Shown here in pieces: positions 1-64,000 of a stretch of DNA of 64,000 bases (positions within the stretch are counted from its first letter, which is position 1; the number at the start of each line of letters is the position of its first letter). Source of the DNA: Erythrobacteraceae bacterium. GTDB taxonomy: Bacteria > Pseudomonadota > Alphaproteobacteria > Sphingomonadales > Sphingomonadaceae. Both the position numbers and the translations under genes were made by a program. The stretch covers positions 36,306-100,305 of the forward strand of contig JANNOJ010000015.1 of NCBI GenBank assembly GCA_031399025.1, written 5' to 3'. The notes under the pieces are model-generated. The model had not been told where the DNA came from and ran no database searches. It worked only from the letters and a program-made list of their open reading frames with translations.

Positions 1-347
1 CGCTTGGCGGCGAGGTCCCAGAGGGCGGTGTCGATCGCGTCGGCAAGGCCGAACGGAAGCGCTGCGCGATGTCCGCCGCGCCGGTCGGGCACGCGGTGGA
101 GCGCAGCCTCGGGCGCGGAGCCGGCGAGCAAGGGCCAGGCGACGCGCTCGAACAGGTCGATCAACCAGGCGCGAGGAGGCAGCGGAACGAAGAGACTGTC
201 GAAAAATCCCAGGCCAACGTTGCCCTCGGCATCCTCAAGCTCGAGCGCGCCGACGTTATTGGTGTCTGCCCAAACATGCGCATCGCCGATGACGCGATCG
301 CGGGCGAAGCGGAACCTGTGGATGCGGAAGCGGGCGAGTGGGCGCAC
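1..347 (-). CDS. enolase-superfamily enzyme (mandelate racemase/muconate lactonizing family), N-terminal part; continues beyond the left edge
   Basis: Hand translation of a minus frame absent from the ORF track (no stop inside the window): ...RIHRFRFARDRVIGDAHVWADTNNVGALELEDAEGNVGLGFF...ALPFGLADAIDTALWDLAAK. The AIDxALWDLxAK motif and N-terminal capping-domain layout are typical of this superfamily. Probable GTG start at 347-345, directly after the stop of the upstream ORF. Confidence 0.6.
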   Translation of the reverse strand, partial: MRPLARFRIHRFRFARDRVIGDAHVWADTNNVGALELEDAEGNVGLGFFDSLFVPLPPRAWLIDLFERVAWPLLAGSAPEAALHRVPDRRGGHRAALPFGLADAIDTALWDLAAK

Positions 348-349
348 GT

Positions 350-628
350 TCAGGCGGCAACGATCGATTGCCGCTGCTCGCCGAGCCTGGCAATACCGAG
401 CGGCGCTGCTGGTCCGGGACGCCCGGGCGGGGTGCCGGTCGAGATGATGTCCCCGAGCTGGAGCGAGAAAAAGCGGCGGCAAGAGCTGACCGGGAAGCCC
501 GGCTTGGACACCATCGTCGCCGTTGAGCCGTCCTGGCAGCGTCCCCCGTCGCATACCGCCCGATCAGCGGCATCGCGCAGTCCTGGACGCTCGGAGCTGC
601 GCGAGCCCCGCCGGACCAAGCGGATCAT
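350..628 (-). pseudogene. fumarylacetoacetate hydrolase (FAH) family C-terminal fragment (92 codons)
   Basis: MIRLV...CQDGSTATMVSKPGFPVSSCRRFFSLQLGDIISTGTPPG...LGIARLGEQRQSIVAA carries the FAH C-terminal signature (QDGST..M, GDxIxTGTPxG, GxLGxQ). Only about one third of a normal FAH fits between the SDR stop (625) and the next gene (347). The ATG at 628-626 overlaps the SDR TGA. Confidence 0.45.
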
Positions 629-1377
629 ATCAGCATGCCGCCATCGACGGCGAAGAATTGGCCGGTGACAAAGCGGCTCTCGTCCGAGGCAAGGTATAGG
701 CAAAGCAACGCAACCTCTTCCGGCGTTCCCAGGCGGCCCATGGGCTGGCGTTCGACAAACCGGGCCATCGCCTCGGCGGTCCCGTTCCCCGCCCGGCCTG
801 CAGCTTCGACCCGCTGCAGCAGCGAGGGCGACTCGACCGTGCCCGGGCAGACCGCGTTGACGCGGATGCCTGACGCGACCCAGTCGGCAGCGATCGACTT
901 GACGAGCCCAAGCAGCGCCGCCTTGCTCGCGCCATAAGCGGCGCGGTTTGGCAGACCCTTGAGCGAGGAGGCGACCGAGGCGATGCACTGGATGCTGCCT
1001 GAATTCGCCTGGATCATGGCGGGGAGCACGGTCCGGGCGAGATGATAGAAACTCTCGACGTTGACCGTGAACGAGCGGCGCCAGTCCTCGAGTTCACAAT
1101 CCAGGACGGTGCCGTGGTGGACCCAACCGACGCAATGCACAGCGGCATCGATCGGCGGCAGGCCGGCGGCAAAGGCGGTGACCGCGCCAGCGTCGGTCGC
1201 GTCGAGCACCGACTTTTGGACGCCCTTCAGGGTCGATAATCCGGCGCTGTCCACGTCGGTCGCGAACACGCGCGCGCCTTCCGCGGCGAACAGAGCCGCG
1301 CAGGCGCGGCCGATTCCAGCGGCGGCAGCGGTTACCCAAATCGTCTTGCCGGCCAATCTTGCCAAACCAACCCCCAT
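625..1377 (-). CDS. SDR-family short-chain dehydrogenase/reductase
   Basis: 250 aa. Rossmann motif VTAAAAGIGRA, catalytic YGASKAAL (YxxxK) and NAVCPG motif. Clean single frame. Confidence 0.9.
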   Translation of the reverse strand: MGVGLARLAGKTIWVTAAAAGIGRACAALFAAEGARVFATDVDSAGLSTLKGVQKSVLDATDAGAVTAFAAGLPPIDAAVHCVGWVHHGTVLDCELEDWRRSFTVNVESFYHLARTVLPAMIQANSGSIQCIASVASSLKGLPNRAAYGASKAALLGLVKSIAADWVASGIRVNAVCPGTVESPSLLQRVEAAGRAGNGTAEAMARFVERQPMGRLGTPEEVALLCLYLASDESRFVTGQFFAVDGGMLI

Positions 1378-1459
1378 CGAAGCATGCCCGAATTACGGAC
1401 ATCATGATCGCATGTCGAGACAGTTGTGCGTGATGCGCTGATATGCGACGGCGTTGCCG

Positions 1460-2233
1460 ATGGCTCATATCGTCAGGGCGAAGCAGAGTGAAACCTCGCT
1501 TGGTAAGGCACTTCGCCTGTTGTCGGCGATCGGCGAGAGCACCGACCCGCTTGGAGTGAGCGTCTCCGAGCTGTTGCGGGTGACGGGGCTGTCGCGCCCG
1601 ACCATTTACCGCTTCCTGGGCGAGTTGCAGGCCAGCGGCATGGTCAGCGGGGATCCGCGCCAGCCCCTGTGGCGGCTTGGACCTAAGGTGGTCGCACTAG
1701 CCGCAGTCGCCGGGAACTGGGCAGGTCTTCGCCGCCGGGCGCGTGCGGCGATGGAAGAGTTCGTCGCGGAGGTCGGTCACACCGTTCATCTCGGCATCCG
1801 CGACGGATTTGAGATCGTCTACATCGACAAAGCCGAAAGCGCGCGGCACTTGGCGATCTCGTCCGCGGTCGGGCAACGGCGCCCGATCAACGTCACGGCG
1901 CTGGGTAAGTGCCTGACCGCGTTCGACCCCAATCCCCAGATGGCGCGCATGGTGGCGGACGCGGGATTGACGAGGCGGACGCCGGCATCGATCGTCGATC
2001 CCGAGGCGTGGCTCGCGGAGATCGCGCGCGTTCGCGCCGAGGGCATCGCCCACGACAACGAAGAGTGCGATCCCGGCGCCCGCTGTGTCGCCGCGCCGAT
2101 CCGCGACGCTCACGGCTTCGCCGTGGCCGCGATCAGCATCTCGGCGTTGGTAACCCGGGCGGAGCTCGATTTCATGCAGTTGGCCAGCCAGCTGCGGGCA
2201 GTCGCCGAAACTATCGGCATGGCACAGGATTGA
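1460..2233 (+). CDS. IclR-family transcriptional regulator
   Basis: N-terminal winged HTH (VSVSELLRVTGLSRPTIYRFLGEL) plus an IclR-type effector domain. Divergent from the SDR operon. ATG 1460 preferred over TTG 1454. Confidence 0.88.
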   Translation: MAHIVRAKQSETSLGKALRLLSAIGESTDPLGVSVSELLRVTGLSRPTIYRFLGELQASGMVSGDPRQPLWRLGPKVVALAAVAGNWAGLRRRARAAMEEFVAEVGHTVHLGIRDGFEIVYIDKAESARHLAISSAVGQRRPINVTALGKCLTAFDPNPQMARMVADAGLTRRTPASIVDPEAWLAEIARVRAEGIAHDNEECDPGARCVAAPIRDAHGFAVAAISISALVTRAELDFMQLASQLRAVAETIGMAQD

Positions 2234-2313
2234 CCGCCCCTTGAGACGGGTGTCTATCAGGCGATAATGCGGGTTTGCCCGGATTGTGCTGCGGACATTA
2301 CGATGGGCGGTCA

Positions 2314-3471
2314 ATGATTGCAGACGGGCGCCTGATCTGGTCGGTCGGGCTCGGTACGACCCTCGGGATGGCGGCGCAAAGCGCTTCGTCGTTCCTCTTC
2401 TACGCGCTGAAGACGGCGGCAGGGCTGACGGTCGAGCAGGCGACGCAGGCACTGACCGCCGAAGGCGTGGCGATGGGGCTCGTCATGCTCATCGTTTCGC
2501 CATCGATTCATCGGCTGCCGTTGCGGCCACTGCTGGCGCTGGCGATCCTGGCTGCGCTTGGCGCGCAGGTCGCTTCGGCACAGGTCGACGGCTACGGCCC
2601 GATCCTCGCGGTGCGCGCGCTATCGGGCATCGGCTTCGGGCTCATCTACGCCGTCGCGTCCGCGTCGGGTGCGGCCTCGCCCACGCCCGAGCGGGTCTAT
2701 GCGGCAGCGGGCACGATCCAGCTGGTGTGCGGCGCGGCGCTCAACCCGTTGATGGGCTGGGGGCAGTCGCTCGGCCGGGCGGGTGCGTTCGGCGCGGTCG
2801 CGCTGTTCGGCGCGGTGCTGGCGGCGGGGCTGCTGTTCGCGCCGCCGCCTGCGCGCCTGGCCTCGATCGTGCGAGCCGCCGGAACCCGGCCCCAGCTCGC
2901 GGCGGTGGTCGCCGTGCTCCTTGCAATGGTGCTGTTCGCGGGCGGGGCGAACGGGGTCTATATCTACTATGTGCCGGTGGCCGACGGGGTCGGGCTGAGC
3001 GGCGAGGCGCTGGGCTACGGCCTGTCGGGCGTGTCGCTGGTGGGGGCGCTCGGCGGGGTTGCCGCCAATCGGCTGGGGCTGAGCCGCGGCCGGATCGCCC
3101 CACTGGGCGGAGGCTTGCTGATGATGGGCGCGGTATCGTGGTGGGTGCTGATCGTGCGCTCGCCCGCCGAGTTCTGGGTCGCGTTCACGCTGTGGATCAT
3201 GATCTACATCTTCGTCAACGCCTACCTGTTCGGGCTCGCCGTCGCGGCCGACCCATCGGGGCGCCTGGCAGCGGCAACCGGCGCGGCGCTGATTCTTGCC
3301 AATGCGGGCGGGACGTGGGGCGTGGGTTGGGTCGCCGCGCGTACGGGCGAGGCCAGCTGGGGTGCGGTGGCACTGGCGCTCTGCGCCGCAGCGGCCGTTC
3401 TGACCGTGTTGGCGGACGGGCTGATCAGGTGGCGAGCGGGCGCTCCGGCCCAGGCTGATCGTCGAGGTTGA
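2314..3471 (+). CDS. putative MFS-type transporter
   Basis: About 385 aa, about 12 hydrophobic segments, Gly/Ala-rich helices (RALSGIGFGLIYAVASA). No family signature beyond topology. Start uncertain (TTG 2275 or ATG 2314). Confidence 0.55.
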   Translation: MIADGRLIWSVGLGTTLGMAAQSASSFLFYALKTAAGLTVEQATQALTAEGVAMGLVMLIVSPSIHRLPLRPLLALAILAALGAQVASAQVDGYGPILAVRALSGIGFGLIYAVASASGAASPTPERVYAAAGTIQLVCGAALNPLMGWGQSLGRAGAFGAVALFGAVLAAGLLFAPPPARLASIVRAAGTRPQLAAVVAVLLAMVLFAGGANGVYIYYVPVADGVGLSGEALGYGLSGVSLVGALGGVAANRLGLSRGRIAPLGGGLLMMGAVSWWVLIVRSPAEFWVAFTLWIMIYIFVNAYLFGLAVAADPSGRLAAATGAALILANAGGTWGVGWVAARTGEASWGAVALALCAAAAVLTVLADGLIRWRAGAPAQADRRG

Positions 3472-3793
3472 AGATGCAGGTCATCGCCGCCCACTCGGCC
3501 GGGCCTTGGCCGCCGCCGGGAGGGCGCTGGTAGCTTTGCATCAGCCGTTCCCACTGTTCGACCCGGGAACCGGCGAGCGCGCCGGTGCCGGCCGGGGCGT
3601 CCTCGCGATCGGCTACCATGATCAGGCGCGCGCCCCAGCGCCAGATCGACAGGTGACAATAACCCGATGCACGTAGGTCAGCCACCACCTCAGGCCATAC
3701 CGCGCCGGGCTCGTGCCACCGCTCATACTCGGCAATTCGCTCGGGGTCGTCGTCCAGATCGATCGTAAAACAAAGACGCGACGGGCTTGCCAT
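3425..3793 (-). CDS. L-rhamnose mutarotase (RhaM/DUF718) family sugar mutarotase
   Basis: 122 aa starting MASPSRLCFTIDLDDDPERIAEYERWHEPGAVWPEVVADL. Size and motifs fit the small ferredoxin-like mutarotase family. Its ATG overlaps the TGA of the upstream GH59 gene. Confidence 0.75.
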   Translation of the reverse strand: MASPSRLCFTIDLDDDPERIAEYERWHEPGAVWPEVVADLRASGYCHLSIWRWGARLIMVADREDAPAGTGALAGSRVEQWERLMQSYQRPPGGGQGPAEWAAMTCIFNLDDQPGPERPLAT

Positions 3794-6393
3794 CAGTCGA
3801 GCGGATTGGGCGTGGCGTACTGTCCGGCACCGGGGCTTTCGCCGGCCGCGTTCACCGCGACCACCTCGAAGTGATAGGTGGTGCCGTTGGTGAGCGTACG
3901 AAAGTTGTGCTGCGTGCCCGGGCCGACCTCGACCGTCGTGTCCCACTCTCCGGGCGCGAGGCCGATGCGTGCGCGATAGCCGGTCGCGCCAGGGACCTCG
4001 CTCCAGCGGAGCAGCACCGCCTTGTCGGACGCGGCCGGCACGAACAGCCTGGGCGCGGGCGGGGGCTTGGTGGCCGCATCCACCGGCGGGGCCGATACGA
4101 TCGGTACCTGCGGAGCGATTGCGGTGACGGCGAAATTGTCGAAGCCGCCGAGGTTCCACCCGGTGCCAACGCCCGCCATGCCCGCAGGCCAGCGCGGGTC
4201 GTCTATGGCTGCGACCTGCCGGCCATCGACGGTGGCGGTGATCCGGTCGCCGTGCATCGCGAGCTCGAGCCGTCGCCAGCGGCCGCGTCCCGGCCCGACG
4301 GTCCCCTGCGCGAGCACGCCGTCCTTGACCGCGTGGAGCAATTCCCATCGGCCATCATCGTGAACCCGAAGCTGATAGCCGTTGACCGCCCCTTCGGACG
4401 AAACCTTGATGACCCGGCCGAGCACGCTCGCCCAGCCGGCATCGTCGAGCCGCGCGTCGGCGGCAACGCGATAGTCGCGCCATTTCGAGCTGCCGGTGAT
4501 GGTCGGCGCCCCCATCTCGACCATCGTGCGCCAATAAGTCCAGCCGATGGGGATGGTTGCGGTCTGTTGATTGAGGCAGCGGCCGGGGCGGCCGCCCGCG
4601 CATGGTCCAACCTCGAACGCACCGTTGAGGTCGGCGAACCAGCGCCGTGCCTGGCCCGGCTCACCATCGTCGAAGCCGTCGGCGAACGGCGCGGGGAAAG
4701 CCTGGTCCGGGGGCGATGCCGGCGTGGCTTTGCCGCCGCCGGCAAGCGTCGTCAGCGTGTAGACGGCGTTGGCGTCCGCGGTGAACTCGAGGCGCCCGGC
4801 GCCGGGCTGGAGGATCGCCACCCGCTCGAACCAGCTGGTCGGCGTCGAGCGCCAGACGTGCACGGGCCGCTCGCCGAACTCGGGTACGACGGTCAACGCG
4901 AAGGGCTGGGGAGCGGTCGCCGACAACGTCTCGACCACCATCGTCCACTCGCGGCCGTCGGTGAGCACAACATGGCTGCCGCCGCCCGGCATCAGTCGGC
5001 TTGCGGCGTCGAGGTAGCGCCAGCCGGGCCGGGTGAACTGGGTGGTGTGCGCGACTACCCACAGCGGCGACTTCACCTCGAAATGGCCCGACCACGGGCG
5101 ATCCGCGCGCATCAGCCCGGCATAAGGCAGTTCGAGTGTATCATAATAGGACGAGATCAAATTCCAGATGTTGGTCGAGGTCATCCGCCCTTGCACGTAG
5201 TTGCGGTTCAACAGCTCGGCCAGCGGCGGGGACTGCTCGCCGCTCACTCCCCAGGCATCCCCCCATGGCCCGTCCTCGGTGGCCCACAGCGGTTTGCCCC
5301 ATCTGGCGGCGAATTCGCGCGCGCGCTCCGCGCTGCCGAGCCGCGCACCAACGCCGAAACGGGGGTAGTGGGTGGCGATGATCGCCGTGGCCGCGAGCAT
5401 CTCTGGGTCGTTTGCCAAGGCATCGACGATCGTCCAATCGTTCACCAGGTCGTCGGCCGCGATCCGCGTGCGCTGAAGCCCCGCTTGGTCGAGCGCGGCC
5501 CGCAGGGTCTTGATGAAGTTGCGATCGATCTGCGTTTCGTTCCACAGGCCGAGATTGTCGATGTGCAGACCGTGCTCGCGCTTGGCCCCCAGCACCCAGC
5601 GCACGAGATAGTCGGCGGCGGCGGGCGAGGCCGGATTGCCGACCCAAGCAGGAAAGTTCCAGGCCAGCGCGCTCAGCACGATATCGGGATTGCGCTTGAC
5701 CGCCTCCTTCATCAGCCACCACTGGTAACCCCGGTGATAGTTCTCGTCGGCCGCCGCGCCCAGGTCATTGCGCGCGGCCCCGATGGACCCGGCGTCACGG
5801 TCGCTCGCCGCTGCGTGCGGCTGGAGCGAGGCGCCGGCGGGTGGCCCTCGCATATGCGTCGGCTCGGCCCCCTCGGTCGAGTTGCCGTCGGCACCGATCT
5901 CGACCTTCATCGCCTGGAGCGCCGCGCCCCGCTCGGGCGCGAACAGCAGATCGAGGATCTGGCTGCGCTGCGGTTCCGGATAGTCGATCAGCAGGCGCGA
6001 GGTGGCGCCGCCCCCGCTGGTCGCCCCGATCCCGTCGAAGCGCGCCCCGGGGCCGGCCGGATCGACGCGGATCGCGATCGGTGCACCCGGAACGGTGCGC
6101 ATGGTGGCCGGATCGGCCCCCTGGGTGGCATTACCGTCGCCGCGGATCTCGCCCTCGAGCTGCGGGAGAGCCGCGCCATGCCCCGGCCGGAGCAGCAGAT
6201 CGGCCGGCTGGCTGCGCCGCGGATCCGGATAATCAATCCGCAACCGCGCGGTAGCGCTCGGGCTGCGGTCGCCTACGCCGTCGATTTGCCGATCAGGGCC
6301 GAGGCCGCTGGCGATGGCGGGCGGTCTGGGCGCCGCCGCGGCGAGACACGCCGGGAGCACAGAGGCCAGACAGATACAAAGCGCACGGCGCAT
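3793..6393 (-). CDS. glycoside hydrolase family 59 (galactosylceramidase-like beta-galactosidase) with C-terminal lectin-like and fibronectin type III domains
   Basis: Strong colinear resemblance to GALC: DGIGATSGGGATSRLLIDYPEPQRSQILDLLF..MKVEIGADGNSTEGAEPTHM, DENYHRGYQWWLMKEAVKRNPDI, LWATEDGPW, MRADRPWSGHFEVKSPLWVVAHTTQFTRPGW. C-terminal FN3-like sequence (LLRWSEVPGATGYRARIG...TYHFEVVAVNAAGES). Sec signal from MRRALCICLASVLPACLAAAAP (start 6393 preferred over 6462). Confidence 0.82.
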   Translation of the reverse strand: MRRALCICLASVLPACLAAAAPRPPAIASGLGPDRQIDGVGDRSPSATARLRIDYPDPRRSQPADLLLRPGHGAALPQLEGEIRGDGNATQGADPATMRTVPGAPIAIRVDPAGPGARFDGIGATSGGGATSRLLIDYPEPQRSQILDLLFAPERGAALQAMKVEIGADGNSTEGAEPTHMRGPPAGASLQPHAAASDRDAGSIGAARNDLGAAADENYHRGYQWWLMKEAVKRNPDIVLSALAWNFPAWVGNPASPAAADYLVRWVLGAKREHGLHIDNLGLWNETQIDRNFIKTLRAALDQAGLQRTRIAADDLVNDWTIVDALANDPEMLAATAIIATHYPRFGVGARLGSAERAREFAARWGKPLWATEDGPWGDAWGVSGEQSPPLAELLNRNYVQGRMTSTNIWNLISSYYDTLELPYAGLMRADRPWSGHFEVKSPLWVVAHTTQFTRPGWRYLDAASRLMPGGGSHVVLTDGREWTMVVETLSATAPQPFALTVVPEFGERPVHVWRSTPTSWFERVAILQPGAGRLEFTADANAVYTLTTLAGGGKATPASPPDQAFPAPFADGFDDGEPGQARRWFADLNGAFEVGPCAGGRPGRCLNQQTATIPIGWTYWRTMVEMGAPTITGSSKWRDYRVAADARLDDAGWASVLGRVIKVSSEGAVNGYQLRVHDDGRWELLHAVKDGVLAQGTVGPGRGRWRRLELAMHGDRITATVDGRQVAAIDDPRWPAGMAGVGTGWNLGGFDNFAVTAIAPQVPIVSAPPVDAATKPPPAPRLFVPAASDKAVLLRWSEVPGATGYRARIGLAPGEWDTTVEVGPGTQHNFRTLTNGTTYHFEVVAVNAAGESPGAGQYATPNPLD

Positions 6394-6515
6394 CGCGGTC
6401 CTCGTTGCCCGGCAAAATGAGGAGTGTACACACGCAAGTTTCTGAGACAAGTGTTTCGACATTTAAGTCGGAATGGTGGCGTGGCCGTGGCGGAAGTTGG
6501 TGCGGGGAGATACGA

Positions 6516-9365
6516 ATGAAAACGACACGGCGAGAGCTGATCGGCGGGGCAGCCGCGTTGGGGCTCGTCGTGGGCGGGGTGTGGCCGGCCCGCGGGGCGG
6601 CACCTCGGACGCTTGCTCTTACGCCGCGCGCGTTCGTGATCGACGGCCAACCCATCACGCTCATCCTGGGCGCAATCGACTATTTTCGCGTGCCTCCGGC
6701 GCTGTGGCGCGACCGGCTGCTGCGCGCCAAGCGCGCTGGCGTGAACGCGGTTGCCACCTATGTCGCCTGGAACGTGCACGAGCCGACCAATGGGCGATTT
6801 ACCTTCGAGGGCGACGCCGACCTGGGGCTCTTCCTCGACATCGCGCACGAATTGGGGATGTTCGCGTTCCCCCGGGTGGGACCGTTCATCTGCGCGGAGT
6901 GGGAGGGCGGCGGCCATCCCGGCTGGCTGTCCGCGCTCGGGGAGACGGAATTGCGCGCCGCGCATCCGCCCACGCTGGCGCTGGTGCGGCGGTACTTCGA
7001 ACGGCTGAGCGCCGTGCTCGCCCCGCGCCAGCTCGACCGCGGCGGTCCGATCGTGATGATCCAGCAAGAGAACGAGTTTTTCTTTGTCGGCCGTCCGGGC
7101 ACCAAGGAATATCAAGCTACTCTGGTGCGCTACCTGCGCGAGTTCGGCATCACGGTTCCGATTACCGACTGCAACGGGCTGCGCCCCGACACGCGCGTCG
7201 AGGGATCGATGGCGACGCTGAACGGGGGCGGCGAGGCGAACGTGCGGGCGCTCCAGGCCTACCAGCCCGACCGGCCGGCGATCGTCAGCGAGCTCTACAC
7301 CGACTACATCACCATGTGGGGCTGGCCAGCCAATTCGTACCCGACCACAGGTCATGTTCACCATCAGGCGTTCGAGACGGTCGCGGCGGGCGGCATGCCG
7401 GCATATTTCATGTTCCACGGCGGCACCAATTTCGGCTTCACTGCAAGCAACAGCTGGAAATCGGACCAGAGCTTCGTCACCACCCGCTATTACCCGCGCG
7501 CGCCGATCGCCGAGGGCGGGGCGCTCAACCCGACCTATTTCGCCCTGAAAGCCGTCCACCAGCCGCTGCGCGCGGCCGAGCGGTTCCTGACCGCGGCGCA
7601 GCCGGCGGACCTGCCGACCGCGATCGCCGGGCCGGTCCGCGCGAACGCGATGCAATGCCCGCAGGGGCTGCTGATCTTCGTCCAGCCGCGCACGCCCGAA
7701 CGCGTCGGGCACGTGTTCCACACCGACAACCGCTCGGGGCCGCTCATCCAATTGGAGGAGCAGTGGCCGATGGTCGAGGAGGCGGCACTGGCGGGGACCA
7801 TCCGCCTGCCGACGGGCGCAGTCGTCGAGCTGGCCGAACCGTCGTCGACGCCCTCGGTGCTGCCATGGGCGCTCGAGATCGATCCCGGCCGGCGGATCGA
7901 CTGGAGCAATGCGACGCTGATCGGCCTTGCCGGCAGCGCCGCGCGCCGCGTGGTGATCCTGCGCGGCGCGGCGGGGCGGCAGGGGGTCATATCGATAAGC
8001 GGACGTGAGGCCGCCTTCACCTTCGCCGACGCGCCGGTGCGGCTGGAGGTGGGCGGTGTTGCCGTGATCGGTCTGGACGAGGGCGCGGCGGCGCGGACCT
8101 GGTTCGCCGACGGGCGCACGCTGATCGGCCCTGCTTATGTGGGCGAGGCACGGGGCGAGGCTCACGAGTGCTGGCTCGACGGCGACAGCGCCGCGCTGAC
8201 GACCGTCTCGAGCGCCGGCGAGATCGCGACCCGCACGCTGGCGCCCGCCGCGATTGCCAGCGCGCGGGTGGCGTTGTCCAACTGGTCGGCGCGGTCGCTG
8301 CCTGAAATCGGCGCGGCGGAGGGCTGGGAGCCGCTGCCCGGTCCGCGCTCGCTCGAAACGCTGGGGGTGCTTCATGGATATGCGTGGTATCGGGCCCGCG
8401 CCACGTCACCTACGGCGCGGCGTGCGGGCCTATTCTTTACCGCTGCCGCCGATCGGCTGACCGTGTTCATCAACGGCACCCGGGCGGGCGTGTGGGGGCG
8501 CGGCCCGGGCGCGGAACGCGACGCTCTGCCCGTCGAGCTGCGCGCCGGGAGCAACGACATCGTGCTCCTTGCCGACAACATGGGCCGGCGGTCAGAGGGG
8601 GCGCTGCCCGATTCCAAAGGTGTGCTTGGTCCCGCCTATCTCGATGCGGTTGTGCGCCCGTTGCCCATCGCGTCGATGATGATTGTGGACGCCATGCCTA
8701 CCCAGTCGTGGCGCGCGCAGACCTACCGTCACTACTACAGGGAGGCGCCGATCGTGCGCGCCCGCTGGAGCTTGGAGGCCGGGGCGGGGGAGGGTCTGAC
8801 GCTCTCGCTGCGGTGGCTGCCGCAGTTCGCATGGGTGATGGTGAACGGCCGCGTGGTGGCCGAGCATCCGGGCGACCTTGCGTTGGCGGACGGCAGCGCA
8901 TTTGGCTCGGTGGTGCTCGATGAATATCTGACGGGTGGTGCGGTGACGCTCGACCTAGTGCTGATGGGCACGCCGGTTGGAGATCTGGCGGACCACGTCA
9001 AGCTGATCGCCTATCCGCGCGACAAGCTGTTGACCGGTTGGGCGTGGCGGCGATGGGCAGACCCGGTCCATGCCGGCACGCCCACGAAGGGCGATCCGTG
9101 TTGGTGGTCGACGAGCTTCGACCGGCCCGCGACGCCGGGGCCCTTCTTCCTGGTGACGGCGGGGCTGAGCAAAGGGCAAGCCTGGCTGAACGGCCGCGCG
9201 CTCGGCCGCTATTGGGAGATCGGGCCGCAACGCACGCTCTATCTGCCCGAGCCCTGGCTTACCCAGCGCAACCGGCTCGAGATCCTGGATGAGGAGGGGG
9301 CGAACCCACGCGGGCTGGAGGTGGTGCGCGACGTGAGCGTGCCGTCGGCCATGATTGTCGCGTGA
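6516..9365 (+). CDS. glycoside hydrolase family 35 beta-galactosidase with twin-arginine signal
   Basis: GH35 core FVIDGQPITLILGAIDYFRVPPALWRDRLLRAKRAGVNAVATYVAWNVHEPTNGRFTFEG...GPFICAEWEGGGHPGWL...IQQENEF. N-terminus MKTTRRELIGGAAALGLVVGG is Tat-like. GGAGA RBS upstream of ATG 6516. Confidence 0.85.
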   Translation: MKTTRRELIGGAAALGLVVGGVWPARGAAPRTLALTPRAFVIDGQPITLILGAIDYFRVPPALWRDRLLRAKRAGVNAVATYVAWNVHEPTNGRFTFEGDADLGLFLDIAHELGMFAFPRVGPFICAEWEGGGHPGWLSALGETELRAAHPPTLALVRRYFERLSAVLAPRQLDRGGPIVMIQQENEFFFVGRPGTKEYQATLVRYLREFGITVPITDCNGLRPDTRVEGSMATLNGGGEANVRALQAYQPDRPAIVSELYTDYITMWGWPANSYPTTGHVHHQAFETVAAGGMPAYFMFHGGTNFGFTASNSWKSDQSFVTTRYYPRAPIAEGGALNPTYFALKAVHQPLRAAERFLTAAQPADLPTAIAGPVRANAMQCPQGLLIFVQPRTPERVGHVFHTDNRSGPLIQLEEQWPMVEEAALAGTIRLPTGAVVELAEPSSTPSVLPWALEIDPGRRIDWSNATLIGLAGSAARRVVILRGAAGRQGVISISGREAAFTFADAPVRLEVGGVAVIGLDEGAAARTWFADGRTLIGPAYVGEARGEAHECWLDGDSAALTTVSSAGEIATRTLAPAAIASARVALSNWSARSLPEIGAAEGWEPLPGPRSLETLGVLHGYAWYRARATSPTARRAGLFFTAAADRLTVFINGTRAGVWGRGPGAERDALPVELRAGSNDIVLLADNMGRRSEGALPDSKGVLGPAYLDAVVRPLPIASMMIVDAMPTQSWRAQTYRHYYREAPIVRARWSLEAGAGEGLTLSLRWLPQFAWVMVNGRVVAEHPGDLALADGSAFGSVVLDEYLTGGAVTLDLVLMGTPVGDLADHVKLIAYPRDKLLTGWAWRRWADPVHAGTPTKGDPCWWSTSFDRPATPGPFFLVTAGLSKGQAWLNGRALGRYWEIGPQRTLYLPEPWLTQRNRLEILDEEGANPRGLEVVRDVSVPSAMIVA

Positions 9366-9611
9366 TCCGCGCCGGGCCGGTCGGGTTTCTCGCGCCGCGC
9401 ACATGAGTGAAGCGCCGCCGACGCCCCGCGCGGAGGCGGTCGACGCGGCGATCAAGGTGAAGTTCGCCCGCCTTGCGGCGGCGTAGTATTGCGCGGGCGC
9501 GGTGGTGTTGTTCAGCATAGCAAAGGTCGCAATGCTAGATGGTGGGCGAGGGTGCGAATACAGCCTGGAAGACGGGCAATCTGATCCGATACTTCCGCCA
9601 CACGCACGTCC

Positions 9612-10425
9612 TCAGCACCGCAAGGGCAGAACCCCCTACGGAATGTGCAGATGCTAGCGTGAGTTGATGACGGCTGCGGCGAGCTGGATGATGGCGCTGA
9701 ACCTGTGGCCGGTGCGGTCGGCGGGCATGGCGCTGCGGGCGAACTGTGCGGGCTTGCACCAGGACGCCGTGGGCAGGTGGCTCGATCCCGGCCGTGCCGG
9801 AGCGATGACCCGGCAGCAGTCTGACGCACGCCGTTGCCGAGCGCATCGGCGAGCGCCAGGATCTGGCGCGTCATGCCACCCTTGGACTTGCCTGCGGCCC
9901 GGCTCCGAGTTCCCCTGTTGCGCCCTGTGCATGATGGCGAACCTTGACGATCGTGGCGCCCGCCATGGCTTAGCCCATGTCCGGCTCGGCCGAGCAGGCC
10001 TTGAAAAGGCTCACGAGAGCGACGGCTTTGCGCCGGTCGCCGTCGCGTCGGCGGGCCGTGCTGCCATTGTCGAACATCGCCGCCGGGCGCGCCCCGGGGC
10101 GGCCGGTCCGCGCGATCCACACAATCGCCTCGGGAAACGGCGGTTGTCACTCGCGCTGGGTATCGGCCGGTACGGCGCGTTCCATCCGCAGCGTGAATCA
10201 CCTCACGCCCTCATGAAGCCTAGGTCCCGACACAGCCTAGGGCGGCGCGCGCAGAGCGAAAGCAGCCGGTACGTAGTGCCTTTGCCTACATGCCGCTCGC
10301 GGCGGCTTTCCCTCGATCCGACCAGGCCGGGCTCCAGGATCATTTTTCGGGGTGATCGCCGGGTGGGAGATCTATCCGACACCTTGATCACGGCCACTGC
10401 CATTCAGATCGGTCACCCCCCCCTC
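9612..10425 (-). mobile_element. decayed IS5-family (IS427-like size) insertion sequence; transposase broken over three frames
   Basis: Transposase motifs are scattered over different minus frames: ILEPGL..., AAFALRAPP(stop) in place of the LRTGxPWRDLP motif, GKSKGGMTRQILALADALGN (GxSRGGxxTKIH motif), and the C-terminal tail FSAIIQLAAAVINSR. The tail and following bases are related to 38574-38640. Confidence 0.5.
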
Positions 10426-10564
10426 ATGCCCCGACCGATATTCCGCCCGTCGGTCTGGCCTGAACGGCGGATTGGGGTAGGAGAGGACGGCGAGCAACTG
10501 CCGGTTGGTCAGCAACCGGCGACGGCGGCGCGACCGCCCTGGGAACACCTTCTCGCGCGCAGCC

Positions 10565-11332
10565 TCAGGCAGCGCGGGGCAGGGCGCGGGGGGCCGCGGC
10601 CGAAGCCCGGCCGGCGGTTCCGGCAAGCAGGCGGAGGGGCATCGCGGCGGCGCTCCCCTGCCCGGCCAGCGGAGAAAAAGCGGTGGATTGCAGCCCGGCG
10701 ATGCATTGCAGCCTGACTGCCTCGGCCGAATGCGTCACGCCCAGCTTGTCCATCATGTTGGCGCGGTGGATCTCAACCGTGCGCGGGCTGATGTCGAGCG
10801 CGCGGGCGATGAGCTTGTTGGAATAGCCTTCCGCCAGCCAGTCGAGCACTTGGCGTTCGCGGCGGCTGAGGGTGGCGATGCTCCGCTGCGCTTCCACCAT
10901 GCTGCGTCGTCCGCTGATCTGCCGCTCGGCCCCGCCGTCTATCTTGTTCACCATGCGGGCAAGGTCGTCAGGGGCCAACGGCAGCGACAGGAAGTCGAGC
11001 GCGCCTTCCTCCACGGCGCGGACCACGTCCTGCACGCCGGGTGCATCGGCGACCGCCACCACCGGCAGCCAGATCCCCGCAGTGCCCAGGCGCCCGATCA
11101 CCAGGCCGATGCCGCTGCCCAGCAGTTCACCGCCGACCAGAACCACCCCTGCCCCGATCGGCCGAGCGACCAGTTCGACCAGGTCTGCGTAGACTTCGGC
11201 ATGGCAGCCATATGCGAATGCGGCGCGCGCCTGCTCGGCGCGCGAGCGGCTGGTGCCGCCGACGATGTGGAGGGTGGGTTGCATTTCCATGAGCGCAAGA
11301 CTGCTGCTGCCCACTGCTTCGCTCATGTCCAA
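10565..11332 (-). CDS. LuxR/FixJ-type transcriptional regulator with degenerate (pseudo) receiver domain
   Basis: C-terminal LuxR HTH (LSRRERQVLDWLAEGYSNKLIARALDISPRTVEIHRANMMDKLG). The N-terminal region has receiver-like topology but lacks the acidic pocket, phospho-Asp and Lys (see finding). Confidence 0.75.
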   Translation of the reverse strand: MDMSEAVGSSSLALMEMQPTLHIVGGTSRSRAEQARAAFAYGCHAEVYADLVELVARPIGAGVVLVGGELLGSGIGLVIGRLGTAGIWLPVVAVADAPGVQDVVRAVEEGALDFLSLPLAPDDLARMVNKIDGGAERQISGRRSMVEAQRSIATLSRRERQVLDWLAEGYSNKLIARALDISPRTVEIHRANMMDKLGVTHSAEAVRLQCIAGLQSTAFSPLAGQGSAAAMPLRLLAGTAGRASAAAPRALPRAA

Positions 11333-11541
11333 CTGCCCCGGTTTCCGAGCCTTTCAACCGGCCCTTGGAACCTTATGGCGGCAATTTCCTGCCGATTGGT
11401 TAATATCGGAGTGCATTTAACCTGCGTACCATTTCGCTCCGGGCAAGCCCTTAGGGATCGTTTACTCGCCCTTTACCAGTTCCCCCCAATAGAGGGCTCG
11501 CCGAATCACAGCCAGCGGGTGGGCAAAGGACTGCAGGCAAC

Positions 11542-12288
11542 TTACCGGGAGGGTTGATAGAAGCTGTAATCGGGCAGCGAATGGAAAGCGGTCCGCAACG
11601 CCTCGCTCCAGCTGGACGAGATGGCGACGTAATAGGGATCGGACTGCTCGATCCGGCGCTCGTGCAGCGCCTTGAAGCCATCGCGCTCGATGACCAGGAG
11701 GTCGAGCGGCAGGCCGACCGACAAATTCGCCTTGAGGGTGGAGTCGAAACTGACCATCAGCAGCTTGACCGCATCCTCGAAGCTCATTCCCCGGTCGTAA
11801 CCGCGGATGATGATCGGGCGGCCATATTTGGTCTCGCCGATCTGGAAGAACGGGGTGTCGAAGCTCGCCTCGATGAAATTGCCTTCGGGATAAATGAGGA
11901 ACAGGCGCGGCTGCATTCCCTTGATCTGGCCGGCCAGGATGATCGAGGCGGTGAAGCGCGAGGAGCCCGACTTGTTTTCCGCCTGGGTGCCGCGGACGGT
12001 CTCGCGCAGCAGCTTGCCGGCTTCGGAGGCAGCCTGGAACATGGTCGGCAGACCGAGCAGCGAATTCTGCCGATCGTCGGGCGTCTTGGTGCGTTCCTCG
12101 AGCCGGCTGATCACCGCCTGAGTGGTGGCAAGGTTGCCAGCGGTCATCAGCGAGATGATCCGCTCGCCCGGCACCGTCCAGTGGAACATTTTGCGGAATA
12201 CCGAGATGTTGTCGACGCCCGAATTGGTCCGGGTGTCGCTCATCAGTACCAGGCCCTTGTCGAGCAATAATCCCACGCAATAGGTCAT
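11542..12288 (-). CDS. Anbu (ancestral beta-subunit) proteasome-homolog peptidase
   Basis: 248 aa starting MTYCVGLLLDKGLVLMSDTRTNSGVDNISVFRKMF...TAGNLATTQAV...YFQIGETKYGRPII...DSTLKANLSVGLPLDL. Ntn-hydrolase with Thr directly after Met. Lies in the canonical operon context. Confidence 0.85.
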   Translation of the reverse strand: MTYCVGLLLDKGLVLMSDTRTNSGVDNISVFRKMFHWTVPGERIISLMTAGNLATTQAVISRLEERTKTPDDRQNSLLGLPTMFQAASEAGKLLRETVRGTQAENKSGSSRFTASIILAGQIKGMQPRLFLIYPEGNFIEASFDTPFFQIGETKYGRPIIIRGYDRGMSFEDAVKLLMVSFDSTLKANLSVGLPLDLLVIERDGFKALHERRIEQSDPYYVAISSSWSEALRTAFHSLPDYSFYQPSR

Positions 12289-13232
12289 CGTCAGGCCTGT
12301 GCCATCCCTCTCTTGGTGCTGCTGCGTCGCACCGGCAAGCCCGGGCCGGTTGGGGCGATCGGCAGGGCGCCCGGCCGCCGGTCGGCGCTGGCCTTCCTGC
12401 CAACAAGCAATCGGCCAATCCCCAAAGGCTCGGCGGCGGGCGACCGGCGCGCCAAGTGCGGGAACAGCACCGGGTACAGGGTCGCGTTCGGGCCGTCAGC
12501 ACCCCCGTCTGCCGCGCCGGAAGCACTCGCGCACGCGCTCATTGCGACCGCGCGACGCTTCATCGCGCGACCGCCGGCTTTGCCCCTGGTACGCATCGCC
12601 GTGCGCCATGGTCAAGCCGGACGGTCGGCGCTGCTCGCAGATAGTCGCGGCGGACGGCCTCATGAGTTTTCGCGCCAGGCCTCGCCCGGCCGTTGCTTCT
12701 CGCCAGCTTGTTCACTGAAGTTCCCCGCCAGCCGATCGTTCTATTGCCGGACCCAGAGCCGTAGACCCGGCGGCGCCATGCCCTCGCTGATCCCTGCGAT
12801 CGACGCCGGGTTGGCATCTTTGCAAGCCGTGACGGCCGGGTATGGCGCCCGCGCGCGGGCGGCCTGCCTGCACACGCGCACCTGTTTGTTGCCGCCATTG
12901 GGCGACCGGTTGATCCAGCGCCGCCGCATCCTCCACCGTCAGCCCCGCGGCCGCGTTGACCCGGCTTATCCCGGCGAGCGCCACCGTGTCGCAATCGGTG
13001 CGGCCCGTTGCCGTAGAGCTTCTCGCAACTTCTCCCCGCCGAACCGCAGATATGCGCGCGCCCGCTCATTGCCGCTGCCTGGGGACCCGGTGCGCCACCG
13101 TCGCGGTTAGGCGCGCGAGGATGGTGTCGGCGCCCTTGCCGCCGATCGATGCCCGATCACGGTTGTCGCGGCGAGTGACCAGAGGGCGTGGCGCAACCAC
13201 TCCTGGCCGGACTGCCGCATGCGCGCACCTGC
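12289..13232 (-). other. about 0.94-kb stretch inside the Anbu operon with no intact convincing CDS (possible decayed gene or genes)
   Basis: Several short high-GC3 minus-strand frames that switch frame. One is MRQSGQEWLRHALWSLAATTV..., then ...IGGKGADTILARLTATVAHRVP, then ...TGRTDCDTVALAGISRVNAAAGLTVEDAAALDQPV, then ...SPNGGNKQVRVCRQ...ISEGMAPPGLRLWV. A 90-codon ORF 12291-12563 (MKRRAVAMSACASASG..., lipobox-like) ends 2 nt before the Anbu ATG. Confidence 0.3.
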
Positions 13233-14054
13233 TCATTGCTGCTGGCCCGCGACCTGCTGTTCCACCGCCACCTCCACCGTGAGGCCCGCGGTTACCGCGC
13301 CGTAGCTGATGCCGGTGATCGGCGCCGCGTCGCGGTAGTCGCGACCCGTGGCCACGCGGACGTAGCGCGGATCGGGGCTGATCTGGTTGGAGATATCGAA
13401 ACCTACCCAGCCCAGGCCCTCGACAAAGGCTTCCGCCCAGGCGTGGGTCGCTTCCTGCTCGACCCGGTCGTTCATCATCAGGTAGCCGCTGACATAGCGG
13501 GCGGGGATTTCCAGGGCGCGGGCGGCGGCGATGAAGATATGCGCGTGGTCCTGGCACACCCCCTGGCCGGCAGCGACTGCCTCCTCGGCGCTGGTATCGA
13601 CGCCGGTCTCGCCGGTGGCGTAATCGACCGCGCTGCAGATGGTGGCCGAAAGCTGGTGCAGCGTGGGCACGAGGCCGGTTTCGCCGCGATCGACCGAGGC
13701 GATCAGCTGCCTGATCTTGGGGCCCGGCCGGGTCAGCCTGGTCTGCCCGAGGAAGGCCCACAGCGGCAGGTGGCCGGCATGGTGGCCGAGCACGCCGGCC
13801 TTGTCTTCGGTATCCACCTGGCCGGTGCAGGTGACCATCACTTCGCGCACGCCCGTCTCCACCGAGATCAGGGTGACGTGGTTGTGGTTCTGGTCATCAT
13901 AGGCGAACTCCTCGCGCGCACCTTCGTACTCCATCCGCCAATCACGGATGCGCTGGCCCTGCGTGGTTTTGGGGGTCAGTCGCAGCCGCTGCAGTCCGTG
14001 CGCCACGGGCTTGGCGAAGCTGTAGCGGGTGGTGTGGCGGATGGCGAGGCGCAT
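13233..14054 (-). CDS. transglutaminase-like cysteine peptidase family protein
   Basis: 273 aa from MRLAIRHTTRYSF. Cys-His-Asp core GQGVCQDHAHIF ... ATHAWAEAF ... WVGFDISN. Operon partner of the alpha-E and cpATP-grasp genes. Confidence 0.85.
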   Translation of the reverse strand: MRLAIRHTTRYSFAKPVAHGLQRLRLTPKTTQGQRIRDWRMEYEGAREEFAYDDQNHNHVTLISVETGVREVMVTCTGQVDTEDKAGVLGHHAGHLPLWAFLGQTRLTRPGPKIRQLIASVDRGETGLVPTLHQLSATICSAVDYATGETGVDTSAEEAVAAGQGVCQDHAHIFIAAARALEIPARYVSGYLMMNDRVEQEATHAWAEAFVEGLGWVGFDISNQISPDPRYVRVATGRDYRDAAPITGISYGAVTAGLTVEVAVEQQVAGQQQ

Positions 14055-14076
14055 GAGGGGCTGTCCCTTCGGGGGC

Positions 14077-15021
14077 TCAAGAGATGAAGCGGTAGTCCTC
14101 GGCAATGGCCGAGGCGATCGTGTGATTGTGCCTGATGAAATCGATGAGAAACTCGTGCAGCCCCTGGTCGAAGATGTTCTCGATGGTGCGGTCGCCCAGG
14201 CTGAGGTCGGACTGGCGCATGCATTCGTGGCAGCGGCGCTCGTGGCCGTGCAGGCGGGCGAGCGCGGCCAGGTTCTCCCGCATCGCGGCATAGCAGAAGG
14301 CGAGGCTGCGCGGGAAGCGATCGTCCAGGATCAGGAATTCGGCGATGGAGCGGGCGTCCATGCGCCCGGCATTGAGCCAGCGATAGGCGCGCTCGCCCGA
14401 AAGCGAGCGCAGGATATTGTCCCATTGCCCCGTATCGAGGGCGGTGCCCACGTAAGACAGCGAGGGCAGCAGCAGGTAGTATTTGACGTCCAGGATGCGG
14501 GCGGTGTTGTCGGCGCGCTCGAGGAAGGTGCCCGAGCGGGCGAAGGAATAGGTCTCGTTGCGCAGCATCGAGCCGTGGGTGGCGCCGCGCGCGAGGGTGG
14601 ATTCGCGCCGGATCGCCGCCAAAGCGAGGCCCAGATTGCTCTCGCGGACCGGCCGGGCGAGCAGGTCGCGCAGCGTCATCCACCCCTCGTTGATCGCCTC
14701 CCACACCTCGGCGGTGATGGCCGAGCGGCAATAGCGCGCATTCATCCGGGCGCGTTCGAACATGGTCAGCACGCTTTCGGCGTTGTTGCGCCCGCGCAGC
14801 ACGAAGTCGCAGACATGCGCCCCGTCATAGCCCTCGTGCGTGGCATCGTAGGCGTTAAGCAGGCCCAGCGTGGTGAGCACCGAGCGCCATTCCTCGGACG
14901 CGACGTCCTGCCCGCGGGTGAGCGTCATCCGGTGGCCGGCGGCGAGCAGGCGCACGGTGTTCTCGGCACGTTCGAGATAGCGGTACATCCAGAAGATGCC
15001 GTTCGCCACCCTACCGAGCAT
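14077..15021 (-). CDS. alpha-E domain protein
   Basis: 314 aa starting MLGRVANGIFWMYRYLERAENTVRLL, the typical alpha-E N-terminus. Always paired with the circularly permuted ATP-grasp protein. Confidence 0.85.
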   Translation of the reverse strand: MLGRVANGIFWMYRYLERAENTVRLLAAGHRMTLTRGQDVASEEWRSVLTTLGLLNAYDATHEGYDGAHVCDFVLRGRNNAESVLTMFERARMNARYCRSAITAEVWEAINEGWMTLRDLLARPVRESNLGLALAAIRRESTLARGATHGSMLRNETYSFARSGTFLERADNTARILDVKYYLLLPSLSYVGTALDTGQWDNILRSLSGERAYRWLNAGRMDARSIAEFLILDDRFPRSLAFCYAAMRENLAALARLHGHERRCHECMRQSDLSLGDRTIENIFDQGLHEFLIDFIRHNHTIASAIAEDYRFIS

Positions 15022-15050
15022 GATGCCGGCCTAGCATGGACCCATCGCTC

Positions 15051-16484
15051 TCACAGGTCGTCCAGCACCCAGCTGTCCTTGGTCCCGCCACCCTGGCTGG
15101 AGTTCACCACCAGCGAGCCCTTCTTGAGCGCCACGCGGGTGAGGCCGCCCGGGGTGATGTAGACGCCTTCGGGCGAGCACAGCACGAAGGGGCGCAGGTC
15201 GACATGGCGCGGCGCCAGGCCGCGACGGGTGAAGATCGGGCAGGTCGAAAGCGCGAGGGTGGGCTGGGCGATGTAATTGTCGGGCTTGGCCAAGAGCTTC
15301 TGACGGAATTCCGCAATCTCCCGCTTGCTCGAGGTGGGGCCGATCAACATGCCGTAGCCGCCCGACCCGTGGACTTCTTTGACCACCAGCTGTTCCAGAT
15401 TGTCGAGCACATATTTGAGCGCGTCGGCATCGGCGCAGCGGAAGGTTTCGACATTTCCCAGCAGCGGCCGCTCGCCGGTGTAGAACTCCATGATCTCGGG
15501 CATGAAGGAATAGATCGCCTTGTCGTCGGCGACCCCGGTGCCCGGCGCGTTGGCGATGGTGATGCGGCCCGCGCGATAGACGTCCATGATGCCCGGCACG
15601 CCCAGCACGCTATCGGGGTTGAAGGTGAGCGGATCGAGGAAGTCGTCGTCGACGCGGCGATAGAGCACGTCGATCGGCTGGAAACCGACGGTGGTGCGCA
15701 TCTGCACCCGGCCGTCGACGATCCGCAGGTCGCTGCCTTCGACCAGCTCGGCGCCCATCTGGTCGGCGAGGAAGGCGTGCTCGAAATAGGCCGAATTGTA
15801 GATCCCCGGCGTCAGTACCGCCACGATGGGATTGGCGCTCGCGTCGGGCGGGGCGCAGGCCGCGAGGCTCTGGGCGAGGCGGCGCGGATAGTTTGAAACC
15901 TGCTGCACCTTCACCCGGGTGAACAGCTCGGGAAACATGGCCATCATGGTCTCGCGGTTCTCGAGCATGTAGCTAACCCCCGATGGGGTGCGGGCGTTGT
16001 CCTCCAGCACCAGAAAGTCGTCGACCCCGATGCGCACCAGGTCGATGCCCACGATGTGGGTGTATACTCCGCCCGGCGGAGTGAAGCCGACCATCTGCGG
16101 CAGCCAGGCGTTGTTGTCGCGGAACAGGCGCTCGGGCAAGCGGCCCGAACGGATGATCTCCTGGCGGTGGTAGAGATCGTGCATGAAGGCGTTCAATGCC
16201 CGCACCCGCTGCTCGATGCCGCGCGACAGCCGCCGCCATTCGGCGCCGCTGATGATCCGCGGGACCATGTCGAACGGGATCAGCCGCTCCTCGGCGTCGT
16301 CCTCGCCGTAGACGTTGAAGGTGATGCCCGCGCGGCGGAAGAAGGTCTCGGCCTCGAAGCCCTTGCGCCGCACCCAGCCCGGCGCCTGCTCGGCCAGCCA
16401 TTGCTGGTATCCGCGATAGGCGGGGCGGATGGACCCGTCGGGGCCGTGCATCTCGTCGAAGCTGGCGGGCTCGGTCGCGCTCAT
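15051..16484 (-). CDS. circularly permuted type-2 ATP-grasp protein
   Basis: 477 aa. MSATEPASFDEMHGPDGSIRPAYRGYQQWL...ITFNVYGEDD...RLIPFDMVPRII...LVVKEVHGSGGYGMLIGP matches this family. First gene of the four-gene operon. Confidence 0.88.
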   Translation of the reverse strand: MSATEPASFDEMHGPDGSIRPAYRGYQQWLAEQAPGWVRRKGFEAETFFRRAGITFNVYGEDDAEERLIPFDMVPRIISGAEWRRLSRGIEQRVRALNAFMHDLYHRQEIIRSGRLPERLFRDNNAWLPQMVGFTPPGGVYTHIVGIDLVRIGVDDFLVLEDNARTPSGVSYMLENRETMMAMFPELFTRVKVQQVSNYPRRLAQSLAACAPPDASANPIVAVLTPGIYNSAYFEHAFLADQMGAELVEGSDLRIVDGRVQMRTTVGFQPIDVLYRRVDDDFLDPLTFNPDSVLGVPGIMDVYRAGRITIANAPGTGVADDKAIYSFMPEIMEFYTGERPLLGNVETFRCADADALKYVLDNLEQLVVKEVHGSGGYGMLIGPTSSKREIAEFRQKLLAKPDNYIAQPTLALSTCPIFTRRGLAPRHVDLRPFVLCSPEGVYITPGGLTRVALKKGSLVVNSSQGGGTKDSWVLDDL

Positions 16485-16587
16485 GTTACCCCTGTGACCC
16501 GAGCGTGCATGGCACGCTTCTAAATGTTCGCCAAGTGAGAGGCTGTTACAGCGCCCGGTTCAAACGACGGGGTTCAGGGGGCGGGGT

Positions 16588-17379
16588 TCAGGCGGCGAGC
16601 TCGCGGGCCACGGCACGGATCGCCTCGGCCGAATTGGAGAAGCCCAGATGGGTGCAGCGCAGCGCCACGGCGCGGTCGCGCTCGCCCGGGCGGCCGGCGG
16701 CACTGCGCGGGGCGATGATGCCGTCGCGCGCGCTCCACAGCGCCACGGTTTCCACCGGCGGCTTTTCCGGCACCCGCGCCTCGATCGGCGGGCTCATCAC
16801 CGAGTGGCCGGTGATCATCTGGTAGATCCGCCACATGTTGTTGGAATAGGGCGTGTGGCTGAACGGCGAGCCCATGGTGACCACCTTGTCCACCATCTCG
16901 GGGTGACGCTTGGCGATCTCGCGGGCGAAGATGCCGCCCAGGCTCCAGCCGACCAGCACCACGTTCCGCCCATAGCGCCGCTGGACGTCTTGCACCCGCC
17001 TAGACAGCTGGTCGAACACCTGTTCGGTGGGTCCGAAATTGAACCCTGCACCCCAGCGCTTGACCGTATGGCCGGCCCCCTCCAGCGTGCGGGCCATGTA
17101 GCGCATGCGCAGCGGATGGGTGGCGAACCCGGGCAGCAGAATGACCACCCGCGGCGCGCTGGCCTGGTCGAGTTCCAGCGCCGGGCGAAACAGGCGCGCG
17201 ACCGGCTCACCGAACGCCGTGACCTCGCCCAGCAGCAGCTCGATCCGCGGCGCGCTGGCCTCGTCGGGCGCCCGGTCCACGGCCAGCCGCGCCCGGCGCG
17301 AAACCGAGCTGCGCAGGTCAGCCAGCGAACTGCCGAACTGGGCCCGACGGGGAAGATGGGAGACGTTGGTGGTAGCCAT
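16588..17379 (-). CDS. alpha/beta-fold hydrolase (lipase/esterase-like)
   Basis: 263 aa. Nucleophile elbow VLVGWSLGGIFA and LLPGFATHP oxyanion region. Same strand as the ATP-grasp operon and about 100 bp upstream of it. Confidence 0.78.
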   Translation of the reverse strand: MATTNVSHLPRRAQFGSSLADLRSSVSRRARLAVDRAPDEASAPRIELLLGEVTAFGEPVARLFRPALELDQASAPRVVILLPGFATHPLRMRYMARTLEGAGHTVKRWGAGFNFGPTEQVFDQLSRRVQDVQRRYGRNVVLVGWSLGGIFAREIAKRHPEMVDKVVTMGSPFSHTPYSNNMWRIYQMITGHSVMSPPIEARVPEKPPVETVALWSARDGIIAPRSAAGRPGERDRAVALRCTHLGFSNSAEAIRAVARELAA

Positions 17380-17534
17380 TGATCCTACTGTAACCGAATT
17401 GTCTTGTTAGACGATGAACGGCCCTGCGTATCAAGGGTTTCTCGGTAAAAATCTGCCCGGCCGCGATCGGCCTCTTCGACCAGGCGCAAGGGGGACAGCT
17501 TGGCGATGCCCGGCAGCAATGCCATATCCGCACC

Positions 17535-19721
17535 ATGGCAGAACTCGTTATCCGGCGCGGTCTCACAGAGCCCGACACCAGCGGCCAATTCGTCCCCCAC
17601 AAGCCGCGGCGGCCCGAAAAGTCGCTGGGCGGGCGGCCGTTCAAGCTGGTTTCCGAATACGAGCCGGCGGGCGACCAGCCGGCCGCCATCGCCGAGCTGG
17701 TGGCGGCGGCGCGCGAGGGCGAACAGACGCAGGTGCTGCTCGGCGTGACCGGCAGCGGCAAGACCTTCACCATGGCCAAGATGGTGGAAGCGCTGCAGCG
17801 CCCGGCGCTGGTGCTGGCGCCCAACAAGATCCTCGCCGCGCAGCTGTACGGCGAGTTCAAGAGCTTCTTCCCCGAGAACGCGGTCGAGTATTTCGTCAGC
17901 TATTACGATTATTACCAGCCCGAAGCCTATGTGCCGCGCTCGGATACCTACATCGAGAAGGAATCGAGCGTTAACGAGGCGATCGACCGGATGCGCCATT
18001 CGGCCACCCGCTCGCTGCTCGAACGCGACGACGTGCTGATCGTCGCCTCGGTATCGTGCCTTTACGGCATCGGCTCGGTCGAAACCTATTCGGCGATGAT
18101 CTTCGATCTCAAAAAGGGCGAGAGCGTCGACCAGCGCGAAATCATCAGGAAGCTGGTCGCGCTGCAGTACAGGCGCAACGACGTCGCCTTCGCCCGCGGC
18201 TGCTTCCGGGTGCGCGGCGACAGCCTGGAGCTGCATCCCAGCCATCTTGAAGACACCGCCTGGCGGATCAGCTTCTTCGGTGACGAGATCGAGGACATCG
18301 CCGAGTTCGATCCGCTCACCGGCAAGAAGGGACAGCCGCTCGACAAGGTGCGCGTGTACGCCAATTCGCACTACGTCACCCCCGGCCCGACGATGCAGCA
18401 GGCGACCCAGGCGATCCGCTTCGAGCTGACCGAGCGGCTCAAGGAACTGCACGCGGAAGGCCGCCTGCTCGAAGCGCAGCGGCTGGAGCAGCGGACCAAT
18501 TTCGACCTCGAGATGATCGCCGCGACGGGCAGCTGCAACGGCATCGAGAACTACAGCCGTTTCCTGACCGGCCGCCTGCCGGGCGAGCCGCCGCCCACGC
18601 TGTTCGAGTACCTGCCCGAGAACGCGCTGCTGTTCGTCGACGAGAGCCACCAGACGGTGCCGCAGGTGGGCGCGATGGCGCGCGGGGACCACCGCCGCAA
18701 GATCACCCTGGCGGAGTACGGCTTCCGCCTGCCTTCGTGCATCGACAACCGCCCGCTGCGGTTCAACGAATGGGACGCGATGCGCCCGCAGACCGTCGCC
18801 GTCTCCGCCACGCCGGGGCCGTGGGAAATGGAGCAGACGGGCGGTGCGTTCGCCGAGCAGGTCATCCGCCCCACCGGGCTGATCGACCCGCCGGTGGAGA
18901 TCCGCCCGGTCGAAGACCAGGTGCAGGATTGCATCAACGAGTGCCGCGCGGTGGCCAAGCAGGGCTACCGCACGCTGGTGACGACGCTCACCAAGCGCAT
19001 GGCCGAGGACCTGACCGAGTTCATGCACGAGCAGGGCGTCCGCGTGCGCTACATGCATTCCGACGTCGAGACGCTGGAGCGCATCGAGCTGATCCGCGAC
19101 CTCAGGCTGGGCGTCTACGACGTGCTGATCGGCATCAACCTGCTGCGCGAGGGCCTCGACATCCCAGAATGCGGGCTGGTCGCGATCCTCGATGCCGACA
19201 AGGAAGGTTTCCTGCGCTCCGAGACCTCGCTGATCCAGACCATCGGCCGCGCCGCCCGCAACGTGGACGGCCGGGTGATCCTCTATGCCGACCGCATCAC
19301 CGGCTCGATGGAGCGGGCGATCGCCGAGACCGGCCGCCGGCGCGAGAAGCAGCGCGAATACAACGCGGCGCACGGCATCACCCCCACCACCATCCGCCGC
19401 GGCATCCAGGACATCGTCGCCCACACCGCCTCGCGCGACGGCGTGCTGATCGATACCGGCGATCCGGAACGCAACAACCTCGTGGGCCACAATTTGCGCG
19501 CCTACATCCAGGACCTGGAGAAGCGCATGCGCGCGGCGGCGGCGGACCTGGAGTTCGAGACCGCGGGTCGGCTGCGCGACGAGATCCGGCGGCTGGAGGC
19601 GGACGAACTGGGCATTCCCGATGCGGAAAAGCGCGCGCCGATCGTGGGGCGCAGCAACGAAGGCAAACCGGGTACGCGCAAGCTGCGCTACGGGCGGACG
19701 CAGCGGAAGATGGGGAAGTAG
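17535..19721 (+). CDS. uvrB: excinuclease ABC subunit B
   Basis: 728 aa. Walker [13 protein letters not shown], helicase motifs, beta-hairpin region and C-terminal UVR domain ([17 protein letters not shown]). Confidence 0.97.
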
Positions 19722-19806
19722 GGGGATTCCTGATTGAGAGGGAAAAATCGGGGCTGACCGCACCAAAATTTTGGTTCTATTGGATAGCTGCATTTTAGAG
19801 GCAGCC

Positions 19807-20094
19807 ATGATCCAATCTTTTGCTGATTCAGAAGCTGAGCGAATCTTTCGCGGCCAGCGCAGCCGCGAGTTGCCGTTCGAAATTCAGAACACCGCCCGCC
19901 GCAAGCTGCGACAGCTCAGCCGCGCCCTGCGGCTCGACGACATGCGCGTGCCCGGCGGCAATCGCTTCGAGAAGTTGAAAGGCTTCACACCTTCGCGATA
20001 TAGCGTGAGGATCAACGACCAGTGGAGGCTTACCTTCAGCTGGTCCGGTGGAGACGCGCATAATGTCCGGATCGAGGACTACCACAAGGGATGA
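19807..20094 (+). CDS. higB: HigB-type (RelE/ParE superfamily) toxin
   Basis: 95 aa. MIQSFADSEAERIFRGQRSRELPFEIQNTARRKLRQL...GNRFEKLKG...YSVRINDQWRLTFSW...NVRIEDYH is the typical plasmid-maintenance killer HigB pattern. Toxin precedes antitoxin. Confidence 0.8.
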   Translation: MIQSFADSEAERIFRGQRSRELPFEIQNTARRKLRQLSRALRLDDMRVPGGNRFEKLKGFTPSRYSVRINDQWRLTFSWSGGDAHNVRIEDYHKG

Positions 20095-20098
20095 TGAC

Positions 20099-20383
20099 AT
20101 GTTGGACAACGTCCATCCGGGTGCGGTCCTGCGAGAGGATTTTCTGATCGGCACCGAGATACCGACCAGCCAGGTCGCACAGGCTACGGGCCTCGCGATG
20201 GCTCGACTGGATGCATTGTTGGACGAACGTGAACCGGTCGATGCAGCGACGGATTTGCGTCTCGCGCGCTATTTTGGCGTGAGCGAAGGGTTGTTCCTGG
20301 GGCTCCAGATCGACTTTGATCTCGAAGAAGAGCGGCGTGCGCACGGGGGCGAGTTGGACCGGATCGTGCCACGGGCCGCATGA
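20099..20383 (+). CDS. higA: HigA-type antitoxin (XRE-family HTH)
   Basis: 94 aa. HPGAVLREDFL...TSQVAQATGLAMARLDALLDEREPVDAATDLRLARYFGVSEGLFLGLQIDFDL. Starts 4 nt after the higB stop. Confidence 0.8.
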   Translation: MLDNVHPGAVLREDFLIGTEIPTSQVAQATGLAMARLDALLDEREPVDAATDLRLARYFGVSEGLFLGLQIDFDLEEERRAHGGELDRIVPRAA

Positions 20384-20994
20384 TTCTGCCAAACCGCTGC
20401 GCAACTACCGCATTCGCCCTCGTCCTGTCAGCCTGCCAACCATCCGCCGACGAAAGCACCCCCCCGCCCCAGCGCGTCGCCTTCGGGGATGCCAGCCGGG
20501 CGCTGCTCAAGCCGCTGAACTCGCCCGACACCAGCGCGGCCCGCTGGGTGGTGAACGAGAGCGGGCAGGCGATCCACTTCGGCAATGCCGGCGAACGCCC
20601 GCTGCTCACGCTCGATTGCCGGCTGGCGGCTGATCCGCCGCAGCTGCGCATCGTGCGCCATGTCCGCGCCCGGCCGGGCCACGGCGCGCTCTTGCCGGTG
20701 ATCGGCAACGGCATGCGCTCGCGCTTCCTGGTCGATGCCGCGCTCGAGGACGGCGAATGGCGGTGGGAGGGCACGGTGCGGGCGGATGACCCGATGCTCG
20801 AAGTCTTCACCGGACCGCGCCCGCTGACGGCCACCTTGCCGGGTTGCGGGATGCTGGAGATCGCCGGCAGCCGCATTCCGGGCGAGTTCATCACCTGGTG
20901 CCGCGCTGGGGGCGCGGTGATGGAGGCCGAGGCGCAGGAGCAGGCGGAGGCGCCTGCCGGGGCGCCCGCGCGTCAGGGCGCGCCGGTCAGCTAG
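20380..20994 (+). CDS. hypothetical lipoprotein
   Basis: 204 aa. Lipobox LVLSAC after a short basic/hydrophobic N-terminus. ATG overlaps the higA TGA. No recognisable domain. Confidence 0.5.
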   Translation: MILPNRCATTAFALVLSACQPSADESTPPPQRVAFGDASRALLKPLNSPDTSAARWVVNESGQAIHFGNAGERPLLTLDCRLAADPPQLRIVRHVRARPGHGALLPVIGNGMRSRFLVDAALEDGEWRWEGTVRADDPMLEVFTGPRPLTATLPGCGMLEIAGSRIPGEFITWCRAGGAVMEAEAQEQAEAPAGAPARQGAPVS

Positions 20995-21025
20995 CTTGGG
21001 TCAGCTAGCTGGGGTCAGCTAGCTT
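20984..21025. repeat. 3 x 14-bp tandem repeat GGTCAGCTAGCT(T/G)(G/C) with palindromic AGCTAGCT core
   Basis: Read directly: ggtcagctagcttg ggtcagctagctgg ggtcagctagcttc. Copy 1 supplies the TAG stop of the lipoprotein gene. Copy 3 supplies the TGA stop of the convergent DsbD-family gene. Confidence 0.9.
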
Positions 21026-23129
21026 CGGCCAGCGCTACCAGGCTGTCGGGGGTCAGCACCTGCGGCAGCGTCTCACCCTCCCCGCCCGCCGGGTACCACA
21101 CATAGAGCGGCACTCCGGCCGCCCCGTGCGCGGTGAGGAAGCGCGTTATCGCCGGCTCGCGCCGGGTCCAGTCGCCGCGCATCGCCACCACGCCAGCCTC
21201 CTCGAACGCCTCGCGGGTGGCGTCGCGCTCGATCGCCACGTTCTCGTTCACCTTGCAGGTCAGGCACCAGTCGGCGGTGAACCACAGGAACACCGGCCTG
21301 CCCGAGGCGCGCGCCGCGGCCAGCGCCGCGGGGGTAAAGACCTGGGGTTGGAGCGCGCTCTCGGCGGCCCGGGCCGCCGGCGAATAGGCTTGGGGGGCCA
21401 GCACCAGGGCGACCGCCGCGAGGGCTCCGGCGACGATCGCCCGCCGGCCACCGCCGCCCTGCACGCTGGCGCTGCGCCAGGCCATCAGCAGGAGGACTGC
21501 CTGGATCGCGATCACCAGGCCGAGCGCGGCGAACCAAGCGCCGCCCAGCCGCCAGCACAGCCACAGCAAGGCTGCCGCGGCCAGGCCCATGGGCAGCGCC
21601 ATGAGCTGGCGAAAGCGTGCCATCCACGGGCCGGGCTTGGGCAGCACGCGACGCAACGCAGGAACGAAGCCGAGCGCCAGGAACGGCAGCGCCAGGCCCA
21701 GGCCGAGCGCGGCGAACAGCAGCAGCGCCGGCGCGGGAGGCAGCAGCAGCGCCGCACCCAGCGCCGCGGCCATGAAGGGCCCGGTGCACGGCGTCGCCAC
21801 GAAGGCGGCCAGCAGCCCGGTGGCGAAGGCGCTGGCGCGGCCGCCGCCGCGCGTGATCGACAGCGAGGGCAGTTCGTACAGGCCGGCGAAGTTCGCGGTG
21901 ATCGCCACGCTCAGCACCAGCAGCGCCAGCACCACGCCGGGCTCCTGCAGCTGGAACGCCCAGCCGATCTCGCTCCCGCCCGCCCGCAGCACCAGCAGCA
22001 GGCCGCCCAAGGCCACGCAGGCGAGCACCACCCCCGCGGCGTAGGCCAGCCCCTCGCGGCGCGCCTGCGTCTCGCTCTCGCCGGCGCGGGCGAGCGTCAG
22101 CGCCTTGAGGCTGAGAATGGGGAAGACGCAGGGCATGAGGTTGAGCAGCAAGCCGCCCGCAAGTGCCCCGGCGATGAGGAGCCACAGCGGCGCGCCGCCA
22201 GTCGCCAAGGCGCCCTCGCCACCGCCGAGCGGCTCGCCGCCCCAGGGCACGGCCCCGGCTGCGGCGGCGAAGCGCAAGCCATCGGTCTCGCCAAGCGCCA
22301 CGATGCCGGAAACGCGCCCGGGCTCCCGGCGCAGGCCGCCGCGCGCAATCTCGGCCACCAGCAGGTCGCCCTCGCGGCGGAAGACCTGCGGCGCGGCGTA
22401 GGCGACGGCCTGCTCCTGGGCCAGGAACACATGCGGCTGGCCGATGTCCAGGGTGGCAGGCAGCGGGATAGCGATGCGCAGCGCCTGGTCCGTGAAGGCG
22501 AAGCTGGCCTCGCTATCGAGCAGTGGCGGGACGGCCGCGCGCCAGGTGTCGAAGCGTTGGTCGCGCGCGCGCCTGCCCGGCGCCGGTTCGGTGGGCACGC
22601 GCAGGGTGAAGCTGCCGCTTTCGGGCACGCAGATCTCGTCGGTGCAGGCGAGCCACTCGGCTTCCACCGCGATCGGCACGAAGGCACCCGGAAGGCGGCC
22701 GGGCGGCACTTCCACCGGCACCAGCACGGCGTACGGCCCTTCGTAGACGTGGTTCATCAGCCCGGCGATCACCAGCTTTTGGGGCACCGGGTAGAGCGGC
22801 TCGCCCGCCTGCCAGCGTTCGGGCAGGTCCCAGGCGAGGCGCATGCCGTAGCCGGCATCGCCGGGATTGGCCCAGTAGCCGTGCCAGCCAGGCGCGGGAC
22901 GAAAGTGCAGCGCCAGGGTGAGCGTCTGCCCCGGGACTGCCGGCCCTTCGGCCACCAGCTCGGCGTCAATGTTGTTGGCCGGGGCTGCGGGCGTCTGCGC
23001 CTGGGCAGGAAACGGGCCGAGCAGGCAGGCCAGGGTCAGGCCGAGCCGCGCCAGCCAGCGCCGGGCGAAACCCCAGGCGCGGGGCCGAGCGGCCCCAAGG
23101 TCGGTAGCGATGGTTCTTGCATCGGTCAT
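21015..23129 (-). CDS. DsbD-family thiol:disulfide interchange protein
   Basis: 704 aa. Signal peptide plus periplasmic N-domain, CcdA/DsbD membrane core (LLNLMPCVFPILSLK, FVATPCTGPFM), and C-terminal thioredoxin fold with CxxC (WFTADWCLTCK). Confidence 0.85.
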   Translation of the reverse strand: MTDARTIATDLGAARPRAWGFARRWLARLGLTLACLLGPFPAQAQTPAAPANNIDAELVAEGPAVPGQTLTLALHFRPAPGWHGYWANPGDAGYGMRLAWDLPERWQAGEPLYPVPQKLVIAGLMNHVYEGPYAVLVPVEVPPGRLPGAFVPIAVEAEWLACTDEICVPESGSFTLRVPTEPAPGRRARDQRFDTWRAAVPPLLDSEASFAFTDQALRIAIPLPATLDIGQPHVFLAQEQAVAYAAPQVFRREGDLLVAEIARGGLRREPGRVSGIVALGETDGLRFAAAAGAVPWGGEPLGGGEGALATGGAPLWLLIAGALAGGLLLNLMPCVFPILSLKALTLARAGESETQARREGLAYAAGVVLACVALGGLLLVLRAGGSEIGWAFQLQEPGVVLALLVLSVAITANFAGLYELPSLSITRGGGRASAFATGLLAAFVATPCTGPFMAAALGAALLLPPAPALLLFAALGLGLALPFLALGFVPALRRVLPKPGPWMARFRQLMALPMGLAAAALLWLCWRLGGAWFAALGLVIAIQAVLLLMAWRSASVQGGGGRRAIVAGALAAVALVLAPQAYSPAARAAESALQPQVFTPAALAAARASGRPVFLWFTADWCLTCKVNENVAIERDATREAFEEAGVVAMRGDWTRREPAITRFLTAHGAAGVPLYVWYPAGGEGETLPQVLTPDSLVALAEAS

Positions 23130-23154
23130 GCCTCGCGATCTACGGGCGGGAGCG

Positions 23155-24369
23155 ATGGCTCACAAGCGCGATCTCCTGATCCTGGGCGGCGGGCTCGTCG
23201 GCATGACGCTGGCGCTCACCGCCGCCAAGAAGGGCCTCTCCAGCCACGTGGTCGACCGGGCCGATCCGGCCGAGCTGACCGCCGAGGGAGCGGACGGGCG
23301 CGCTTCGGCCATTTCCACCGCCAGCTGGAACCTGTTCACCAACATCGGCATTGCCGACGCGCTCGAACCGTTCGGCTGCCCGATCACCACGATCGCGGTG
23401 ACCGACGGGATGAAGCCGGGGCGCATCGATTTCACCCCCGAGCCGCACGAAGGCTCGTTGGGCCGGATGTTCGCCAACCGGCAGCTGCGGCTGGCGCTGT
23501 TCGAGGCGGCAGCCAGCGAGCCGCTGATCACCTGGCACCCGCGTGCCGAGGTGGCGGGCCGCGAGCGCGGCGAGCATGGCGTGGCCGCGGTGCTGGCCGA
23601 CGGCACTCGGCTGGAGGCCGCGCTGATGGTCGTCGCCGAGGGCCGCGCCTCGCCCACGCGCGAGGAGGCGGGCATCGCGCTCGCCCGCTGGGACTACGGC
23701 CACCGCGCGATCATTGGCGGACTGGCGCACGCCAAGCCGCACGAGGGGGTCGCCTGGGAGATCTTCTACCCGGCCGGGCCCTTCGCCCTGCTGCCGCTCG
23801 TCGACGACGAGCAAGGCCGCCACCGCAGCGCGCTGGTCTGGACGGTCGCGGAGCGCGATGCCGAAGGGGTGCTCGCGCTGTCGGACCGGGCGTTCGGCGC
23901 CGAGGTCGCCAAGCGGATGCACGGCATCCTCGGCGAGATCGAGATAGCCGCGCCGCGCTCCTCCTATCCGCTGGGCTTCCATCACGCCGCCACCATCACC
24001 GCAGCCCGGCTGGCGCTGGTGGGGGACAGCGCGCACGGCATCCACCCGATCGCCGGCCAGGGGCTGAACCTGGGCCTGCGCGACGTGGCCGTGCTGGTCG
24101 AGGTGCTGGCAGAAGGGATGCGGCTGGGGCTCGAGCCGGGCGATGCGCAGCTGCTCGCCCGTTACGAACGCTGGCGCGGGCTCGATACGTTCATGGTGGC
24201 GTTGGCGACGGACAGCCTCACGCGGCTGTTCGGCATTCCGGGCGCACTGCCGAGCGCGGCCCGGCGGCTCGGCATGGCGGCGGTGCAGCGCGCTACGCCG
24301 CTCAAGCGCTGGTTCATGGACGAGGCGCGCGGCTTGCACGGCGACCTGCCCGCGCTGCTTCGCGGCTGA
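23155..24369 (+). CDS. UbiH/UbiF/VisC/COQ6-family FAD-dependent ubiquinone-biosynthesis hydroxylase
   Basis: 404 aa. LILGGGLVGMTLAL dinucleotide motif and LALVGDSAHGIHPIAGQGLNLGLRD fingerprint. Confidence 0.85.
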   Translation: MAHKRDLLILGGGLVGMTLALTAAKKGLSSHVVDRADPAELTAEGADGRASAISTASWNLFTNIGIADALEPFGCPITTIAVTDGMKPGRIDFTPEPHEGSLGRMFANRQLRLALFEAAASEPLITWHPRAEVAGRERGEHGVAAVLADGTRLEAALMVVAEGRASPTREEAGIALARWDYGHRAIIGGLAHAKPHEGVAWEIFYPAGPFALLPLVDDEQGRHRSALVWTVAERDAEGVLALSDRAFGAEVAKRMHGILGEIEIAAPRSSYPLGFHHAATITAARLALVGDSAHGIHPIAGQGLNLGLRDVAVLVEVLAEGMRLGLEPGDAQLLARYERWRGLDTFMVALATDSLTRLFGIPGALPSAARRLGMAAVQRATPLKRWFMDEARGLHGDLPALLRG

Positions 24370-24380
24370 CGCGCGGGCGC

Positions 24381-25400
24381 TCAGCCCAGAGGGTTCGCGG
24401 CTGCCGGGCTCGGCTGTTCCACCGTATTGCCGGTGCCGTCGCGCAGCCGGCGCGGCTCGAGGATCGCGGTGGTCTCCAGCAGTTCCAGTCCGCGCATGGC
24501 CCGGGCGTAGCGGTCGGCGTCGCCGAGCCACCCGCGCGCCTCGCCCGCATTGGGCAGGTTGCCTACCTCCGCCATGGCCGCCTCCACCCGCCCGCTCTCG
24601 AGGAACAGACGCGCTCGCTGCAGCCGGCTCTGCGGGCGCGGCGAGGGGGTATCTTCGGTGCGGATCACGAACAGTTGCGATAATTCCCGGCTGATCGTCG
24701 GCAGCACGCCTTCGCCGGCCGGCTGTTGCGTCAATACCGGGGCGAGGCCTTCCAGCGTGGCCAGCAGCCGGTCGATCGTGACCGGGTCCTCGCCGGCCGC
24801 CTGGACCGCATCCACCGCATTGGGCAGGGCGTCGCCGAAGCGCAGGCGCAGCTGGTCGGTCAAGTAGCCAAGCGGCGCGCCGCGCTCGATCGCGCGCCTT
24901 GCGGCAAAGGCGATCAGCAGGCCTTCGGCGCGCGACGCATTCCCGGCCGCCGCCTGGGCCTGCAGGTCGAGCCGGGTCAGCCGCTGCTCCATGGCCGCCA
25001 CGCGCTGGTCGATGCCACCCTGCTGCAGCGCCACTTCCTCTACCGCCAAGACCGCACGGCGTGCTTCGACGACGCTCTGACGAGCGACCGGGAGCGGTTC
25101 GGAGGCCGCACGTTCGGCGGCGCTCGGTGCACCGCTGCCCGGCTCCTGCTGGTCGGCCGCGAAGATGAGTTCACCGGTCAGCGAGGACCACTCAAGTTCG
25201 CGCCCGAGATAATAGGTGGCCACCGCGCCCAGCAGGAACGCGGCCCCCGCGACTACCAGGATGGGGCGGGACGAGCGCGCCGTGGTCCTGACCGGCCGAG
25301 GCAGGCTTGTCGGGGCGCTTTGCGCCGAGGCGCCGACCTCCGGGAACCCGCTCGGCTGGTCCCGATCCGCCCGGGGAGAGAATGCATCGCTATCGTCCAT
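24381..25400 (-). CDS. membrane-anchored coiled-coil protein in the HemX / alphaproteobacterial Mic60 (mitofilin-like) position
   Basis: 339 aa. One TM segment (ILVVAGAAFLLGAVATYYLG), an Ala/Gln/Arg-rich helical middle, and a C-terminal segment RLQRARLFLESGRVEAAMAEVGNLP..ARGWLGDADRYARAMRGLELLE resembling the mitofilin C-terminal signature. Directly downstream of hemC-hemD. Confidence 0.5.
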   Translation of the reverse strand: MDDSDAFSPRADRDQPSGFPEVGASAQSAPTSLPRPVRTTARSSRPILVVAGAAFLLGAVATYYLGRELEWSSLTGELIFAADQQEPGSGAPSAAERAASEPLPVARQSVVEARRAVLAVEEVALQQGGIDQRVAAMEQRLTRLDLQAQAAAGNASRAEGLLIAFAARRAIERGAPLGYLTDQLRLRFGDALPNAVDAVQAAGEDPVTIDRLLATLEGLAPVLTQQPAGEGVLPTISRELSQLFVIRTEDTPSPRPQSRLQRARLFLESGRVEAAMAEVGNLPNAGEARGWLGDADRYARAMRGLELLETTAILEPRRLRDGTGNTVEQPSPAAANPLG

Positions 25401-25422
25401 AGTTCTTCCGCGGCCCGCCGGC

Positions 25423-26115
25423 CTATCGTTCGCCCGCGTTGCCCCAATGCCACATGTCGCGGACCAAGGCCAACAATGCGCTTTCCCGGGGTACCGGGGC
25501 GCTCGCAACCGCCGCCCAGCCCGGGCCGGCCTGCTCGGCGATCCGCTGGCCCAGGGCGGCGAGCGCGACGCTGGTGCGCGGGACGCCCAGCCGCTCGCAC
25601 TCGCCCGCCAGATGCCGCGCCGCCTCGCCCGAATGGAGCAGCACCAGCGCGCCCGCCCGCAAGCCCTCGGCCAGTGCGGCGGGCAGCGGCAGGGCCGCGC
25701 TGGCGTAGACGAGGCAGGTGGCGATGCTGGCCCGCGGCGGAGCCACCAGCGGGACATGCGCGAGGCCGGCGAGGCGCAGGTAGCGCAAGGGCTCGCCGGC
25801 GCCGTCGAGCAAGCCTTGAAGGCCGCCTGCGCCGACCCGATCGACCACGAAGCCCGCCCCGCGCGCCGCCTGCGCGGTCTCCTCCCCCACCGCATGCACG
25901 GGCAGATGGCGATAATCGGCCAGCCTCGCCCCGCCGTGGCGCAGCGCGTTGGGGCTGCCGATCAGCAGCGCGTCGAAATCGCCGGGCGGCGGCGGCGCCC
26001 AGGCCAGCGGCCGGACCTCGAACAGCGCGACGCCCTCGATCGCCAATCCCACCTGTCGGCCGGCAGCGAGCGTGCGCGCCAATCCGGGCTGCGGGCGAAT
26101 GGCAATGATCCTCAC
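25423..26115 (-). CDS. hemD: uroporphyrinogen-III synthase
   Basis: 230 aa. GTG start. Position after hemC. HemD-like two-lobed pattern (IRPQPG...FDALLIGSPNALRHGG). The family is weakly conserved. Confidence 0.7.
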   Translation of the reverse strand: MRIIAIRPQPGLARTLAAGRQVGLAIEGVALFEVRPLAWAPPPPGDFDALLIGSPNALRHGGARLADYRHLPVHAVGEETAQAARGAGFVVDRVGAGGLQGLLDGAGEPLRYLRLAGLAHVPLVAPPRASIATCLVYASAALPLPAALAEGLRAGALVLLHSGEAARHLAGECERLGVPRTSVALAALGQRIAEQAGPGWAAVASAPVPRESALLALVRDMWHWGNAGER

Positions 26116-26127
26116 GCCCTTACCGCC

Positions 26128-27054
26128 TCAAGCGCTGCCGGAAAAATGCGCCGCGATGCCCGGTGATGCGCGGGCGAGCAGGTCGTGCGCCAGCCGCGCC
26201 GGGCCATCGGCGCCATGGGGTGCGAAGGTCGCCGCACCTTCCACCTTCTCCGCGCCATCGGGGCTGTAGAGCGCCGCGCGCATCGCCAGCCCGTCGCCAG
26301 CCACGTCGCACAGCACCGCGATCGGCGAGTGGCAAGTGCCGCCCAGCACCGCCAGCAGCGCGCGCTCGGCCATCACCTCGGCGCGGCTGGGCGCATGGTC
26401 GAGCGCCACCAGCAGTTCGCGCGTGCGGACATCGTCGGCGCGGCATTCCAGCGCGATCGCGCCTTGCGAGGGCGCCGGCAGCCAGTCGCCCGGATCGAGC
26501 GCGTGGCCGGCGCCATGCTCGCCCAGCCGCTCGAGGCCTGCGGCGGCGAGGAAGGTCGCGTCCGCCTCGCCCGCGGCCAGCTTGGCCATGCGGGTGGCGA
26601 CATTGCCACGGAAGGTGATCACCCGGCAATCGGGCCGCAGATGCAGCAGCTGCGCCGCGCGCCGCGGCGCGCTGGTGCCGATCACCGCGCCGTGCGGCAG
26701 CGCCGCGATGCTGGCGGCGCCGAGCAGCCGGTCGCGCTTGTCCGCCCGCGGCAGGATGGCGGCGAGGTGCAGGCTGGCCGGCCGCATGGTCTCCACGTCC
26801 TTGAGCGAATGGACGGCAGCGTCGATGCGCCCCTCGCCCAGGCAGGCATCGAGCTCGCGGGTCCACAGCGCCTTGCCGCCGATCTCGGCCAGCGGGCGAT
26901 CCTGCACCTGGTCGCCGCTGGCGATCAGCGGCACCAGTTCCACCGCCTCCGGCGCCCAGCCATGCGCCGCGCAGAGCCGGTCGCGGGTCTCGTGGGCCTG
27001 GGCCATGGCCAGCGGCGAGCGGCGCGTGCCCAACTTGATCAGGGGCTTGATCAT
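26128..27054 (-). CDS. hemC: hydroxymethylbilane synthase (porphobilinogen deaminase)
   Basis: IKLGTRRSPLAMAQA..., VHSLKDV, RGNVATRMAKL, and the cofactor-binding Cys region LGGTCHSPIA. Start at ATG 27054 (alternative 27081). Confidence 0.9.
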   Translation of the reverse strand: MIKPLIKLGTRRSPLAMAQAHETRDRLCAAHGWAPEAVELVPLIASGDQVQDRPLAEIGGKALWTRELDACLGEGRIDAAVHSLKDVETMRPASLHLAAILPRADKRDRLLGAASIAALPHGAVIGTSAPRRAAQLLHLRPDCRVITFRGNVATRMAKLAAGEADATFLAAAGLERLGEHGAGHALDPGDWLPAPSQGAIALECRADDVRTRELLVALDHAPSRAEVMAERALLAVLGGTCHSPIAVLCDVAGDGLAMRAALYSPDGAEKVEGAATFAPHGADGPARLAHDLLARASPGIAAHFSGSA

Positions 27055-27127
27055 GGGTCCAGGTTTGGCTTCGGCCGGCATCGGGTCGGCTTGCCCTAAC
27101 CGGCAATTGCGTCCAGTGGAACCCGCC

Positions 27128-28348
27128 ATGGACGGCGCGGACATCCTGGTTCTCGGCCTCGAAAGCTCGTGCGACGAGACCGCCGCGGCGCTGGTGACGG
27201 GAGACCGGCGGATCATCGCCCAGGTCATCGCCAGCCAGGAGGAACAGCACGCGCCCTATGGCGGCGTGGTCCCCGAGATCGCCGCCCGCGCGCATGTCGA
27301 ACGCCTCGCGCCGATGATCGCGCGGGTGCTGGACGAGGCGGGGGTCTCGCTGGCCGAATGCGACGCCATCGCCGCCACCGCCGGGCCGGGGCTCATCGGC
27401 GGGGTGATGGTGGGCCTGGTCACCGCCAAGGCGCTGGCGATGGCGACCGGCAAGCCGCTATTGGCGATCAACCACCTGGAAGGCCACGCGCTGAGCCCGC
27501 GGCTGGCGGATGCGACGCTCGCGTTCCCCTATGCGCTGCTGCTGGTCTCGGGCGGCCATTGCCAGATCCTGCGGGTGGCGGGCGTGGGGCGTTACCGGCG
27601 GCTGGCCACCACGATCGACGATGCGCTGGGCGAGGCGTTCGACAAGACCGCCAAGATCCTGGGCCTGGGCTATCCGGGGGGTCGGGCGGTCGAGCGGCTG
27701 GCCGCGAGCGGTAACCCGCGTGCGGTACCGCTGCCGCGGCCGCTTGTGGGTAGCCGGGAGCCGCATTTTTCCTTCGCCGGGCTCAAGAGCGCAGTGCTGC
27801 GCGCGAAACAGGGGCAAGTATCTGCGCAAATATCTGCGCAAAGTCCCGCTCACCCTGAGCTGGTCGAAGGGTCGTCCTTTGTTTCGGAACCGGAGCCGGG
27901 AAGGAACAACAGCCCTTCGACAAGCGCGGGACGAGCGGGGGCGGGGATGGGTCTGAGCTCGAAGCGGACCAGCGTTGGGCGATCGCCTGGTGCTTGGTCG
28001 GACGCCGACATCGCCGCCAGCTTCCAGCAGGCGGCGATCGATTGCGTCGTCGATCGGCTTGCCGTCGCCTGGCGCGATATGGGCGAAGTAAGCGCGCTGG
28101 TGGCCGCCGGCGGAGTGGCGGCCAACGGGCCGATCCGCGCCGCCCTCGAAGCCTTCGCCGGGCAGCGGAGCCTGCGCTTCGTCGTCCCCCCGGCAGCCCT
28201 GTGCACCGACAATGCGGCGATGATCGCCTGGGCCGGGGTGGAGCGCCTGGCGCTGGGCTGGACCGATCCGCTCGACGTGCCCGCCCGGCCCCGCTGGCCG
28301 CTCGACCCGGCAGCCGAGCCCGCGCGCGGCGCCGGGATCAAGGCATGA
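27128..28348 (+). CDS. tsaD: tRNA N6-adenosine threonylcarbamoyltransferase TsaD, carrying an in-frame repeat insertion
   Basis: LVLGLESSCDETAAALV, PYGGVVPEIAARAH, NHLEGHAL, DDALGEAFDKTAKILGL, FSFAGLKSAV, GGVAAN. At 406 aa it is roughly 50-60 aa longer than typical because of the insert at about 27815-27990. Confidence 0.9.
   Translation: MDGADILVLGLESSCDETAAALVTGDRRIIAQVIASQEEQHAPYGGVVPEIAARAHVERLAPMIARVLDEAGVSLAECDAIAATAGPGLIGGVMVGLVTAKALAMATGKPLLAINHLEGHALSPRLADATLAFPYALLLVSGGHCQILRVAGVGRYRRLATTIDDALGEAFDKTAKILGLGYPGGRAVERLAASGNPRAVPLPRPLVGSREPHFSFAGLKSAVLRAKQGQVSAQISAQSPAHPELVEGSSFVSEPEPGRNNSPSTSAGRAGAGMGLSSKRTSVGRSPGAWSDADIAASFQQAAIDCVVDRLAVAWRDMGEVSALVAAGGVAANGPIRAALEAFAGQRSLRFVVPPAALCTDNAAMIAWAGVERLALGWTDPLDVPARPRWPLDPAAEPARGAGIKA
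27815..27990. repeat. palindromic repetitive-element copy (PELVEG / FDKLRVSG-type) inserted in frame in tsaD
   Basis: Inverted pair GTCGAAGGG (27863-27871) / CCCTTCGAC (27913-27921). A third related arm CTGAGCTCGAAG lies at 27953-27964. Tandem TATCTGCGCAAA x2 at 27819-27842. The three reading frames give SPAHPELVEGSSF, LSWSKGRP...LRQARDERGRG and, on the other strand, KGRPFDQLRVSG, as visible in the ORF track. Confidence 0.7.
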
Positions 28349-29355
28349 CTGGCACGCAATCACCAATCGGGATCGTCGGTGCGGGCGCCTGGGGAACCGC
28401 GCTCGCGCAGCTGTTCGCTGCAGGCAATCCCGGCGACATCCGGGTACTGCTCTGGGCGCATGAGCAGGGCCTGGCCGAAGCGATCAACGCCGCGCGCCGC
28501 AACCGGATTTACCTGCCCTTCGTCGAGCTTGCTCCCGGTATCCGCGCGACCGGCGACCTCGCCGAACTCGCCGCCTGCCCGCTCGTGCTGCTGGTCACGC
28601 CCGCGCAGCACCTGGGCGAGGTGCTGGCGCAGCTGCCCGGCTTCCCGCGCGACATCGTGCTGTGCTCCAAGGGCATCGAGGCGGGAACCGGGCGGATGAT
28701 GCATCACGTCGCCCGCGCCATCGCGCCCGCCAGCGCCATCGCCGTGCTCTCGGGCCCCTCCTTCGCGCACGAGGTGGCGGCCGGGCTGCCGACCGCGGTC
28801 ACGCTCGCCTGCGGCGGCGGCCGGGCGCAGTGGGAGCGGCTGGCGCCCGCCATCGCCCGCCCCAGCTTCCGGCCGTATTATTCCGACGACCTGGTGGGCG
28901 CCGAGGTGGGCGGCGCGGTCAAGAACGTGCTCGCCATCGCCTGCGGCGTGGTGGAGGGCCTGGCGCTCGGCCAGAACGCGCGCAATGCCCTGATCGCGCG
29001 CGGCTTTGCCGAGATGCTGCGCTTCGGCGAAGCCCTGGGGGCGCAGCGGGAGACGCTGTCGGGCCTGTGCGGCCTGGGCGATCTGGTGCTGACCTGCTCC
29101 TCCACCGCCAGCCGCAATTTCTCGCTCGGCAAGGCGCTGGGCGAAGGGCGCGCGGCGGGCGAGCTGATGGCCGACCGGCGCACCGTCGCCGAAGGCGCAC
29201 ATACCGCGCCCGTGCTGCGTGATCTCGCCCGCCGGCACCAGGTCGCCATGCCCATCGTCGAGGCGGTCAACCGCCTGCTCGAAGGCGCCGCCCCCAGCTC
29301 GGTTGTGCAGGACCTGCTCGCCCGCCCGCTGGCCGACGAGCGCACCTTGCCGTGA
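28345..29355 (+). CDS. gpsA: NAD(P)H-dependent glycerol-3-phosphate dehydrogenase
   Basis: 336 aa. IGIVGAGAWGTALA, SKGIE, GPSFAHEVA, GAVKNVLAIACG. ATG overlaps the tsaD TGA. Confidence 0.9.
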   Translation: MTGTQSPIGIVGAGAWGTALAQLFAAGNPGDIRVLLWAHEQGLAEAINAARRNRIYLPFVELAPGIRATGDLAELAACPLVLLVTPAQHLGEVLAQLPGFPRDIVLCSKGIEAGTGRMMHHVARAIAPASAIAVLSGPSFAHEVAAGLPTAVTLACGGGRAQWERLAPAIARPSFRPYYSDDLVGAEVGGAVKNVLAIACGVVEGLALGQNARNALIARGFAEMLRFGEALGAQRETLSGLCGLGDLVLTCSSTASRNFSLGKALGEGRAAGELMADRRTVAEGAHTAPVLRDLARRHQVAMPIVEAVNRLLEGAAPSSVVQDLLARPLADERTLP

Positions 29356-30932
29356 TCACGCCGCGGCCCGCCGGCCGGCCACCTGACAATGCTGGGCCAG
29401 CCGAGCGCGGCGGCGACATCGCCGCTCTCGCCAGGGGCGGCCAGACCAACTTCCTCGGCTTCCTCCTGCGCCTCGCCGCGCGCTTGCCGTTCCTGTTCAT
29501 CGGCGGCCGGCTTTACGGGGCCGAGGAACTCGGCCGCTTCGCCTCGGCGCTGGTGGTGGTGGAACTGATCGCGATGTTCTGCTCGATCGGCGAGAGGCGC
29601 GGCCTCGCCCAGCGCCTTGCCAACGCGCCCGCCGCCGATGCACCCGGACGCGGCGAGGCGCAGCTGGTAGCCGACGGCCTGTGCGTCGCGCTGACCTTGT
29701 CGCTGCTGGTGGCCGGGATCCTGTGGCTGGTGCCGGCGCCGCTGTTTCCGAGCGGCAGCTACAGCGAGCTCGACCGGCTCATCGTGCTGGCCATCCCCGC
29801 CTATGCGCTCACCGAGATCATCCTGGCGGCGCAAGCCTACCGCTTCGACATCGCCACTACCGTGCGGGCGCGGGCGATCGTCGAACCGTGGACCATTTCT
29901 ATCCTCGCCGGCCTGTTCTGGCTGGTGGAGCCGGTGCGCGATTCGGGCCTGGCGCTGGCCTATCTCGCCTCGGTCTACGCCGGTCTGCTGGCGGCGGTGA
30001 TCCCGTTCGCGCGCACCTTCGGCATCCCGCCGGGCTATCGGCCCAGCCTTGCCCGAATGATCCGCCTCACCTGGCGCGCTCTGCCGCTGGCCGCCGCCGA
30101 CGTGATCGAATGGGGTACCAGGCGGCTCGACATCCTGGTCCTGGGCCTGTTCGCCTCGCCCGCGGTGGTGGGGGTGTATTACGTCGCCCAGCAGGTCGCC
30201 AGTGTGCCGGGCAAGCTCAAGACCAGCTTCGAGCCGATCCTCGGCCCGGTGCTCACCCGCAAACTGCGCGAGCGCGATTTCGCCGCGATCTCCCGGCAGG
30301 TATGCCAGGTGGGCTTCTGGATCACCGCCGCGCAAGCCGGGGTGGGCCTGGCGTTGGGCATTCCCGGAGAGGCGATTATGGGCCTGGCCGGGCCGAATTT
30401 CGTCGGCGGCACCGGAGCGCTCGCGCTGCTGCTGGCGGCCGAGGTGGCCGCGGCGACCGCGGTGGTGGCCGAATCGGCGCTGATCTACGTGGCCCGCCTG
30501 CGCAATCTGTGGCTGTCGCTGGCCACCATCGCGCTCCAGGCGGCGCTCACCGTGGCGGCGATGCTGGCGGCGGACGCCTGGGGGCTGGGCGAATATGCCA
30601 AGGCCAGCCTGGCCGCGGGCGCGCTGGTGGTGGCGCTCGCCTGCTCCTCGCTGGCGAAGGGGCTGCTGCTCTCCTCCATCCTGCGCCAGCCGGTGAACAA
30701 TTGGCGCTGGTCGCTGCTGGGGGCGGCGGCGGCGGCGGTTGCGCTGGGCCAGGTGCTCATCCTGCTGCCCGAATGGGCCGAGCTCATCATCGGCGTGCCG
30801 GCGATCATGGGCGTCTATGGCTGGGTGATCTGGACCAGGGGCTTCGGCCCCGAAGACCGCGTGCTGTTCAAGCGCCAGGTCGCGATCCACGAGGACGGCC
30901 CGGCGCCGAGCGAAAGAGCCTTGCGTGGCTAG
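29352..30932 (+). CDS. polysaccharide/oligosaccharide flippase (MOP/Wzx-like) family membrane protein
   Basis: 526 aa, about 14 hydrophobic segments. N-terminal pattern GGQTNFLGFLLRLAARLPFLFIGGRLYGAEELGRF is typical of polysaccharide biosynthesis (PST) proteins. GTG start overlaps the gpsA stop. Confidence 0.65.
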   Translation: MITPRPAGRPPDNAGPAERGGDIAALARGGQTNFLGFLLRLAARLPFLFIGGRLYGAEELGRFASALVVVELIAMFCSIGERRGLAQRLANAPAADAPGRGEAQLVADGLCVALTLSLLVAGILWLVPAPLFPSGSYSELDRLIVLAIPAYALTEIILAAQAYRFDIATTVRARAIVEPWTISILAGLFWLVEPVRDSGLALAYLASVYAGLLAAVIPFARTFGIPPGYRPSLARMIRLTWRALPLAAADVIEWGTRRLDILVLGLFASPAVVGVYYVAQQVASVPGKLKTSFEPILGPVLTRKLRERDFAAISRQVCQVGFWITAAQAGVGLALGIPGEAIMGLAGPNFVGGTGALALLLAAEVAAATAVVAESALIYVARLRNLWLSLATIALQAALTVAAMLAADAWGLGEYAKASLAAGALVVALACSSLAKGLLLSSILRQPVNNWRWSLLGAAAAAVALGQVLILLPEWAELIIGVPAIMGVYGWVIWTRGFGPEDRVLFKRQVAIHEDGPAPSERALRG

Positions 30933-30942
30933 GTTCGGGCGG

Positions 30943-31695
30943 ATGGCTGCTGCTTCTCGTCAGCGGCTCGCCTTGGCGCTGGGCGCCGTGCTGGTGGGCG
31001 GGTTCGCTTTGCTCGCCAGCCGAAACGGCGCCCAGGGTTTTGTCGCCCGGCTCGAGCTTGCGGCGGGCGCGGCGATCGCGGAGGCGGGCGCGGCCGGCCG
31101 GGTGGAGGCAGCCTTCGTCTCGCCGGTGGGGGCGCCAGGCCGGCATCCCGAGCTGAGCCTTACCGGCGGACCGGTGGACGAGGCGATCCGGGCACGGGCG
31201 GCGCGCGCGGTGGCCGCCATTCCCGGGGTGGGCGGAGTGCGCTGGAGCGATGGCGCCGCGACCGGCGCGAGCACCGCGGCGCCGGTCAACCCGCTCCACT
31301 GCCAGGAGGATGTCGAAGCGCTGCTGCGGGCGCGGACCATCCGCTTCGAGGAGGCCTCGGCGCGGATCGACGCCGCCAGCCGCTCGCTGATCGGCGAGGT
31401 GGCGCAGGCGCTACGCCCGTGCCTAGGTAGCATCATCGCCGTCACCGGACACACCGACGCCTCGGGCACCGAGCCCGGCAACATCGCCTTGTCGTACCGC
31501 CGCGCCGAGGCCGTGCGCCGGGCGCTGGTCGCGCGGGGCATCCCCGATGACGGGCTGCGCGCCCGCGGCTTAGGCTCGCGCGAGCCGGTCGACGGGCTCG
31601 AGCCGTCCGACCCCGCCAACCGCCGGATCGAGTTCTCCGTCATCGCCACCGAGCCGATCACGCCGACGCCGGTGGATACGCCCGGCCCGTACTGA
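30943..31695 (+). CDS. OmpA/MotB-domain protein
   Basis: N-terminal TM/signal (LALALGAVLVGGFALLA). C-terminal peptidoglycan-binding OmpA-like domain (IRFEEASARID...VTGHTDASGTEPGNIALSYRRAEAVRRALVARGI...NRRIEF). Alternative GTG start at 30925. Confidence 0.75.
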   Translation: MAAASRQRLALALGAVLVGGFALLASRNGAQGFVARLELAAGAAIAEAGAAGRVEAAFVSPVGAPGRHPELSLTGGPVDEAIRARAARAVAAIPGVGGVRWSDGAATGASTAAPVNPLHCQEDVEALLRARTIRFEEASARIDAASRSLIGEVAQALRPCLGSIIAVTGHTDASGTEPGNIALSYRRAEAVRRALVARGIPDDGLRARGLGSREPVDGLEPSDPANRRIEFSVIATEPITPTPVDTPGPY

Positions 31696-31799
31696 TCCGC
31701 GCCGTCCGCAACGCCGGGCCGAGGTAGCTGCGATCGCCAAGCCGATTGCCAAGCGGCTTGCTCCGGCCCTAGAATCGCCATCGAGGAGGTCGCCCGCAT

Positions 31800-31913
31800 A
31801 TGCCCATCTGGCTCGAGTTACTGGCCCTGTCGCTGCTCGCCTATGCTGTCGGGCTGGGGATCGGCTGGGCGCTGTGGGGCCGCGGCGATGATGGGGGAAC
31901 CAAGCGTGGTTGA
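31800..31913 (+). CDS. possible 37-aa single-TM miniprotein
   Basis: MPIWLELLALSLLAYAVGLGIGWALWGRGDDGGTKRG. High GC3. Ends 4 nt before the next ATG. Support is weak. Confidence 0.25.
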   Translation: MPIWLELLALSLLAYAVGLGIGWALWGRGDDGGTKRG

Positions 31914-31917
31914 ATTG

Positions 31918-32619
31918 ATGCAGGCCAACTGGATCGTGCTGGTCGTCGCGCTGGTGATCGGCCTGCTGGTAGCCTGGCTGGTGTTCGCCCGGTCGCGCCG
32001 GACCCGGGTGGAGAGCACGCCGACGGACGAGGCGCAGGCGACGCCGGGACCTCGGCGCAACCAGGCGCTGATCGATGCGCCGCCCGCGGCCGCCAGCCCG
32101 ACGCCCGGCCCAACCGGCAGCCAGCCGCCTGCCCACACGTCCATGGCCGCCACGCCGATCGCCGAGCGCGCGCAATCGGCGGCCGAGGCGACGCGGGTCA
32201 TGCCTCCCGCCGCGCCCGTGGGATTGGCCGGTGCGAGCGAGGCGGCGGTGACCGCGGCGGCTATGGTTCGCTCGCAAACCCAGAGCCAGACCCAGCGCGA
32301 GGCGGAACCGGATGATGGCGCCATCGCGGGCGCCGAACCCGAACCGATCGAGCCTGCCGCGGCCCCCACTCCGCTTTCGACCGGCGACGATCTCACGCAC
32401 ATCAAGGGTCTCGGCCCCCGCCTGGCATTGCAATTGCAGGGTCTCGGCATCACCAGCTTCGGCCAGATCGCCGCCTGGGACGAGCGCGAAATCGATCGGA
32501 TCGACGCCCAGCTAGGCCGCTTCCAGGGTCGCATCCGCCGCGACCAATGGCCCGAGCAGGCCAGGCTCCTGGCCGCCGGCGACGCTGCGGGTTACGAAGA
32601 CCGCTTCGGAAAATTGTGA
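31918..32619 (+). CDS. membrane-anchored protein with C-terminal helix-hairpin-helix-like motif
   Basis: MQANWIVLVVALVIGLLVAWLVF anchor, a low-complexity Pro/Ala linker, and a C-terminal DDLTHIKGLGPRLALQLQGLGITSFGQIAAW motif. Confidence 0.5.
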   Translation: MQANWIVLVVALVIGLLVAWLVFARSRRTRVESTPTDEAQATPGPRRNQALIDAPPAAASPTPGPTGSQPPAHTSMAATPIAERAQSAAEATRVMPPAAPVGLAGASEAAVTAAAMVRSQTQSQTQREAEPDDGAIAGAEPEPIEPAAAPTPLSTGDDLTHIKGLGPRLALQLQGLGITSFGQIAAWDEREIDRIDAQLGRFQGRIRRDQWPEQARLLAAGDAAGYEDRFGKL

Positions 32620-32694
32620 CTGAAACGAAGGCGGCCGGGAACCGATCCGCCGACAATGCGCTTTAGCTAGCTGGCCAGGGGGAGGCCAGCTACC

Positions 32695-33102
32695 ATGGGG
32701 GAAAGTGTTATGGCAGGCCAAGGGCGCGGCGATCGCCCGTGCATCCTCGTGGTGGAGGACGAGTACGTGATCGCGCTGGACATCACGGAGACGGTGCGCG
32801 ACCTGGGGTATCGCGTGGAAGGCCCGTTCGTGAGCAGGGAACATGCCATGGTCGCGATCGGCCGCGAATTGCCGGATGTAGCCATCCTGGATGTCTACAC
32901 CGCCGATGGCGAGGTCTTCCCGCTGGCCGATGCACTAACCAAGGCCGGGGTGCCGATCATCTTCCATTCCGGCCACATCAACACCAGCGAGGTGCAGGAA
33001 CGCTATCCCCAGGCCCGAACGGTGTCTAAGCCCTGCCCGCCCGACCAGCTGATCGGGCTGCTGCAGGTGGCGCTCGAGCAGCAAACCCTGGCCAAGCAAT
33101 AG
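32695..33102 (+). CDS. single-domain (CheY-like) response regulator
   Basis: ILVVEDEYVIA ... VAILDVYTADG ... IIFHSGH ... VSKPC. The acidic pocket, phospho-Asp, Ser/Thr and Lys are all present. Confidence 0.8.
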   Translation: MGESVMAGQGRGDRPCILVVEDEYVIALDITETVRDLGYRVEGPFVSREHAMVAIGRELPDVAILDVYTADGEVFPLADALTKAGVPIIFHSGHINTSEVQERYPQARTVSKPCPPDQLIGLLQVALEQQTLAKQ

Positions 33103-33222
33103 GCCGTCGGCAGCCCTGGCCCGACGTACCCCGGATCGTCGCGTTTGAACATTGCCGCCCGGCTGCGCTAGGGGTGGTGCGGGCGAGGAGAACCACCCTA
33201 TGACCCTGCCCACCACCGCCCG

Positions 33223-34398
33223 ATGATCGCCTTCGACTGGGCCGATCCACTCGCGCTCGACGACCTGCTCACCCAAGAGGAGCGAATGATCCGCGATGCT
33301 GCCCGCGGCTTCGCGCAAGCGGTGCTGCAGCCGCGCGTCATCGCCGCCTTCCGCGACGAGACCGACGCCCCCGACCTGTTCCCGCTCATGGGCGAGGCGG
33401 GGCTGTTGGGCGTCACCATTCCCGAGGAGTACGGCGGCGCGGGCGCGGGCTATGTCGCTTACGGGCTGGTGGCGCGCGAGATCGAGCGGGTGGACTCGGG
33501 CTATCGCTCGATGGCCAGCGTCCAGTCCAGCCTGGTGATGTACCCGATCCACGCTTACGGCTCGGACGCGCAAAAAGAAAAGTACCTGCCGCGCCTCGCC
33601 GGTGGCCAACTCATCGGTTGCTTCGGTCTGACCGAGCCCGACGCCGGCTCCGATCCCGGCGCCATGCGGACGCACGCGCGCGCGGACGGCGATGGCTATG
33701 TCATTTCCGGCAGCAAGACCTGGATTTCCAACTCGCCCTTCGCCGACCTGTTCGTAGTTTGGGCCAAGTCCGAAGCGCATGGCGGGCGCATCCGCGGCTT
33801 CCTGCTCGAAAAGGGCATGGCCGGGCTCTCGGCGCCCACGATCGAGGGCAAGATGAGCTTGCGCGCCAGCACCACCGGCGAGATCGTGATGGACGCGGTG
33901 CGGGTGCCCGCCGATGCGCTGCTGCCGGGCGTGGAGGGCATGAAGGGGCCGTTCGGCTGCCTCAACCGCGCGCGCTACGGCATTTCCTGGGGCGTGATGG
34001 GCGCGGCCGAGTTCTGCTATTCCTCGGCCCGAAGCTATGGCCTGGATCGCCGGCAGTTCGGCCGCCCGCTAGCCGCCACCCAGCTGTTCCAGAAGAAGCT
34101 GGCCGACATGGCGAGCGAGATCACGCTCGGCCTGCACGCCTCGCTGCGCGTCGGCCGCCTGCTGGAGGAAGGCCGCTGTGCTCCCGAGATGATCAGCCTC
34201 GTCAAGCGCAACAATGCGGGCAAGGCGCTGGAGATCGCCCGCACGGCGCGCGACATGCACGGCGGCAACGGCATCTCCGAGGAATACCAGGTCATGCGCC
34301 ACATGCTGAACCTGGAGACGGTGAACACCTACGAAGGCACGCACGATGTCCATGCGCTGATCCTGGGCCGGGCGATCACCGGCCTGTCGGCCTTCTGA
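33223..34398 (+). CDS. gcdH: glutaryl-CoA dehydrogenase (acyl-CoA dehydrogenase family)
   Basis: 391 aa. [22 protein letters not shown] start typical of [24 protein letters not shown], and C-terminal [21 protein letters not shown]. Confidence 0.88.
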
Positions 34399-34568
34399 GC
34401 CGACCCGCCGGGCGCGGCGGCGGCGCCATCGTGGCGCCGGCCGTGGTGACGGCAGGCGGGCCGATGGTGGAGCTCGGCCGCCCGCCCGCGCATTTGATCG
34501 AGCGCTCACGCAACTGGCGGGCATTACCCTTCTTCCCTGTCGCAGAGCACGGTAAGGGACATCGGCCG

Positions 34569-35384
34569 ATGGAATCGCCGATGATCGCCCCCTCGCCTGC
34601 CGCCGACCCGGTGCCCGCGCTGATCGATCGGCTGCGCGAACGCTTCGGCCGGCGGGCGGTGGGCATGGTGGCGGCGCTCGTGCTCGAGCTGCTGCTGATC
34701 GCCCTGCTGCTCTCGCTCGGGCGAGCGGGGATCACCCCGGCGCAGGACAGCGAGGCGCTGGTGACCTTCGATGTGCGCTCCGCCCCGTCGGCCGAGCCGG
34801 CCGCCCCGGAGCAAGCCCGCGATGACGAAGCCGCCCCGCTCGTTCCCCAGACCCGCACCGAGCCGCCGCCGGCGATGCCGCCCCCTGCCCTCGTCCTCCC
34901 GCGCGCCAACCCGCTGCCGGCGCCGCAACCGCCGCAAGCGGCCATCATCCCGCTATCGCCCGACGAGCTGGCCGCGGCCGACATTGCCGACCTGGCGCCC
35001 GCGCGCCGCCCCGAGGAAGCGCGCGGCGGCCCCGCCTATGGCCCCAGCCTCGCCGCGGCGCCGGGCGACAGCGAAGTGGTCGGCCGGGCGCCGAACGGCG
35101 AGCCGCTCTACGCCGCGCGCTGGTTCCGCGAGCCCACCGACGGCGAGTTGCACGGCTATCTGTCCACCGCCAGCAGCCCAGGCTGGGCGCTCATTGCCTG
35201 CCGCACCGCACCGCAGTGGCGGGTGGAGGATTGCGTGGGTCTGGCCGAATACCCGACCGGCTCCAACCTCCAGCGCGCCGCGCTCGCCGCCGCCTGGCAG
35301 TTCCAGGTGCGCCCGCCGCGCCGGGGCGGCCAGTCGCTGGTGGGTTCCTGGGTGCGCATCAGGATCGAGTTGACCCGGTCCTGA
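34569..35384 (+). CDS. TonB-like energy-transducer family protein
   Basis: TM anchor (VGMVAALVLELLLIALLLSL), Pro-rich spacer (PPPAMPPPALVLPRANPLPAPQPPQ), and a C-terminal ~90-aa domain ending GSWVRIRIELTR. Confidence 0.5.
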   Translation: MESPMIAPSPAADPVPALIDRLRERFGRRAVGMVAALVLELLLIALLLSLGRAGITPAQDSEALVTFDVRSAPSAEPAAPEQARDDEAAPLVPQTRTEPPPAMPPPALVLPRANPLPAPQPPQAAIIPLSPDELAAADIADLAPARRPEEARGGPAYGPSLAAAPGDSEVVGRAPNGEPLYAARWFREPTDGELHGYLSTASSPGWALIACRTAPQWRVEDCVGLAEYPTGSNLQRAALAAAWQFQVRPPRRGGQSLVGSWVRIRIELTRS

Positions 35385-35715
35385 TGCGCACCTGCGGGTT
35401 GATCGGCCAGCATCGGCGCATCGAGCGCCAGCACCCCCTCGCCTGGGGGGTGGACGATCACCGGATTGAGGTCGATCTCGCCACCGCCGGGTTGCCGGCC
35501 ACGCGCGCGAACGCCCGCGCACATCCTCGGCGAAAGCGGTGCCACTCCTGCTTGAGCCTGCCCTGGTCGAAGCGCCCGAGCGCGCCCGAACATCGCCCCC
35601 GGCTGCTCCCGGCGCTCGATGCGCTGTGGCACGAGCCGCGGCGCGTCCACACCGAGTAAGGCTTGCCCATTTCGAGTGGGCGACCTAGCCATGAGGCGGC
35701 AGCCGGGAGAGGGCG

Positions 35716-37662
<1,947 letters not shown>

Positions 37663-37703
37663 ATTTCCCGGCACCAATAGCTCGCCCGGGGGGTTGGGCA
37701 GGA

Positions 37704-38291
37704 GTGAACAAAGTCTCCACGGAAAATGCGGCCGAGCCGCTGTTCGAGCTCGATCGCCGGGTGCGCGACCTGTTCGCACCCTATCGCCGGACCCCGCTGG
37801 TCAAAGCCCTCAGGAAGGTCGGCCAGGCCGGGGACCAGCCGCAGCTGCGGGCGCTCGGCGCCGGCCTGTTCGTGCTCGGCCTGGTCCGCTCGGACCCGCA
37901 GATGATGCGCGCGGCTACGCGGATGCTGCTCTCGCACGAACTCGCCACCCTCGCCAAATCGGCCATCAAGCACCGGATCGACCGCGCCCGCCCGCGCAGC
38001 GCCGCGGGCGATGGCGACCACAAGCCCAAGCCCGGGCGCAAGACGGCCAAGGAAGACACCAGCTTCCCCTCGGGCCACAGCGCCGGAGCGATAGCGGTCG
38101 CCTCGGCCTTCGCGGCGCTCTACCCCGAGCACCGCGCCAAGGCGCTGGGCGCCGGCGGGTTGATCGGCCTCGTCCAGGTGCCGACCTGCGCCCATTATCC
38201 CAGTGACGTCGCGGTCGGCCTGTCGCTGGGCGCGGCGGTGGATTTCGGGGTGGGACTCGCCTGGCGCCGGATCGCCTTCCTCGGCGGCTGA
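37704..38291 (+). CDS. PAP2-family phosphatase
   Basis: Acid-phosphatase motifs KHRIDRARP, FPSGHS, AHYPSDV. GTG start with a GGAG RBS. Confidence 0.8.
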   Translation: MNKVSTENAAEPLFELDRRVRDLFAPYRRTPLVKALRKVGQAGDQPQLRALGAGLFVLGLVRSDPQMMRAATRMLLSHELATLAKSAIKHRIDRARPRSAAGDGDHKPKPGRKTAKEDTSFPSGHSAGAIAVASAFAALYPEHRAKALGAGGLIGLVQVPTCAHYPSDVAVGLSLGAAVDFGVGLAWRRIAFLGG

Positions 38292-38339
38292 GTTCTGGCG
38301 CATGCCGGGGGGCGCCCGATCGTTCCCCCGCCGGCGCGC

Positions 38340-38640
38340 AAGTTGGCGGGAGGCACGCGAAGGCGAGCGGGCGTGCCGCGAACGCTTGGTCGAACGCCGG
38401 CTCGAAGCCATGGCGCAAAGCAAGGTCGAGAACGAGCCGTTCGCCCGCGGCGCGCGCTTCGCCGAAAACGGGGTCGAACTGTCGCTGGGCATTGAGCGGG
38501 TGTGGGCCACCCCCGCCTCGGCGCGGGGCTGCCGGTCGATCGTTGCCGAGCTGGGAGGTCCCAGCCCGTGAGTGTCAGATTGGCCATGATCCAGCTCGCC
38601 GCAGCCGTCATCGACTCACGCTTAGAATCGTGCATCCCTA
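38340..38640 (+). mobile_element. short relic of an IS5-family transposase 3' end
   Basis: RERLVERRLEAM... in one frame and VRLAMIQLAAAVIDSRL in another. The last ~45 nt align by eye with the reverse complement of 9654-9700 (catgatccagctcgccgcagccgtcatcgactcacgct vs catcatccagctcgccgcagccgtcatcaactcacgct). Confidence 0.4.
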
Positions 38641-38901
38641 GGGCGTTGGGGCGGCAGCGGAGCTTGAAGCCGGAGACATCGCAGTCATGCTGGCCAGCGC
38701 GGCAGCGGATGAGGCCGTCTTTGTCGGCAAGCGAGCGCGCGCCTCGCTGGGGGCCGATCGGCACGGCCTCGCGAATGGGCGCGGGGCGGCCGGGAATGCG
38801 CCAAACGGCGTATCCCCTTAGCTGCGCCGCGGGCTGATGGTGCCCCGGTCCGGTGTATGCCCGCCGCATGGACTGGCATTGTGGGGGTGACAAAGACGGG
38901 C

Positions 38902-40494
38902 ATGACGCAACCACCGCATTTCGCCATCAGCAAGCGCGACCTGCTGGCCATGATCGGCAAATCGGCCGGCGCCACCGCGATGCTGATGGCCATGGCGCCG
39001 CTCGGCCAGGCCCATGCGTCGACCTTCACCGGGCCGATTAAGCTCGAAGGCGGCGCCAAGGGAGCCTCGGTCGTCATTCTTGGAGCGGGTCTGGCCGGAA
39101 TGGTCTCGGCGCTGGAGCTGAGCCGCGCGGGCTACCGGGTGCAGGTGCTGGAGTTCAACCCGAAGGTCGGCGGCAGGACGTGGTCGCTGCGCGGCGGCGA
39201 CAGCTACACCGAGCTGGGCGGTCATACGCAGACCTGCACCTTTGCCGACGGCAATTACCTCAACCCCGGCGCCTGGCGCATTCCCACCGAGCACGGCGGG
39301 GTGATCCATTATTGCAACGAGCTGGGCGTGGCGCTCGAGCCGTTCCAGCAGAACAATTACAACGCCTATGTCCATTCGACCAAGGCGTTCGGCGGCAAGC
39401 CGCAGCGCTTCAAGACGATCCAGGCGGATTATCACGGCCATGTCGCCGAGCTGCTGGGCAAGGCGGTCAAGCAGAACGCGCTCGACGATGCGGTAACGGC
39501 CGAGGATGCCGAGATCCTCATGGAATCGCTGCGCGACTGGGGCGCGCTCGACCGTGACATGCGCTATGTGAAGGGCACTGCCTCGGCCCGCCGGCGCGGG
39601 TGGGAAAAGGGCCCCGGCGGCGGGCTGACCGCGGTGCCCATCCCGTCCGAGCCGCTCGACCTGGCCACCGTGCTCAAATCGGGCCTGTGGGAGAGCCTGG
39701 GCGGCCACCTCACCAACGAGCACCAGCAGGCGATCTTCCAGCCCGTGGGCGGCATGGACCAGATCGCGGTCGGCTTCGAGCGCGCGATCGGCTCGCTGGT
39801 GCGCCTCAACAGCAAGGTCACCGCCATCCGCCAGGACGATGCCGGCGTGAGCGTGGAATATCTCGACACGGTGACGGGCGAACGGCTCACCGCGCAGGCC
39901 GATTACTGCATCAACACCATCCCGCTCTCGATCCTGGCGCAGATCCCCATGAATGTCGGCGGGCCGATGGCCGCGGCGATCCGGGCGGTGCCCTATGGCC
40001 CGAGCGTGAAGGTGGGGCTGGAATTCAAGCGCCGCTTCTGGGAGCAGGACGAGCAGATCTACGGCGGCATCACCACTACCGACCTCCCCAATTCGCAGAT
40101 CTCCTATCCCAGCTCGGGCTATGGCTCCAAGGGTCCGGGGGTGTTGCTGGGCGCCTACGTGGGCGGCGCCACCTCCTACGAGCTGTCCTCGCTGCCGCCC
40201 CAGGAGCGCGTGGCCAAGGCGCTCGAATGGGGCGCGAATATCCACCCGCAATATCGCGACGAGTTCGTGAGCGGCATCTCGGTCGCCTGGCACCGCGTGC
40301 CCTGGACGCTGGGCTGCTCGGGCCGGTGGACCGAGGAGACGCGCGCCGCGCATTACCACAATCTGTGCGAGATCGACGGGCGCATCGTGCTCGCCGGCGA
40401 GCACGCCTCCTATATCGGCGCGTGGCAGGAAGGCGCGGTGACCTCAGCGCTCGATGCGATCGGGCGGCTGCATCACCGTGTCCAGGCGGCCTGA
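38902..40494 (+). CDS. flavin monoamine oxidase-family protein with Tat-like signal (paralog 1)
   Basis: MTQPPHFAISKRDLLAMIGKSAGATAMLMAMAPLGQAHA leader (KR variant of the twin-Arg motif). FAD fold VVILGAGLAGMVSALEL..VLEFNPKVGGR. C-terminal RIVLAGEHASYIGAWQEGAVTSA. About half the positions match paralog 2 by eye. Confidence 0.85.
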   Translation: MTQPPHFAISKRDLLAMIGKSAGATAMLMAMAPLGQAHASTFTGPIKLEGGAKGASVVILGAGLAGMVSALELSRAGYRVQVLEFNPKVGGRTWSLRGGDSYTELGGHTQTCTFADGNYLNPGAWRIPTEHGGVIHYCNELGVALEPFQQNNYNAYVHSTKAFGGKPQRFKTIQADYHGHVAELLGKAVKQNALDDAVTAEDAEILMESLRDWGALDRDMRYVKGTASARRRGWEKGPGGGLTAVPIPSEPLDLATVLKSGLWESLGGHLTNEHQQAIFQPVGGMDQIAVGFERAIGSLVRLNSKVTAIRQDDAGVSVEYLDTVTGERLTAQADYCINTIPLSILAQIPMNVGGPMAAAIRAVPYGPSVKVGLEFKRRFWEQDEQIYGGITTTDLPNSQISYPSSGYGSKGPGVLLGAYVGGATSYELSSLPPQERVAKALEWGANIHPQYRDEFVSGISVAWHRVPWTLGCSGRWTEETRAAHYHNLCEIDGRIVLAGEHASYIGAWQEGAVTSALDAIGRLHHRVQAA

Positions 40495-40498
40495 GCCC

Positions 40499-40957
40499 AT
40501 GACCATCCCCCGTAAGCTCGCACTCCGCGCCGCCTCGGCCACGGCGCTCGCTCTCCTCGGCGCGACCGCGCTGGCGCAGGAGACGGCGCCCATCGGCCCC
40601 GCCGTCGCCGGGCCGGTCGTGGGCGAAGCGCAAGCCGCCGCGATCGCCAGCAACGCCCCGCGCTTCACCCAGACCTCGGGCGAGGACCTGTACATGAACG
40701 TGTGCGCCGCCTGCCACATGCCCGACGGTCAGGGCGCGCAAGGAGCCGGCTTCTACCCTTCGCTGGCCGGCAACCCGAAGCTCGCCGCCGGCGCCTACCC
40801 CGCCTACGTCGTGCTCAAAGGCATGAACGGGATGCCCGCGGTGGGCGAGATGATGGACGATGCGCAGGTGGCCGAAGTGGTCAATTACGTGCGCACCCAT
40901 TTCGGCAACGACTTCGATACGCCGATGCAGCCTGCGGACGTGGCCGCGCTGCGCTGA
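40499..40957 (+). CDS. monohaem class-I cytochrome c (partner of paralog 1)
   Basis: Sec signal MTIPRKLALRAASATALALLGATALAQ. Haem site CAACH. Distal Met region GMNGMPAV. Starts 4 nt after the oxidase stop. Confidence 0.85.
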   Translation: MTIPRKLALRAASATALALLGATALAQETAPIGPAVAGPVVGEAQAAAIASNAPRFTQTSGEDLYMNVCAACHMPDGQGAQGAGFYPSLAGNPKLAAGAYPAYVVLKGMNGMPAVGEMMDDAQVAEVVNYVRTHFGNDFDTPMQPADVAALR

Positions 40958-40979
40958 GGCGCTGCGCCGGCGGCGCGCG

Positions 40980-41399
40980 CTAGCCTTCGGGCGACGTCGC
41001 GCCGGCGATCGCCGCCACCTCGGCCGCCGTCACCGGCTCGGGATAATCGTTGAACTCGGTGCGCACGTGGGTGAGCACCGCGGCGATCTGCTCGGGGGTC
41101 AGGATGTCGGTGAACCACGGCATGCCGGCGCGCCCCTTGGCCATGATCTCAATGATGTAGGCCTTGTCGGCCATGCGCGGGTTGTCGGCCAGCGCCGGGA
41201 TGCCCGTGCCTGCCCCCGCCCCGCCCATGGCATCGGCCATGTGGCACGATTGGCAGATCTGCTGATAGACCTGCCCTCCCTCGCTGGCGATCTGCACCGA
41301 GGCGGTGCCGCCCGGCCCGTCCTGCGCGCGCGGGGCGTGCGCGGGCACGGCCAGCGCGGATGCGCCCACGGCGAGCGTGGCGGCGAGACGCGCCCTCAT
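40980..41399 (-). CDS. monohaem class-I cytochrome c (partner of paralog 2)
   Basis: 139 aa. Signal MRARLAATLAVGASALAVPAHA. Haem site CQSCH. GRAGMPWF Met region. ATG overlaps the TGA of the upstream oxidase gene. Confidence 0.85.
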   Translation of the reverse strand: MRARLAATLAVGASALAVPAHAPRAQDGPGGTASVQIASEGGQVYQQICQSCHMADAMGGAGAGTGIPALADNPRMADKAYIIEIMAKGRAGMPWFTDILTPEQIAAVLTHVRTEFNDYPEPVTAAEVAAIAGATSPEG

Positions 41400-42988
41400 G
41401 CGGCGAGCGCGCGGGTGTGCAGCTGCTCGATGGCGTTGAGCGCCGAGAGCAGCGAGCCTTCCATCCAACCGCCGTAATAGGTGGCATGTTCGCCCGCGAG
41501 CGCGATGCGACCGTCCATGGTGACGAGGTTGGTGTAATGCGCCGCGCGGCTGTCCTCGGTCCAGCGCGCGGTGCAGCCCTGGATCCACGGCATGCGGCTC
41601 CAGGCGATCGAGGCGCCGCTGACGTATTCGCGGCGATATTCCTCGGGGTGGAAGACCGATCCCTGCTCCAGCGCCAGCTCGATCCGCTGCTCGGGCGTCA
41701 TCCCCGCCAGCTGGAACGCGCCCGCGCCGCTGGCGAAGGCGCCCAGCAAGACCGCCGGGCCATCCTGGAAATAGTTGAAATTGGGGTATGAGATGAGCGA
41801 GATCGCCTGGTCGGTGAAGCTGTGTCCGCCATAGATCGAGTAGTTCTTCTCCCAGAAGCGGCTCTTCATCTCGAGGCCGATCTTCACCATGCTGCTCATC
41901 GGCACCGCGCTGATCGCCGCCTTGGTGGCATCGCTCACCTGCACGTCGAGCTGGCTGAGGATCGTGGGCGGGATCGTGCACACGCACCAGTCGGCCTGCG
42001 CCTGGCCGGTCTCGCCGGTGACGGTGTCGGTCCAGCTGGCCGTGACCCCCCGCTCGCCCTGCGCCAGCCGCGTGACGCGGGTATTCATCCGCACCATCGG
42101 CTTGATTTCATTGAAGAAGCCCTGGGCGATCATGTCCATGCCGCCCTTGGGCTGGAACATGGTGGTCTGCATCACGTAGTTGAAATAGAAGTTCATCTGC
42201 GTCCAGACGTTGCTCGCCAGCACGTCGGTGAGACTGTTGACCGACGAGGCGCTGGGCGCGCCGACGAGACCGCCGCCGGGCGGGGTGTCGTAGCCGCGCT
42301 GGGCCGAGGTCTGGATCGAGCTGGTATAGGCCAGGTTCTCGTCGAGCAGGCCCCATTCGCGCATGGCGACGAGCAGCTTCTCCTTGTCCTCGGTGGTCAC
42401 TTGGCTGTCGAGCGCGCCGGCGTTGAGCGACTTGGAGAGCAGCTCGGAGACGTGGCCCTTGAAGTCCACCGCCAGCTCCTTGTAGCGCTGCGGCTTGCCG
42501 CCGAAGGCGTTGGTGCGGTGGACGAAGGTGTTGGTGTTGTTCTGGATGAACGGCTCCAGCTCAACTCCGAACGCCTTACAATAATGCAGCAAGGTGCGGT
42601 GGTGGTGCGGGATGCGCCAGGGCCCGGGGTTGAGGTAATTGCCGGGTGAGTAGGTGACCTGCTGGGTAGCCCCGCCCACCTCGACCACCCGGTCGCCCCC
42701 GCGCAGCGTGTAGCAACGGCCGCCGACGCGGTCCTGGTATTCGAGCAATTGCACGCCGTAGCCGGCCTTGGCCAATTCGTAAGCCGCCAGCATCCCGGCC
42801 AGACCCGCACCCAGCACCAGCACGCTGGCGCCGGGCCGCGCGCCGGTGAGCGCGGGCGGCCCGCTGAACTGCGATTCCGCCGCGTGGCCCAGCACGGTCA
42901 TCGCCTGGTACATCGCCAGGCCGCCGCCGATCGTGCCGATCATCGACAGCAGCTCGCGGCGGGTGGGCACGTAATCGGGGAGGCTCAT
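41396..42988 (-). CDS. flavin monoamine oxidase-family protein with twin-arginine signal (paralog 2)
   Basis: MSLPDYVPTRRELLSMIGTIGGGLAMYQAMTVLGHAA (TRRELL Tat motif). VLVLGAGLAGMLAAYEL..LLEYQDRVGGR. C-terminal RIALAGEHATYYGGWMEGSLLSA. Confidence 0.9.
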   Translation of the reverse strand: MSLPDYVPTRRELLSMIGTIGGGLAMYQAMTVLGHAAESQFSGPPALTGARPGASVLVLGAGLAGMLAAYELAKAGYGVQLLEYQDRVGGRCYTLRGGDRVVEVGGATQQVTYSPGNYLNPGPWRIPHHHRTLLHYCKAFGVELEPFIQNNTNTFVHRTNAFGGKPQRYKELAVDFKGHVSELLSKSLNAGALDSQVTTEDKEKLLVAMREWGLLDENLAYTSSIQTSAQRGYDTPPGGGLVGAPSASSVNSLTDVLASNVWTQMNFYFNYVMQTTMFQPKGGMDMIAQGFFNEIKPMVRMNTRVTRLAQGERGVTASWTDTVTGETGQAQADWCVCTIPPTILSQLDVQVSDATKAAISAVPMSSMVKIGLEMKSRFWEKNYSIYGGHSFTDQAISLISYPNFNYFQDGPAVLLGAFASGAGAFQLAGMTPEQRIELALEQGSVFHPEEYRREYVSGASIAWSRMPWIQGCTARWTEDSRAAHYTNLVTMDGRIALAGEHATYYGGWMEGSLLSALNAIEQLHTRALAA

Positions 42989-43035
42989 CGGGTTCGCCTG
43001 AGGGTGCGAGGTCTGGTGGAGTGGGCAGGCCGCAA

Positions 43036-43542
43036 TCAGGGCGCGGTGGCGGCGATCGCCTCGATCTCGACATACATCCCCGGGCGACCCAGCGCGGCGA
43101 TCTGGATGGTCGAGCGGGTCGGGCGGTTGGGCTGTTCGGGGGTGCCGAAGAAGGTGCGGAACACCTCGTTCATCGCGGCCGAGTCCATCCGCCCCTCGGT
43201 CTCGGGCGTGCCGACCAGGAACACGGTCATCTTGACCACGTCGCCCATATCCATCCCCATGCCTTCCAGCGTCGCCTTGATCTTGGTCAGCACCGACAGC
43301 GTCTGCTGGCGCGTGTCACCCAGATTTTCCGGCACGGCGGGATCGAGCGGGGAGGGCGTGGTGCCCGAGATGAAGACGATGCGGCTGTCTGCCGGCAGCG
43401 AGGCGGTGCCGGCGATGGTTGCGGTGGGGCTGTTGTAGGTCCGCTCGATCTGCGCGGCGGCTTCCTGCGCCAGGGCGCCGCCGCTCGGGAGGGCCAGCGC
43501 TACCGGCAGGGCGGCAAGGGCAAGGGCAAGGATGTGGCGCAT
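43036..43542 (-). CDS. RidA/YjgF/UK114 (Rid) family protein with signal peptide
   Basis: 168 aa. MRHILALALAALPVALALPSGGALAQ leader. Rid core ISGTTPSP...GDTRQQTLSVLTKIKATLEGMGMDMGDVVKMTVFL...PTRSTIQIAAL...VEIEAIAA. The Arg equivalent to the imine-deaminase Arg is present (PTRS). Confidence 0.8.
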   Translation of the reverse strand: MRHILALALAALPVALALPSGGALAQEAAAQIERTYNSPTATIAGTASLPADSRIVFISGTTPSPLDPAVPENLGDTRQQTLSVLTKIKATLEGMGMDMGDVVKMTVFLVGTPETEGRMDSAAMNEVFRTFFGTPEQPNRPTRSTIQIAALGRPGMYVEIEAIAATAP

Positions 43543-43618
43543 GCAAGGGGTTCCCGTCTCAGTCATTCGTGCAACGAAGGCGGGCGACCTCAAGGAAGGG
43601 CGCCCGCGGGCGATCATG

Positions 43619-46252
43619 TCAGAAGTCCACGGCGATGCGGGCGTAGTAATAGCCGCCGTTCGTGCCGTATGGACCGAAGGTGTACGGCGCGTTGATTACG
43701 CCCGAATTGTTGATGTAAGGCGAGCGGCCATTGAAGCCGACTGTCCCGGATGTGGGGTCGGCCGCATTATAATCTGCTACAAGTGGTGGGACTTCGGGTA
43801 TCTTGTCGAACAGGTTGTTTGCGCCCACTGTCACCGTGAAAAACTCGGTTAGGTCATAACTCAATTCCAGATCCACGATGGCCGTGGACTCCACCACTGC
43901 CTCGTAATAGCGTCCCTCGATAGGTGCTTGAGTGGTGGAATTCGAGTTCGGCTCCACCAATTGAGTTGTGTCGGAATACCAGTTCACGCGGGCATTCGCA
44001 CTGAAGGGACCGGACTGGAAAAAAGCGCCAAGGTTGACCTTGAAGTCCGGGCTGGCGCGTTCGACCGTGTCTTCGGCGGTGATGGTCCACAGCGTGCCGA
44101 GCGAACTGCTGTCAGTCACCCTGGTCTTGTTGTAGTTTGCACCCAGCGACAGATCCACTGTTCCGAAGGGCAGGTCGACCGGATAGCGGGCGGCCAGTTC
44201 AGCGCCGGTAGTTTCGGTGTCGATCCCGTTGGTGAAGGTCTGGATCGCCAAGGTGCCTGTCGCCAGCACGGTGGGGTCGAGTTGCTTGCCGCTGGCCTCG
44301 ATGGCGTCGAGCACCAGCTGATACGGGGTCAGGCCGTTGATCAGCGGAGTCAATACCTGGGTGGGGGGTGAGTTTGTACCGACATACCGTTGACCGGTGA
44401 TCGCGCCGGAAGACACGATCCGGTCGTTGATCTTGATGTAATAGCCATCAAGCGTCACCACCAGCCGGTCGATCGGGCGGATCACCGTACCCACTGAGAA
44501 GTTGAGCGATTCCTCCGGCCCAAGCGAGCCGAACCCGGCGCTAGCCGCACCGGATGAACTCGGCGCGAGTTGCAGCGTTGCCGAAGTGGGGCCGACATTG
44601 GTGGCCGAATAGCCCTGTTCCGCCAGGGTCGGGGCGCGGAAGCCGGTGCTGGCGGTGGCGCGCAGCGCGAACGCGTCGGAGAAATCATAGCGGGTGGTGA
44701 TCTTGCCGATCAGCGCGTCGCCGAAATCGCTATAGTCCTCGTACCGTCCGGCGAGGTCAACGGTCCAGCCTGCCAACGGATCGGAGATGAAGTTTACATA
44801 CACCGCCCTGGCCGTGCGATCGATCGTGCCTGCATCGGTGGCGGAATAGCCGGGGAAGGACTGGCCGCCCTCAACGTAAAGCGAAAGGTCGTCGCCCTGG
44901 AAGATCGTGTAGGTTTCGTCACGGAATTCGGCGCCGAAGGCGAATGTCAGCGGCTCGTTCAAGCCGATCTCGAACTCCTTGTTGACGTCGAGCGTGCCGA
45001 CAAACTGGTTGAACTGGAAGCCGCCATCGTAAAAGTCGGTCGGCGATTGGCCGGTATCGACATAGAGCGACGCGTTAACCGATTCGGTGGTGTAAACCTG
45101 CGCCACGTCTTCCGCATAGGTCCCGGACAGGTCCCAAAGCCACCCGCCCGCTTCACCCTCAATTCCGGTGGTGAGCGAGAATTCGTCCTGAAACACCTCG
45201 ATATGCGGCACCAGGCCGGTCTGCGCGGTGTTGGCAAAGCACTGGGTCGGGTCGTTGGTTTGCGCCACGTATCTATCTTGAGCAGCGTCATATCTGCGGC
45301 ACACGCGGGTCGGCACGCGGTAGCCCTGCAGCGCGTCACCGCTGCGGAATGAGACGTCCCCGAACGAGTAGACGTCGACCCCGCCGAAATCATAACCGAA
45401 GTTGAAGAAACCAACCGTCAACTGCGATGCGGGCTGACCGCCGTTGATGTTCGCGGTACCGCCATTGTCGGCCAGCTCCTGATAGATCGACGCGAACGCA
45501 GGAGCGACGGCGGCATTGGGCGTGCCGTCCACTCCTACCACTGAGATCTGCCCGTCGCCCTGCGTGGTCACATCATTGCGGCGATGTTGTAGGGCGAGAT
45601 CGAGGAAACCAGCATCGCCTACCTCGAGACCGAAATTCCCGCTGAGATTGTAGGTCCGCCCTTCACCGTCATAATACTCGCCAGCCGACCCGCGGAGCGC
45701 GGCGCCCGAGGTATCGCTCTTCAGGATGATGTTGATGACGCCGGCAATCGCATCCGATCCGTACACGGCGGCGGCGCCGTCCTGCAGGATCTCGATGCGC
45801 TCGATGATGTCGGGCGGGATGAGGTCGAGGCTGGGCGCGGCCGAGCCGCCGAAGGCGCCGTTGATGACCTGGAGGATGGCGTTGCCGTGGCGGCGCTTGC
45901 CGTTGACCAGCACCAGCGTGTGGTTGGGGCTGAGACCGCGCAGACGGGCAGACAGCGAGAAGCTCGCCATGTCGGTGCCCTGCGTCTGCGCCTGGAATGA
46001 GGGGACGAGCTGGGTCAGCGCCTGGTTGAGGTTGGGCTGGCCGACCCGGGAGAGCGCGTCTTCGGAGAGCAGCTGGATCGGCGCGGCGCTGTCGGCGGCG
46101 ATCTGGCCTGCAGCGCGGGTGCCGGTGACGATGATGACTTCCGCTTCAGCGACAGCGTCGGTGGTCGCCGTATCGTCCTGCGCGCGGGCGGTGGTGGAAA
46201 GGGCAGTCGAGGCAAGAAGTGCAAGTGCAATCGGTCGGGCAATACGCGACAT
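43619..46252 (-). CDS. TonB-dependent receptor
   Basis: 877 aa. Signal peptide, plug domain (VIIVTGTRA..., [29 protein letters not shown]), long beta-barrel, terminal aromatic residue (...ARIAVDF). Confidence 0.92.
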
Positions 46253-46540
46253 TAGGTGGACCCCCCCATTTGGTTTCCTCGCTCTCCCTTGCTGAGCCGC
46301 ACGGCGGTGCTTTGATTTGTCTCTGGTTCATCGCTGCCTGCCCCGGCAGATGCGATCTCGGACACACCGGCTTGATGGCTGCTATCCAACCGATCGGCCG
46401 CACAAAGCCCATACGCCGATGTGCGTAGGGCTACCTGGCGAGGGTGGATGATAGGCACGCCCTGAATTTATCGAGGCTTTTCTATCGTGCGGCGGGCGTG
46501 CCGCGCCGTAGCGGAAAGCCCAGCACAGGGGAGGCCCGAA

Positions 46541-47059
46541 ATGATTGCCAGAACGTTTCCGATTGCCGCGCTGCTCGCCTGCGCCGCCGCGCTGCCCGCC
46601 CCGGCGGCGGCCGAGGGCGAGGTCATCCGCATCCAGCGCAATCCGGGCGCCTTCATCCTCGAGGCGGCGCGGGTTAACGCAGGCGCGGACGTGATCTACG
46701 TCTCGGGCCAGCTGCCCTCGCCGATCGACCCGGCCATGCCGATGAGCGAGGTGACCAGCATCGAGCAGATGGGCGACACCCGGACGCAGACCATCAGCAC
46801 TTTAGCCAAGATCCGTGACATTCTGGCAACACAGGGCTTCACCATGGGCGACGTGGTGAAGTTGACGCTGTTCGTGATGGCCGATCCGGCCACCGGGGAA
46901 ATGGATTTCGCCGGGGTCAACCAAGGCTTCCGCCAGTTCTTCGGGACGGCGGACAACCCCAATACGGTGGCGCGCTCGACCTTCGAGGTCGCCGGGCTGG
47001 TCGGTCCGCATTACCTGATCGAGATCGAGGCCATCGCCGCCCGCGCCCCGGCGCCCTGA
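46541..47059 (+). CDS. RidA/YjgF/UK114 (Rid) family protein with signal peptide (second copy)
   Basis: 172 aa. MIARTFPIAALLACAAALPAPAAA leader. VSGQLPSP...GDTRTQTISTLAKIRDILATQGFTMGDVVKLTLFV...VARSTFEVAGL...IEIEAIAA. GGGGAGG RBS. Divergent from the receptor gene. Confidence 0.8.
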   Translation: MIARTFPIAALLACAAALPAPAAAEGEVIRIQRNPGAFILEAARVNAGADVIYVSGQLPSPIDPAMPMSEVTSIEQMGDTRTQTISTLAKIRDILATQGFTMGDVVKLTLFVMADPATGEMDFAGVNQGFRQFFGTADNPNTVARSTFEVAGLVGPHYLIEIEAIAARAPAP

Positions 47060-47280
47060 CCTGCCGCGCAGGCCGACCAGCAAAGGTTTTTTGCGCGCGG
47101 TCTCCCACGCTGGGACAGCCAGCATGGCCCTCAGCCTGTCCGAATAAAGCGGCGCAGGTCGCACCCGCGCCGAGGGCGCTTATCGCGTTGTCTACGCAGT
47201 TTGACGTATAGGTACGTGCCTGCAGCAGCCTTGCGTCACGGTCGTGCGCTCAACCTGTGGCGTTGCTGACCAGCGGAAAG

Positions 47281-47410
47281 AAAAATGTCCGCAAATCGAG
47301 CAGGATTAATTTTCACCCTACAAATTTTTCGTGACATATCGATTAACATTACGTATCATCAAATTTTTTTATTATTTTCACTAAACTCGATTCTCATTTA
47401 TTTTGCTGTG
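47281..47410. other. AT-rich island (38 G+C of 130 nt by hand count, about 29 percent) in a genome of roughly two-thirds G+C
   Basis: aaaaatgtccgcaaatcgagcaggattaattttcaccctacaaatttttcgtgacatatcgattaacattacgtatcatcaaatttttttattattttcactaaactcgattctcatttattttgctgtg. Lies about 220 nt upstream of the UrcA-like gene. Confidence 0.9.
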
Positions 47411-47631
47411 AGCAGACCGGCGTCGATGCCGACATTACGCACTTACAGCATGAGAATGGCGGAATTCCAAGGTTTCTTTGGCAAAATGCGCTTGCGTCAC
47501 GGCAGGCGCGCGCCTACTTTGGGATCAGCGCATAAGAACGCAGGACCGGCCCGATGACGAATTCGCCACGGAGCCTGGCAGATGCGCCGGTAGATAGTTG
47601 AACAAAATAGCGATATTGCAGGAGAGTGAGC

Positions 47632-47943
47632 ATGAAAGTCATTAGCACGGCGATTCTCGCCGCGGGCCTTTTGGCCGTCGCATCCGCCGCTACGGCGGGC
47701 GAGCGTGAAGCCGTTTCGCTCCGGATCGATACCAGCGGCGTCAACTTCGCCGATCCGGTAGCGGTCGCCGCGTTCCATCGTCAGGTGGAGCGCCAGATCG
47801 AAGCGGTGTGCAACCCGGGTGACCGGATTAACTCCGACACCAAGCCCGACTTTGCGTGTCGCAAGGAAATGGCCGCCAGCCTGGACCCCACGCTCTACCA
47901 ATTGGCCGCACGCGCCAGCGGGCGCCGGATCGCCGGTTCCTGA
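47632..47943 (+). CDS. UrcA-family small secreted protein
   Basis: MKVISTAILAAGLLAVASAATAG signal, then VSLRIDTSGVNFADPVAVAAFHRQVERQIEAVCNP......CRKEM with two Cys, the usual UrcA layout. GGAGAG RBS 6 nt upstream. Confidence 0.6.
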   Translation: MKVISTAILAAGLLAVASAATAGEREAVSLRIDTSGVNFADPVAVAAFHRQVERQIEAVCNPGDRINSDTKPDFACRKEMAASLDPTLYQLAARASGRRIAGS

Positions 47944-48011
47944 TCAGCTCCGCCTGACCAGGTTCGCCTGAAAGGAAATCCTGGTAAAGGCAAAGGCCGG
48001 AAGGCAAAGGG

Positions 48012-48055
48012 AAGGCTGAAGGGAAGAGAACTCCCTTCGGCCTTCCTCTTTGCTT
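48012..48055 (+). terminator. rho-independent terminator between convergent urcA-like and response-regulator genes
   Basis: 13-bp stem AAGGCTGAAGGGA / TCCCTTCGGCCTT (one G-U pair), 7-nt loop, then CCTCTTTGCTT. Confidence 0.55.
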
Positions 48056-48077
48056 CGTGTCAGGCGAGCGCCGCGCG

Positions 48078-49001
48078 CTATTGCTCGATGACCCGGACGG
48101 CAATGGCTGCCGCCGCAGAGCGGGTTTCCACGCCCAGCTTCTCGAAAACGTGCTCGAGATGCTTCTGCACGGTCCGCGGGCTGATCTGCAGCACATCGCT
48201 GATGTCGCTGCTCGACTTGCCGTAACTGACCCACAACAGTACCTCCGCTTCGCGCCGGGTGAGGCCGAGCATGGCCGCCAGCCGTTCTATATCCTTGCGC
48301 GGGTTCAACTCGTTGAGCCGGATCAGCACTTCGTTCTCGCGGTAACGCGCCACCAGCACTAGCTCCACCATTCCATCGGGCGAGGCCCGGTCCACCCGCA
48401 CGCTGGCGCCGGTCGCGCCTGACGACAGCAGCCGCTCCAGCGGCGCGAGCAGCGCCGGCGGCAGGGCTTTGGCGCGCGACCAGCCGGGCACCAGCCGCGA
48501 CACTGCCGCTTCCGCACGCGGGGTGCACCATAGCAGGCTGCCGCGGGCATCGGTGGCCAGCATCAGCCGGCCGGTGGCATCGAGGCTGGCGGCGCTGGCG
48601 TGGGCCGCGCGGCCTTGCGCCATGTGCACCCGCACCCGGGCGAGCAATTCGGTGAGGTTCACCGGCTTTTTGACATAGTCCACCCCGCCGACCTCGAATG
48701 CCTCCACCACATGTTCGCTTTCAGTCAGCCCGGTCATGAAGATCACCGGGATCCCGGTAAGGCGGGGATTGCGCTTGATCCTCACGGTGGTCTCGAACCC
48801 GTCGATGCCCGGCATCACCGCATCGACGATGATCAGATCGGGCAGGAATCGGTCGAGCAGCTCGAGCGCGTTTTCGCCCGAGGTCGCAATCAGCACGGTG
48901 ATGTCCGCGCTTTCCAGCGTGTCGGTGATGACATGCAGCGATGCCGGCTCGTCATCGATCACCAGCACGGTGTCGGAGTGGCCGGGAATGGATGGTATCA
49001 T
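48078..49001 (-). CDS. response regulator: receiver + central domain + LuxR-type HTH
   Basis: 307 aa. VLVIDDEP...LIIVDAVMPGIDG...VIFMTG...YVKKP (intact receiver). C-terminal LTRREAEVLLWVSYGKSSSDISDVLQISPRTVQKHLEHVFEKLGV. ATG overlaps the kinase TGA. Confidence 0.85.
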   Translation of the reverse strand: MIPSIPGHSDTVLVIDDEPASLHVITDTLESADITVLIATSGENALELLDRFLPDLIIVDAVMPGIDGFETTVRIKRNPRLTGIPVIFMTGLTESEHVVEAFEVGGVDYVKKPVNLTELLARVRVHMAQGRAAHASAASLDATGRLMLATDARGSLLWCTPRAEAAVSRLVPGWSRAKALPPALLAPLERLLSSGATGASVRVDRASPDGMVELVLVARYRENEVLIRLNELNPRKDIERLAAMLGLTRREAEVLLWVSYGKSSSDISDVLQISPRTVQKHLEHVFEKLGVETRSAAAAIAVRVIEQ

Positions 49002-50821
49002 GCGCTCTCCAGCAGCTTGGCCATGCCGGCGAGATCGAACTCGTCCAGCGCGGCATAGAGCGCGCTCACCAGCCGGCCGTGGTTTGGCGCCGCGGTGCCC
49101 AGCATCGCGATCTCGGCCTCGATACCGCGCACATGGCCGATCTGGATGCGCTCGAGCAGCCGCTCGACATGCGCCCTGGCATTTGCCGGCAGCCCGCCGG
49201 GCGGCGGATCGACCGCCTCGCCAGCGCCGCCGGTTGCTTCCCATTTCCAAGAAAAATGCAGCAGCGCGGCGATCACTTCGGCCATCTCGTTCAGCCGATA
49301 TGGCTTGACGAAGAAGTGATCGTGCATCGGCCGGTCATATTGCGGGCGCTGGAATTCCTGCGAATTGGCCGAGGCCATGACGATGACCAGATCCGGTGCC
49401 GGCTCCGACCTCCCGGCGGGGCGCGCACGGGCGCGCAGGTGACTGGCGACATCCCAGCCGGACATTCCAGGCAGGCTGATATCGAGCACGGCGAGGTCGA
49501 AGTTGCGCGTGTCGCACAGCGCCACCGCGCTTTCGCCATCGGCCAGCGACACCACCTCCAGCCCGCAACCCGCCAGGAAGCTCTCCAGAAAGCCGCGCTG
49601 GTCGGCATCGTCGTCCACCAGCAGAACGGATCGGCGCGGGCCCTCATAGCCGGTGATTCGCCGGTGGATGGTTCCCCGCGCTTGCGCATTGGTCGGTTCC
49701 GCCAGCATCAGGGTGACGCGGAAGCAGGCGCCGCGGCCAGGCTCGCTCTCCAGTTCCAGATTGCCGCCGAGGATCTCGATTATTGCCTTGGTGATCGGCA
49801 GGCCCAGGCCGACGCCGGGGCGCACGTGGCGATCGGTCTTGTCCACCTGCTCGTAAGGATCGAAGATGCGTTGCTGGTTCTCCGGCGCGATGCCGGGGCC
49901 GGTGTCGGTGATCTCGATAGTGCCGATCTGGCCGCGATAGGCGAGGCGCATGGTCACCGTGCCGGCATCACTGAACTTGATCGCATTGCCGATGAGGTTG
50001 ATCAGCGCCTGGCGCAGCCGGTTCTGATCGGTGCGGACGAACTCGGGCGTCCAGGTGGTGGCCTCGTAGACGAAGTCCAGTCCCTTAGCCTCCGCGGCGG
50101 GGCGCATCATCAGCACGATCTGATCGATAAAATCGGGCAGCCGGACGATCTCGCTGCGCACCCGCAACATGCCGTGCTCCAGCCGCGAGATGTCGAGCAG
50201 GCTTTCGATGAGGCTGGTCATGTGTTCGGCGCAGCGGCGGATGATGCGCGCTGCCTCCTGTGGCCGCACGTCGGTTTCCTGTTCCACCAGCTGGGCATAG
50301 CCATAGATGGCGTTGAGCGGCGAGCGGATCTCGTGGCTGATATTCTCCAGATAACGGGTCTTGGCGAGGTTAGCGGCGTCGGCGTTCTCCATGCCGCGCC
50401 GGGCGGTCTCCATCCTCGCCGTGAGTCCGGCCACTTGCATGATGCGCAGGCGCAGCACGCGATAGCTGAGCACCGCCGCGCTGAAGCTGACCACGATCCC
50501 GATGACGATGATCTGGTGCAGCGACGTGCCATCCCTCGGGAGCGCGATCTCCAGCCCCAGCATCAAGGCATCGAGCAGCAGCGCGATCAGGATCAGGCCG
50601 ATGGCGAGCGGGGCCAAGACCTCGGGATTATCGAACTGGCGAAAAGCACCCTGGAAGCGGGGCTCTTCCGACCCCGCTGGCGGCGATACGGGCAGGTCGG
50701 CGGCGCTCGTCAACTCCGCCGGTCCGCGCGCGTGCGCACGGGAGCGGGTCCTGCCCCGGCGGCTCTCTCCTGCACTCTGTTTGACCCCGTCATCTGCCAA
50801 CCCGCGGGCGGTTTGCCGCAC
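48998..50821 (-). CDS. hybrid sensor histidine kinase/response regulator
   Basis: Two TM segments with a very short loop. H-box ISHEIRSPLNAI. ATPase boxes LINLIGNAIKF, DTGPGI, GVGLGL. Receiver SVLLVDDD...LAVLDISLPGMSG...FFVKP. C-terminal ~90 aa with GHVRG (possible HPt-like). Start (GTG 50821) uncertain. Confidence 0.85.
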   Translation of the reverse strand: MRQTARGLADDGVKQSAGESRRGRTRSRAHARGPAELTSAADLPVSPPAGSEEPRFQGAFRQFDNPEVLAPLAIGLILIALLLDALMLGLEIALPRDGTSLHQIIVIGIVVSFSAAVLSYRVLRLRIMQVAGLTARMETARRGMENADAANLAKTRYLENISHEIRSPLNAIYGYAQLVEQETDVRPQEAARIIRRCAEHMTSLIESLLDISRLEHGMLRVRSEIVRLPDFIDQIVLMMRPAAEAKGLDFVYEATTWTPEFVRTDQNRLRQALINLIGNAIKFSDAGTVTMRLAYRGQIGTIEITDTGPGIAPENQQRIFDPYEQVDKTDRHVRPGVGLGLPITKAIIEILGGNLELESEPGRGACFRVTLMLAEPTNAQARGTIHRRITGYEGPRRSVLLVDDDADQRGFLESFLAGCGLEVVSLADGESAVALCDTRNFDLAVLDISLPGMSGWDVASHLRARARPAGRSEPAPDLVIVMASANSQEFQRPQYDRPMHDHFFVKPYRLNEMAEVIAALLHFSWKWEATGGAGEAVDPPPGGLPANARAHVERLLERIQIGHVRGIEAEIAMLGTAAPNHGRLVSALYAALDEFDLAGMAKLLESA

Positions 50822-51049
50822 TCGTTACGCTGGCGACTATGGTGCAACGCAAGATCGGCGCGCGCAAGGGCGTCGCTGCTTGACACGCGCAGCGCAGCGA
50901 GTCGTGCGCCAAGGTGACGCAAAACTGCCACAGCCGGCGCGGCGGCACGCCGGTGACCCGATCAGCTTGGGCGGCTCACCAGACCGGCCGCCTCGCCGAG
51001 GGCTGCCGCCCTCATGCCGAACCGGGCAACGCCACGCAAAACGCCGCCA

Positions 51050-51478
51050 TCAGCCGCTCGGTTCCGCCGCGTCGAAATCAATCCGCCGCAGCGCGCGCGG
51101 TTCATCGGGCAGAGCGCGGCTTCCGGCAGGCGCGCCGTTGGCCTGCAGGATGAAGGCGATCACGCGGGCATTGTCCTGCGCCGACAAGGTGCCGGGCGCA
51201 TGTTGCGGCATGGCCCGGGCAATATAGTCGAACAGCTCGCCCACCGGCCGCCCGCCCCAATTGGCGACGAATTTGCCGACCAGGCCAGGTGTCTCCACCG
51301 TGCCTTCCAGCTGCCCGCCGTGACACATCGCGCATTGCCGCGCATAAAGCTGGCCGCCTTCCGCGGCCTGGAGTGCGGTATAAACGCCGTCGGCGCTGCC
51401 GCGGCCCGCCGCCGGCCCGCCGCCGACCGCCACCAGCGCCACCGCCCCCGCCAGGCTGGTCAGAAGCGGTTGCCTCAT
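51050..51478 (-). CDS. monohaem cytochrome c (partner of the DAAO-like flavoprotein)
   Basis: 142 aa. Signal MRQPLLTSLAGAVALVAVGG. Haem site CAMCH. ARAMPQH Met region. ATG overlaps the TGA of the upstream flavoprotein gene. Confidence 0.8.
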   Translation of the reverse strand: MRQPLLTSLAGAVALVAVGGGPAAGRGSADGVYTALQAAEGGQLYARQCAMCHGGQLEGTVETPGLVGKFVANWGGRPVGELFDYIARAMPQHAPGTLSAQDNARVIAFILQANGAPAGSRALPDEPRALRRIDFDAAEPSG

Positions 51479-52749
51479 GCCGCGTCCGCTTGCATGGTGA
51501 GCGGGGCGAACAGCGGGGCCAGCGCCGCCAGCGCCTCCTCGATCGGCGCGCGTGCGGGCAGTTCGGTGCTGTCGCCCACGCCCAGCATATCACCCAGATC
51601 GGGATTGTTGTTCATCAGGACGATGCCGTCCGCCTTGGACAGCAGCGACATGTTGCGCGAGCGCAATGCGTAATTCGCCTCCGGTTGCGGCACCAGCCAG
51701 CCGGTCTGGCCGCGCACCGGGATCACCGAGCGGTCCTGCCACAGGTCGCGCGCCGAATAGCCGGTGGCGTGGATCACCACCGGCTCGGGCAGTTCGCCCA
51801 ACTCCCCGGGCGAGTGAAAATTGCGCATCTCGAACTTGCCCCCGCGGCTGAAGAACTCGTCCAGCAGCAGGTTTCCGTAAGCGGGAAAGTTGAAATACAT
51901 CTGCGAGGTGCGCGTGGCGAACGGCGTGGCGAACGGGTTTTCCTCGGGCATCAGGGGTACCGCTTGCGGCACGATGTCGCGGATGCGCGAATCCAGATGA
52001 GCGAATTCGCTGTTCTGGTGCGGTTGCCCGGTGGTGTCGTAGCTGTCGCTGATCGCCGGGTCGGGTTCCCAGACGCGGCGGGTGATCGGCTCGTGCGACA
52101 CCGCATAGCTGTCGCCGAAAGCCACCGGATCGCCCGGCAGACCCAGCATCGTGCGGAACATCTTCCACGAGAACCGCGCCATCTGCTCCCACTGATAGGG
52201 AAACTGCGCGCCCGCGGGGCCGGCCAGGGCAATCCGCGAGCCGGGGGTGTAGGAGCCGCTCGCCCGCATCGAGCGGGTGCGGAAGAACTGCTCGCGGGCG
52301 TAGATCGTCACCTCCAGCCCGGCGCGCTGAGCGACGATTGCCGACGTGAGCCCGATGATCCCGCAGCCGACCACGGCGATCCGCTCGGGCAGCACCGACA
52401 GCGCCTTGCCCACCGCCACTTCGGCCGATCCCCAGGACAGCGACCAGCCGCTGCCGCCATGGCCGTAATTGTGGATCACCAGCCGGTCGCCGACCGTCTC
52501 GGTACCCAGGTTCGGCCCGGCCGCGCGCAACGGGCGGATGCAGCACTTGAGATCGATGAGCTGGTCGAGCGAGACCCGCATCGGCACCAGCTGCGGGCGG
52601 CTGCCGGCGGGCGCGGCCTGCATTGGTGAGGATTGGGCGCGAAGCGGCGCGGGCAAGGCCAGCGCGCCCGCCGCGCCGAGCACGCCCTTGATCACCGCGC
52701 GCCGCTCGCTGTGGATTTCGGCGGTTCGATGGTGTGGCAAGTGGCTCAA
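51475..52749 (-). CDS. Tat-signal FAD-dependent oxidoreductase, D-amino-acid-oxidase-like, apparently circularly permuted
   Basis: 424 aa. SERRAVIKGVLGAAGALALPAPLRA Tat leader. VIHNYGHGGSGWSLSWG (normally the DAAO C-terminus) at residues ~91-107, followed by the dinucleotide fold IAVVGCGIIGLTSA at ~124-137. PVRGQ later. TTG start. Confidence 0.8.
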   Translation of the reverse strand: MSHLPHHRTAEIHSERRAVIKGVLGAAGALALPAPLRAQSSPMQAAPAGSRPQLVPMRVSLDQLIDLKCCIRPLRAAGPNLGTETVGDRLVIHNYGHGGSGWSLSWGSAEVAVGKALSVLPERIAVVGCGIIGLTSAIVAQRAGLEVTIYAREQFFRTRSMRASGSYTPGSRIALAGPAGAQFPYQWEQMARFSWKMFRTMLGLPGDPVAFGDSYAVSHEPITRRVWEPDPAISDSYDTTGQPHQNSEFAHLDSRIRDIVPQAVPLMPEENPFATPFATRTSQMYFNFPAYGNLLLDEFFSRGGKFEMRNFHSPGELGELPEPVVIHATGYSARDLWQDRSVIPVRGQTGWLVPQPEANYALRSRNMSLLSKADGIVLMNNNPDLGDMLGVGDSTELPARAPIEEALAALAPLFAPLTMQADAA

Positions 52750-52980
52750 GACTGTTGTGCCCCGTTCTGCAAAACGTGGCTAGGCAGCGTTCGATCCGTT
52801 CGGAAATGAGGGAAAAGGCGTATTGCCGGCAGCCGGCACGCCGCCCGTCCCAGTTCGCTCACGCTCGTCGCTCCGCTCGCCGCTGCCGACCGGCCTGGCG
52901 TCGCGCTGCATCGTTAATTCGGAACGCTCGGCGGCTAAGGCCGTTCGTAATCCAAGAGGCCGAGCTGGAGGAGTGTGAGG

Positions 52981-53247
52981 ATGGAATGGATTATCGCGAT
53001 AATCGTGGGGGGCATCATCGGCTGGATCGCCAGCATGATTATGGGCCGGGATGCCTCGATGGGCATCTTCTGGAACATCGTCGTCGGCATCGTGGGCGCG
53101 CTGCTCGGCGGGTGGCTGGGCACGATGCTGTTCGGCATCGATTCCACGCTCTCGGACTTCAACCTGCCCGGGCTGCTGATGTCGCTCTTGGGTGCGGTGC
53201 TCTTGCTGGGCATCCTGAACCTGATTCAGCGCGGCCGCGTTCGCTGA
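52981..53247 (+). CDS. GlsB/YeaQ/YmgE-family stress-response membrane protein
   Basis: 88 aa. MEWIIAIIVGGIIGWIASMIMG...[29 protein letters not shown]. Confidence 0.85.
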   Translation: MEWIIAIIVGGIIGWIASMIMGRDASMGIFWNIVVGIVGALLGGWLGTMLFGIDSTLSDFNLPGLLMSLLGAVLLLGILNLIQRGRVR

Positions 53248-53299
53248 ACAGACGATCCTTCGCGCGGGTGCGCTGACAATTTGATACAAACATCATGCA

Positions 53300-53330
53300 G
53301 CGCGATCAGCCAGGCTGGTCGCGCTTTTTT
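53300..53330 (+). terminator. rho-independent terminator downstream of the glsB-like gene
   Basis: GCGCGATCAG / CTGGTCGCGC 10-bp stem (one G-U pair), CCAGG loop, followed by TTTTTT. Confidence 0.75.
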
Positions 53331-53514
53331 CGCGGATTTCCGGGGAAATGCGGGCGATCGACCGCTAGCGCGGCTTTGCCGAGCCATGCGTTGCGATACA
53401 GCGCCGCAACGGCTATTGCACCAATGCCTCCTGTAGGCGGTATCGCCTTGGGAACGCTCGGCATGGCATGATAGGAGACTTCCTCATGCCAGCGACAAAG
53501 GGCAGAATGCGCGC

Positions 53515-54732
53515 ATGAACTACGAAGCGAAGATGGATGTGATCGCCGCTCCCGCGCAGGCACGGGCTCACCCTTCGGCCGTGCTCGGTATCGAAGCGGT
53601 CGATCCCGAGCAGCGCGCGCGCCGTCGCCAGCGGCTGATCATCGCCGCGGTCGTCGCCGTGGTCCTGCTGGCGGTCGCCGGCTATATGCTGTCGCAGGGA
53701 AGCGGTGAGGCAGCCTTCGCGCCCGACGAGAACGCGACCGCGCCCGCGGTTACGGTGATCTCGCCGGGGCGCGCGACGGTCGCCGGGCTCATCAACGCCA
53801 CCGGCACCCTGGCCGCCCGTCGCGAGATGCCCGTGGGCGTGGTCGGCGAGGGCGGGCGGATCGTTTCCGTGCTCGTCGAGGCGGGCGATTGGGTCGGTGC
53901 CGGGGAGGTGCTGGCGGTGATCGATCGCTCGGTGCAGAACCAGGAGGTCGAAGGCCAGGCGGCGCAGATCGAGATCGCCCAGGCCGATCTCGATCTCGCC
54001 CAGGCCAATCTCGACCGCGCGCTGCAACTGGTCGACCGTGGGTTCATCTCCACCGCCGATGTCGACAGCCTCACCGCCACCCGCGACGCCGCGCGCAGCA
54101 GCGTGCGGCTCGCCCAGGCGCAATATCGCGAGCTGATCGCGCGCAATGACCGGCTCAACATCATCGCCCCCGCCGCGGGCCTGGTGCTCGAACGCAACGT
54201 CGAGCCCGGCCAGGTGGTCGGTTCGGGCTCGGGCGTCTTGTTCTCGATCGCCCGCGGCGGCGAGATGGAATTGCTCGCCCGCGTGAGCGAGGACGATCTC
54301 GCCCAGCTCGACGTGGGTTCCACCGCCCGCATCACGCCGGTGGGCACCGACAAGCAGTTCACCGGGCAGATCTGGCAGTTGTCGCCAATCATCAACGAGG
54401 CCGACCGCCAGGGCACCGCGCGCATCGCGCTCGCTTATGCCCCCGAACTGCGCCCCGGCGGGTTCGCCTCGGCCGAGATCAACAGCGGCTCGGTGGTCGC
54501 CCCCCGGCTGCCCGAGAGCGCCATCATGTCCGACGATGACGGCAGCTACGTCTACACGGTCGATCGCGAGAACAAGGTCGTCCGCCGCCGGGTGGAGCTT
54601 GGCATGGTGAGCGACGAGGGCATCGCCATCATCTCGGGCCTCGATGGCACCGAGCCGATCGTGGCGCGCGCCGGCGGCTTCCTGACCGAGGGCGAGACCG
54701 TGCGCCCGGTTCGCGAGGGGCGCGGCAATTGA
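53515..54732 (+). CDS. RND efflux periplasmic adaptor (membrane fusion protein)
   Basis: 405 aa. TM anchor, barrel-sandwich/hairpin pattern (VSVLVEAGDWVGAGEVLAVID...QIEIAQADLDLAQANLDRA...IIAPAAGLVLERNVEPGQVV). Confidence 0.85.
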   Translation: MNYEAKMDVIAAPAQARAHPSAVLGIEAVDPEQRARRRQRLIIAAVVAVVLLAVAGYMLSQGSGEAAFAPDENATAPAVTVISPGRATVAGLINATGTLAARREMPVGVVGEGGRIVSVLVEAGDWVGAGEVLAVIDRSVQNQEVEGQAAQIEIAQADLDLAQANLDRALQLVDRGFISTADVDSLTATRDAARSSVRLAQAQYRELIARNDRLNIIAPAAGLVLERNVEPGQVVGSGSGVLFSIARGGEMELLARVSEDDLAQLDVGSTARITPVGTDKQFTGQIWQLSPIINEADRQGTARIALAYAPELRPGGFASAEINSGSVVAPRLPESAIMSDDDGSYVYTVDRENKVVRRRVELGMVSDEGIAIISGLDGTEPIVARAGGFLTEGETVRPVREGRGN

Positions 54733-54745
54733 CCGCGATCCGGCC

Positions 54746-57700
54746 ATGAGCTTCCGCAACATCTCCGCCTGGGCGATCCGCAACCCGATCGTCCCCATAC
54801 TCGCCTTCATCGGCCTGGTCATGGCCGGGATGATGAGCTTTGCCGAGATGGAGGTGCAGAACAATCCGGACATCGAATTTCCGGTGGTCAACGTCAGCAT
54901 TTCGCAGCCCGGCGCCGCGCCGACCGAGGTGGAGAACCAGATCAGCCAGCGGGTGGAGGCGGCGGTTCAGTCGCTGGACGGGGTCGAGACGATCCAGACG
55001 ACCGCATCCGAGGGCAGCTCGCTCACCAGCATCGAGTTTGAACTGGGCACCGACATCGCCGAGGCGGTGAACGAGGTGAAAAATCAGGTCGACCAGATCC
55101 GCGGCGAGCTGCCCGAGGGTATTCTCGAGCCGAGCATAACCAAGCAGCAGACCAGCGCCGATCCCATCGTCTTCTTCGGCGTCACCGCCGACGACATGAC
55201 CATCGAGCAGCTGTCGTGGTTTATCGACGACACCATCACCAAGCGCCTGCTGTCGGTGGATGGCCTGGCCGAAGTCGGGCGCAATGGCGGCGTCGACCGC
55301 GAGATCCTGGTGATCCTCGATCCGGCCAAGATGCAGGCGCTCGGCGTCACCGCGTCGCAGGTCAACACCGCGCTGCGCCAGCTGAACGTCAATGCCGCCG
55401 GCGGGCAGGCCGAGATCGCCGGTTCGCGCCAGTCGGTTCGCGTGCTCGGCAACGCCGCCAACGCCTACGAATTGTCGCAGAGCCAGGTCGACATTGGCAA
55501 CGGGCGCTCGGTCAAGCTGGCCGACCTGGGCAGCGTGAGCGACAGCTACGGCGAACTTCGCTCGATCGCCAAGATCGACGGCAAGCAGGTGGTCACCTTC
55601 TCGATCAGCCGCGCGCGGGGCGAATCCGACGTGGCGGTGTACGATGCCGCGGTCGAGGTGCTCGAGCAAATCGAAGAAGAGAACCCGGGCATCACCTTCA
55701 CCCGGCTGTTCACCGAGGTGGATTACACCAAGGCGCAGTACGAAAGCAGCATGGCGGCGATGATCGAGGGCGCCATCCTGGCGGTCATCGTCGTGTTCCT
55801 GTTCCTGCGCGACTGGCGCGCGACGGTCATCGCCGCGCTCGCGATCCCGCTCTCGGCGATCCCCACCTTCTGGTTCATGGACATGCTGGGTTTCACGCTC
55901 AACACGCTCTCGCTGTTGGCGTTGGGGCTGGTGGCCGGCGTGCTGGTGGACGATGCGATCGTGGACATCTAGACCATCGTGCGCCACATGCGCTTGGGCA
56001 AATCGGCCTATCAGGCGACCCTCGCCGCCGCCGACGAGATCGGCCTCGCCGTGGTCGCCACCACCTTCTCGATCGTGGCGGTGTTCCTGCCGGTGGGCCT
56101 GATGCCCGGCGTCTCGGGCCAGTTCTTCAAGAATTTCGGCCTCACGGTCGTCGTCTCGGTGCTGATGTCGCTCGGGGTGGCGCGGCTCATCACGCCGATG
56201 ATCGCCGCCTATTTCCTCAAGGCCAAGGGTACTCAGGCCCACGGCGAGGGCGCGATCATGGACTGGTACATGCGCGTGTTGCGCTGGTCGCTCGATGCGC
56301 GCGCCTTCCGCGAAATGCGCGCCCGCCTGGGGTATGTTCCCACCAGCCCCTGGTTCCATCTCGCGGCGCTCGCCGTCGGGCTGGCCGTGGTCGCCGGGAT
56401 CAGCGCCCTGCTAGGCTCCGGCGCCAACATTTTTGCCGGGGCGGGGCCGGGCTGGATCCTCCTGATGCTCCTCGCCGGATACCTGGTGGGCGGGCTGGTC
56501 AACTTCATCTTCGGTCTGCTGCTGGGCCGCTTCATCGGCTACGAGACCAGCCTCTTCACCCGGCGTGCGCGATATCTGGGCGCTCGCTTCCTCGACCATC
56601 GCGTCTGGATGATGCTGACCGGCGTCGTCGCGCTGGGCCTGACGATCGTGCTGTTCGTCAACCTGCCGCAGCAGTTCTTCCCCGACGAGGACAGCGACTT
56701 CTCGCGCATCACCGTCGAGATGGTCCCGGGCACCACGCTCGAGCAGACCGAGGCGGTGATCGACCAAATCGCCGCGCGGATGAGAGAGGAGCAGGAGGTC
56801 GCGCTTGCGCTGGGCGTCGCTCGCGAAGGCTCGGGCGTGATCCGCCTCGTGCTCAAATCCGACCGGGAACGCCCCAGCACCGAGTTCGAAGAGGAGCTCA
56901 CCCCGGTCCTGCAGACCTTCCCCGACGCGCGGGTCAATTTCGAGAACCAGCAGGGCGGCGGTGGTGGCACGGGCCGGGCGATCTCGATCATGTTGGCGGG
57001 TTCCGACCCGACGCAGCTCAACCGCACCGCCCAGATCCTGGTCGAACAGATGCAAAGCGTGCGCGGCGCGATCGCCCCGCGCATCGACTACGACCTGCAG
57101 CGGCCCGAACTGATCATCCGACCACGCGAAGATCTCGCGGCGCAACTGGGCGTGACCACCCAATCGCTGAGCCAGGCGATCCGCATCGCCACGTTGGGCG
57201 ACATCGACGAGAACGCGGCCAAGTTCTCCCTTTCCGACCGGCAGATTCCCATCCGCGTGCGCCTCGCCGAGAATGAGCGGCGCAATGTGGAGACGATCCG
57301 CAACCTGCCCGTCACCACCGCCGATGGGGGGTCGGTGCCGCTCGACCGGGTGGCCGAGATCTCCTTCGGCCAAGGCCCGACCGAGATCGAGCGTTACAAC
57401 CAATCGCGGCGGGTCTTCATCGGCGTCGACCTGGCGCCGGGTGTCGCGCGCGGCGACGTGCTCAACGCCATCAATGCGCTGCCGATCATGGGCGACCTGC
57501 CCGCGGGCGTCAGCAACGAGCCGGTGGGCGCCGACGAATGGCAGGGCGAGCTCGTCGGCAGCTTCATCATCGCGCTGGTGACCGGCATCCTGCTGGTGTT
57601 CTCGGTGCTGGTGCTGCTCTACCGGCGGTTCGTCTCGCCGCTGGTCAACATGGCTTCGCTCGCGCTCGCGCCGCTGGGCGGCTTGCTCGCGCTGTATGTC

Positions 57701-58168
57701 GCCGGCTACCTCAAGACCGGCCAGCCCGAGCCGGTCTCGATGCCCGTGTTCATCGGCCTGCTGATGCTGCTGGGGATCGTCGGCAAGAACTCGATCCTGC
57801 TGATCGACTTCGCGCTCGAGGAGATGGAGACCGGCAAGCGCAAGCGCGACGCCATCCTCGAAGCGGGCCACAAGCGCGCTCAGCCGATCGTCATGACGAC
57901 GATCGCCATGATCGCCGGCATGATACCCACCGCGCTCTCGCTCGGCGGCGATTCGGCCTGGCGCGCGCCGATGGGCACGGTCGTGATCGGTGGCCTGATG
58001 CTGTCGACCGTGCTGACGCTGCTGATCGTGCCCGCGGGCTTCAGCCTGGCCGACGGGATGGAGAAGAAGCTGGGCCCCTGGCTGCGCGACCGGTTCCTGA
58101 CCTACCGTCCGGGCGACGAGCGGAAGGGGGGGCATCGCCCCGCGCCGGAGCTGCAGCCCGCTGAGTGA
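54746..58168 (+). pseudogene. RND (AcrB/HAE1-type) efflux permease interrupted by one in-frame TAG at 55970-55972
   Basis: ORFs 54746-55972 and 55979-58168 are in the same frame. Together they form a colinear ~1140-aa RND permease. The stop sits in the conserved TM4-proximal motif: LVDDAIVDI(TAG)[15 protein letters not shown]. Confidence 0.8.
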
Positions 58169-58199
58169 GGCGCCCTGCTCTCCCCGCACGCCGGCTCTT

Positions 58200-59504
58200 A
58201 TGGCGCGCGACCTGCCCCGCCTGATCCCTCCCGCTAGCTCGGGCGGTGAGCCGTTCACCGGTGATCGCGCGCGCCGCATGCGCCTGGCCGCCACCGCCCT
58301 GCTGGTGGCGATGGCCGGCCTGTTCACGCTCGCTCTGGCGATGGAGGAGGAGCACCCGGCCTGGGGCTTCGTCCTCGCCTTCGCCGAGGCGGCGATGGTG
58401 GGCGGTCTGGCCGATTGGTTCGCGGTGACCGCACTGTTCCGCCATCCGCTCGGCATTCCCATTCCGCATACCGCGATCATCCCCACCAAGAAGGACCGCA
58501 TCGCCGACATGATGGGGGACTTCCTGCAGCGCCATTTCCTGACGCCGGCGGTGGTCTCGCGGCGGTTGCGCGACACCAATCTGGCGCGCACAGCGGGCGA
58601 TTACCTGGCGCAGAGCAGCGGAAGCGGCGAGGGTCGCATCCGGGCCGGCGCGGCCAATCTGCTGGTCGAGCTGCTCCAGTCGCTCGACCCGGAACGGCTG
58701 GGTGTCCGGGTCAAGGCGGGCCTTGGCCAGCTGGTGGCGCGCATCGAGCTGTCGCCGCTGCTCGGCCAGATGCTCTCCGCCGCGATCGCCGATGGCCGCC
58801 ACCGCCCGCTGGTCGATGGCTTCATCCGCTGGGCGGGCCTGGCGCTCGAGGACAACGAGGAGCTAGTCCAGCGCATGGTCCAGCGCCGGGCCAACGCGCT
58901 CCTGCGCTGGACCGGGCTCGACCAGCGGCTGTCGAGCTCGGTGCTCGACGGGCTCTACCGCCTGCTGGCCGAGATCCTCGTCGAGCCCGCGCATCCGGTG
59001 CGGCTCAAGGTCGACGAGGGGCTGGCCAAGCTGGCGCACGACCTGCAGCACGACCCGGCCATGCGCGCGAAGGTCGAGCGGATGAAGAACGACCTGCTAG
59101 CCAACCCGGCGCTCGGCAGCTGGTGGATGGGGGTCTGGGAACGGCTTCGGCACGGGCTGATCGAGCTGGCGCGCGGCGGAGCGCAGGGGGGAGCCGCGGG
59201 CGGCGCGCTGGGTGGCCAGCTGCACGCCAGCCTGGCCGAGCTGGGCGAGAGCCTGCGCCGCGATCCGGTGCTCCAGGCGCAGGTCAACCGCTTCGCCCGG
59301 CGCACGATCGTGGGCGTGGCCAGCCGCTACGGCGAGCAGATCGTCCGCCTGGTCTCCGACACGGTCAAGCGCTGGGACGCGACCACCATCACCGACCGGA
59401 TGGAGCACGCGGTCGGCCGCGACCTGCAGTTCATCCGCATCAACGGCACGCTGGTGGGCGGGCTCGTCGGGGTGACGATCCACCTGGTGACGCTGTTGGT
59501 CTGA
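58200..59504 (+). CDS. DUF445-family membrane protein
   Basis: 434 aa. GGLADWFAVTALFRHPLGIPIPHTAIIPTKKDRIADMMGDFLQRHFL and C-terminal DLQFIRINGTLVGGLVG are typical of DUF445 (YjiN-like). Confidence 0.72.
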   Translation: MARDLPRLIPPASSGGEPFTGDRARRMRLAATALLVAMAGLFTLALAMEEEHPAWGFVLAFAEAAMVGGLADWFAVTALFRHPLGIPIPHTAIIPTKKDRIADMMGDFLQRHFLTPAVVSRRLRDTNLARTAGDYLAQSSGSGEGRIRAGAANLLVELLQSLDPERLGVRVKAGLGQLVARIELSPLLGQMLSAAIADGRHRPLVDGFIRWAGLALEDNEELVQRMVQRRANALLRWTGLDQRLSSSVLDGLYRLLAEILVEPAHPVRLKVDEGLAKLAHDLQHDPAMRAKVERMKNDLLANPALGSWWMGVWERLRHGLIELARGGAQGGAAGGALGGQLHASLAELGESLRRDPVLQAQVNRFARRTIVGVASRYGEQIVRLVSDTVKRWDATTITDRMEHAVGRDLQFIRINGTLVGGLVGVTIHLVTLLV

Positions 59505-59700
59505 GGCGCCCCGGAAGCGAGACCGGAACTTGCCCGTCATCGGCCATTCGACCGGCGCCGGGGAGCCCTTCCAGGACCCAAGGCGTCCTGGCTGAGCCCG
59601 CAGGAGGTGGGCGTGAAAAGGCACCGCCCTGCGCCAACGTGGCGGCGTTCTTCGACAGGCTCAGGACGCTCGGGAGTTGGCGAACAGCGGGCCGCTCCGC

Positions 59701-60711
59701 CTACCTGCGCCCCAGCGCCGCCTCGCTCTGTGCCATCAGCCGCGCGATGATCGCCGCCGCCGGCTCCTCCTCGCGCACCATGCCGACCGACTGCCCCGCC
59801 ATCAGCGAGCCGTTCTCGACATCGCCGTCGATGACCGCGCGGCGCAGCGCACCGGCCCAGTAGTGCTCGATCTGCAGCTGCGCCTCGGCCATCTCGAGCG
59901 TGCCAGTGTCGAGTACGCCCGCCACCTCGCGCTGCTTGGCGGTGAACAGCTCGGTGCCCTTGTTGCGCAGCGCGCGCACCGGGATCACCGGCAGGCGCGC
60001 ATCCAGCTGCACGCTCGCCACCGCGTCGCGCGCATGGGCGCGGAAGAAGGCCTGCTTGAACGCCGGGTGGGCGATGCTCTCGGTCGCGCAGGCAAAGCGG
60101 GTGCCCAGCTGCACCCCGGCCGCGCCCATCTCCAGGTAGCCGGCGATCGCCTCGCCGCGGCCGATCCCGCCGGCGACGAACACCAGGTGATCGGCGCTGA
60201 GTTCGGGCAGGAACTCCTGCGCCAGCACACTGGTGGAGACAGGGCCGATGTGACCGCCCGCCTCCATTCCCTCGATCACCATCGCATCCGCGCCGCTGCG
60301 CAGCAGCTTTCGTGCCAGCGCCAAGGTGGGCGCAAAGACGATCACCTTGGCGCCGAAGCCCTTGATCGCCTCCACGCTGCCCTTGGGCGGGATACCGCCC
60401 GCCAGCACCACGTGCCCCACTTGATGGCGCCGGCACACTGCAATGAGGTCCATCAGCATCGGATGCATGGTGATGAGGTTCACCCCGAACGGCCGCTGCG
60501 TCAGCGCTCGGGTCGCGCCGATCTCGGCATCGAGCAGCCCGGGGGTCATCGCCCCACAGGCGATCACCCCGAAGCCGCCGCCATTGCTGATCGCGGCCAC
60601 CAGGTTGCGCTCGGACACCCAGCTCATCGCCCCGCACATGATGGCGTGCTCGCTGCCAAGGAAGGCGGAACCACGACGCATGAGGGCGGTGGTGCGGGGA
60701 TAGTGGCTCAT
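59701..60711 (-). CDS. nitronate monooxygenase / NAD(P)H-dependent flavin oxidoreductase family protein
   Basis: FMN TIM-barrel pattern IMCGAMSWVS...NGGGFGVI...FGVNLI...VIEGMEAGGHIG...FVAGGIGRGE...GAAGVQLGTRF. Alternative start at 60681. Confidence 0.8.
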   Translation of the reverse strand: MSHYPRTTALMRRGSAFLGSEHAIMCGAMSWVSERNLVAAISNGGGFGVIACGAMTPGLLDAEIGATRALTQRPFGVNLITMHPMLMDLIAVCRRHQVGHVVLAGGIPPKGSVEAIKGFGAKVIVFAPTLALARKLLRSGADAMVIEGMEAGGHIGPVSTSVLAQEFLPELSADHLVFVAGGIGRGEAIAGYLEMGAAGVQLGTRFACATESIAHPAFKQAFFRAHARDAVASVQLDARLPVIPVRALRNKGTELFTAKQREVAGVLDTGTLEMAEAQLQIEHYWAGALRRAVIDGDVENGSLMAGQSVGMVREEEPAAAIIARLMAQSEAALGRR

Positions 60712-60917
60712 CCCGGCCGGCGTTAGGCCGCGCTCGCCCCTGGGGCAAGCTGCGCCTCGGCAACACGGCGGACACTTGGCGGATCGATCCGTCACGCCGC
60801 TCGGCTGATCGCTTTTGCCGCTCATGCTGACGAAGACTAATCGTTTACCCCGCTGCCCCGGTGCATCTAGAACCCTAGGCATGAGCGAAGTGTCCCCCCG
60901 GGGACCGGCTGGTTTGA

Positions 60918-63164
<2,247 letters not shown>

Positions 63165-63213
63165 CCATGGCGGGTGGGCGCGCCAGCTTGGCTTGCCCGT
63201 TCACAGTTGACTT

Positions 63214-63254
63214 GCCCCCGCGCCTTACCCCTTCGGCGCGGGGGCCTCTTTTGC
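63214..63254 (+). terminator. rho-independent terminator after katG
   Basis: Perfect 11-bp stem GCCCCCGCGCC / GGCGCGGGGGC, 10-nt loop, followed by CTCTTTTGC. Confidence 0.7.
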
Positions 63255-63281
63255 TCGGCGAGGCGAGCCGTGGGCGACGGC

Positions 63282-64000
63282 TCAGGCCGCCTCCTCGCCG
63301 ATCTCGTCCGGTGCATCCAGGCCATAGGCGGTGTGCAGCAGGCGGACCGCGAGTTCGGTCTCGTCCTCGTCGATCAGCACGCTCACCTTGATCTCGCTGG
63401 TCGAGATCGCCTGCACGTTGATGCCGCGATCGCCGAGCGCCTTGAACATGGCGGCGGCCACGCCCGCATGGCTCTTCATCCCCATGCCGACCACGCTGAC
63501 CTTGGCGACCCGCGCATCGGTGATGATGCGGTTGAAGCCGATCTTGTCGCGCTTGTCCTCCAGCAGCGCCTGCGCCCGCGCGAGTTCGGCCTGGGGCACG
63601 GTGAAGGTGACGTCGGTCTCGCCCTTGTCGCGGCCCACGTTCTGAATGATCATATCGACATTGATGCCCGCCTGGCCCAGCGGCACGAAGATCTCGGCCA
63701 CCGCGCCGGGCCGGTCGGGCACCCGGGTGAGGACCACGCGGGCTTCGTTCTTGTCGTGCGCGATGCCGGTCACTGTCTGGCGTTCCACGGGCAATTCCTT
63801 GAGCTGGCGGTCCATTTCCTCGTCCGAGACGATCATCGTGCCGGGCAGCGTATCGGCCGGCGGGGCATCGGCATCGACGAAGGAGGAGAGCACTTGCACC
63901 CGCACCCCGCGCTTCATGGCGAGGCTCACCGAGCGCGTTTGCAGCACCTTGGCGCCCACTGAAGCAAGCTCCAGCATCTCCTCGTAAGTGACGTGTTTGA
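63282..64000 (-). CDS. lysC: aspartate kinase, C-terminal part (ACT domains); continues beyond the right edge
   Basis: ...MLELASVGAKVLQTRSVSLAMKRGVRVQVLSSF...VTGIAHDKNEARV...AKVSVVGMGMKSHAGVAAAMFKALGDRGINVQAISTSEIKVSVLI. The frame stays open to position 64000. Confidence 0.9.
   Translation of the reverse strand, partial: KHVTYEEMLELASVGAKVLQTRSVSLAMKRGVRVQVLSSFVDADAPPADTLPGTMIVSDEEMDRQLKELPVERQTVTGIAHDKNEARVVLTRVPDRPGAVAEIFVPLGQAGINVDMIIQNVGRDKGETDVTFTVPQAELARAQALLEDKRDKIGFNRIITDARVAKVSVVGMGMKSHAGVAAAMFKALGDRGINVQAISTSEIKVSVLIDEDETELAVRLLHTAYGLDAPDEIGEEAA

Follow-up and report, generated by a model that had tools for sequence, protein, structure and literature searches.

An intact Anbu operon with an unusual spacer

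The window analysed here is a 64,000-nt stretch of DNA from an Erythrobacteraceae bacterium (GCA_031399025.1, JANNOJ010000015.1:36306-100305). We are nearly certain that the Anbu operon it carries, on a Croceibacterium-like chromosome of the Erythrobacteraceae, is intact and orthologous to the canonical four-gene one, and that its genes encode a circularly permuted ATP-grasp (cpATP-grasp) ligase, Alpha-E, a transglutaminase-fold thiol enzyme (TGase) and the Thr1 hydrolase Anbu. The locus comprises the following features:

10565..11332, minus strand: FixJ/NarL-type LuxR regulator with a pseudo-receiver domain (GerE, E = 2.6e-23)
11542..12288, minus strand: Anbu, a proteasome beta-like Thr1 N-terminal-nucleophile (Ntn) hydrolase, 248 aa (PF00227, E = 9.5e-9, and Anbu PDB structures)
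12289..13232, minus strand: spacer, 944 nt, 71% G+C, a degenerate tandem array with units of ~170 nt from the TGase 3' end plus the stop junction
13194-13024, 13018-12857, 12842-12762 (partial) and about 12736-12512, minus strand: spacer repeat copies (nhmmer profile)
13368-13192, minus strand: source copy of the spacer repeat, at the end of the TGase gene
13233..14054, minus strand: transglutaminase-like Cys-His-Asp enzyme, 273 aa (PF08379, 5.3e-20; PF01841, 4.3e-23)
14077..15021, minus strand: Alpha-E, 314 aa (PF04168, 6.5e-81, profile positions 1-293 of 294)
15051..16484, minus strand: circularly permuted ATP-grasp amidoligase, 477 aa (PF14403, 1.2e-162; PF04174, 2.6e-144)
16503..16535, minus strand: promoter-like element in the hydrolase/ligase intergenic region
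16588..17379, minus strand: alpha/beta hydrolase, 263 aa (Pfam Abhydrolase_1, Hydrolase_4, Abhydrolase_6, PGAP1)
17535..19721, plus strand: uvrB, divergent from the alpha/beta hydrolase gene

ORF calls and profile searches confirmed the limits proposed in the initial annotation, with four same-strand genes in canonical order at 11542-16484 on the minus strand and gaps of 29 nt (15022-15050) and 22 nt (14055-14076) separating the first three. Its family assignments held for all four proteins, with profile searches succeeding far beyond chance (Pfam E-values; structure-sequence and ortholog comparison); the four ORFs are full length against Pfam and PDB references, and the catalytic residues expected of intact enzymes are all present, as had been claimed. 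The description of the operon as complete stands for gene content and order; the 944-nt spacer 5' of Anbu had gone unmentioned, and because this repeat-derived sequence precedes Anbu, co-transcription of the fourth gene cannot be taken for granted. An independent assembly of a sister strain (L081) has the identical gene layout, arguing against misassembly. Comparison with this strain indicates purifying selection, with 97.5% amino acid identity versus 80% identity at third codon positions for Alpha-E and 92.7% versus 77% for TGase.

Canonical Anbu operons (COG2308/COG2307/COG1305/Anbu) have been described in Pseudomonas, Yersinia bercovieri, Hyphomicrobium and cyanobacteria (Valas & Bourne 2008; Iyer et al. 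2009; Fuchs 2017; Piasecka 2018). The copy described here shares with them the four families, their order and strand, the tight spacing of the first three genes, the Thr after Met, Asp17 and Lys32 of Anbu, the TGase triad and the lack of an adjacent AAA+ unfoldase gene; none is associated with the operon among the neighbours examined, which are the alpha/beta hydrolase, uvrB, the LuxR regulator and a GH35 beta-galactosidase. The operon is known to be widespread among bacteria, and this copy is otherwise ordinary: its single unusual trait is the 944-nt decayed-repeat spacer between the Anbu gene and its three partners, which canonical operons do not have. It also differs from them in its flanks, a Sphingomonadales-specific hydrolase and a pseudo-receiver regulator. 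The same operon occurs in very many genomes, and this copy adds no new handle on its function. PADLOC anti-phage defence models matched none of the six proteins, save for the generic helix-turn-helix of the LuxR protein.

Features of the four proteins

The ATP-grasp fold is associated with ATP-dependent carboxylate-amine ligation chemistry, and Alpha-E is the constant partner of the cpATP-grasp ligase; here its gene lies directly downstream of the ligase gene. The ligase aligns with PDB 3n6x over residues 5-476 (E = 3.2e-190); this closest solved protein bears the depositor label 'putative glutathionylspermidine synthase'. The Yersinia bercovieri orthologue has been reported to release phosphate from ATP (PMC6376114). 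For Alpha-E, no solved relative was found by sequence; its AlphaFold2 model is predicted to be all-helical (pLDDT 77), had no fold neighbour in the PDB and gave no functional clue. The TGase starts at the ATG at 14054, with a mechanical ORF extending upstream to 14291. It matches 3isr (E = 3.8e-17), and the Cys (GVCQDHAH), His (THAWAE) and Asp (GFDIS) of the triad noted previously align with GVCRDFAH, FHACFE and IFDAT of that structure.

Anbu matched five Anbu PDB sequences at 9e-87 to 7.6e-61 (including 5nyj, 8.2e-72; 5nyf, 3e-71; and 5lox, 7.6e-61) versus 1.6e-7 for the best proteasome beta subunit (archaeal 3h4p), and by these scores the protein is closer to Anbu than to HslV, BPH or 20S beta subunits. 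The alignment to 5nyj spans residues 1-241, including the C-terminal extension region, and the SDTRTN and FRKM segments align with the Anbu structures; Asp18 and Lys33 in ORF numbering are Asp17 and Lys32 of the mature protein, named as in PMC6376114. The M-T-Y-C start, read earlier as exposing the Thr nucleophile without a propeptide, is at the earliest start codon that follows the upstream stop, leaving no room for a propeptide; removal of Met would expose Thr1. The protein shares with HslV and 20S proteasome beta subunits the Ntn-hydrolase proteasome fold and Thr1 nucleophile (PF00227, 9.5e-9; 3h4p, 1.6e-7), but unlike them it has neither a propeptide nor an HslU/PAN/Mpa-type ATPase nearby, and Anbu is described in the literature as an open split-ring or helical assembly that is inactive on proteasome substrates.

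Promoter-like element and transcription units

The promoter-like element consists of CTTGGCG (16535-16529), ~14 nt and TG-C-CATGCA, and is overlapped by an inverted repeat, GCGTGC-CAT-GCACGC (16517-16503), ~20 nt 5' of the ligase ATG. CTTGGCG together with GTGCCATG/GTGCAATG is conserved in sequence and position in 10 close relatives, and the element is visible in many of 80 loci. We propose that the ligase module would be transcribed from this conserved element just upstream of the ligase gene, and that Anbu, displaced 944 nt downstream as the TGase 3' end was duplicated in tandem, presumably neutrally, would be reached by read-through or from an unrecognised promoter.

An alternative, which we consider possible but somewhat unlikely, is that in this lineage the locus is split into two units, with Anbu no longer co-transcribed with the ligase module and working, or being regulated, on its own, perhaps together with the downstream LuxR regulator. 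Consistent with a split, the spacer, whose median length in 77 relatives is 54 nt, reaches 944 nt here and 1175 nt in the sister strain, and a Shine-Dalgarno-like GAGGGA lies ~20 nt from the Anbu ATG. Three relatives, moreover, have lost the ligase module yet keep Anbu: two Croceibacterium genomes (L010 and L015), in which the module is cleanly lost and the hydrolase, Anbu and LuxR genes lie side by side, and L073, in which a deletion destroys everything from the hydrolase through the TGase N-terminus. Together with the long spacer, these relatives argue that a strict functional tie between Anbu and its three partners is not required. Valas and Bourne also found Anbu sometimes outside the operon yet in the same predicted regulon (PMC3235984). 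Arguing against a split, the genes lie on one strand, and scans for a minus-strand terminator-like site within 10300-17600 and for a sigma-70-like promoter in the spacer came back empty, although scans of this kind have little power in alphaproteobacteria. Over its first 60 codons, Anbu has 98% amino acid identity to the sister strain versus 83% at third codon positions; such strong purifying selection fits either a co-transcribed or a split locus.

A candidate ligation and hydrolysis pathway

As a whole, the explanation that we lean towards is a canonical operon with a ligation/hydrolysis mechanism set in this local anatomy; the mechanism itself is put forward tentatively. Because of the ATP-grasp fold, the ligase with Alpha-E would activate a carboxylate as an acyl-phosphate at the cost of ATP and couple it to an amine. 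The product would be a short peptide, or a tag attached through an amide or isopeptide bond, carried by a peptide or protein. The TGase enzyme, with its Cys-His-Asp triad, would then transfer that amide or take it off, and Anbu, without an unfoldase partner, would hydrolyse the resulting tagged or unfolded peptides; overall, the system would turn over peptide-bound nitrogen and recycle it when nitrogen is limiting. To our knowledge, no substrate has been described for the enzymes of this operon. Also counting against the mechanism, Anbu purified from three species left standard proteasome substrates uncleaved, and no stable complexes between the proteins of the operon could be detected (PMC6376114). 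The literature searched up to 2026 assigns the operon no function, with nothing newer found, and so agrees with the earlier statement that it has no established physiological role.

The best clue to that role is induction under nitrogen limitation. In nitrogen-limited P. putida, Anbu and its operon rank among the most strongly induced genes (PMC3235984, note added in proof), and nitrate in place of ammonium raises PP_2685 and PP_2688 by log2 4.4 and 4.0 (PMC8050072); the cpATP-grasp/Alpha-E/TGase cluster of B. cenocepacia depends on NtrC/sigma-54 (PMC5491218), and predicted sigma-54 regulons are enriched in COG3484 (PMC12316311). In Acidithiobacillus caldus, Anbu paralogs adjoin ntrC/glnL. Unlike the Pseudomonas and Burkholderia operons, the present one has no sigma-54 site (TGGCAC-N5-TTGC type) in the intergenic stretches of the locus; the closest core match, at 8/11, falls in the GC-rich spacer, and the nitrogen link is thus extrapolated from other taxa.

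The same enzymes might instead form a small-molecule pathway, a reading that we regard as unlikely, in which the ligase would make a metabolite amide conjugate (glutathionylspermidine-like or a gamma-glutamyl-amine), the TGase-fold enzyme would be the cognate amidase, and Anbu would act as an Ntn amidohydrolase on an amide that is not a peptide. Nitrogen would then be scavenged or stored from small compounds, rather than proteins being tagged. This would accord with the name under which 3n6x was deposited, although that name is a depositor's annotation only, and with the setting of a solitary Anbu in Azospirillum, among ABC transporter, amidohydrolase and amidase genes. The inactivity of Anbu on proteasome peptide substrates, and the existence of non-peptide amidases among the Ntn hydrolases, also fit this reading (PMC6376114). 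On the other hand, Anbu retains a proteasome-type Thr1/Asp17/Lys32 site, a substrate-binding strand, an S1 pocket and large proteasome-like oligomers (PMC6376114, PMC5666114), and the locus contains no transporter or small-molecule metabolic genes.

The operon may be likened in logic to two known systems. E. coli glutathionylspermidine synthetase/amidase (Gss) combines an ATP-dependent amide-forming ligase with a papain-like Cys-His amidase able to undo the bond. The pairing of an amide ligase with a Cys-His enzyme recalls Gss by analogy, not by membership: here each activity would have a protein of its own, the circularly permuted ligase needs or accompanies Alpha-E, and Anbu has no Gss counterpart. 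In the actinobacterial Pup-proteasome (PafA/Dop/20S), an ATP-dependent amidoligase stands beside a proteasome-family hydrolase and a reversing hydrolase, an arrangement that the amidoligase gene, Anbu and a putative reversing hydrolase may parallel here. Unlike that system, the locus lacks an AAA+ ATPase, an alpha subunit and any gene for a Pup-like small protein, the ORFs of the spacer being non-coding, and its ligase is ATP-grasp rather than glutamine-synthetase-like.

Flanking hydrolase and LuxR regulator

The initial annotation had the operon framed by an alpha/beta hydrolase upstream and a pseudo-receiver LuxR regulator downstream, and both are present on the same strand. The hydrolase gene adjoins divergent uvrB and is separated from the ligase gene by the promoter-like element. 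Close relatives of its product are named 'esterase/lipase family protein' in their sources; no NCBIfam equivalog was found, and its triad of Ser146 (GWSLGG), Asp219 and His244 is invariant in 51 orthologs. The LuxR regulator, whose true start is probably ORF Met15 or Met17 (around 11290/11284), falls below all NCBIfam cut-offs. It resembles FixJ/NarL response regulators in its GerE helix-turn-helix and the C-terminal half of the receiver fold, aligning with FixJ 5xso from receiver beta4 to the HTH (E = 4.5e-20). Unlike them, it and 45 orthologs have the acidic pocket, phospho-acceptor Asp and conserved Lys replaced, and no partner kinase gene adjoins it. The D10/D11/D54/K104 equivalents are G/G/G/L here; across the orthologs, the Asp54 equivalent is never Asp (R/Q/A/H/C/G; 0/45), bearing out the pseudo-receiver call, and the Lys104 equivalent is L/M/Q/V/Y.

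These flanking genes had been suggested to be lineage-specific accessories. A neighbourhood survey found them to be conserved neighbours only within Sphingomonadales (hydrolase in 44/69 and LuxR gene in 56/75 informative loci), and in none of nine diverse Anbu loci elsewhere, all on other replicons; conserved synteny inside one order cannot be told apart from functional coupling. It is improbable, in our estimate, that the Erythrobacteraceae working unit is a six-gene system with a persistent core of hydrolase, Anbu and phosphorylation-independent FixJ/LuxR. In that case, the serine hydrolase and Anbu would share one substrate, the ligase/Alpha-E/TGase module would be dispensable, and the rapid evolution of the repeat spacer would be a sign that the two halves are still coming uncoupled.

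Decay of the repeat-filled spacer

Self-BLAST of the spacer returned 67-68% identity over 164-178 nt (E = 6e-10 and 2e-9), the nhmmer profile recovered its units at 7.5e-44, 1.1e-36, 3.7e-6 and 0.0023, and the TGase C-terminus matched the spacer by tblastn (E = 4e-5). The 77 related loci, all Sphingomonadales, include 75 with TGase-Anbu spacers well under 160 nt, as have the nine diverse loci; the longer spacer of the sister strain holds about six repeat copies. That the units encode small peptide substrates of the system or form a regulatory RNA is highly improbable: both strains retain ~1 kb of repeats, candidate peptides begin MSRCAH.., MSGRAH.. and MSACAS.. at ATGA overlaps, and each unit is best preserved at the stop/start junction motif GCAATGAGCnGGTGCGCGCAT, but there is no coding signal in any frame (log-likelihood <=0.12 vs 0.4-0.9 in real genes), no tRNA, no Rfam match, no Pfam match for the ORFs and no excess RNA structure (folding z-score +0.59), copy number differs between the two strains, and relatives with 87-89% Alpha-E identity manage with spacers of 33-37 nt. 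Between the two strains, the central part of the spacer is not alignable, and the alignable 250 nt is 78% identical, against 77-83% at third codon positions; because this part diverges at the synonymous rate, the spacer looks like neutral debris. Its last ~220 nt (12511-12289) lie outside the assigned repeat copies.

The window carries all four genes of the Anbu operon

The initial annotation had placed a complete, conserved Anbu operon at 11542-16484, and we found that all four ORFs lie within this interval, full length and on the minus strand, with each protein matching its expected Pfam family.

Features of the operon and its surroundings (window positions)
17535-19721, divergent from the hydrolase gene: uvrB
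16588-17379, minus strand: alpha/beta hydrolase, 263 aa, upstream neighbour of the ligase gene
16503-16535, minus strand: promoter-like element between the hydrolase and ligase genes (CTTGGCG, a spacer, then GTGCCATG/GTGCAATG)
15051-16484, minus strand: cpATP-grasp ligase, 477 aa (Pfam CP_ATPgrasp_2/1, 1.2e-162 and 2.6e-144)
14077-15021, minus strand: Alpha-E, 314 aa (Pfam Alpha-E, 6.5e-81)
13233-14054, minus strand: transglutaminase-like protein (TGase), 273 aa (Pfam Bact_transglu_N, 5.3e-20, and Transglut_core, 4.3e-23)
11542-12288, minus strand: Anbu, 248 aa (Pfam Proteasome, 9.5e-9)
10565-11332, downstream of Anbu: FixJ/NarL-type LuxR protein (FixJ match, 4.5e-20)
6405-9365, convergent with the LuxR gene: GH35 beta-galactosidase

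The ORF coordinates agree with the gaps of 29 and 22 nt reported between the ligase, Alpha-E and TGase genes. NCBIfam held an equivalog for none of the four proteins. Against solved structures, the fourth protein gave E-values from 9e-87 to 8e-61 with five entries for Anbu and 1.6e-7 with an archaeal beta subunit, which by sequence similarity assigns it to Anbu rather than to another proteasome relative. The ligase matched structural-genomics entry 3n6x at 3.2e-190, and the TGase matched 3isr at 3.8e-17, with the Cys, His and Asp picked out in the initial annotation aligned to the triad of that structure. For Alpha-E, sequence search found no solved relative; an AlphaFold2 model built from a shallow alignment (75-97% identity) is all-helical (pLDDT 77.1, pTM 0.70), and Foldseek found no neighbour for it in the PDB (best E-value 1.9, TM-scores <0.3), so that the predicted fold gives no mechanistic clue.

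Translation from the earliest start codon past the upstream stop gives Anbu the N-terminus M-T-Y-C, and Thr would accordingly be residue 1, without a propeptide, as had been proposed; Asp17 and Lys32, whose roles have been described (PMC6376114), are both in place. An exact-sequence look-up of this Anbu returned no record, and defence-system models matched no protein of the locus to a known system. The observation is real and correctly identified, and the locus is a further copy of an already well-known operon.

The TGase-Anbu spacer is a degenerate tandem array

Absent from the initial annotation was a spacer of 944 nt between the TGase stop and the Anbu start (12289-13232), with a G+C content of 71% against a window mean of 68%. 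Using self-BLAST and an nhmmer profile, we recovered a degenerate tandem array of about four ~170-nt units. The source copy comprises the final ~170 nt of the TGase gene plus the stop junction (13368-13192), which recurs in tandem at 13194-13024 and 13018-12857 (67-68% identity; self-BLAST E 2e-9 and 6e-10) and, as more decayed partial copies, at 12842-12762 and ~12736-12512 (nhmmer E 3.7e-6 and 0.002). The copies are visible as protein too, for example ATGRTDCDTVALAGISRVNAAAGLTVEDAAALDQPVAQWRQ versus ATGRDYRDAAPITGISYGAVTAGLTVEVAVEQQVAGQQQ, and the stop/start junction GCAATGAGCnGGTGCGCGCAT is the best-preserved piece of the unit. Tandem Repeats Finder did not detect the array because its copies are <70% identical.

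To place the spacer in context, we fetched 80 related loci, all from Sphingomonadales and mostly from Erythrobacteraceae and Novosphingobium, with Anbu 71-85% identical. Across the 77 with an upstream TGase gene the median spacer is 54 nt; 75 are ≤127 nt, one is 153 nt and one (locus L017) is 1025 nt; a masked run of N makes the value for locus L001 unreliable. The closest relative, sister strain L081 (an independent assembly, Logan contig from SRR22405859), is 97% identical in Alpha-E and ~90% identical in nucleotide sequence over Alpha-E and TGase, and it has the same layout, with a spacer of 1175 nt (1868-3042) holding about six unit copies. The two spacers can be aligned only over the 250 nt adjoining Anbu, where they are 78% identical, indistinguishable from the third codon positions of the flanking genes (77-83% identity), and the centre has turned over completely. 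The proteins are under clear purifying selection, with amino-acid identities of 97.5% for Alpha-E, 92.7% for TGase and 98% for the first 60 residues of Anbu. In the next-closest relatives (Alpha-E 89% and 87% identical) the spacers are 33 and 37 nt. Together, these comparisons indicate that the array arose recently in the window's lineage, that its copy number changes and that its sequence drifts at a neutral rate.

We read the spacer as tandem-duplication debris rather than a functional element, and as a clear case of tandem duplication of a gene's 3' end followed by decay inside an operon. We rejected a hidden gene: no frame has coding-like codon usage or the neighbours' GC3 pattern, the ORFs have no Pfam match, and blastn and tblastx detected no homolog among the 80 related loci. 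An RNA element fared no better, with no tRNA and no Rfam match in the spacer (the sole Rfam match lies elsewhere and is chance-level) and folding no stronger than in shuffled controls (z = +0.59). The spacer has no second copy in the 64-kb window, as a mobile element or dispersed repeat might.

The TGase-Anbu junction is unstable in other lineages too: L017 carries an inserted 293-aa ORF there (7021-7902), and L001 has a 14-nt tandem repeat (GGCCAGAGACAGAC-like) beside its masked run (~7870-8000).

Anbu persists without the ligase module in cis in natural variants

Two Croceibacterium MAG loci, L010 (7278-8744) and L015 (7232-8732), run from uvrB and the hydrolase gene directly to an intact Anbu and then LuxR; in L010 the TAG stop of the hydrolase gene directly adjoins the ATG of Anbu. 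We found no ligase, Alpha-E or TGase gene within either 16.7-kb locus. In a third related locus, L073 (5836-7796), a deletion extends from mid-hydrolase to about residue 46 of TGase, and Anbu is again intact. Anbu can therefore persist without its partners in cis.

These loci bear on a local reading, not exclusive of the other readings, in which Anbu is transcriptionally uncoupled in the window's lineage; we regard this as possible but doubtful. Consensus scans turned up no terminator-like site on the minus strand over 10300-17600 and no sigma-70-like promoter in the spacer, although scans of this kind are weak for alphaproteobacteria. Upstream of the ligase gene, the CTTGGCG...GTGCCATGCAC region (16503-16535) is common to close relatives of the window, and its conservation suggests that the ligase module has its own promoter. 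The element overlaps a short inverted repeat, GCGTGC-CAT-GCACGC, and might serve the neighbouring LuxR-type regulator as an operator. One family offers an intact operon, an Anbu displaced by ~1 kb of repeat debris and an Anbu without the ligase module, a set of natural variants in which transcriptomics and proteomics could show whether Anbu acts together with its partners or alone.

The flanking genes are specific to Sphingomonadales

In 44 of 69 informative loci (of 80), the hydrolase precedes the ligase gene by ≤400 nt, and its Ser146 (GWSLGG), Asp219 and His244 do not vary across 51 orthologs. The LuxR gene follows Anbu within 900 nt in 56 of 75 informative loci (of 80). The LuxR protein can be aligned with FixJ over its HTH and the second half of its receiver (4.5e-20), and other residues stand in place of the acidic pocket, the phospho-acceptor Asp and the conserved Lys, with Asp at position 54 in 0 of 45 orthologs, bearing out the earlier description of a pseudo-receiver.

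Since the best 120 protein matches to the hydrolase were all ≥62% identical and all from Erythrobacteraceae, we took distant context from nine Anbu loci on PLSDB replicons (Limimaricola, Paracoccus, Azospirillum, Klebsiella, Ralstonia, Burkholderia, Caballeronia, Methylobacterium and Acidithiobacillus). The majority are simple four-gene operons in which the spacers are short, and none of the nine, all outside Sphingomonadales, has a homolog of the window's hydrolase or LuxR protein, indicating that both neighbours are lineage-specific. The initial annotation had suggested lineage-specific accessories; the first half of that suggestion holds, and the two genes may be accessories, although synteny alone within one order would give the same picture. 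The survey supplies two candidate lineage-specific partners, a serine hydrolase and a pseudo-receiver regulator.

In Ralstonia solanacearum CP025986 (L089), an alpha/beta hydrolase gene (6940-7761) lies 24 nt past Anbu. It is no orthologue of the window's hydrolase, the only match between the two being a 33-residue nucleophile-elbow segment (E 9e-4), and its position is either coincidence or independent recruitment. Beyond the window's LuxR gene, the ~1.2 kb before the GH35 beta-galactosidase gene (9366-10564) contains junk-like ORFs only, with no Pfam match, tRNA, Rfam match or homolog in the 80 related loci.

A tentative mechanism and its link to nitrogen

The Anbu operon is among the most widespread conserved bacterial clusters without an established substrate or role, and it bears on proteasome origins, a problem that the window's copy leaves unsolved. 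Comparative genomics defined the operon and its four families (PMC3235984; likewise Iyer 2009, as cited in PMC5666114 and PMC6376114). Anbu assembles into open split rings or helices and has the proteasome catalytic residues, yet it leaves standard proteasome substrates uncleaved; ATP hydrolysis has been shown for the Yersinia ligase, and the four proteins gave no stable complexes with one another (PMC6376114; PMC5666114). In P. putida, nitrogen limitation strongly raises expression of the operon (PMC3235984; PMC8050072), and in B. cenocepacia the three-gene module is NtrC/sigma-54 dependent (PMC5491218). We found no later functional study in the literature up to 2026.

The ligase and Alpha-E would together use ATP to form amide bonds on peptide or protein substrates; the TGase-fold thiol enzyme and Anbu would then act as transferring, removing and degrading hydrolases, and the system would serve nitrogen recycling. 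Taken whole, this progression from ligation through hydrolysis to nitrogen recycling is the best-supported reading, and a tentative one. Its main rival, a small-molecule amide pathway, we consider unlikely. No sigma-54 promoter was found near the window's operon, which makes the nitrogen link an extrapolation from other taxa. What the locus contributes is small but concrete, namely the repeat spacer, the neighbours specific to Sphingomonadales and the variants with Anbu alone, and it leaves the overall picture unchanged.

The best sigma-54-like core in the locus, TGGCGC-N5-TCGCC (12439-12454, minus strand, 8/11 positions, ~165 nt upstream of Anbu), probably arose by chance in GC-rich DNA. On an Acidithiobacillus caldus megaplasmid (L090, 1-12714), two Anbu paralogs lie beside ntrC/glnL, a layout that links Anbu physically with nitrogen-regulation genes; the same locus holds an IS256 transposase, a PDC-sensor protein, a large transglutaminase-family protein and a cpATP-grasp gene. 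An Azospirillum brasilense plasmid (L087, 6501-7235) carries a lone Anbu gene, with no ligase module, among genes for an ABC transporter, an amidohydrolase, an amidase and a hydroxyisourate hydrolase.

Follow-up and report, generated by a model that had tools for sequence, protein, structure and literature searches.

The tsaD gene in the window (the whole 64,000-nt stretch of DNA analyzed here) encodes 61 residues at a site where a same-genus genome (G001) has five (QPRGV), a net gain of 56 codons or 168 nt. Nearly every bacterium depends on TsaBDE for the t6A that it needs to survive. The locus raises the question of what the extra segment is, how it came to lie in this gene, and how the enzyme accommodates it. 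The original prediction, made from the sequence alone, was that a palindromic repeat had been inserted in frame and was tolerated thanks to a length divisible by three and a site in a surface loop.

The host gene is a genuine member of the TsaD family. Its product matches the Pfam model PF00814 with an E value of 1.3e-87 over profile positions 2 to 264, and the HxxxH (HLEGH) and CTDN motifs are intact and align with those of E. coli TsaD. A PF00814 search of its own genome identifies it as the sole tsaD; the other match is a 219-aa TsaB-like gene, and the genome also contains tsaE. A divergent hemC-like gene lies on one side of tsaD and an overlapping gpsA-like gene on the other, an order also found in relatives. 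The source assembly (G000) comprises 2.82 Mb in 100 contigs at 68.6% GC, with tsaD on a 112-kb contig, and is 100% complete by marker genes with an estimated contamination of 5%.

Compared with orthologs from 29 related genomes, TsaD is collinear outside the interval from LRAKQ to WSDADIAAS. The extra segment within this interval reads GQVSAQISAQSPAHPELVEGSSFVSEPEPGRNNSPSTSAGRAGAGMGLSSKRTSVGRSPGA and is bounded by ...FSFAGLKSAVLRAKQ and WSDADIAASFQQ; the predicted long protein contains the peptide stretch SPAHPELVEGSSFVSEPEPGR. Most family members have a loop of six residues (ESGxHx) at this site, and the segment is missing from the same-genus genome and from 28 of 30 aligned relatives. Alignment with relatives places its ends (Table 1) within a few bases of the interval first proposed, 27815 to 27990.

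Table 1. Features of the tsaD locus and of the gene-bearing copy of the repeat. Positions are those of the window, except for the two C38 rows, which refer to the same genome (G000).
Feature	Coordinates	Strand	Description and basis
tsaD CDS	27128..28348	+	406 aa; translation, Pfam TsaD match, motif alignment
Whole extra segment of tsaD	27812..27994	+	codons 229-289, 61 codons; alignments with relatives
12-bp tandem duplication	27819..27842	+	TATCTGCGCAAA x2, exact; coordinate check
Inverted-repeat arms	27845-27871 and 27913-27939		two 27-nt arms with 81% complementarity and 41 nt between them
Repeat core of the insert	27846-27938		inverted doublet of a ~27-nt unit
Left repeat unit	27846..27872	+	CCGCTC anchor / ACCC / 13-nt core TGAGCTGGTCGAA / GGGT; family alignment, unit census, stem covariation
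Variable spacer between units	27873..27911	+	not conserved among copies
Right repeat unit, inverted	27912..27938	-	minus strand: CCGCTC / GTCC / CGCGCTTGTCGAA / GGGC
G-rich tail	27939..27952	+	GGGCGGGGATGGGT; flank composition of 25 full-length copies
Degenerate third unit-like stretch	27953..27985	+	CTGAGCT-CGAAG..., then GACCAGCGTTGGGCGATCG resembling a right arm
Third arm	27953-27964		CTGAGCTCGAAG; 12-mer unique in the genome
Gene-bearing copy	C38:22087-22439		left arm, 94-aa ORF, right arm
GIY-YIG nuclease gene	C38:22108-22389		94 aa; Pfam GIY-YIG 8e-15

The insert has a composite structure. In the tsaD frame the left unit of the doublet is translated as AHPELVEG and the right unit as SPSTSAGRA, and the position of the spacer between them is occupied by a GIY-YIG gene in the gene-bearing version of the element. 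The doublet folds as a DNA hairpin of -24.4 kcal/mol (z = -3.2), and no T-run lies downstream of it. The tandem duplication that adjoins the repeat on its 5' side, translated as part of VSAQISAQ, is not a component of the dispersed family described below; the tsaD insert of G023 carries an analogous 6-bp duplication (CAATCC x2) on the same side. The G-rich tail matches the right outer flank of most genomic copies and mirrors their C-rich left flank. Beyond it, the third unit-like stretch is 74% complementary to the left arm (inverted repeat I2), and partial right-arm duplications occur on the same side of the insert in other lineages. To judge from the sequence, this stretch is probably one more copy that has decayed or lost part of its interior, an assignment that carries no statistical support. 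The peptides LSWSKGRP, LRQARDERGRG, and KGRPFDQLRVSG, read in other frames, are present in the ORF list, as are the two inverted arms, the third arm, and the duplication in the DNA, all as originally described. A search of positions 27600 to 28200 against Rfam at a permissive threshold returned only chance-level miRNA and sRNA matches and no intron or ribozyme.

Comparison of the insert with the whole assembly (BLAST-type search) gave dozens of partial matches on both strands, confined to the central ~95 nt. With nhmmer and a family HMM, the assembly contains 41 nonoverlapping family loci, 25 of them full length, among which the tsaD copy ranks 7th (74 bits); a census of units counts 56, with 25 full doublets. 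The copies are mainly intergenic, and about 4 to 5 of the 41 lie in frame within genes. Gene context was first sorted with a rough codon-usage classifier, and our claims are limited to the four in-gene copies for which Pfam confirms host domains to either side of the repeat. Besides tsaD, these are in truB, where the copy interrupts the TruB_N domain; in dnaE, between the PHP and polymerase domains; and in the E2 acyltransferase of a 2-oxoacid dehydrogenase, in the linker from the lipoyl to the E3-binding domain. All four read the left arm in one common stop-free frame, ..[A/R][P/A]ELVE[G/A]... One of the three frames of this arm contains a TGA. No target-site duplication was found among the flanks of the 25 full-length copies; instead, the palindrome continues outward into a C-rich flank on the left and a G-rich flank on the right, and no direct repeat borders the copies. 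A text search of the literature with the core sequence returned no paper. The family consists of hairpin-forming, probably mobile repeat DNA. With some 40 further copies in this genome, and with the segment absent from the same-genus genome, the proposal of a palindromic repeat lying in frame inside tsaD is borne out.

Alignment of the copies defines a unit of ~27 nt that consists of CCGYTC, four variable positions (N4), a conserved 13-nt core TGAGCYTGTCGAA, and four further positions (N4') that pair with N4; two of these units, in inverted orientation, make up the 95-nt doublet. Across the eleven tsaD-resident copies, N4 and N4' change together around the core, and the pairs ACCC/GGGT, GCCC/GGGC, GTGC/GCAC, GTCC/GGAC, and GGGC/GCCC are seen. 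In these copies 92% of the within-arm stem cells are paired, with 21 double changes (reached in 0 of 500 shuffles); since copies of the repeat are related, cell counts of this kind, here and genome-wide, exceed the number of independent events, and the result is most secure for the five distinct complementary stem types. The 54 genomic units outside tsaD behave in the same way, with 81.9% of cells paired (shuffle mean, 66.4%) and 40 double changes (shuffles, 17.8; 0 of 500), and genome-wide controls in which the 3' partner was slid by 1 to 3 columns show 28 to 49% pairing. Pairing of the N4 positions from arm to arm was rejected: only 56.8% of cells are paired in the tsaD copies, below the shuffle mean, with 0 double changes.

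The thermodynamic fold of the left arm is a mini-hairpin, GCTCA-NNN-TGAGC. As a conserved structure of each arm, this hairpin was set aside, since its bases are not conserved as a pair elsewhere, whereas the N4/N4' stem covaries. A 4-bp stem with a 13-nt loop is thermodynamically unstable alone, which suggests that this structure is read by a protein. The arms are better conserved than the spacers, and in some relatives single units are dispersed alone at 96 to 100% identity.

A candidate for such a protein comes from the family itself. The only coding relative of the repeat carries a GIY-YIG gene and no known transposase (Table 1); the genome has no match to RAYT (Y1 HUH transposase, PF01797). 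Among solved structures, the UPF0213 proteins 1zg2 and 1ywl are nearest to the GIY-YIG protein, and no NCBIfam model matches it. In its closest orthologs, which come from seven genera, the left-arm core precedes the start codon by 40 to 42 nt, or by 85 nt in a single genome, with the right arm at +282 to +308; more distant GIY-YIG paralogs are without these arms. The cassette occupies the same locus in G000 and G013, is inverted there in G009, and lies elsewhere in the remaining genomes. Among 40 relatives, 16 have both the repeat and the gene, 2 the repeat only, 2 the gene only, and 20 neither (Fisher p = 4e-7, with the relatives counted as independent samples). The same-genus genome G001 has neither.

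How the enzyme accommodates the repeat was approached with an AlphaFold model of TsaD built from a 51-sequence alignment (mean pLDDT, 80). The model places residues 247 to 284, with pLDDT below 50, between helices 217-238 and 292-318, and the native helix 217-238 continues into the first ten inserted residues. The modeled core superimposes on solved TsaD structures with Foldseek TM scores of 0.89 to 0.92, normalized by target, and by sequence the insert maps to about residues 218 to 230 of E. coli TsaD and also of Salmonella TsaD. The insert is therefore predicted by the model to be a disordered loop, with the TsaD core intact. We take this loop to lie away from the TsaB and TsaE interfaces of published complexes. 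Because the genome has a single tsaD and t6A synthesis is essential, the long allele must work, as judged from the gene content. The original account of tolerance agrees with these results, in that the insert keeps the reading frame and falls in a variable loop of predicted disorder.

The same loop is occupied well beyond this genome. A continuous match across the insert is confined to G000, G023, and G368 (3 of 401 family species representatives), the latter two carrying the same repeat in the same frame. In a metagenome-derived protein collection, about 27 of the best 120 TsaD relatives, from Sphingomonadales, are 371 to 410 aa long, and each of these that was inspected has a repeat-derived insert at the loop. 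The insertion point is common to these alleles, ...AK[E/Q]xQ before the insert and [Y/W/F][S/T]DAD after it. What fills it differs, with at least three architectures: left-right (PELVEG...STSSGR), right-left (STSSGR...PELVEG), and another repeat family (...PDQVRDDG in P0093). The insert of P0003 has mixed frames, and those of P0018 and P0010 are decayed remnants. The original prediction did not extend to the doublet of a smaller structured unit, to its GIY-YIG gene partner, or to the many related lineages in which the TsaD loop is occupied; because of the last, the tsaD insert is not a one-off in this genome.

The distribution of inserts speaks to their age. On a TsaD tree computed with the insert removed, the well-supported branches require at least 5 to 7 state changes. 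One clade of eight sequences carries the insert throughout; the spacers have diverged there, as expected of vertical inheritance within the clade. The dnaE insert is orthologous in four genera and missing from G001 and G003, so inserts of this type can be old. At truB, the loop is filled by other repeat families in two genomes, G003 and G009, and by a low-complexity remnant in G001. No closely related filled and empty pair of tsaD genes that would give base-exact junctions was found; P0005 and P0010 were considered as such a pair and rejected, as they share 87% DNA identity with differences beyond a simple insertion. A pseudo-core in the FSFAGLK codons ~70 nt upstream (10 of 13 matches) was considered as a homing signal but is not supported, such matches occurring at 0.58 per kb and none lying near truB, dnaE, or E2.

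Taken together, these results make it likely that the extra tsaD segment arose when a dispersed, GC-rich palindromic repeat was inserted in frame into a variable surface loop, and that it is translated as a disordered stretch and tolerated. It is scarcely credible that the segment is a native, lineage-specific loop or domain of TsaD with no origin in a repeat. Loop length does vary among TsaD/Kae1/Qri7 homologs, and the loops of order-level relatives are 8 to 11 residues longer, but at the DNA level the core shares homology with about 40 dispersed copies, mainly intergenic, and the segment is neither family-wide nor present in the same-genus genome. An assembly chimera, or an untranslated element such as an intron, an intein, or a ribosomal bypass, is very improbable. 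The fragmentation and estimated contamination of the assembly leave some room for a chimera, but the insert is in frame between collinear tsaD halves within a long contig, and more than 25 independent assemblies have comparable in-frame inserts at the TsaD loop. Rfam gave no intron or ribozyme match, 61 residues are too short for an intein and lack intein-like junction residues, and the consistent stop-free frame and the length divisible by three are what would be predicted if the insert is translated. Improbable, too, is the view that the insert is kept for a function, be it modulation of tsaD-gpsA expression by a DNA or RNA hairpin or the provision of a new TsaD surface. Its persistence throughout a clade, the compensatory changes that keep the unit stems even within coding sequence, and the stronger conservation of arms than of spacers would all fit such a role. 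However, intergenic copies show this stem covariation too, and the covariation is for that reason better ascribed to the repeat's own constraint or turnover than to a tsaD-specific role; furthermore, most relatives, including the nearest one, are without the insert, the peptide is predicted to be disordered, and no T-run follows the hairpin.

A different question is whether the tsaD inserts go back to a single ancient insertion in an early Sphingomonadales ancestor, followed by vertical descent, decay, and repeated loss, including loss from the same-genus genome. This concerns the history of the segment and not its nature, and we regard it as possible, though not as the favored account. All insert-bearing TsaD alleles have an identical insertion point, the clade of eight inherits its insert with diverged spacers, the dnaE insert is shared across genera, and the loop of G001 (QQPRGVW), which exceeds the usual ESGxH by two residues, may be a scar. 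Against a single event, the three or more loop architectures are not interconvertible by point change, and the tsaD copy of G000 still ranks with those that match the consensus of the family best. Moreover, an identical 6-residue loop recurs in insert-free alleles on at least five separated branches and would require repeated precise deletion. Repeated insertion and ancient insertion with repeated loss both clearly occur; given the age that such inserts can reach, as in dnaE, ancient insertion with repeated loss may account for more of the tsaD pattern than repeated insertion does.

An in-frame repeat insertion of this kind could have arisen as follows. By analogy with Ssn/NTS and REP/RAYT, the GIY-YIG protein would recognize the unit on single-stranded DNA and, as the architecture and co-occurrence suggest, would spread or maintain the repeats. 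Insertions would land widely, and the survivors would be those in a permissive loop, with a length divisible by three and a stop-free frame (PELVEG...STSSGR); through such a filter the same TsaD, DnaE, and TruB loops would be occupied repeatedly in this bacterial family. In tsaD the doublet is bordered by a local 12-bp duplication and, at its other end, by what are probably decayed repeat fragments. More tentatively still, and with considerable doubt, the repeat might be a new kind of REPIN, with a 13-nt invariant loop and a 4-bp covarying stem, mobilized by the 94-aa GIY-YIG nuclease that it flanks through a recognition motif distinct from Ssn/SRM, and hence a counterpart of REP/RAYT driven by a GIY-YIG enzyme. 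Such an element would come back time and again to a small set of permissive or preferred sites in housekeeping genes (the TsaD loop, DnaE, TruB), and its in-gene copies would be translated yet under constraint at the nucleic acid level.

Several known systems resemble this one in the way they work. Rickettsia palindromic elements (RPEs) are, as later papers relate, palindromic repeats of which some lie in frame in protein genes (Ogata et al. 2000, via PMC3733652, PMC10969869). The family described here is likewise a dispersed palindrome of ~100 nt (41 loci), some copies of which lie in frame in housekeeping genes kept functional and are predicted to be translated as extra surface segments, so the comparison with RPEs drawn in the original prediction was apt as to way of working. 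The host differs, as it is a GC-rich alphaproteobacterium of free-living type (Sphingomonadales) and not an obligate intracellular bacterium, and the tsaD element is a doublet of a small unit with a candidate partner enzyme. Given the organism and its base composition, homology with RPEs is unlikely; the element is likened to them by its way of working, not by sequence, and is not filed as a member.

REP and REPIN elements, associated with RAYT transposases (Nunvar 2010 and Ton-Hoang 2012, as cited in PMC11893778), offer a second comparison, and for several species there is a catalogue of REPs that lie within genes (Di Nocera et al. 2013, PMC3733652). The family here shares with them short structured units and inverted doublets, dispersed in tens of copies that are mainly intergenic with a few in genes, and it shares with REP/RAYT an arrangement in which units flank one small nuclease-type enzyme gene. 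The flanked gene, however, encodes a GIY-YIG protein and not a PF01797 transposase, and where a REP unit has a GC-rich stem, a small loop, and a GTAG/CGTC tag, the present unit has a conserved 13-nt loop and a short variable stem. MITEs are defined by terminal inverted repeats with a target-site duplication and by descent from an IS with a transposase. The copies here have inverted arms; no direct repeat flanks the 25 full ones, and the sole coding relative carries a GIY-YIG gene.

The closest parallel to the cassette is provided by the Ssn GIY-YIG single-strand nucleases, which co-occur genome-wide with NTS/SRM hairpin repeats and for which a mobile-element hypothesis has been raised (Chenal et al. 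2025, PMC11893778). Taxa rich in SRM include Sphingomonas, and the sphingomonad Rhizorhabdus wittichii is an SRM example (PMC11893778). At C38 and in seven genera we find the same order of repeat, small single-domain GIY-YIG gene, and repeat, and here too repeat and gene co-occur across genomes. The SRM motif HGTCWYN(0-2)YYVSBRHN(0-5)WNVSBRGN(0-2)RNCYNB is absent from both the tsaD insert and the C38 locus, and the genome shows no enrichment of it (22 matches versus 32 to 43 in shuffles). NTS is a 7-bp stem with a 3-nt loop, whereas the tsaD unit is a 4-bp stem around a 13-nt core, and in-frame colonization of genes is not part of that report (PMC11893778).

The tsaD insert is thus a well-supported new example of a known phenomenon, the in-frame repeats of the RPE and REP-like kind. 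What it adds is a recurrently occupied TsaD loop in Sphingomonadales, a unit with a covarying stem, and a conserved GIY-YIG cassette. It provides a clean, well-delimited case outside Rickettsiales in which selfish hairpin DNA has joined, and not destroyed, an enzyme that is essential and universally conserved. At the TsaD loop of Sphingomonadales, pipelines for annotation and alignment should allow for repeat-encoded peptides (PELVEG...STSSGR). The repeat arms and the GIY-YIG nuclease offer a concrete candidate pair of substrate and enzyme for testing the idea, which Chenal et al. 2025 (PMC11893778) put forward without a test, that GIY-YIG nucleases spread REP-like repeats. Finally, the in-gene copies constitute a natural experiment in the amount of disordered sequence that TsaD, DnaE, and TruB can take up and tolerate.

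The TsaD loop that carries the in-frame insert is not reserved for one type of element. In P0093, a TsaD from a metagenome-derived protein collection, the peptide that occupies this loop is of repeat type but unrelated (..RRPGLDPGPLASS...VPDQVRDDG..), and the site is therefore used by more than one repeat family. The codons for the invariant FSFAGLK motif (TTCGCCGGGCTCA; window 27773-27785), which lie about 70 nt upstream of the tsaD insert, agree with the reverse-complemented 13-nt core of the tsaD repeat in 10 of 13 bases, a similarity that is not statistically significant.

A loop of TruB holds the tsaD-type repeat in the source genome (G000) and other repeat families in two relatives, G003 (..PREGGDP..RLRRNDE..) and G009 (..AELVSA..KQVRGDD..). 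The same loop in the same-genus genome, G001, contains a low-complexity remnant, and no copies of the tsaD repeat family are left in that genome. The DnaE insert falls between the PHP domain and the polymerase domain. It is orthologous across four genera (G000, G023, G009, and G013) and is absent from G001 and G003. It shows decay at the protein level, and the G000 copy contains an extra 13-codon insertion.

Coordinates of the features (G, genome; C, contig)
Feature	Location	Remark
TruB loci	G000:C10:46023-46139; G001:C2:588193-589245; G003:C1:1337303-1338337; G009:C4:90256-91290	
DnaE insert	G000:C80:3584-3662	orthologous sites in G023, G009, G013
GIY-YIG ORF with its enclosing repeat arms	G000:C38:22087-22439	outside window
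Second small GIY-YIG paralog	G000:C63:904-1170	outside window
~75-nt contig-end sequence	ends of C8, C10, C16, C17, C38, C43, C44, C48, C70, C83, C94 of G000	

An identical sequence of ~75 nt (..GGAAGTTTCGGGCCAGCTTGTCGAAGCGGGTTGCG.. and ..GCCGGAAGTGCTTGAGCTTGCAGAAGTATCGCTCG..) lies no more than about 100 nt from many G000 contig ends and is presumably a multicopy insertion sequence responsible for the breaks in the assembly.

The GIY-YIG ORF flanked by the repeat arms lacks its own stop codon. Its frame continues across the right arm into the downstream gene for an RluD-like pseudouridine synthase, giving an open frame of 470 aa; the syntenic copy in G013 is likewise open (430 aa). G000 has a second GIY-YIG paralog, also small and 56% identical, in the interval between an nrdR-like gene and the gene after it. 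A different hairpin repeat, rich in GC (GTTCGTCCTGAGGAGGGATCGAGG...), follows this paralog, suggesting that each GIY-YIG paralog has its own cognate repeat.

Follow-up and report, generated by a model that had tools for sequence, protein, structure and literature searches.

Paired flavoprotein and cytochrome c genes of an Erythrobacteraceae bacterium probably encode periplasmic L-amino-acid:cytochrome c oxidoreductases

Two enzymes of the flavin amine oxidase family, each with a small cytochrome c, are encoded face to face in an Erythrobacteraceae bacterium, within the 64,000-nucleotide stretch of DNA analysed here (the window). The questions raised by this locus are what these enzymes oxidise and to what they pass the electrons. 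The first-pass annotation read them as periplasmic amine (or amino-acid) dehydrogenases following the logic of NicA2 and CycN. Our analysis indicates that the locus probably encodes periplasmic L-amino-acid:cytochrome c oxidoreductases.

Anatomy and export of the two gene pairs

The coordinates of the two flavoprotein genes (Table 1) were confirmed, and the identity previously judged by eye to be about half was measured at 51% (67% similarity over 527 aa, E = 0). Both proteins match Pfam Amino_oxidase PF01593 (FlavoA, E 9e-56; FlavoB, E 1e-52). A further ATG lies upstream of FlavoA at 38857; about 100 of the 120 homologues listed are 530 aa long and open at the Met equivalent to 38902. The private cytochrome genes are also where they had been reported, CytA starting 4 nt (GCCC) after the TGA of FlavoA, and the ATG of CytB overlapping the TGA of FlavoB (ATGA). 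CytA and CytB alike match Pfam Cytochrome_CBB3/Cytochrom_C and share 38% identity across 86 aa (E 9e-15). The PCMH cytochrome subunit is a weak match to CytA (E 0.0066). The pairs do face each other across 22 nt, a spacer in which no terminator-like site was found and whose fold energy is no better than that of shuffles (z = -0.15).

Table 1. Features of the locus (positions in the window)
Feature	Position	Strand	Description
FlavoA	38902..40494	+	530 aa; LAAO-like FAD enzyme; Lys-Arg Tat-type leader SKRDLL; predicted export
CytA	40499..40957	+	152 aa; monohaem class I cytochrome c; CAACH; Sec signal
Intercistronic spacer	40958..40979		22 nt between convergent CytA/CytB stops; short GC palindrome
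CytB	40980..41399	-	139 aa; monohaem cytochrome c; CQSCH; Sec signal
FlavoB	41396..42988	-	530 aa; LAAO-like FAD enzyme; Tat leader TRRELL; old paralogue of FlavoA
RidA1	43036..43542	-	Predicted exported Rid3-subfamily imine deaminase; PF01042; start taken at MRHILAL...; 47 nt upstream of FlavoB
TonB-dependent outer-membrane receptor (TBDR)	43619..46252	-	Plug + TonB_dep_Rec_b-barrel; first gene of TBDR-RidA1-FlavoB-CytB operon
RidA2	46541..47059	+	Second Rid-family deaminase, predicted exported; PF01042; ORF opens 46487, start taken at MIARTF...
Two-component system	48078..50821	-	Hybrid histidine kinase (48998-50821) and REC-LuxR response regulator (48078-about 49010), by Pfam; downstream of third pair
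Cyt3	51050..51478	-	Monohaem cytochrome c; CAMCH; ATGA overlap with DAO3
DAO3	51475..52749	-	D-amino-acid-oxidase-like FAD enzyme; PF01266; Tat leader ERRAVIK; circularly permuted segment order

As the first-pass annotation claimed, export leaders precede an intact FAD fold: in both flavoproteins a hydrophobic stretch and an AxA-type end come before the GxGxxG fold, the twin-arginine form being that of FlavoB and the Lys-Arg variant that of FlavoA. A (S/T)RRxLL leader occurs in essentially all homologues, and Lys-Arg replaces Arg-Arg in FlavoA and in every sphingomonad orthologue of it. This substitution usually lowers the efficiency of Tat export. Signal peptides were found on 31 of 33 neighbouring Rid proteins. 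The conserved Tat-type leaders and the predicted export of the Rid partners support, in silico, a periplasmic location.

Family, active site, and substrate class

The best PDB match of both flavoproteins is the L-amino-acid oxidase (LAAO) of R. opacus (RoLAAO; 2jae; E 1.4e-92 for FlavoA and E 2.8e-80 for FlavoB). Foldseek with the FlavoA model gave the same top match (E 5e-43, 37% identity; 37-38% over the sequence and fold comparisons), and its best 27 matches comprise only oxidases of L-amino acids, L-glutamate, or L-lysine, MAO-A ranking after them; the NicA2 entries 5TTJ and 7C4A are absent among the best 60 sequence matches and the best 50 fold matches. Sequence and modelled fold together place FlavoA and FlavoB in the L-amino-acid-oxidase clade rather than in the NicA2/monoamine-oxidase clade, which makes an amino acid a much more likely substrate than an amine. 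Of the earlier reading, the exported flavoprotein with its own cytochrome c is supported and a close kinship with NicA2 is not; likewise, its amino-acid option is favoured over its amine option.

In the family alignment, R126, Y419, K370, and C472 of FlavoA are conserved. The Arg aligned with the carboxylate-binding Arg of RoLAAO is invariant (107 of 107 family members), as is the flavin-N5 Lys; the carboxylate-binding Tyr of RoLAAO is shared by FlavoA and not by FlavoB, being Phe in 18 of 19 in the FlavoB clade. At the covalent-flavin position of MAO, Cys is invariant throughout the clade (Cys472 in FlavoA), unlike in RoLAAO, which uses O2 and has Ala there, and a covalent Cys472-FAD link is possible in FlavoA. 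The NJ tree sets the FlavoB clade apart, and changes specific to that clade lie at three positions (Y->F418, V->K281, and Q->M509); with the carboxylate-binding Tyr gone, the case for an alpha-amino acid as substrate is weaker for FlavoB. These changes and the lineage-specific cytochromes (see below) support, as far as sequence can, the earlier suggestion of two substrate specificities.

Flavocytochromes c such as the sulfide dehydrogenase FCSD and p-cresol methylhydroxylase consist of a periplasmic flavoprotein and a small cytochrome c in stable heterocomplexes, with covalent FAD. The pairs in the window share the joining of a (predicted) periplasmic flavoprotein with a small cytochrome c, and the possible Cys472-FAD link has its parallel there; the flavoprotein folds, however, are unrelated.

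The cytochrome c partner

Cytochrome-c-dependent dehydrogenases of the amine oxidase family were demonstrated between 2021 and 2025 by Stull's group (PMC9396064, PMC12224317), whose kinetics showed that flavin amine oxidases (FAOs) with a Tat leader and an adjoining cytochrome c are dehydrogenases that use, and are specific for, the cognate cytochrome. They found that within the superfamily an adjacent cytochrome c gene predicts dehydrogenase function best, better than the Tat leader does, and they stressed that oxidase versus dehydrogenase function is not readable from sequence: one enzyme with an adjacent cytochrome has comparable rates with O2 and cytochrome, and one FAO clade reacts poorly with its own cytochrome in solution (PMC12224317). 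Their 2025 survey started from BLAST matches to NicA2, and L-amino-acid oxidases, Rid, and covalent flavin go unmentioned in it (PMC12224317). Like NicA2/CycN and Pnao, each of the two facing pairs (pair A, FlavoA/CytA; pair B, FlavoB/CytB) combines a PF01593 protein bearing a Tat leader with a neighbouring gene for a Sec-exported monohaem cytochrome c, and re-oxidation into respiration is predicted to occur in two one-electron steps; unlike them, it has an LAAO-type flavoprotein with the carboxylate-binding Arg, and Rid partners.

The first-pass annotation had proposed surveying relatives for cytochrome c adjacency. The comparison took in 80 related loci, from different species of the alpha-, beta-, and gamma-proteobacteria and from one Vicinamibacterales MAG. 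In 77 of them, a cytochrome c gene with a single CxxCH motif is the immediate neighbour of the flavoprotein gene, and in 75 a CytA homologue lies directly downstream. The genes overlap in 33 of 76 pairs and are separated by 0-30 nt in 41 (74 of 76 at 30 nt or less), and the cytochrome partners conserve CxxCHM...G.A.GAG..YP.L...G...MP. This pairing is far beyond chance. CytB orthologues (full-length ORFs) score 141-224 bits against CytB and only 57-83 against CytA, and CytB-type orthologues come after FlavoB orthologues in 17 metagenome contigs; judged by these scores and positions, each paralogue has retained a cytochrome lineage of its own. The near-universal gene order, translational coupling, and separate cytochrome lineages thus support, in silico, the claim that electrons pass to the adjacent cytochrome c.

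Neighbouring genes and the proposed pathway

The context that fixes the chemistry, and that the first-pass annotation lacked, comprises two Rids, a TonB-dependent receptor, and a third pair (51050-52749), which together with pairs A and B and the two-component system form a conserved 14-kb island. Pair B closes an operon whose full order recurs in twelve other loci; RidA1 and FlavoB stand in this order in at least 12 contigs. RidA1 has the catalytic Arg (PTRSTIQI), and its best PDB matches are the Rid3 proteins PSPTO_3006 and PFL_1385 (E 5e-31); the Rid3 subfamily deaminates LAAO-made imino acids in vitro (PMC5619798). RidA2 is divergent from the receptor gene, a position conserved in five loci. 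Elsewhere, Rid genes occur within 7 kb in 32 of the 80 related loci, and in 25 they come immediately behind the cytochrome gene. Neighbours in other genomes that point to amino acids or peptides are a secreted M20 peptidase (12 loci) and an Opp/Dpp-type ABC ATPase (17 loci). In DAO3, HMMER domain-wise alignments put DAAO C-terminal residues 315-372 at query 69-116, before the Rossmann start at 122; Foldseek with its AF2 model (pLDDT 79) returned DAAO and D-aspartate oxidase at the top (E about 1e-12). A Cyt3-type gene follows DAO3 homologues in three other loci, and the order DAO-cytochrome c-HK-RR is conserved in four of four other sphingomonad genomes. The island itself codes for neither a terminal oxidase nor a cytochrome c acceptor.

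The closest described cluster is lao-cccA-ridA of Gluconacetobacter diazotrophicus PAL5 (GDI2456-2454), which Rodrigues et al. (2016) showed to be required for the conversion of Trp to indole-3-pyruvate; cytochrome-c-maturation mutants lost 95% of the product, and these authors already proposed the cytochrome as electron taker (PMC5053998). It likewise has a Tat-leader, LAAO-like PF01593 protein of roughly 530 aa (533 aa) with adjoining cytochrome c and Rid genes, and the likeness was traced through the primer-encoded peptides YPSHGYF, QVIHPNY, AIYQHV, and NYVRSH, which match FlavoA, CytA, and CytB collinearly. The window differs in its two facing paralogous pairs, a Rid gene upstream of pair B instead of downstream, a TonB-dependent receptor at the operon head, a second Rid, a third, DAAO-like pair, a two-component system, and the Lys-Arg leader of paralogue A.

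An unlikely alternative is that these are genuine L-amino-acid oxidases, periplasmic or secreted, which pass electrons to O2 and form H2O2 in the service of ammonium scavenging or antagonism, the cytochrome c being accessory (e.g., in peroxide handling or redox buffering). RoLAAO, the closest characterised relative, is a genuine O2-using oxidase, which by analogy would be a counterpoint to the dehydrogenase reading, and Tat-leader FAOs without an adjoining cytochrome act as periplasmic oxidases (PMC12224317). LAO1 of Chlamydomonas (an M-alpha LAAO with an M-beta Rid subunit) is, as far as its citation in PMC5053998 goes, extracytoplasmic and directed at external amino acids, as is proposed for the window pairs, but is eukaryotic, O2-dependent, and without cytochrome c. 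Arguing the other way are the cytochrome gene adjoining in 77 of 80 loci, mostly with translational coupling, its separate lineage for each paralogue, the fact that monohaem class I cytochromes c do not act as peroxidases, and the dependence of the G. diazotrophicus LAAO product on cytochrome c maturation (PMC5053998).

Two further explanations concern the substrate and the role, and we give little credence to either. Amine dehydrogenases proper, as NicA2 and Pnao are, with alkaloids, polyamines, or other amines that lack a carboxylate as substrates, would suit the database label "flavin monoamine oxidase", the Tyr lost from FlavoB, and the fact that most published FAO dehydrogenases have no known substrate; the best sequence and fold matches, all to amino-acid oxidases, the invariant carboxylate Arg, and recurrent neighbours such as Rid3 imino-acid deaminases, M20 peptidases, and peptide ABC transporters speak for amino acids. 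A mainly biosynthetic or signalling role, with L-tryptophan converted to indole-3-pyruvate for auxin, as in G. diazotrophicus, instead of catabolic gain of energy or nitrogen, is compatible with the same cytochrome-c mechanism, and the sole genetic data on such clusters tie them to IAA synthesis (PMC5053998). However, the TonB-dependent receptor in the pair B operon, the two to three paralogous pairs with peptidase and peptide-transport neighbours, and the presence of such genes in marine Alteromonas/Paraglaciecola and in many taxa unconnected with plants fit nutrient acquisition better.

Gene anatomy, family, conserved residues, and synteny are observed here; the export route, electron acceptor, substrates, and physiological role are inferred from them. 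In the preferred reading, that of L-amino-acid:cytochrome c oxidoreductases, the flavoproteins would take up FAD on folding in the cytoplasm and then be exported by Tat. In the periplasm, each would oxidise the C-alpha-N bond of an alpha-amino acid to give an imino acid, FlavoA and FlavoB differing in their substrate pockets, and would be re-oxidised by its own Sec-exported monohaem cytochrome c in two one-electron steps. Since the reduced cytochrome would deliver the electrons to a terminal oxidase, no H2O2 would be formed and the electrons would be conserved. The exported Rid3 deaminases would hydrolyse the imino acid to a 2-oxo acid and NH4+. For pair B, the TonB-dependent receptor probably brings the substrate across the outer membrane; DAO3/Cyt3 probably carries out the same kind of oxidation on another, possibly D-, substrate class, and the two-component system next to it is a probable regulator of the island. 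This type of pairing is common in bacteria, has already been described, and is not new in kind; three leads look new, namely the invariant Cys, the clade-specific active-site changes in FlavoB, and the permuted DAO3.

Gene anatomy and leaders of the convergent pairs

In this GC-rich window (62-74%), where codon-position GC was used for telling real genes apart, ORF inspection bore out the four genes that the first-pass annotation had described as two convergent pairs, each made of a flavoprotein (FlavoA, FlavoB) and a monohaem cytochrome c (CytA, CytB), with the ends listed in the table. The tight coupling that it had reported is present as well: the FlavoA stop and the CytA start are separated by 4 nt, the ATG of CytB overlaps the TGA of FlavoB (ATGA), and the two convergent cytochrome stops are 22 nt apart. 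The flavoproteins, which had been judged about half identical, share 51% identity over 527 residues, and the cytochromes 38% over 86 residues. An alternative FlavoA start at 38857 was ruled out, since a length of 530 aa and a start at the Met equivalent to that at 38902 are shared by around 100 of the 120 homologues listed; 38902 is therefore taken as the start. The 22-nt spacer was considered as an intrinsic or bidirectional terminator; it contains a short GC palindrome, but it folds no better than shuffled sequences do (z = -0.15), and no terminator-like site was recognized. No sigma-70-like promoters were found in the 38.3-47.3 kb region, an Rfam scan of the whole window returned no matches, and none of the nine proteins tested reached the cutoff of an NCBIfam equivalog.

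Coordinates, in window positions, of the genes and codons discussed
Feature	Position	Strand	Remark
FlavoA	38902-40494	+	530 aa, PF01593
C472 codon of FlavoA	40315-40317	+	aligned with human MAO-B Cys397
CytA	40499-40957	+	152 aa, CAACH
CytB	40980-41399	-	139 aa, CQSCH
FlavoB	41396-42988	-	530 aa, PF01593
C472 codon of FlavoB	41573-41575	-	aligned with human MAO-B Cys397
RidA1, exported Rid-family protein (predicted)	43036-43542	-	directly upstream of FlavoB
TonB-dependent receptor	43619-46252	-	upstream of RidA1
RidA2, second exported Rid (predicted)	46541-47059	+	divergent from receptor gene
Hybrid histidine kinase + REC-LuxR regulator	48078-50821	-	directly after the DAO3-Cyt3 pair
Cyt3, monohaem cytochrome c	51050-51478	-	CAMCH; third pair
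DAO3, Tat-leader PF01266 flavoprotein	51475-52749	-	leader ERRAVIK; ATGA overlap with Cyt3

The export route was judged by inspection of Tat motifs, and this recovered both of the leaders previously noticed, a twin-arginine TRRELL in FlavoB and a Lys-Arg variant, SKRDLL (window 38932-38949), in FlavoA. Essentially all homologues carry x-R-R-x-L-L, then a hydrophobic segment, then an AxA-type end about 40 residues N-terminal of the FAD fold. In the sphingomonad orthologues of FlavoA (related loci L001-L010 and L023) the motif is, without exception, [STN]-K-R-[DE]-L-L, the other homologues having Arg-Arg; in 40 sequences, conservation of K11 reaches at least 90% and R12 is invariant. Since the Lys-Arg leader is kept in all the sphingomonad orthologues, it is a conserved natural variant rather than a defect.

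Family, active-site residues and cytochrome partners

The two flavoproteins match PF01593 (Amino_oxidase) with 190.5 and 180.2 bits (gathering cutoff 19.8) over profile positions 1-438 of 443; the GxGxxG of the dinucleotide fold is GAGLAG at residues 61-66. Residue conservation was read from an alignment of 107 family members, in all of which the flavin-N5 Lys (K370/K369) is invariant. The best solved relative is 2JAE, the L-amino-acid oxidase (LAAO) of Rhodococcus opacus (RoLAAO), with E values of 1.4e-92 for FlavoA and 2.8e-80 for FlavoB, followed by reconstructed ancestral (tetrapodal) LAAOs, snake-venom LAAOs and L-glutamate oxidase, with MAO-B appearing only at around 1e-13 to 1e-15. The AlphaFold model of FlavoA (pLDDT 74.5) also has 2JAE as its top Foldseek match (E 5e-43, 37% identity); ranks 1-27 are all L-amino-acid, L-glutamate or L-lysine oxidases, and MAO-A ranks after these. 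The comparison with NicA2 is based on the PDB match lists, where the NicA2 entries 5TTJ and 7C4A are absent from the best 60 sequence matches and from the best 50 fold matches. The first-pass annotation had proposed monoamine-oxidase-family enzymes that resemble NicA2 and its cytochrome CycN; the proposed manner of working is retained but the clade is not, as sequence and predicted fold place FlavoA and FlavoB with the L-amino-acid oxidases and probably outside clades 1-3 of a NicA2-seeded tree (PMC12224317).

The Arg of RoLAAO that binds the substrate carboxylate (Arg84, SEQRES index 83) aligns with R126 of FlavoA and R125 of FlavoB and is invariant in 107/107. The position of the carboxylate-binding Tyr (Tyr371, SEQRES index 370) is occupied by Tyr in FlavoA and 88/88 A-like proteins and by Phe in FlavoB and 18 of the 19 members of the B clade. 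A literature search on the active-site numbering of RoLAAO found nothing, and Arg84 and Tyr371 were assigned with the help of the alignment.

In a neighbour-joining tree without bootstrap, the FlavoB clade lies outside a large group containing FlavoA and other proteobacterial homologues, suggesting that the duplication is old. At high conservation, the B clade differs from all other family members in just four alignment positions, namely V282->K, Y419->F, Q450->E and Q509->M, corresponding to K281, F418, E450 and M509 of FlavoB. By comparison with LAAO and MAO structures, three of the four lie in motifs lining the flavin or substrate site: FQP[V/K]GGM, the Tyr that contacts the carboxylate, and the position immediately following the active-site Trp. 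These changes fit the earlier idea that A and B have different substrates, and they provide concrete residues for swapping between the two.

Cys472, in a PW-x-x-GC motif, is invariant in 107/107 family members and is Ala in RoLAAO. Three methods align it with Cys397 of human MAO-B (sequence identical to 1GOS), with no gap between it and a Trp that both proteins have (W463 to W388, both +9). Cys397 is the attachment site of the 8-alpha-S-cysteinyl-FAD of MAO-B; a covalently bound flavin has a higher redox potential, and such binding is a usual feature of flavocytochromes c. A covalent Cys472-FAD link may exist in the FlavoA/FlavoB clade, and is offered as a lead. The Cys472 observation and that of a permuted D-amino-acid oxidase (see below) may both be new.

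A scan of one genome per species gave at least 596 loci encoding relatives. The best 80 of these (57-77% identity to FlavoA; alpha-, beta- and gamma-proteobacteria and one Vicinamibacterales MAG) were studied by searching their ORFs with the window proteins. In this survey, a cytochrome c gene adjoins the flavoprotein gene in 77 of the 80 loci, directly downstream on the same strand in 75 and directly upstream in two; one of the remaining three has a cytochrome c gene 3.6 kb away, and no such gene was detected in the other two. A single CxxCH is found in 75/75 partner ORFs, and 33 of the 76 flavoprotein-cytochrome junctions overlap while 41 have a gap of 0-30 nt. The partners have in common CxxCHM...G.A.GAG..YP.L and a G...MP methionine that is likely to be the sixth haem ligand. 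CytA and CytB match PF13442/PF00034 (Cytochrome_CBB3/Cytochrom_C), are of the class I monohaem type and, by inspection, have signal peptides. Full-length CytB-type partners of FlavoB orthologues on metagenome contigs score 141-224 bits against CytB versus 57-83 against CytA, and FlavoA/CytA orthologues show the reverse preference. The term "private" that had been applied to the cytochromes is therefore justified, since each paralogue has, by bit score, its own cytochrome lineage.

Other arrangements were also observed in other organisms: one locus (L011, 5179-8584) has a single cytochrome c gene between DAO3-like and FlavoA-like genes (DAO3 being the flavoprotein of the third pair), in three (L084 at 7043-8632, L094 and L110) CytB is followed by another FlavoB-like paralogue, the third, and in a further one (L061) a stretch of 12 kb holds three FlavoA-like genes.

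Rid proteins, the third pair and the conserved island

The nearest solved relatives of RidA1 are PSPTO_3006 and PFL_1385 (E 5.4e-31 and 7.6e-29), two proteins assigned to Rid3 in PMC5619798, where they hydrolysed iminoarginine and the imino acids produced by LAAO in vitro. The catalytic Arg, equivalent to Arg105 of RidA, is present (...PTRSTIQI aligned with ...PARTALQV), and RidA1 is classed from these matches as a Rid3-subfamily imine deaminase; RidA2 was assigned to the Rid family by Pfam and NCBIfam matches. The window layout, in which RidA2 is divergent from a string of the TonB-dependent receptor, RidA1, FlavoB and CytB that converges in turn on CytA-FlavoA, is complete in two related contigs (L081 and L086) and occurs in a third (L087) with a 2-kb insert, and the convergent core alone is found in L097, L102 and L111. 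Within the 80 loci, a Rid gene lies no further than 7 kb away in 32 and directly follows the cytochrome, in the order flavoprotein-cytochrome-Rid, in 25; 31 of the 33 neighbouring Rid proteins have a signal peptide. Unbiased clustering of the neighbours in the same loci found a secreted M20 peptidase in 12 and an Opp/Dpp-type ABC ATPase in 17. Together, the Rid, M20 peptidase and peptide-ABC neighbours point to free alpha-amino acids as the substrates and to release of the imino acid in the periplasm. In Bradyrhizobium and others (L014, L026, L048 and nine more loci), the M20 peptidase with its signal peptide comes after the flavoprotein-cytochrome-Rid genes, at about 9.1-11.1 kb.

The third pair consists of DAO3 and its cytochrome, Cyt3. 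The PDB relatives of DAO3 are D-amino-acid and D-aspartate oxidases with their segments in a permuted order: residues 69-116 correspond to the C-terminal segment of D-amino-acid oxidase (DAAO; RPxR...HNYGHGGxG), and the Rossmann start comes later, at 122. The canonical DAAO order was rejected for this protein and, because the C-terminal segment precedes the Rossmann start, DAO3 is considered a circular permutation. In a Foldseek search with its model (pLDDT 79, pTM 0.80), each of the top 31 matches is a DAAO or a D-aspartate oxidase (E 4e-13 to 7e-11). All of 38 homologues retain IRPLR and HNYGHGGSG unchanged, and the family comprises 2,461 proteins at E <= 1e-10. An identical protein (P0121; L116) is on record in the Logan assembly of SRR20217204 and in an NCBI contig of 112 kb, where it is called 18 residues shorter from a GTG start, which drops the twin-arginine motif.

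The order DAO-cytochrome c-hybrid histidine kinase-REC-LuxR of the window is kept in 4/4 other sphingomonad genomes, in two of which a Rid gene is next. Because of this conserved order, the kinase and REC-LuxR protein are probably the regulator of the island. The DAO-cytochrome pair shares a gene string with FlavoA-CytA in one contig (L003) and with FlavoB in two others (L091 and L093), and 38.9-52.7 kb of the window is therefore a single conserved island. A search for a regulatory motif common to the regions upstream of FlavoA, between the receptor and RidA2, and upstream of DAO3 yielded only GC-rich chance 12-mers. In the closest genome, that of Altererythrobacter sp. KTW20L (L002), a second outer-membrane receptor-like gene (9064-11151, minus strand) occupies the FlavoB-CytB slot, so the island carries pair B as a variable insert.

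The remaining genes of the window are ordinary chromosomal ones that show no connection with the island; no terminal oxidase is present in the window and, as had been said of the vicinity, there is no nicotine pathway. Two of these other regions deserve mention. An AcrB-type RND transporter gene (54746-58168, plus strand) is split by one in-frame TAG (55970-55972) inside its conserved VDDAIV-x-x-EN motif (...VDDAIVDI*TIV...), for which a pseudogene, an error in sequencing and read-through are all possible explanations. At 11542-16484 (minus strand), genes for a circularly permuted ATP-grasp protein, an Alpha-E domain protein and a proteasome-type subunit form a known conserved association.

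Proposed amino-acid oxidation with cytochrome c as acceptor

The best-supported reading of the locus is a periplasmic L-amino-acid:cytochrome c oxidoreductase system. The Tat pathway would export the holo-flavoprotein, the FAD of which would be reduced by hydride from the amino acid; two one-electron transfers would then pass the electrons to the cognate cytochrome c and on to a terminal oxidase, Rid3 would hydrolyse the imino acid to oxo acid and ammonium, and the TonB-dependent receptor would provide the substrate of pair B. Gene anatomy, family, residues and synteny are established by the present analysis, and from these the acceptor, the route of export and the substrates are inferred.

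Two points speak against this reading: the nearest characterized enzyme is an oxidase, and the choice between oxidase and dehydrogenase cannot be read from sequence. The case for a dehydrogenase relies on kinetics in other clades of the superfamily, where the presence of a cytochrome c gene next door was the feature that best predicted dehydrogenase function and enzymes favoured their own cytochrome (PMC12224317), and on genetics in Gluconacetobacter, where lao-cccA-ridA is needed to convert Trp into indole-3-pyruvate and mutants in cytochrome c maturation lose 95% of the product (PMC5053998). Pairs A and B both have the features singled out by the kinetic work, namely a Tat-type leader (by motif inspection) and an adjacent class I cytochrome c gene in the operon. 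A literature search for kinetics of an LAAO-type enzyme with cytochrome c gave nothing beyond PMC5053998. The Gluconacetobacter cluster encodes a Tat-LAAO of about 533 aa, then a cytochrome c, with a Rid protein in the cluster, and the window locus is a member of this cluster type; the likeness to this cluster, GDI2456 included, is judged from the primer sequences given in PMC5053998, whose encoded peptides have collinear matches in FlavoA, CytA and CytB.

In the 2025 survey of superfamily dehydrogenases (PMC12224317), NicA2 served as the seed, and LAAOs, Rid proteins and covalent flavin go unmentioned. A much broader proposal, which we consider rather unlikely as a whole, is that the LAAO-like clade would be a fourth independent cytochrome-c-dependent lineage in the amine-oxidase superfamily, with a flavin 8-alpha-S-cysteinyl-tethered via Cys472 that would raise the potential for cytochrome c reduction, and that, along with the permuted DAO-like:cytochrome c enzyme, the exported Rid3 and the TonB-dependent receptor, the clade would make up a dedicated module for "periplasmic amino-acid respiration" under two-component control, in which amino acids of both the L- and the D-series would be oxidized outside the cytoplasm and no H2O2 would be made.

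The locus is an unusually rich example of a known cluster type, lao-cccA-ridA, and a specialist would expect the result. The window is an unusually complete natural test set, with two diverged enzyme/cytochrome pairs in one organism for studies of cross-specificity, matched Rid deaminases, a receptor expected to point to the substrate, and a permuted DAAO-like third pair. The clade itself is large and mis-annotated: species-representative genomes contain at least 596 loci, and over 6,900 proteins match at E <= 1e-20. Periplasmic L-amino-acid:cytochrome c oxidoreductases are the probable products of thousands of bacterial genes annotated as "flavin monoamine oxidase", and the auxin-precursor enzyme of Gluconacetobacter is of the same type. 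If so, this would be a common route by which soil, plant-associated and marine proteobacteria take nitrogen from external amino acids, with the electrons conserved and peroxide avoided.

What the first reader, a model, noticed from the sequence alone, without database searches (positions are those of the whole stretch)
43036..47059. Signal-peptide RidA homologs and a TonB-dependent receptor in the same unit: candidate complete periplasmic oxidative-deamination module
Seen: the minus-strand string is TonB-dependent receptor (46252-43619), 76-nt gap, RidA-family protein with a cleavable-looking leader (43542-43036), 47-nt gap, Tat flavin amine-oxidase paralog 2, then an overlapping cytochrome c. 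A second leader-bearing RidA-family gene (46541-47059) is divergent from the receptor across a 288-bp shared control region. Both Rid proteins keep the Arg of the P-x-R-S motif. Established: RidA/YjgF/UK114 proteins hydrolyse reactive imine/enamine intermediates, including imino acids released by FAD-dependent amino-acid oxidases, and that Arg is required for the activity. Characterised RidA proteins are cytosolic or mitochondrial. Inference: the proposed sequence is (1) outer-membrane uptake; (2) periplasmic flavin-dependent C-N oxidation, with electrons passing to cytochrome c; (3) RidA-accelerated imine hydrolysis to a carbonyl product plus ammonia. All steps would occur outside the cytoplasm. 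I am not aware of a described system combining these four parts. Exported RidA paralogs alone are unusual.
Basis: partly seen in the sequence, partly recalled or inferred. Interest (0 to 1): 0.8.

Follow-up and report, generated by a model that had tools for sequence, protein, structure and literature searches.

The report
Periplasmic amino-acid dehydrogenase module with exported Rid3
The genes are real and form a widely conserved unit (outer-membrane receptor, exported flavin amine/amino-acid dehydrogenase, its own cytochrome c, exported Rid3 imine deaminase) that probably oxidises amino compounds in the periplasm. Three of the four parts were already described together in Gluconacetobacter, so this is an extended variant, not a new kind of system.

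Summary
Both Rid genes belong to the Rid3 subfamily: the best solved relatives are PSPTO3006 and PFL1385, which have shown imine-deaminase activity. Both carry classic Sec leaders. Such leaders are the rule in this family, in 66 of 92 diverse representatives by a strict heuristic and in essentially all 93 genomic copies inspected. Exported Rid proteins are therefore common but little discussed.

The oxidases resemble Rhodococcus L-amino-acid oxidase, carry Tat motifs and are translationally coupled to Sec-exported c-type cytochromes. That is the published signature of cytochrome-c-using flavoprotein amine dehydrogenases (NicA2/Pnao-CycN).

Among 60 genomic Rid3 loci with full flanks, 53 have the oxidase within 6 kb, 38 a cytochrome c, 42 a full-length homologue of this receptor, and 24 all three. 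Gene order is shuffled across Alpha- and Gammaproteobacteria.

The mechanistic reading is well supported by comparative genomics but not shown biochemically. The novelty claim is overstated. A lao-cccA-ridA operon is described in Gluconacetobacter diazotrophicus, Chlamydomonas has a periplasmic LAAO plus RidA pair, and Rid3-amine oxidase clustering was noted in 2015.

New here are the conserved receptor link, the family-wide export signal, and a three-enzyme island that includes a permuted D-amino-acid-oxidase-like enzyme.

The parts
43619..46252 (-). TonB-dependent outer-membrane receptor (877 aa), first gene of the minus-strand string. Sec leader ...TTARA|QDD.
   Evidence: Plug and barrel domains. 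Full-length homologues (250-1280 bits) lie next to Rid3/oxidase genes in 42 of 60 loci.
43036..43542 (-). Rid-A: exported Rid3-subfamily imine deaminase homologue (168 aa). The leader is about residues 1-25 and the domain starts at about residue 30.
   Evidence: PF01042 7.3e-20. Best PDB hits are the Rid3 proteins PSPTO3006 (5e-31) and PFL1385 (7e-29). In the AF2 model residues 1-3 and 17-27 have pLDDT <50 (block means 50, 49 and 45 for residues 1-30), and Foldseek's top hits are 9bka and 9bkc. R143 and E159 are conserved.
41396..42988 (-). Flavin amine oxidoreductase 2, LAAO-like (530 aa), with the Tat motif T-R-R-E-L-L.
   Evidence: PF01593 1.1e-52. Rhodococcus LAAO 2jae at 2.8e-80 over residues 53-527. 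The Tat motif is conserved in orthologues.
40980..41399 (-). Monohaem c-type cytochrome 2 (139 aa, CQSCH, Sec leader). Its start overlaps the oxidase 2 stop by 4 nt.
   Evidence: PF13442 and PF00034. The same 4-nt overlap appears in an independent gene call.
46253..46540 (.). 288-bp divergent intergenic region between the receptor and Rid-B.
   Evidence: No promoter consensus was found. It holds the 12-mer GGGCGTGCCGCG, which also occurs upstream of oxidase 1.
46541..47059 (+). Rid-B: second exported Rid3 paralogue (172 aa), 46% identical to Rid-A.
   Evidence: PF01042 2.3e-16. PFL1385 at 6e-31. Paralogue comparison. Orthologues keep the same divergent position in L004-L019.
38857..40494 (+). 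Flavin amine oxidoreductase 1 (LAAO-like paralogue, 51% identical to oxidase 2), with a K-R variant of the Tat motif (S-K-R-D-L-L).
   Evidence: The KR motif is conserved in orthologues L008, L009, L014, L017, L019 and L054.
40499..40957 (+). c-type cytochrome 1 (152 aa, CAACH), starting 4 nt after oxidase 1 ends. Convergent with cytochrome 2.
51475..52749 (-). Tat-leader (S-E-R-R-A-V-I-K) flavoprotein of the DAO family, circularly permuted relative to D-amino-acid oxidases. Third dehydrogenase of the island.
   Evidence: PF01266 5.7e-18. Segment order against DAAO structures. Conserved with the island in L004-L013 and L018.
51050..51478 (-). c-type cytochrome 3 (142 aa, CAMCH), overlapping the DAO-family gene by 4 nt.
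48998..50821 (-). Hybrid histidine kinase, a likely regulator of the island.
   Evidence: Orthologues carry HisKA, HATPase_c and Response_reg and sit in the same position.
48078..49001 (-). LuxR/GerE-type response regulator. The probable start is M84 of the ORF, giving 307 aa and a 4-nt overlap with the kinase stop.
   Evidence: Orthologues of 303-311 aa carry Response_reg + GerE. ORF.
47626..47943 (+). Small exported UrcA-family protein, conserved inside the island in Erythrobacteraceae.
   Evidence: TIGR04433 5.3e-11. Orthologues in L002-L010.

Best explanation
This is a periplasmic oxidative-deamination module.

1. A TonB-dependent receptor brings an amino compound across the outer membrane. 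This is most likely L-amino acids or small derivatives of them, with D-amino acids served by the permuted DAAO-like enzyme of the same island.
2. A Tat-exported, FAD-loaded enzyme of the LAAO type oxidises the C-N bond to an imine (imino acid).
3. Instead of making H2O2, the enzyme passes the electrons to its own translationally coupled, Sec-exported c-type cytochrome, and from there to the respiratory chain.
4. The exported Rid3 protein speeds hydrolysis of the released imine to the 2-oxo acid plus ammonium. This limits side reactions of the imine in the small periplasmic volume.

The hybrid kinase and LuxR-type regulator next door probably control the island.

Shown here: gene anatomy, family assignments, catalytic residues, leader and Tat motifs, and conserved linkage.

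Inferred: export itself, cytochrome c as the electron acceptor, Rid action on the oxidase product, the receptor's cargo, and the identity of the substrate.
For: Anatomy and coupling
- Gaps of 76 and 47 nt and a 4-nt overlap. No terminator-like hairpin lies in those gaps.

Rid3 identity
- PSPTO3006 scores 5e-31 and PFL1385 7e-29, against 6e-12 for TdcF.
- The fold match agrees.
- These two Rid3 proteins hydrolyse LAAO-generated imino acids and DauA-generated iminoarginine in vitro (PMC5619798).
- The Arg and Glu are conserved.

Export
- 66 of 92 diverse family representatives pass a strict signal-peptide heuristic, as do 74 of 93 genomic copies; the remainder look like signal peptides by eye.
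- Leaders vary in sequence but end in AxA directly before the conserved (D/E)-I/V-x-R start of the domain.

Oxidases
- LAAO-like at 2.8e-80. The Arg of G-x-W-R-I-P aligns with the carboxylate-binding Arg of the Rhodococcus enzyme (the residue's role is from my memory).
- 62 of 72 neighbouring oxidases have a twin-arginine motif.

Cytochrome c as acceptor
- A Tat signal plus an adjacent cytochrome c gene predicts cytochrome-c-using dehydrogenases in this superfamily, verified kinetically for 25 enzymes (PMC12224317).
- Cytochrome c maturation (ccm) mutants and lao mutants of G. diazotrophicus both lose the LAAO-dependent product (PMC5053998).

Linkage
- Of 60 Rid3 loci with at least 6 kb on both sides, 53 have the oxidase, 38 a cytochrome c, 42 the receptor homologue and 24 all three.
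- 30 loci in all carry the four parts, in at least five gene orders. They come from Sphingomonadales, Caulobacteraceae, Nitrospirillum, Azospirillum, Rhodocista, Rheinheimera, Alteromonas, Pseudoxanthomonas and Solimonas.
- The whole island is syntenic in Altererythrobacter and Alteraurantiacibacter.
Against: - There is no biochemical or localisation data for any of these proteins.
- Free amino acids normally pass through porins, so a TonB-dependent receptor is not obviously needed.
- The Xanthomonas loci have oxidase-cytochrome-Rid but no receptor within 6 kb. Several Sphingomonas loci have oxidase-receptor-Rid but no detectable cytochrome c. The four parts are therefore not obligatorily linked.
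- The island encodes no inner-membrane transporter for the oxo acid or ammonium.
- Oxidase 1 has K-R rather than R-R in its Tat motif.
- Oxidase 2 has Phe where the Rhodococcus enzyme has the carboxylate-binding Tyr (alignment; residue role from memory), so its substrate may not be a plain alpha-amino acid.
- Signal peptides were judged by a home-made heuristic, not by SignalP.
Confidence: 0.55

Rival explanations
1. The enzymology is the same, but the real cargo is a larger or scarcer nitrogen compound that needs active outer-membrane transport. Examples are peptides, amino-acid conjugates, polyamine-like or alkaloid amines. The Rid3 proteins would then hydrolyse imines other than simple imino acids.
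For: The receptor link is conserved. Oxidase 2 lacks the Tyr aligned to the carboxylate-binding Tyr of Rhodococcus LAAO. Substrates of most Tat/cytochrome-c amine dehydrogenases are unknown (PMC12224317). Nicotine clusters also combine a Rid gene, a TonB-dependent receptor, cytochrome c and an amine oxidase (PMC7688666).
Against: The closest solved relative is a broad-range L-amino-acid oxidase, and the carboxylate-binding Arg is kept. The island also has a DAAO-like enzyme. The homologous G. diazotrophicus enzyme acts on tryptophan in vivo.
Confidence: 0.22
2. The cluster's physiological output is a signalling or secondary product rather than nutrition. An example is indole-3-pyruvate leading to auxin, as for the lao-cccA-ridA operon of G. 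diazotrophicus.
For: The only genetic phenotype known for a homologous cluster is loss of IAA production (PMC5053998). Chlamydomonas LAO1/RidA also yields IAA.
Against: This island has three dehydrogenases, a receptor and a two-component system. It occurs in many free-living aquatic and soil oligotrophs, which fits scavenging or respiration better. IAA formation may be a side effect of broad specificity.
Confidence: 0.08
3. The flavoenzymes are true periplasmic oxidases that make H2O2 (antimicrobial LAAO type). The cytochromes and Rid proteins would serve protection rather than respiration.
For: Some Tat-exported members without an adjacent cytochrome c react fast with O2 (PMC12224317). Several Rid3 loci lack a detectable cytochrome c. 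A katG gene lies 8 kb away.
Against: Here all three flavoprotein genes overlap or abut their own cytochrome c gene. That paper found this to be the stronger predictor of dehydrogenase function.
Confidence: 0.08
4. The Rid3 proteins are not catalysts here. They would be structural or chaperone-like partners of the dehydrogenase, like the non-catalytic M-beta subunit described for Chlamydomonas LAAO, or would have another activity.
For: A Chlamydomonas LAAO/Rid complex has been reported (as cited). Rid3's in vivo role is unknown (PMC4433059).
Against: The catalytic Arg and Glu are nearly invariant across the family. Two Rid3 proteins are active deaminases in vitro.
Confidence: 0.07

Closest known systems
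lao-cccA-ridA operon of Gluconacetobacter diazotrophicus PAL5 (GDI2456-2454; PMC5053998)
   Same: Tat-signal LAAO, cytochrome c and RidA genes lie in one transcription unit. The authors proposed that the three work together and predicted a periplasmic location for the LAAO, and they noted conservation in Caulobacter and Xanthomonas. Peptides encoded by the published primers fit this Rid3/LAAO family at matching positions: ASTIYL at residues 48-53 and KLGKID at 113-118 of RidA, and YPSHGYF at 404-410 of LAAO (my inference).
   Different: No TonB-dependent receptor is described there, and no signal peptide was noted on its RidA. It has a single oxidase. The phenotype studied is auxin production. 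The window has two LAAO-type units, a DAAO-like unit, two Rid3 genes and a two-component system.
NicA2/Pnao-CycN and other cytochrome-c-using flavoprotein amine dehydrogenases (PMC12224317, PMC9396064)
   Same: A Tat-exported amine oxidoreductase with an adjacent Sec-exported cytochrome c as physiological electron acceptor.
   Different: These belong to different clades of the superfamily (NicA2-related, not LAAO-like). No Rid or receptor partner is described, and the substrates are nicotine metabolites or unknown.
Rid3 subfamily proteins PSPTO_3006 and PFL_1385 (PMC5619798; PDB 9bka, 9bkc)
   Same: Closest relatives by sequence and fold. The Arg/Glu active site is shared. They show in vitro hydrolysis of imino acids made by LAAO and by DauA.
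   Different: They were studied as soluble recombinant proteins. Localisation and physiological partners were not addressed. PSPTO_3006 as deposited (144 aa) seems to lack the leader.
Chlamydomonas reinhardtii periplasmic LAO1 + LAO2/RidA (PMC10805672)
   Same: An extracytoplasmic LAAO paired with a Rid protein, used to scavenge ammonium from external amino acids.
   Different: It is eukaryotic. It is an O2-using oxidase that releases H2O2. It has no cytochrome c and no outer-membrane receptor.
Cytoplasmic amino-acid dehydrogenase + Rid2 pairs of Pseudomonas (DauA/iminoarginine, DadA-DadY; PMC5619798, PMC9714295)
   Same: A flavin amino-acid dehydrogenase releases an imino acid that a dedicated, co-encoded Rid protein hydrolyses.
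   Different: Those pairs are cytoplasmic or inner-membrane-associated and use the Rid2 subfamily. Electrons do not go to a dedicated periplasmic cytochrome c.
TonB-dependent-receptor utilisation loci of Xanthomonas, Caulobacter and sphingomonads (own knowledge, e.g. CUT loci)
   Same: A receptor gene clustered with periplasmic catabolic enzymes and a regulator for scavenging a nutrient.
   Different: The known examples handle carbohydrates, aromatics, vitamins or metals. They usually include an inner-membrane transporter, which is absent here.

Membership tests
Rid (YjgF/YER057c/UK114) family, Rid3 subfamily | PF01042 domain above the gathering score | tested here: met
   71.6 and 60.3 bits against a cut-off of 27.3.
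Rid (YjgF/YER057c/UK114) family, Rid3 subfamily | Catalytic Arg (R105 of RidA/TdcF) and the conserved Glu (E120) | tested here: met
   Rid-B aligns R and E to TdcF. R143 and E159 of Rid-A are nearly invariant in 41 relatives.
Rid (YjgF/YER057c/UK114) family, Rid3 subfamily | Closer to Rid3 representatives than to RidA, Rid1, Rid2 or RutC | tested here: met
   Rid3 scores 5e-31 and 7e-29. TdcF/RidA scores 6e-12, PA5083 (Rid2) 5.5e-6 and RutC 6e-4. Foldseek ranks 9bka and 9bkc first.
Rid (YjgF/YER057c/UK114) family, Rid3 subfamily | Tyr17 of RidA replaced (Ile in Rid3, per Niehaus 2015) | tested here: inconclusive
   No Tyr is present at the aligned position, and an Ile (I43; invariant in the 4-, 9- and 20-sequence alignments A3, A2 and A5) lies two residues away. 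The loop alignment is not precise enough to decide.
Rid (YjgF/YER057c/UK114) family, Rid3 subfamily | Imine/enamine deaminase activity; homotrimer | not testable with these tools
   Needs a coupled semicarbazide assay and SEC or crystallography.
Cytochrome-c-using flavoprotein amine dehydrogenases (Tat FAO + adjacent CytC) | Flavin amine oxidoreductase domain | tested here: met
   PF01593 at 1.1e-52 and 1.1e-55.
Cytochrome-c-using flavoprotein amine dehydrogenases (Tat FAO + adjacent CytC) | N-terminal twin-arginine signal | tested here: met
   Oxidase 2 has T-R-R-E-L-L. Oxidase 1 has the K-R variant S-K-R-D-L-L. The motif was found in 62 of 72 neighbouring homologues. This is motif-based; no TatP or SignalP was run.
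Cytochrome-c-using flavoprotein amine dehydrogenases (Tat FAO + adjacent CytC) | Operonic c-type cytochrome with a Sec leader and CxxCH | tested here: met
   There are three such pairs, with a 4-nt overlap or a 4-nt gap.
Cytochrome-c-using flavoprotein amine dehydrogenases (Tat FAO + adjacent CytC) | Slow reoxidation by O2 and fast reoxidation by the cognate cytochrome | not testable with these tools
   Needs stopped-flow kinetics.
L-amino-acid oxidase type (Rhodococcus opacus LAAO-like) | Full-length similarity and the carboxylate-binding Arg/Tyr | tested here: inconclusive
   2jae scores 2.8e-80 over residues 53-527 and the Arg is conserved. The aligned Tyr is Tyr in oxidase 1 but Phe in oxidase 2. 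Residue roles are recalled from memory, not checked.
lao-cccA-ridA cluster (G. diazotrophicus type) | LAAO, cytochrome c and Rid genes co-directional and adjacent | tested here: met
   Window genes 43542-40980. Recurs in 36 of 60 loci.
lao-cccA-ridA cluster (G. diazotrophicus type) | Orthology to GDI2456/2455/2454 | tested here: inconclusive
   The only evidence is indirect: primer-encoded peptides match family motifs at the expected positions.
TonB-dependent receptor | Plug + 22-strand barrel domains and a signal peptide | tested here: met
   PF07715 1.5e-19 and PF00593 9.5e-32. Leader ending ARA|QDD.

The most novel reading that the evidence does not exclude
Rid3 is, as a family, a periplasmic imine deaminase. 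Its native job is to serve Tat-exported, cytochrome-c-linked amino-acid/amine dehydrogenases fed by a dedicated TonB-dependent receptor. Together they form a widespread 'periplasmic amino-acid respiration and ammonium-scavenging' module in oligotrophic Alpha- and Gammaproteobacteria. In it, both L- and D-amino compounds are deaminated outside the cytoplasm without H2O2 release.
Probability: 0.45. Interest if true: 0.65.

Novelty: new variant of a known kind. Interest (0 to 1): 0.5.

Why it matters

Two results give that question a concrete, testable answer. Rid3 proteins almost always carry export leaders. They also sit beside Tat-exported LAAO-type dehydrogenases, dedicated cytochromes c and a specific receptor family.

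This extends the recent finding that many 'amine oxidases' are cytochrome-c dehydrogenases into the LAAO clade.

It also suggests how oligotrophs could gain both energy and ammonium from external amino compounds without importing them.

Tried and rejected
A 4-sequence alignment worked.
- The promoter and terminator scans were uninformative. Counts were not above shuffles, and no site fell in the relevant gaps.
- I searched for a shared regulator site in the island's intergenic regions. It gave only one exact 12-mer shared by the regions upstream of oxidase 1 and Rid-B. With one mismatch allowed, the window-wide count is at chance level. I treat this as unproven.
- The exact-sequence cluster look-up returned no names or organism. 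Taxonomy rests on the nearest loci (Altererythrobacter and Alteraurantiacibacter, up to 79% identity).
- Four literature searches for a described receptor + LAAO + cytochrome c + RidA system found none. They did turn up nicotine clusters that hold all four gene types, with a cytoplasmic Rid6.
- Chance adjacency of the receptor is rejected. The neighbouring receptors are full-length homologues of one another and mostly co-directional.
- The longer 193-aa start for Rid-A is rejected on homologue lengths.

Full report
**Observation**

- The minus-strand string is a TonB-dependent receptor (46252-43619; Plug 1.5e-19, barrel 9.5e-32), a 76-nt gap, a Rid-family gene (43542-43036; PF01042 7.3e-20), a 47-nt gap, and a flavin amine oxidoreductase (42988-41396; PF01593 1.1e-52).
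- It ends with a c-type cytochrome (41399-40980; CQSCH) whose ATG overlaps the oxidase stop by 4 nt.
- A second Rid gene (46541-47059; PF01042 2.3e-16) is divergent from the receptor across exactly 288 bp. It has a strong Shine-Dalgarno sequence.
- The 168-aa start of Rid-A is supported by 120 close homologues of 152-175 aa.
- No terminator-like hairpin lies in the short gaps. The simple scans were not above background overall.

**What the Rid proteins are**

- The best solved relatives of both proteins are PSPTO3006 and PFL1385, at 5e-31/7e-29 for Rid-A and 8e-25/6e-31 for Rid-B. TdcF/RidA scores about 1e-9 to 1e-12 and Rid2 or RutC about 1e-4 to 1e-6.
- Those two proteins are the Rid3 representatives studied by Hodge-Hanson and Downs. 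They hydrolyse imino acids made by L-amino-acid oxidase and iminoarginine made by DauA (PMC5619798).
- The catalytic Arg and the Glu align with TdcF R105/E120 and are nearly invariant in 41 diverse relatives.
- An AlphaFold model (mean pLDDT 72.7) has residues 1-3 and 17-27 below pLDDT 50, with block means of 50, 49 and 45 for residues 1-30. The Rid fold starts at about residue 30. Foldseek ranks 9bka and 9bkc first.

**Export**

- Both window proteins have an n-region with Arg, a hydrophobic core and an AxA site (ALA|QE and AAA|EGE).
- The leader is a family trait. A full HMMER scan of 1.84 billion cluster representatives gave 1719 hits, 341 at or below 1e-10.
- Of 92 full-length representatives of 150-200 aa, 66 pass a strict signal-peptide heuristic. 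Most of the rest look like signal or lipoprotein leaders.
- In the alignment, the leaders vary in sequence but end in AxA directly before the conserved (D/E)-I/V-x-R start of the mature domain.
- Of 93 Rid ORFs in 80 genomic loci, 74 pass the heuristic and the remainder visibly have leaders.
- 'Exported Rid' is therefore common in genomes, although I found no paper that says so for bacterial Rid3.

**The oxidases and cytochromes**

- Oxidase 2 matches Rhodococcus opacus L-amino-acid oxidase (2jae) at 2.8e-80 over residues 53-527. Vertebrate LAAOs are the next hits.
- Oxidase 1 (38857-40494) is a 51%-identical paralogue.
- Oxidase 2 has T-R-R-E-L-L. Oxidase 1 has S-K-R-D-L-L, a K-R variant conserved in its orthologues.
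- Each oxidase is followed by its own Sec-leader monohaem cytochrome c.
- A third pair lies at 52749-51050. It is a Tat-leader DAO-family flavoprotein with a 4-nt-overlapping cytochrome c.
- Stull and co-workers showed kinetically that a Tat signal plus an adjacent cytochrome c gene predicts cytochrome-c-using dehydrogenases in this superfamily (PMC12224317). Their set was NicA2-related. It does not mention amino-acid oxidases, Rid proteins or receptors.

**Conservation**

- The whole island is syntenic in Alteraurantiacibacter, Altererythrobacter and several metagenome bins. Its order is: DAO-like + cytochrome, kinase, regulator, UrcA, Rid-B, then divergently receptor, Rid-A, oxidase 2, cytochrome, then convergently cytochrome, oxidase 1.
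- A scan of 185,579 species genomes found at least 556 Rid3 relatives. The best 80 loci span Sphingomonadales, Caulobacteraceae, Rhodospirillales-type genera, Xanthomonas, Pseudoxanthomonas, Rheinheimera, Alteromonas, Woeseia, Solimonas and others.
- tblastn with the window proteins was combined with a CxxCH-ORF search. Of the 60 loci with at least 6 kb on both sides, 53 have the oxidase within 6 kb (50 co-directional), 38 a cytochrome c, 42 a full-length receptor homologue and 24 all three.
- Thirty loci in all hold the four parts.
- Gene order differs between lineages: receptor-oxidase-cyt-Rid, Rid-oxidase-cyt-receptor, Rid-receptor-oxidase-cyt, oxidase-receptor-Rid and oxidase-cyt-Rid. That argues for selection on the association rather than inherited synteny.
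- The adjacent receptors are homologous over their full length, at 250-1280 bits.
- 62 of 72 neighbouring oxidases carry a twin-arginine motif.
- The combination is not obligatory. Xanthomonas loci lack the receptor and some Sphingomonas loci lack a detectable cytochrome.

**Mechanism**

The most likely mechanism runs in four steps.

1. The receptor takes up the substrate.
2. A Tat-exported LAAO-type dehydrogenase oxidises it to an imine.
3. Electrons pass to the coupled cytochrome c and on to the respiratory chain.
4. Rid3 hydrolyses the released imine to oxo acid and ammonium.

The presence of a DAAO-like enzyme in the same island supports amino acids as the substrate class, and L- and D-amino acids give the same imino acid. 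The receptor's cargo and the exact substrates remain inference. Oxidase 2 has Phe where the Rhodococcus enzyme has a carboxylate-binding Tyr (residue role from memory).

**Comparison with what is known**

- The closest described system is the lao-cccA-ridA operon of G. diazotrophicus. Two Tn5 insertions in lao abolish IAA production. The three genes are co-expressed. The LAAO has a predicted Tat signal. The authors proposed that LAAO, cytochrome c and RidA act together, and noted conservation in Caulobacter and Xanthomonas (PMC5053998).
- The primer sequences in that paper encode ASTIYL (RidA residues 48-53), KLGKID (113-118) and YPSHGYF (LAAO 404-410). These match this family's motifs at the positions expected for a leader-bearing Rid3 and an LAAO of this type. 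This is my inference.
- Niehaus et al. noted Rid3 clustering with FAD amine oxidases (PMC4433059).
- Chlamydomonas has a periplasmic LAO1 plus LAO2/RidA pair (PMC10805672).
- Nicotine clusters hold a Rid6 gene, a receptor, cytochrome c and an amine oxidase together (PMC7688666).
- No paper in the library describes the receptor-linked periplasmic four-part unit or the export of bacterial Rid3.
- RefSeq annotates such loci only generically.

**Verdict**

The mechanistic interpretation is well supported by comparative evidence but untested. The claim of a system without precedent is overstated. This is a new variant of a known kind. Its value is that it gives the Rid3 subfamily a concrete physiological context and extends cytochrome-c-linked amine dehydrogenases into the LAAO clade.

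Noticed in passing
window 51475-52749 (-), with cytochrome c 51050-51478 (-): The DAO-family Tat flavoprotein is circularly permuted relative to D-amino-acid oxidases. Residues 69-116 (IRPLR...HNYGHGGSGWSLSWG) match the C-terminal segment 315-372 of DAAO/DDO structures. Residues 122-155 match the N-terminal Rossmann segment 7-40. Residues 252-356 match DAAO 106-209. It is conserved with its cytochrome c in L004-L013 and L018.
   Followed up: partly
window 54746-58168 (+): An AcrB-type RND transporter is interrupted by an in-frame TAG at 55970-55972, inside the conserved VDDAIVxxEN motif (reads VDDAIVDI*TIVRHM). It is either a pseudogene or a sequencing error. Its membrane-fusion partner lies at 53515-54732. 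In L004/L005 an intact RND pair sits inside the island, between the two oxidase-cytochrome units.
   Followed up: partly
window 38369-38380 and 46494-46505: The exact 12-mer GGGCGTGCCGCG occurs only twice in the window, upstream of oxidase 1 and just upstream of Rid-B. It extends to GCGGGCGTGCCGC in both copies. With one mismatch allowed, the window-wide count is at chance level, so significance is unclear.
   Followed up: partly
window 38857-40494; loci L008, L009, L014, L017, L019, L054: The oxidase-1 lineage carries a conserved Lys-Arg (S/T-K-R-D/E-L-L) instead of the twin-arginine pair in its Tat-like leader.
   Followed up: no
L002/L003 9275-9919 and 10576-10856: In one metagenome lineage only fragments of the receptor (25% coverage, 75% identity), oxidase 2 and its cytochrome remain around the Rid genes: the receptor fragment lies between the two Rid genes and the oxidase 2 and cytochrome fragments just downstream of the Rid-A orthologue. 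The oxidase-1 unit is intact. This looks like local decay of the module.
   Followed up: no
proteins P0123-P0127, P0130, P0140, P0141, P0188: Proteins of about 400-650 aa with three tandem Rid domains are among the best hits. Several have signal or lipoprotein leaders. They could be single-chain versions of the Rid trimer.
   Followed up: no
L045, L052, L084, L040, L051, L059, L068 (between oxidase and Rid): In Gammaproteobacterial loci the small monohaem cytochrome is replaced by a CxxCH protein of about 200-260 aa (N-terminal motif YCLVCHG). It was not detectable by tblastn with the window cytochromes.
   Followed up: no
window 47626-47943 (+): A UrcA-family small exported protein (TIGR04433 5.3e-11) is conserved inside the island in Erythrobacteraceae. 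Its role is unknown.
   Followed up: no
L087 (Sphingomonas parapaucimobilis megaplasmid NZ_CP155750.1, 289452-294614): An oxidase-receptor-Rid3 trio lies on an 853-kb replicon listed as a plasmid. It is annotated only as FAD-dependent oxidoreductase / TonB-dependent receptor / RidA family protein. A second receptor and a tryptophan-halogenase-family gene are next to it.
   Followed up: no
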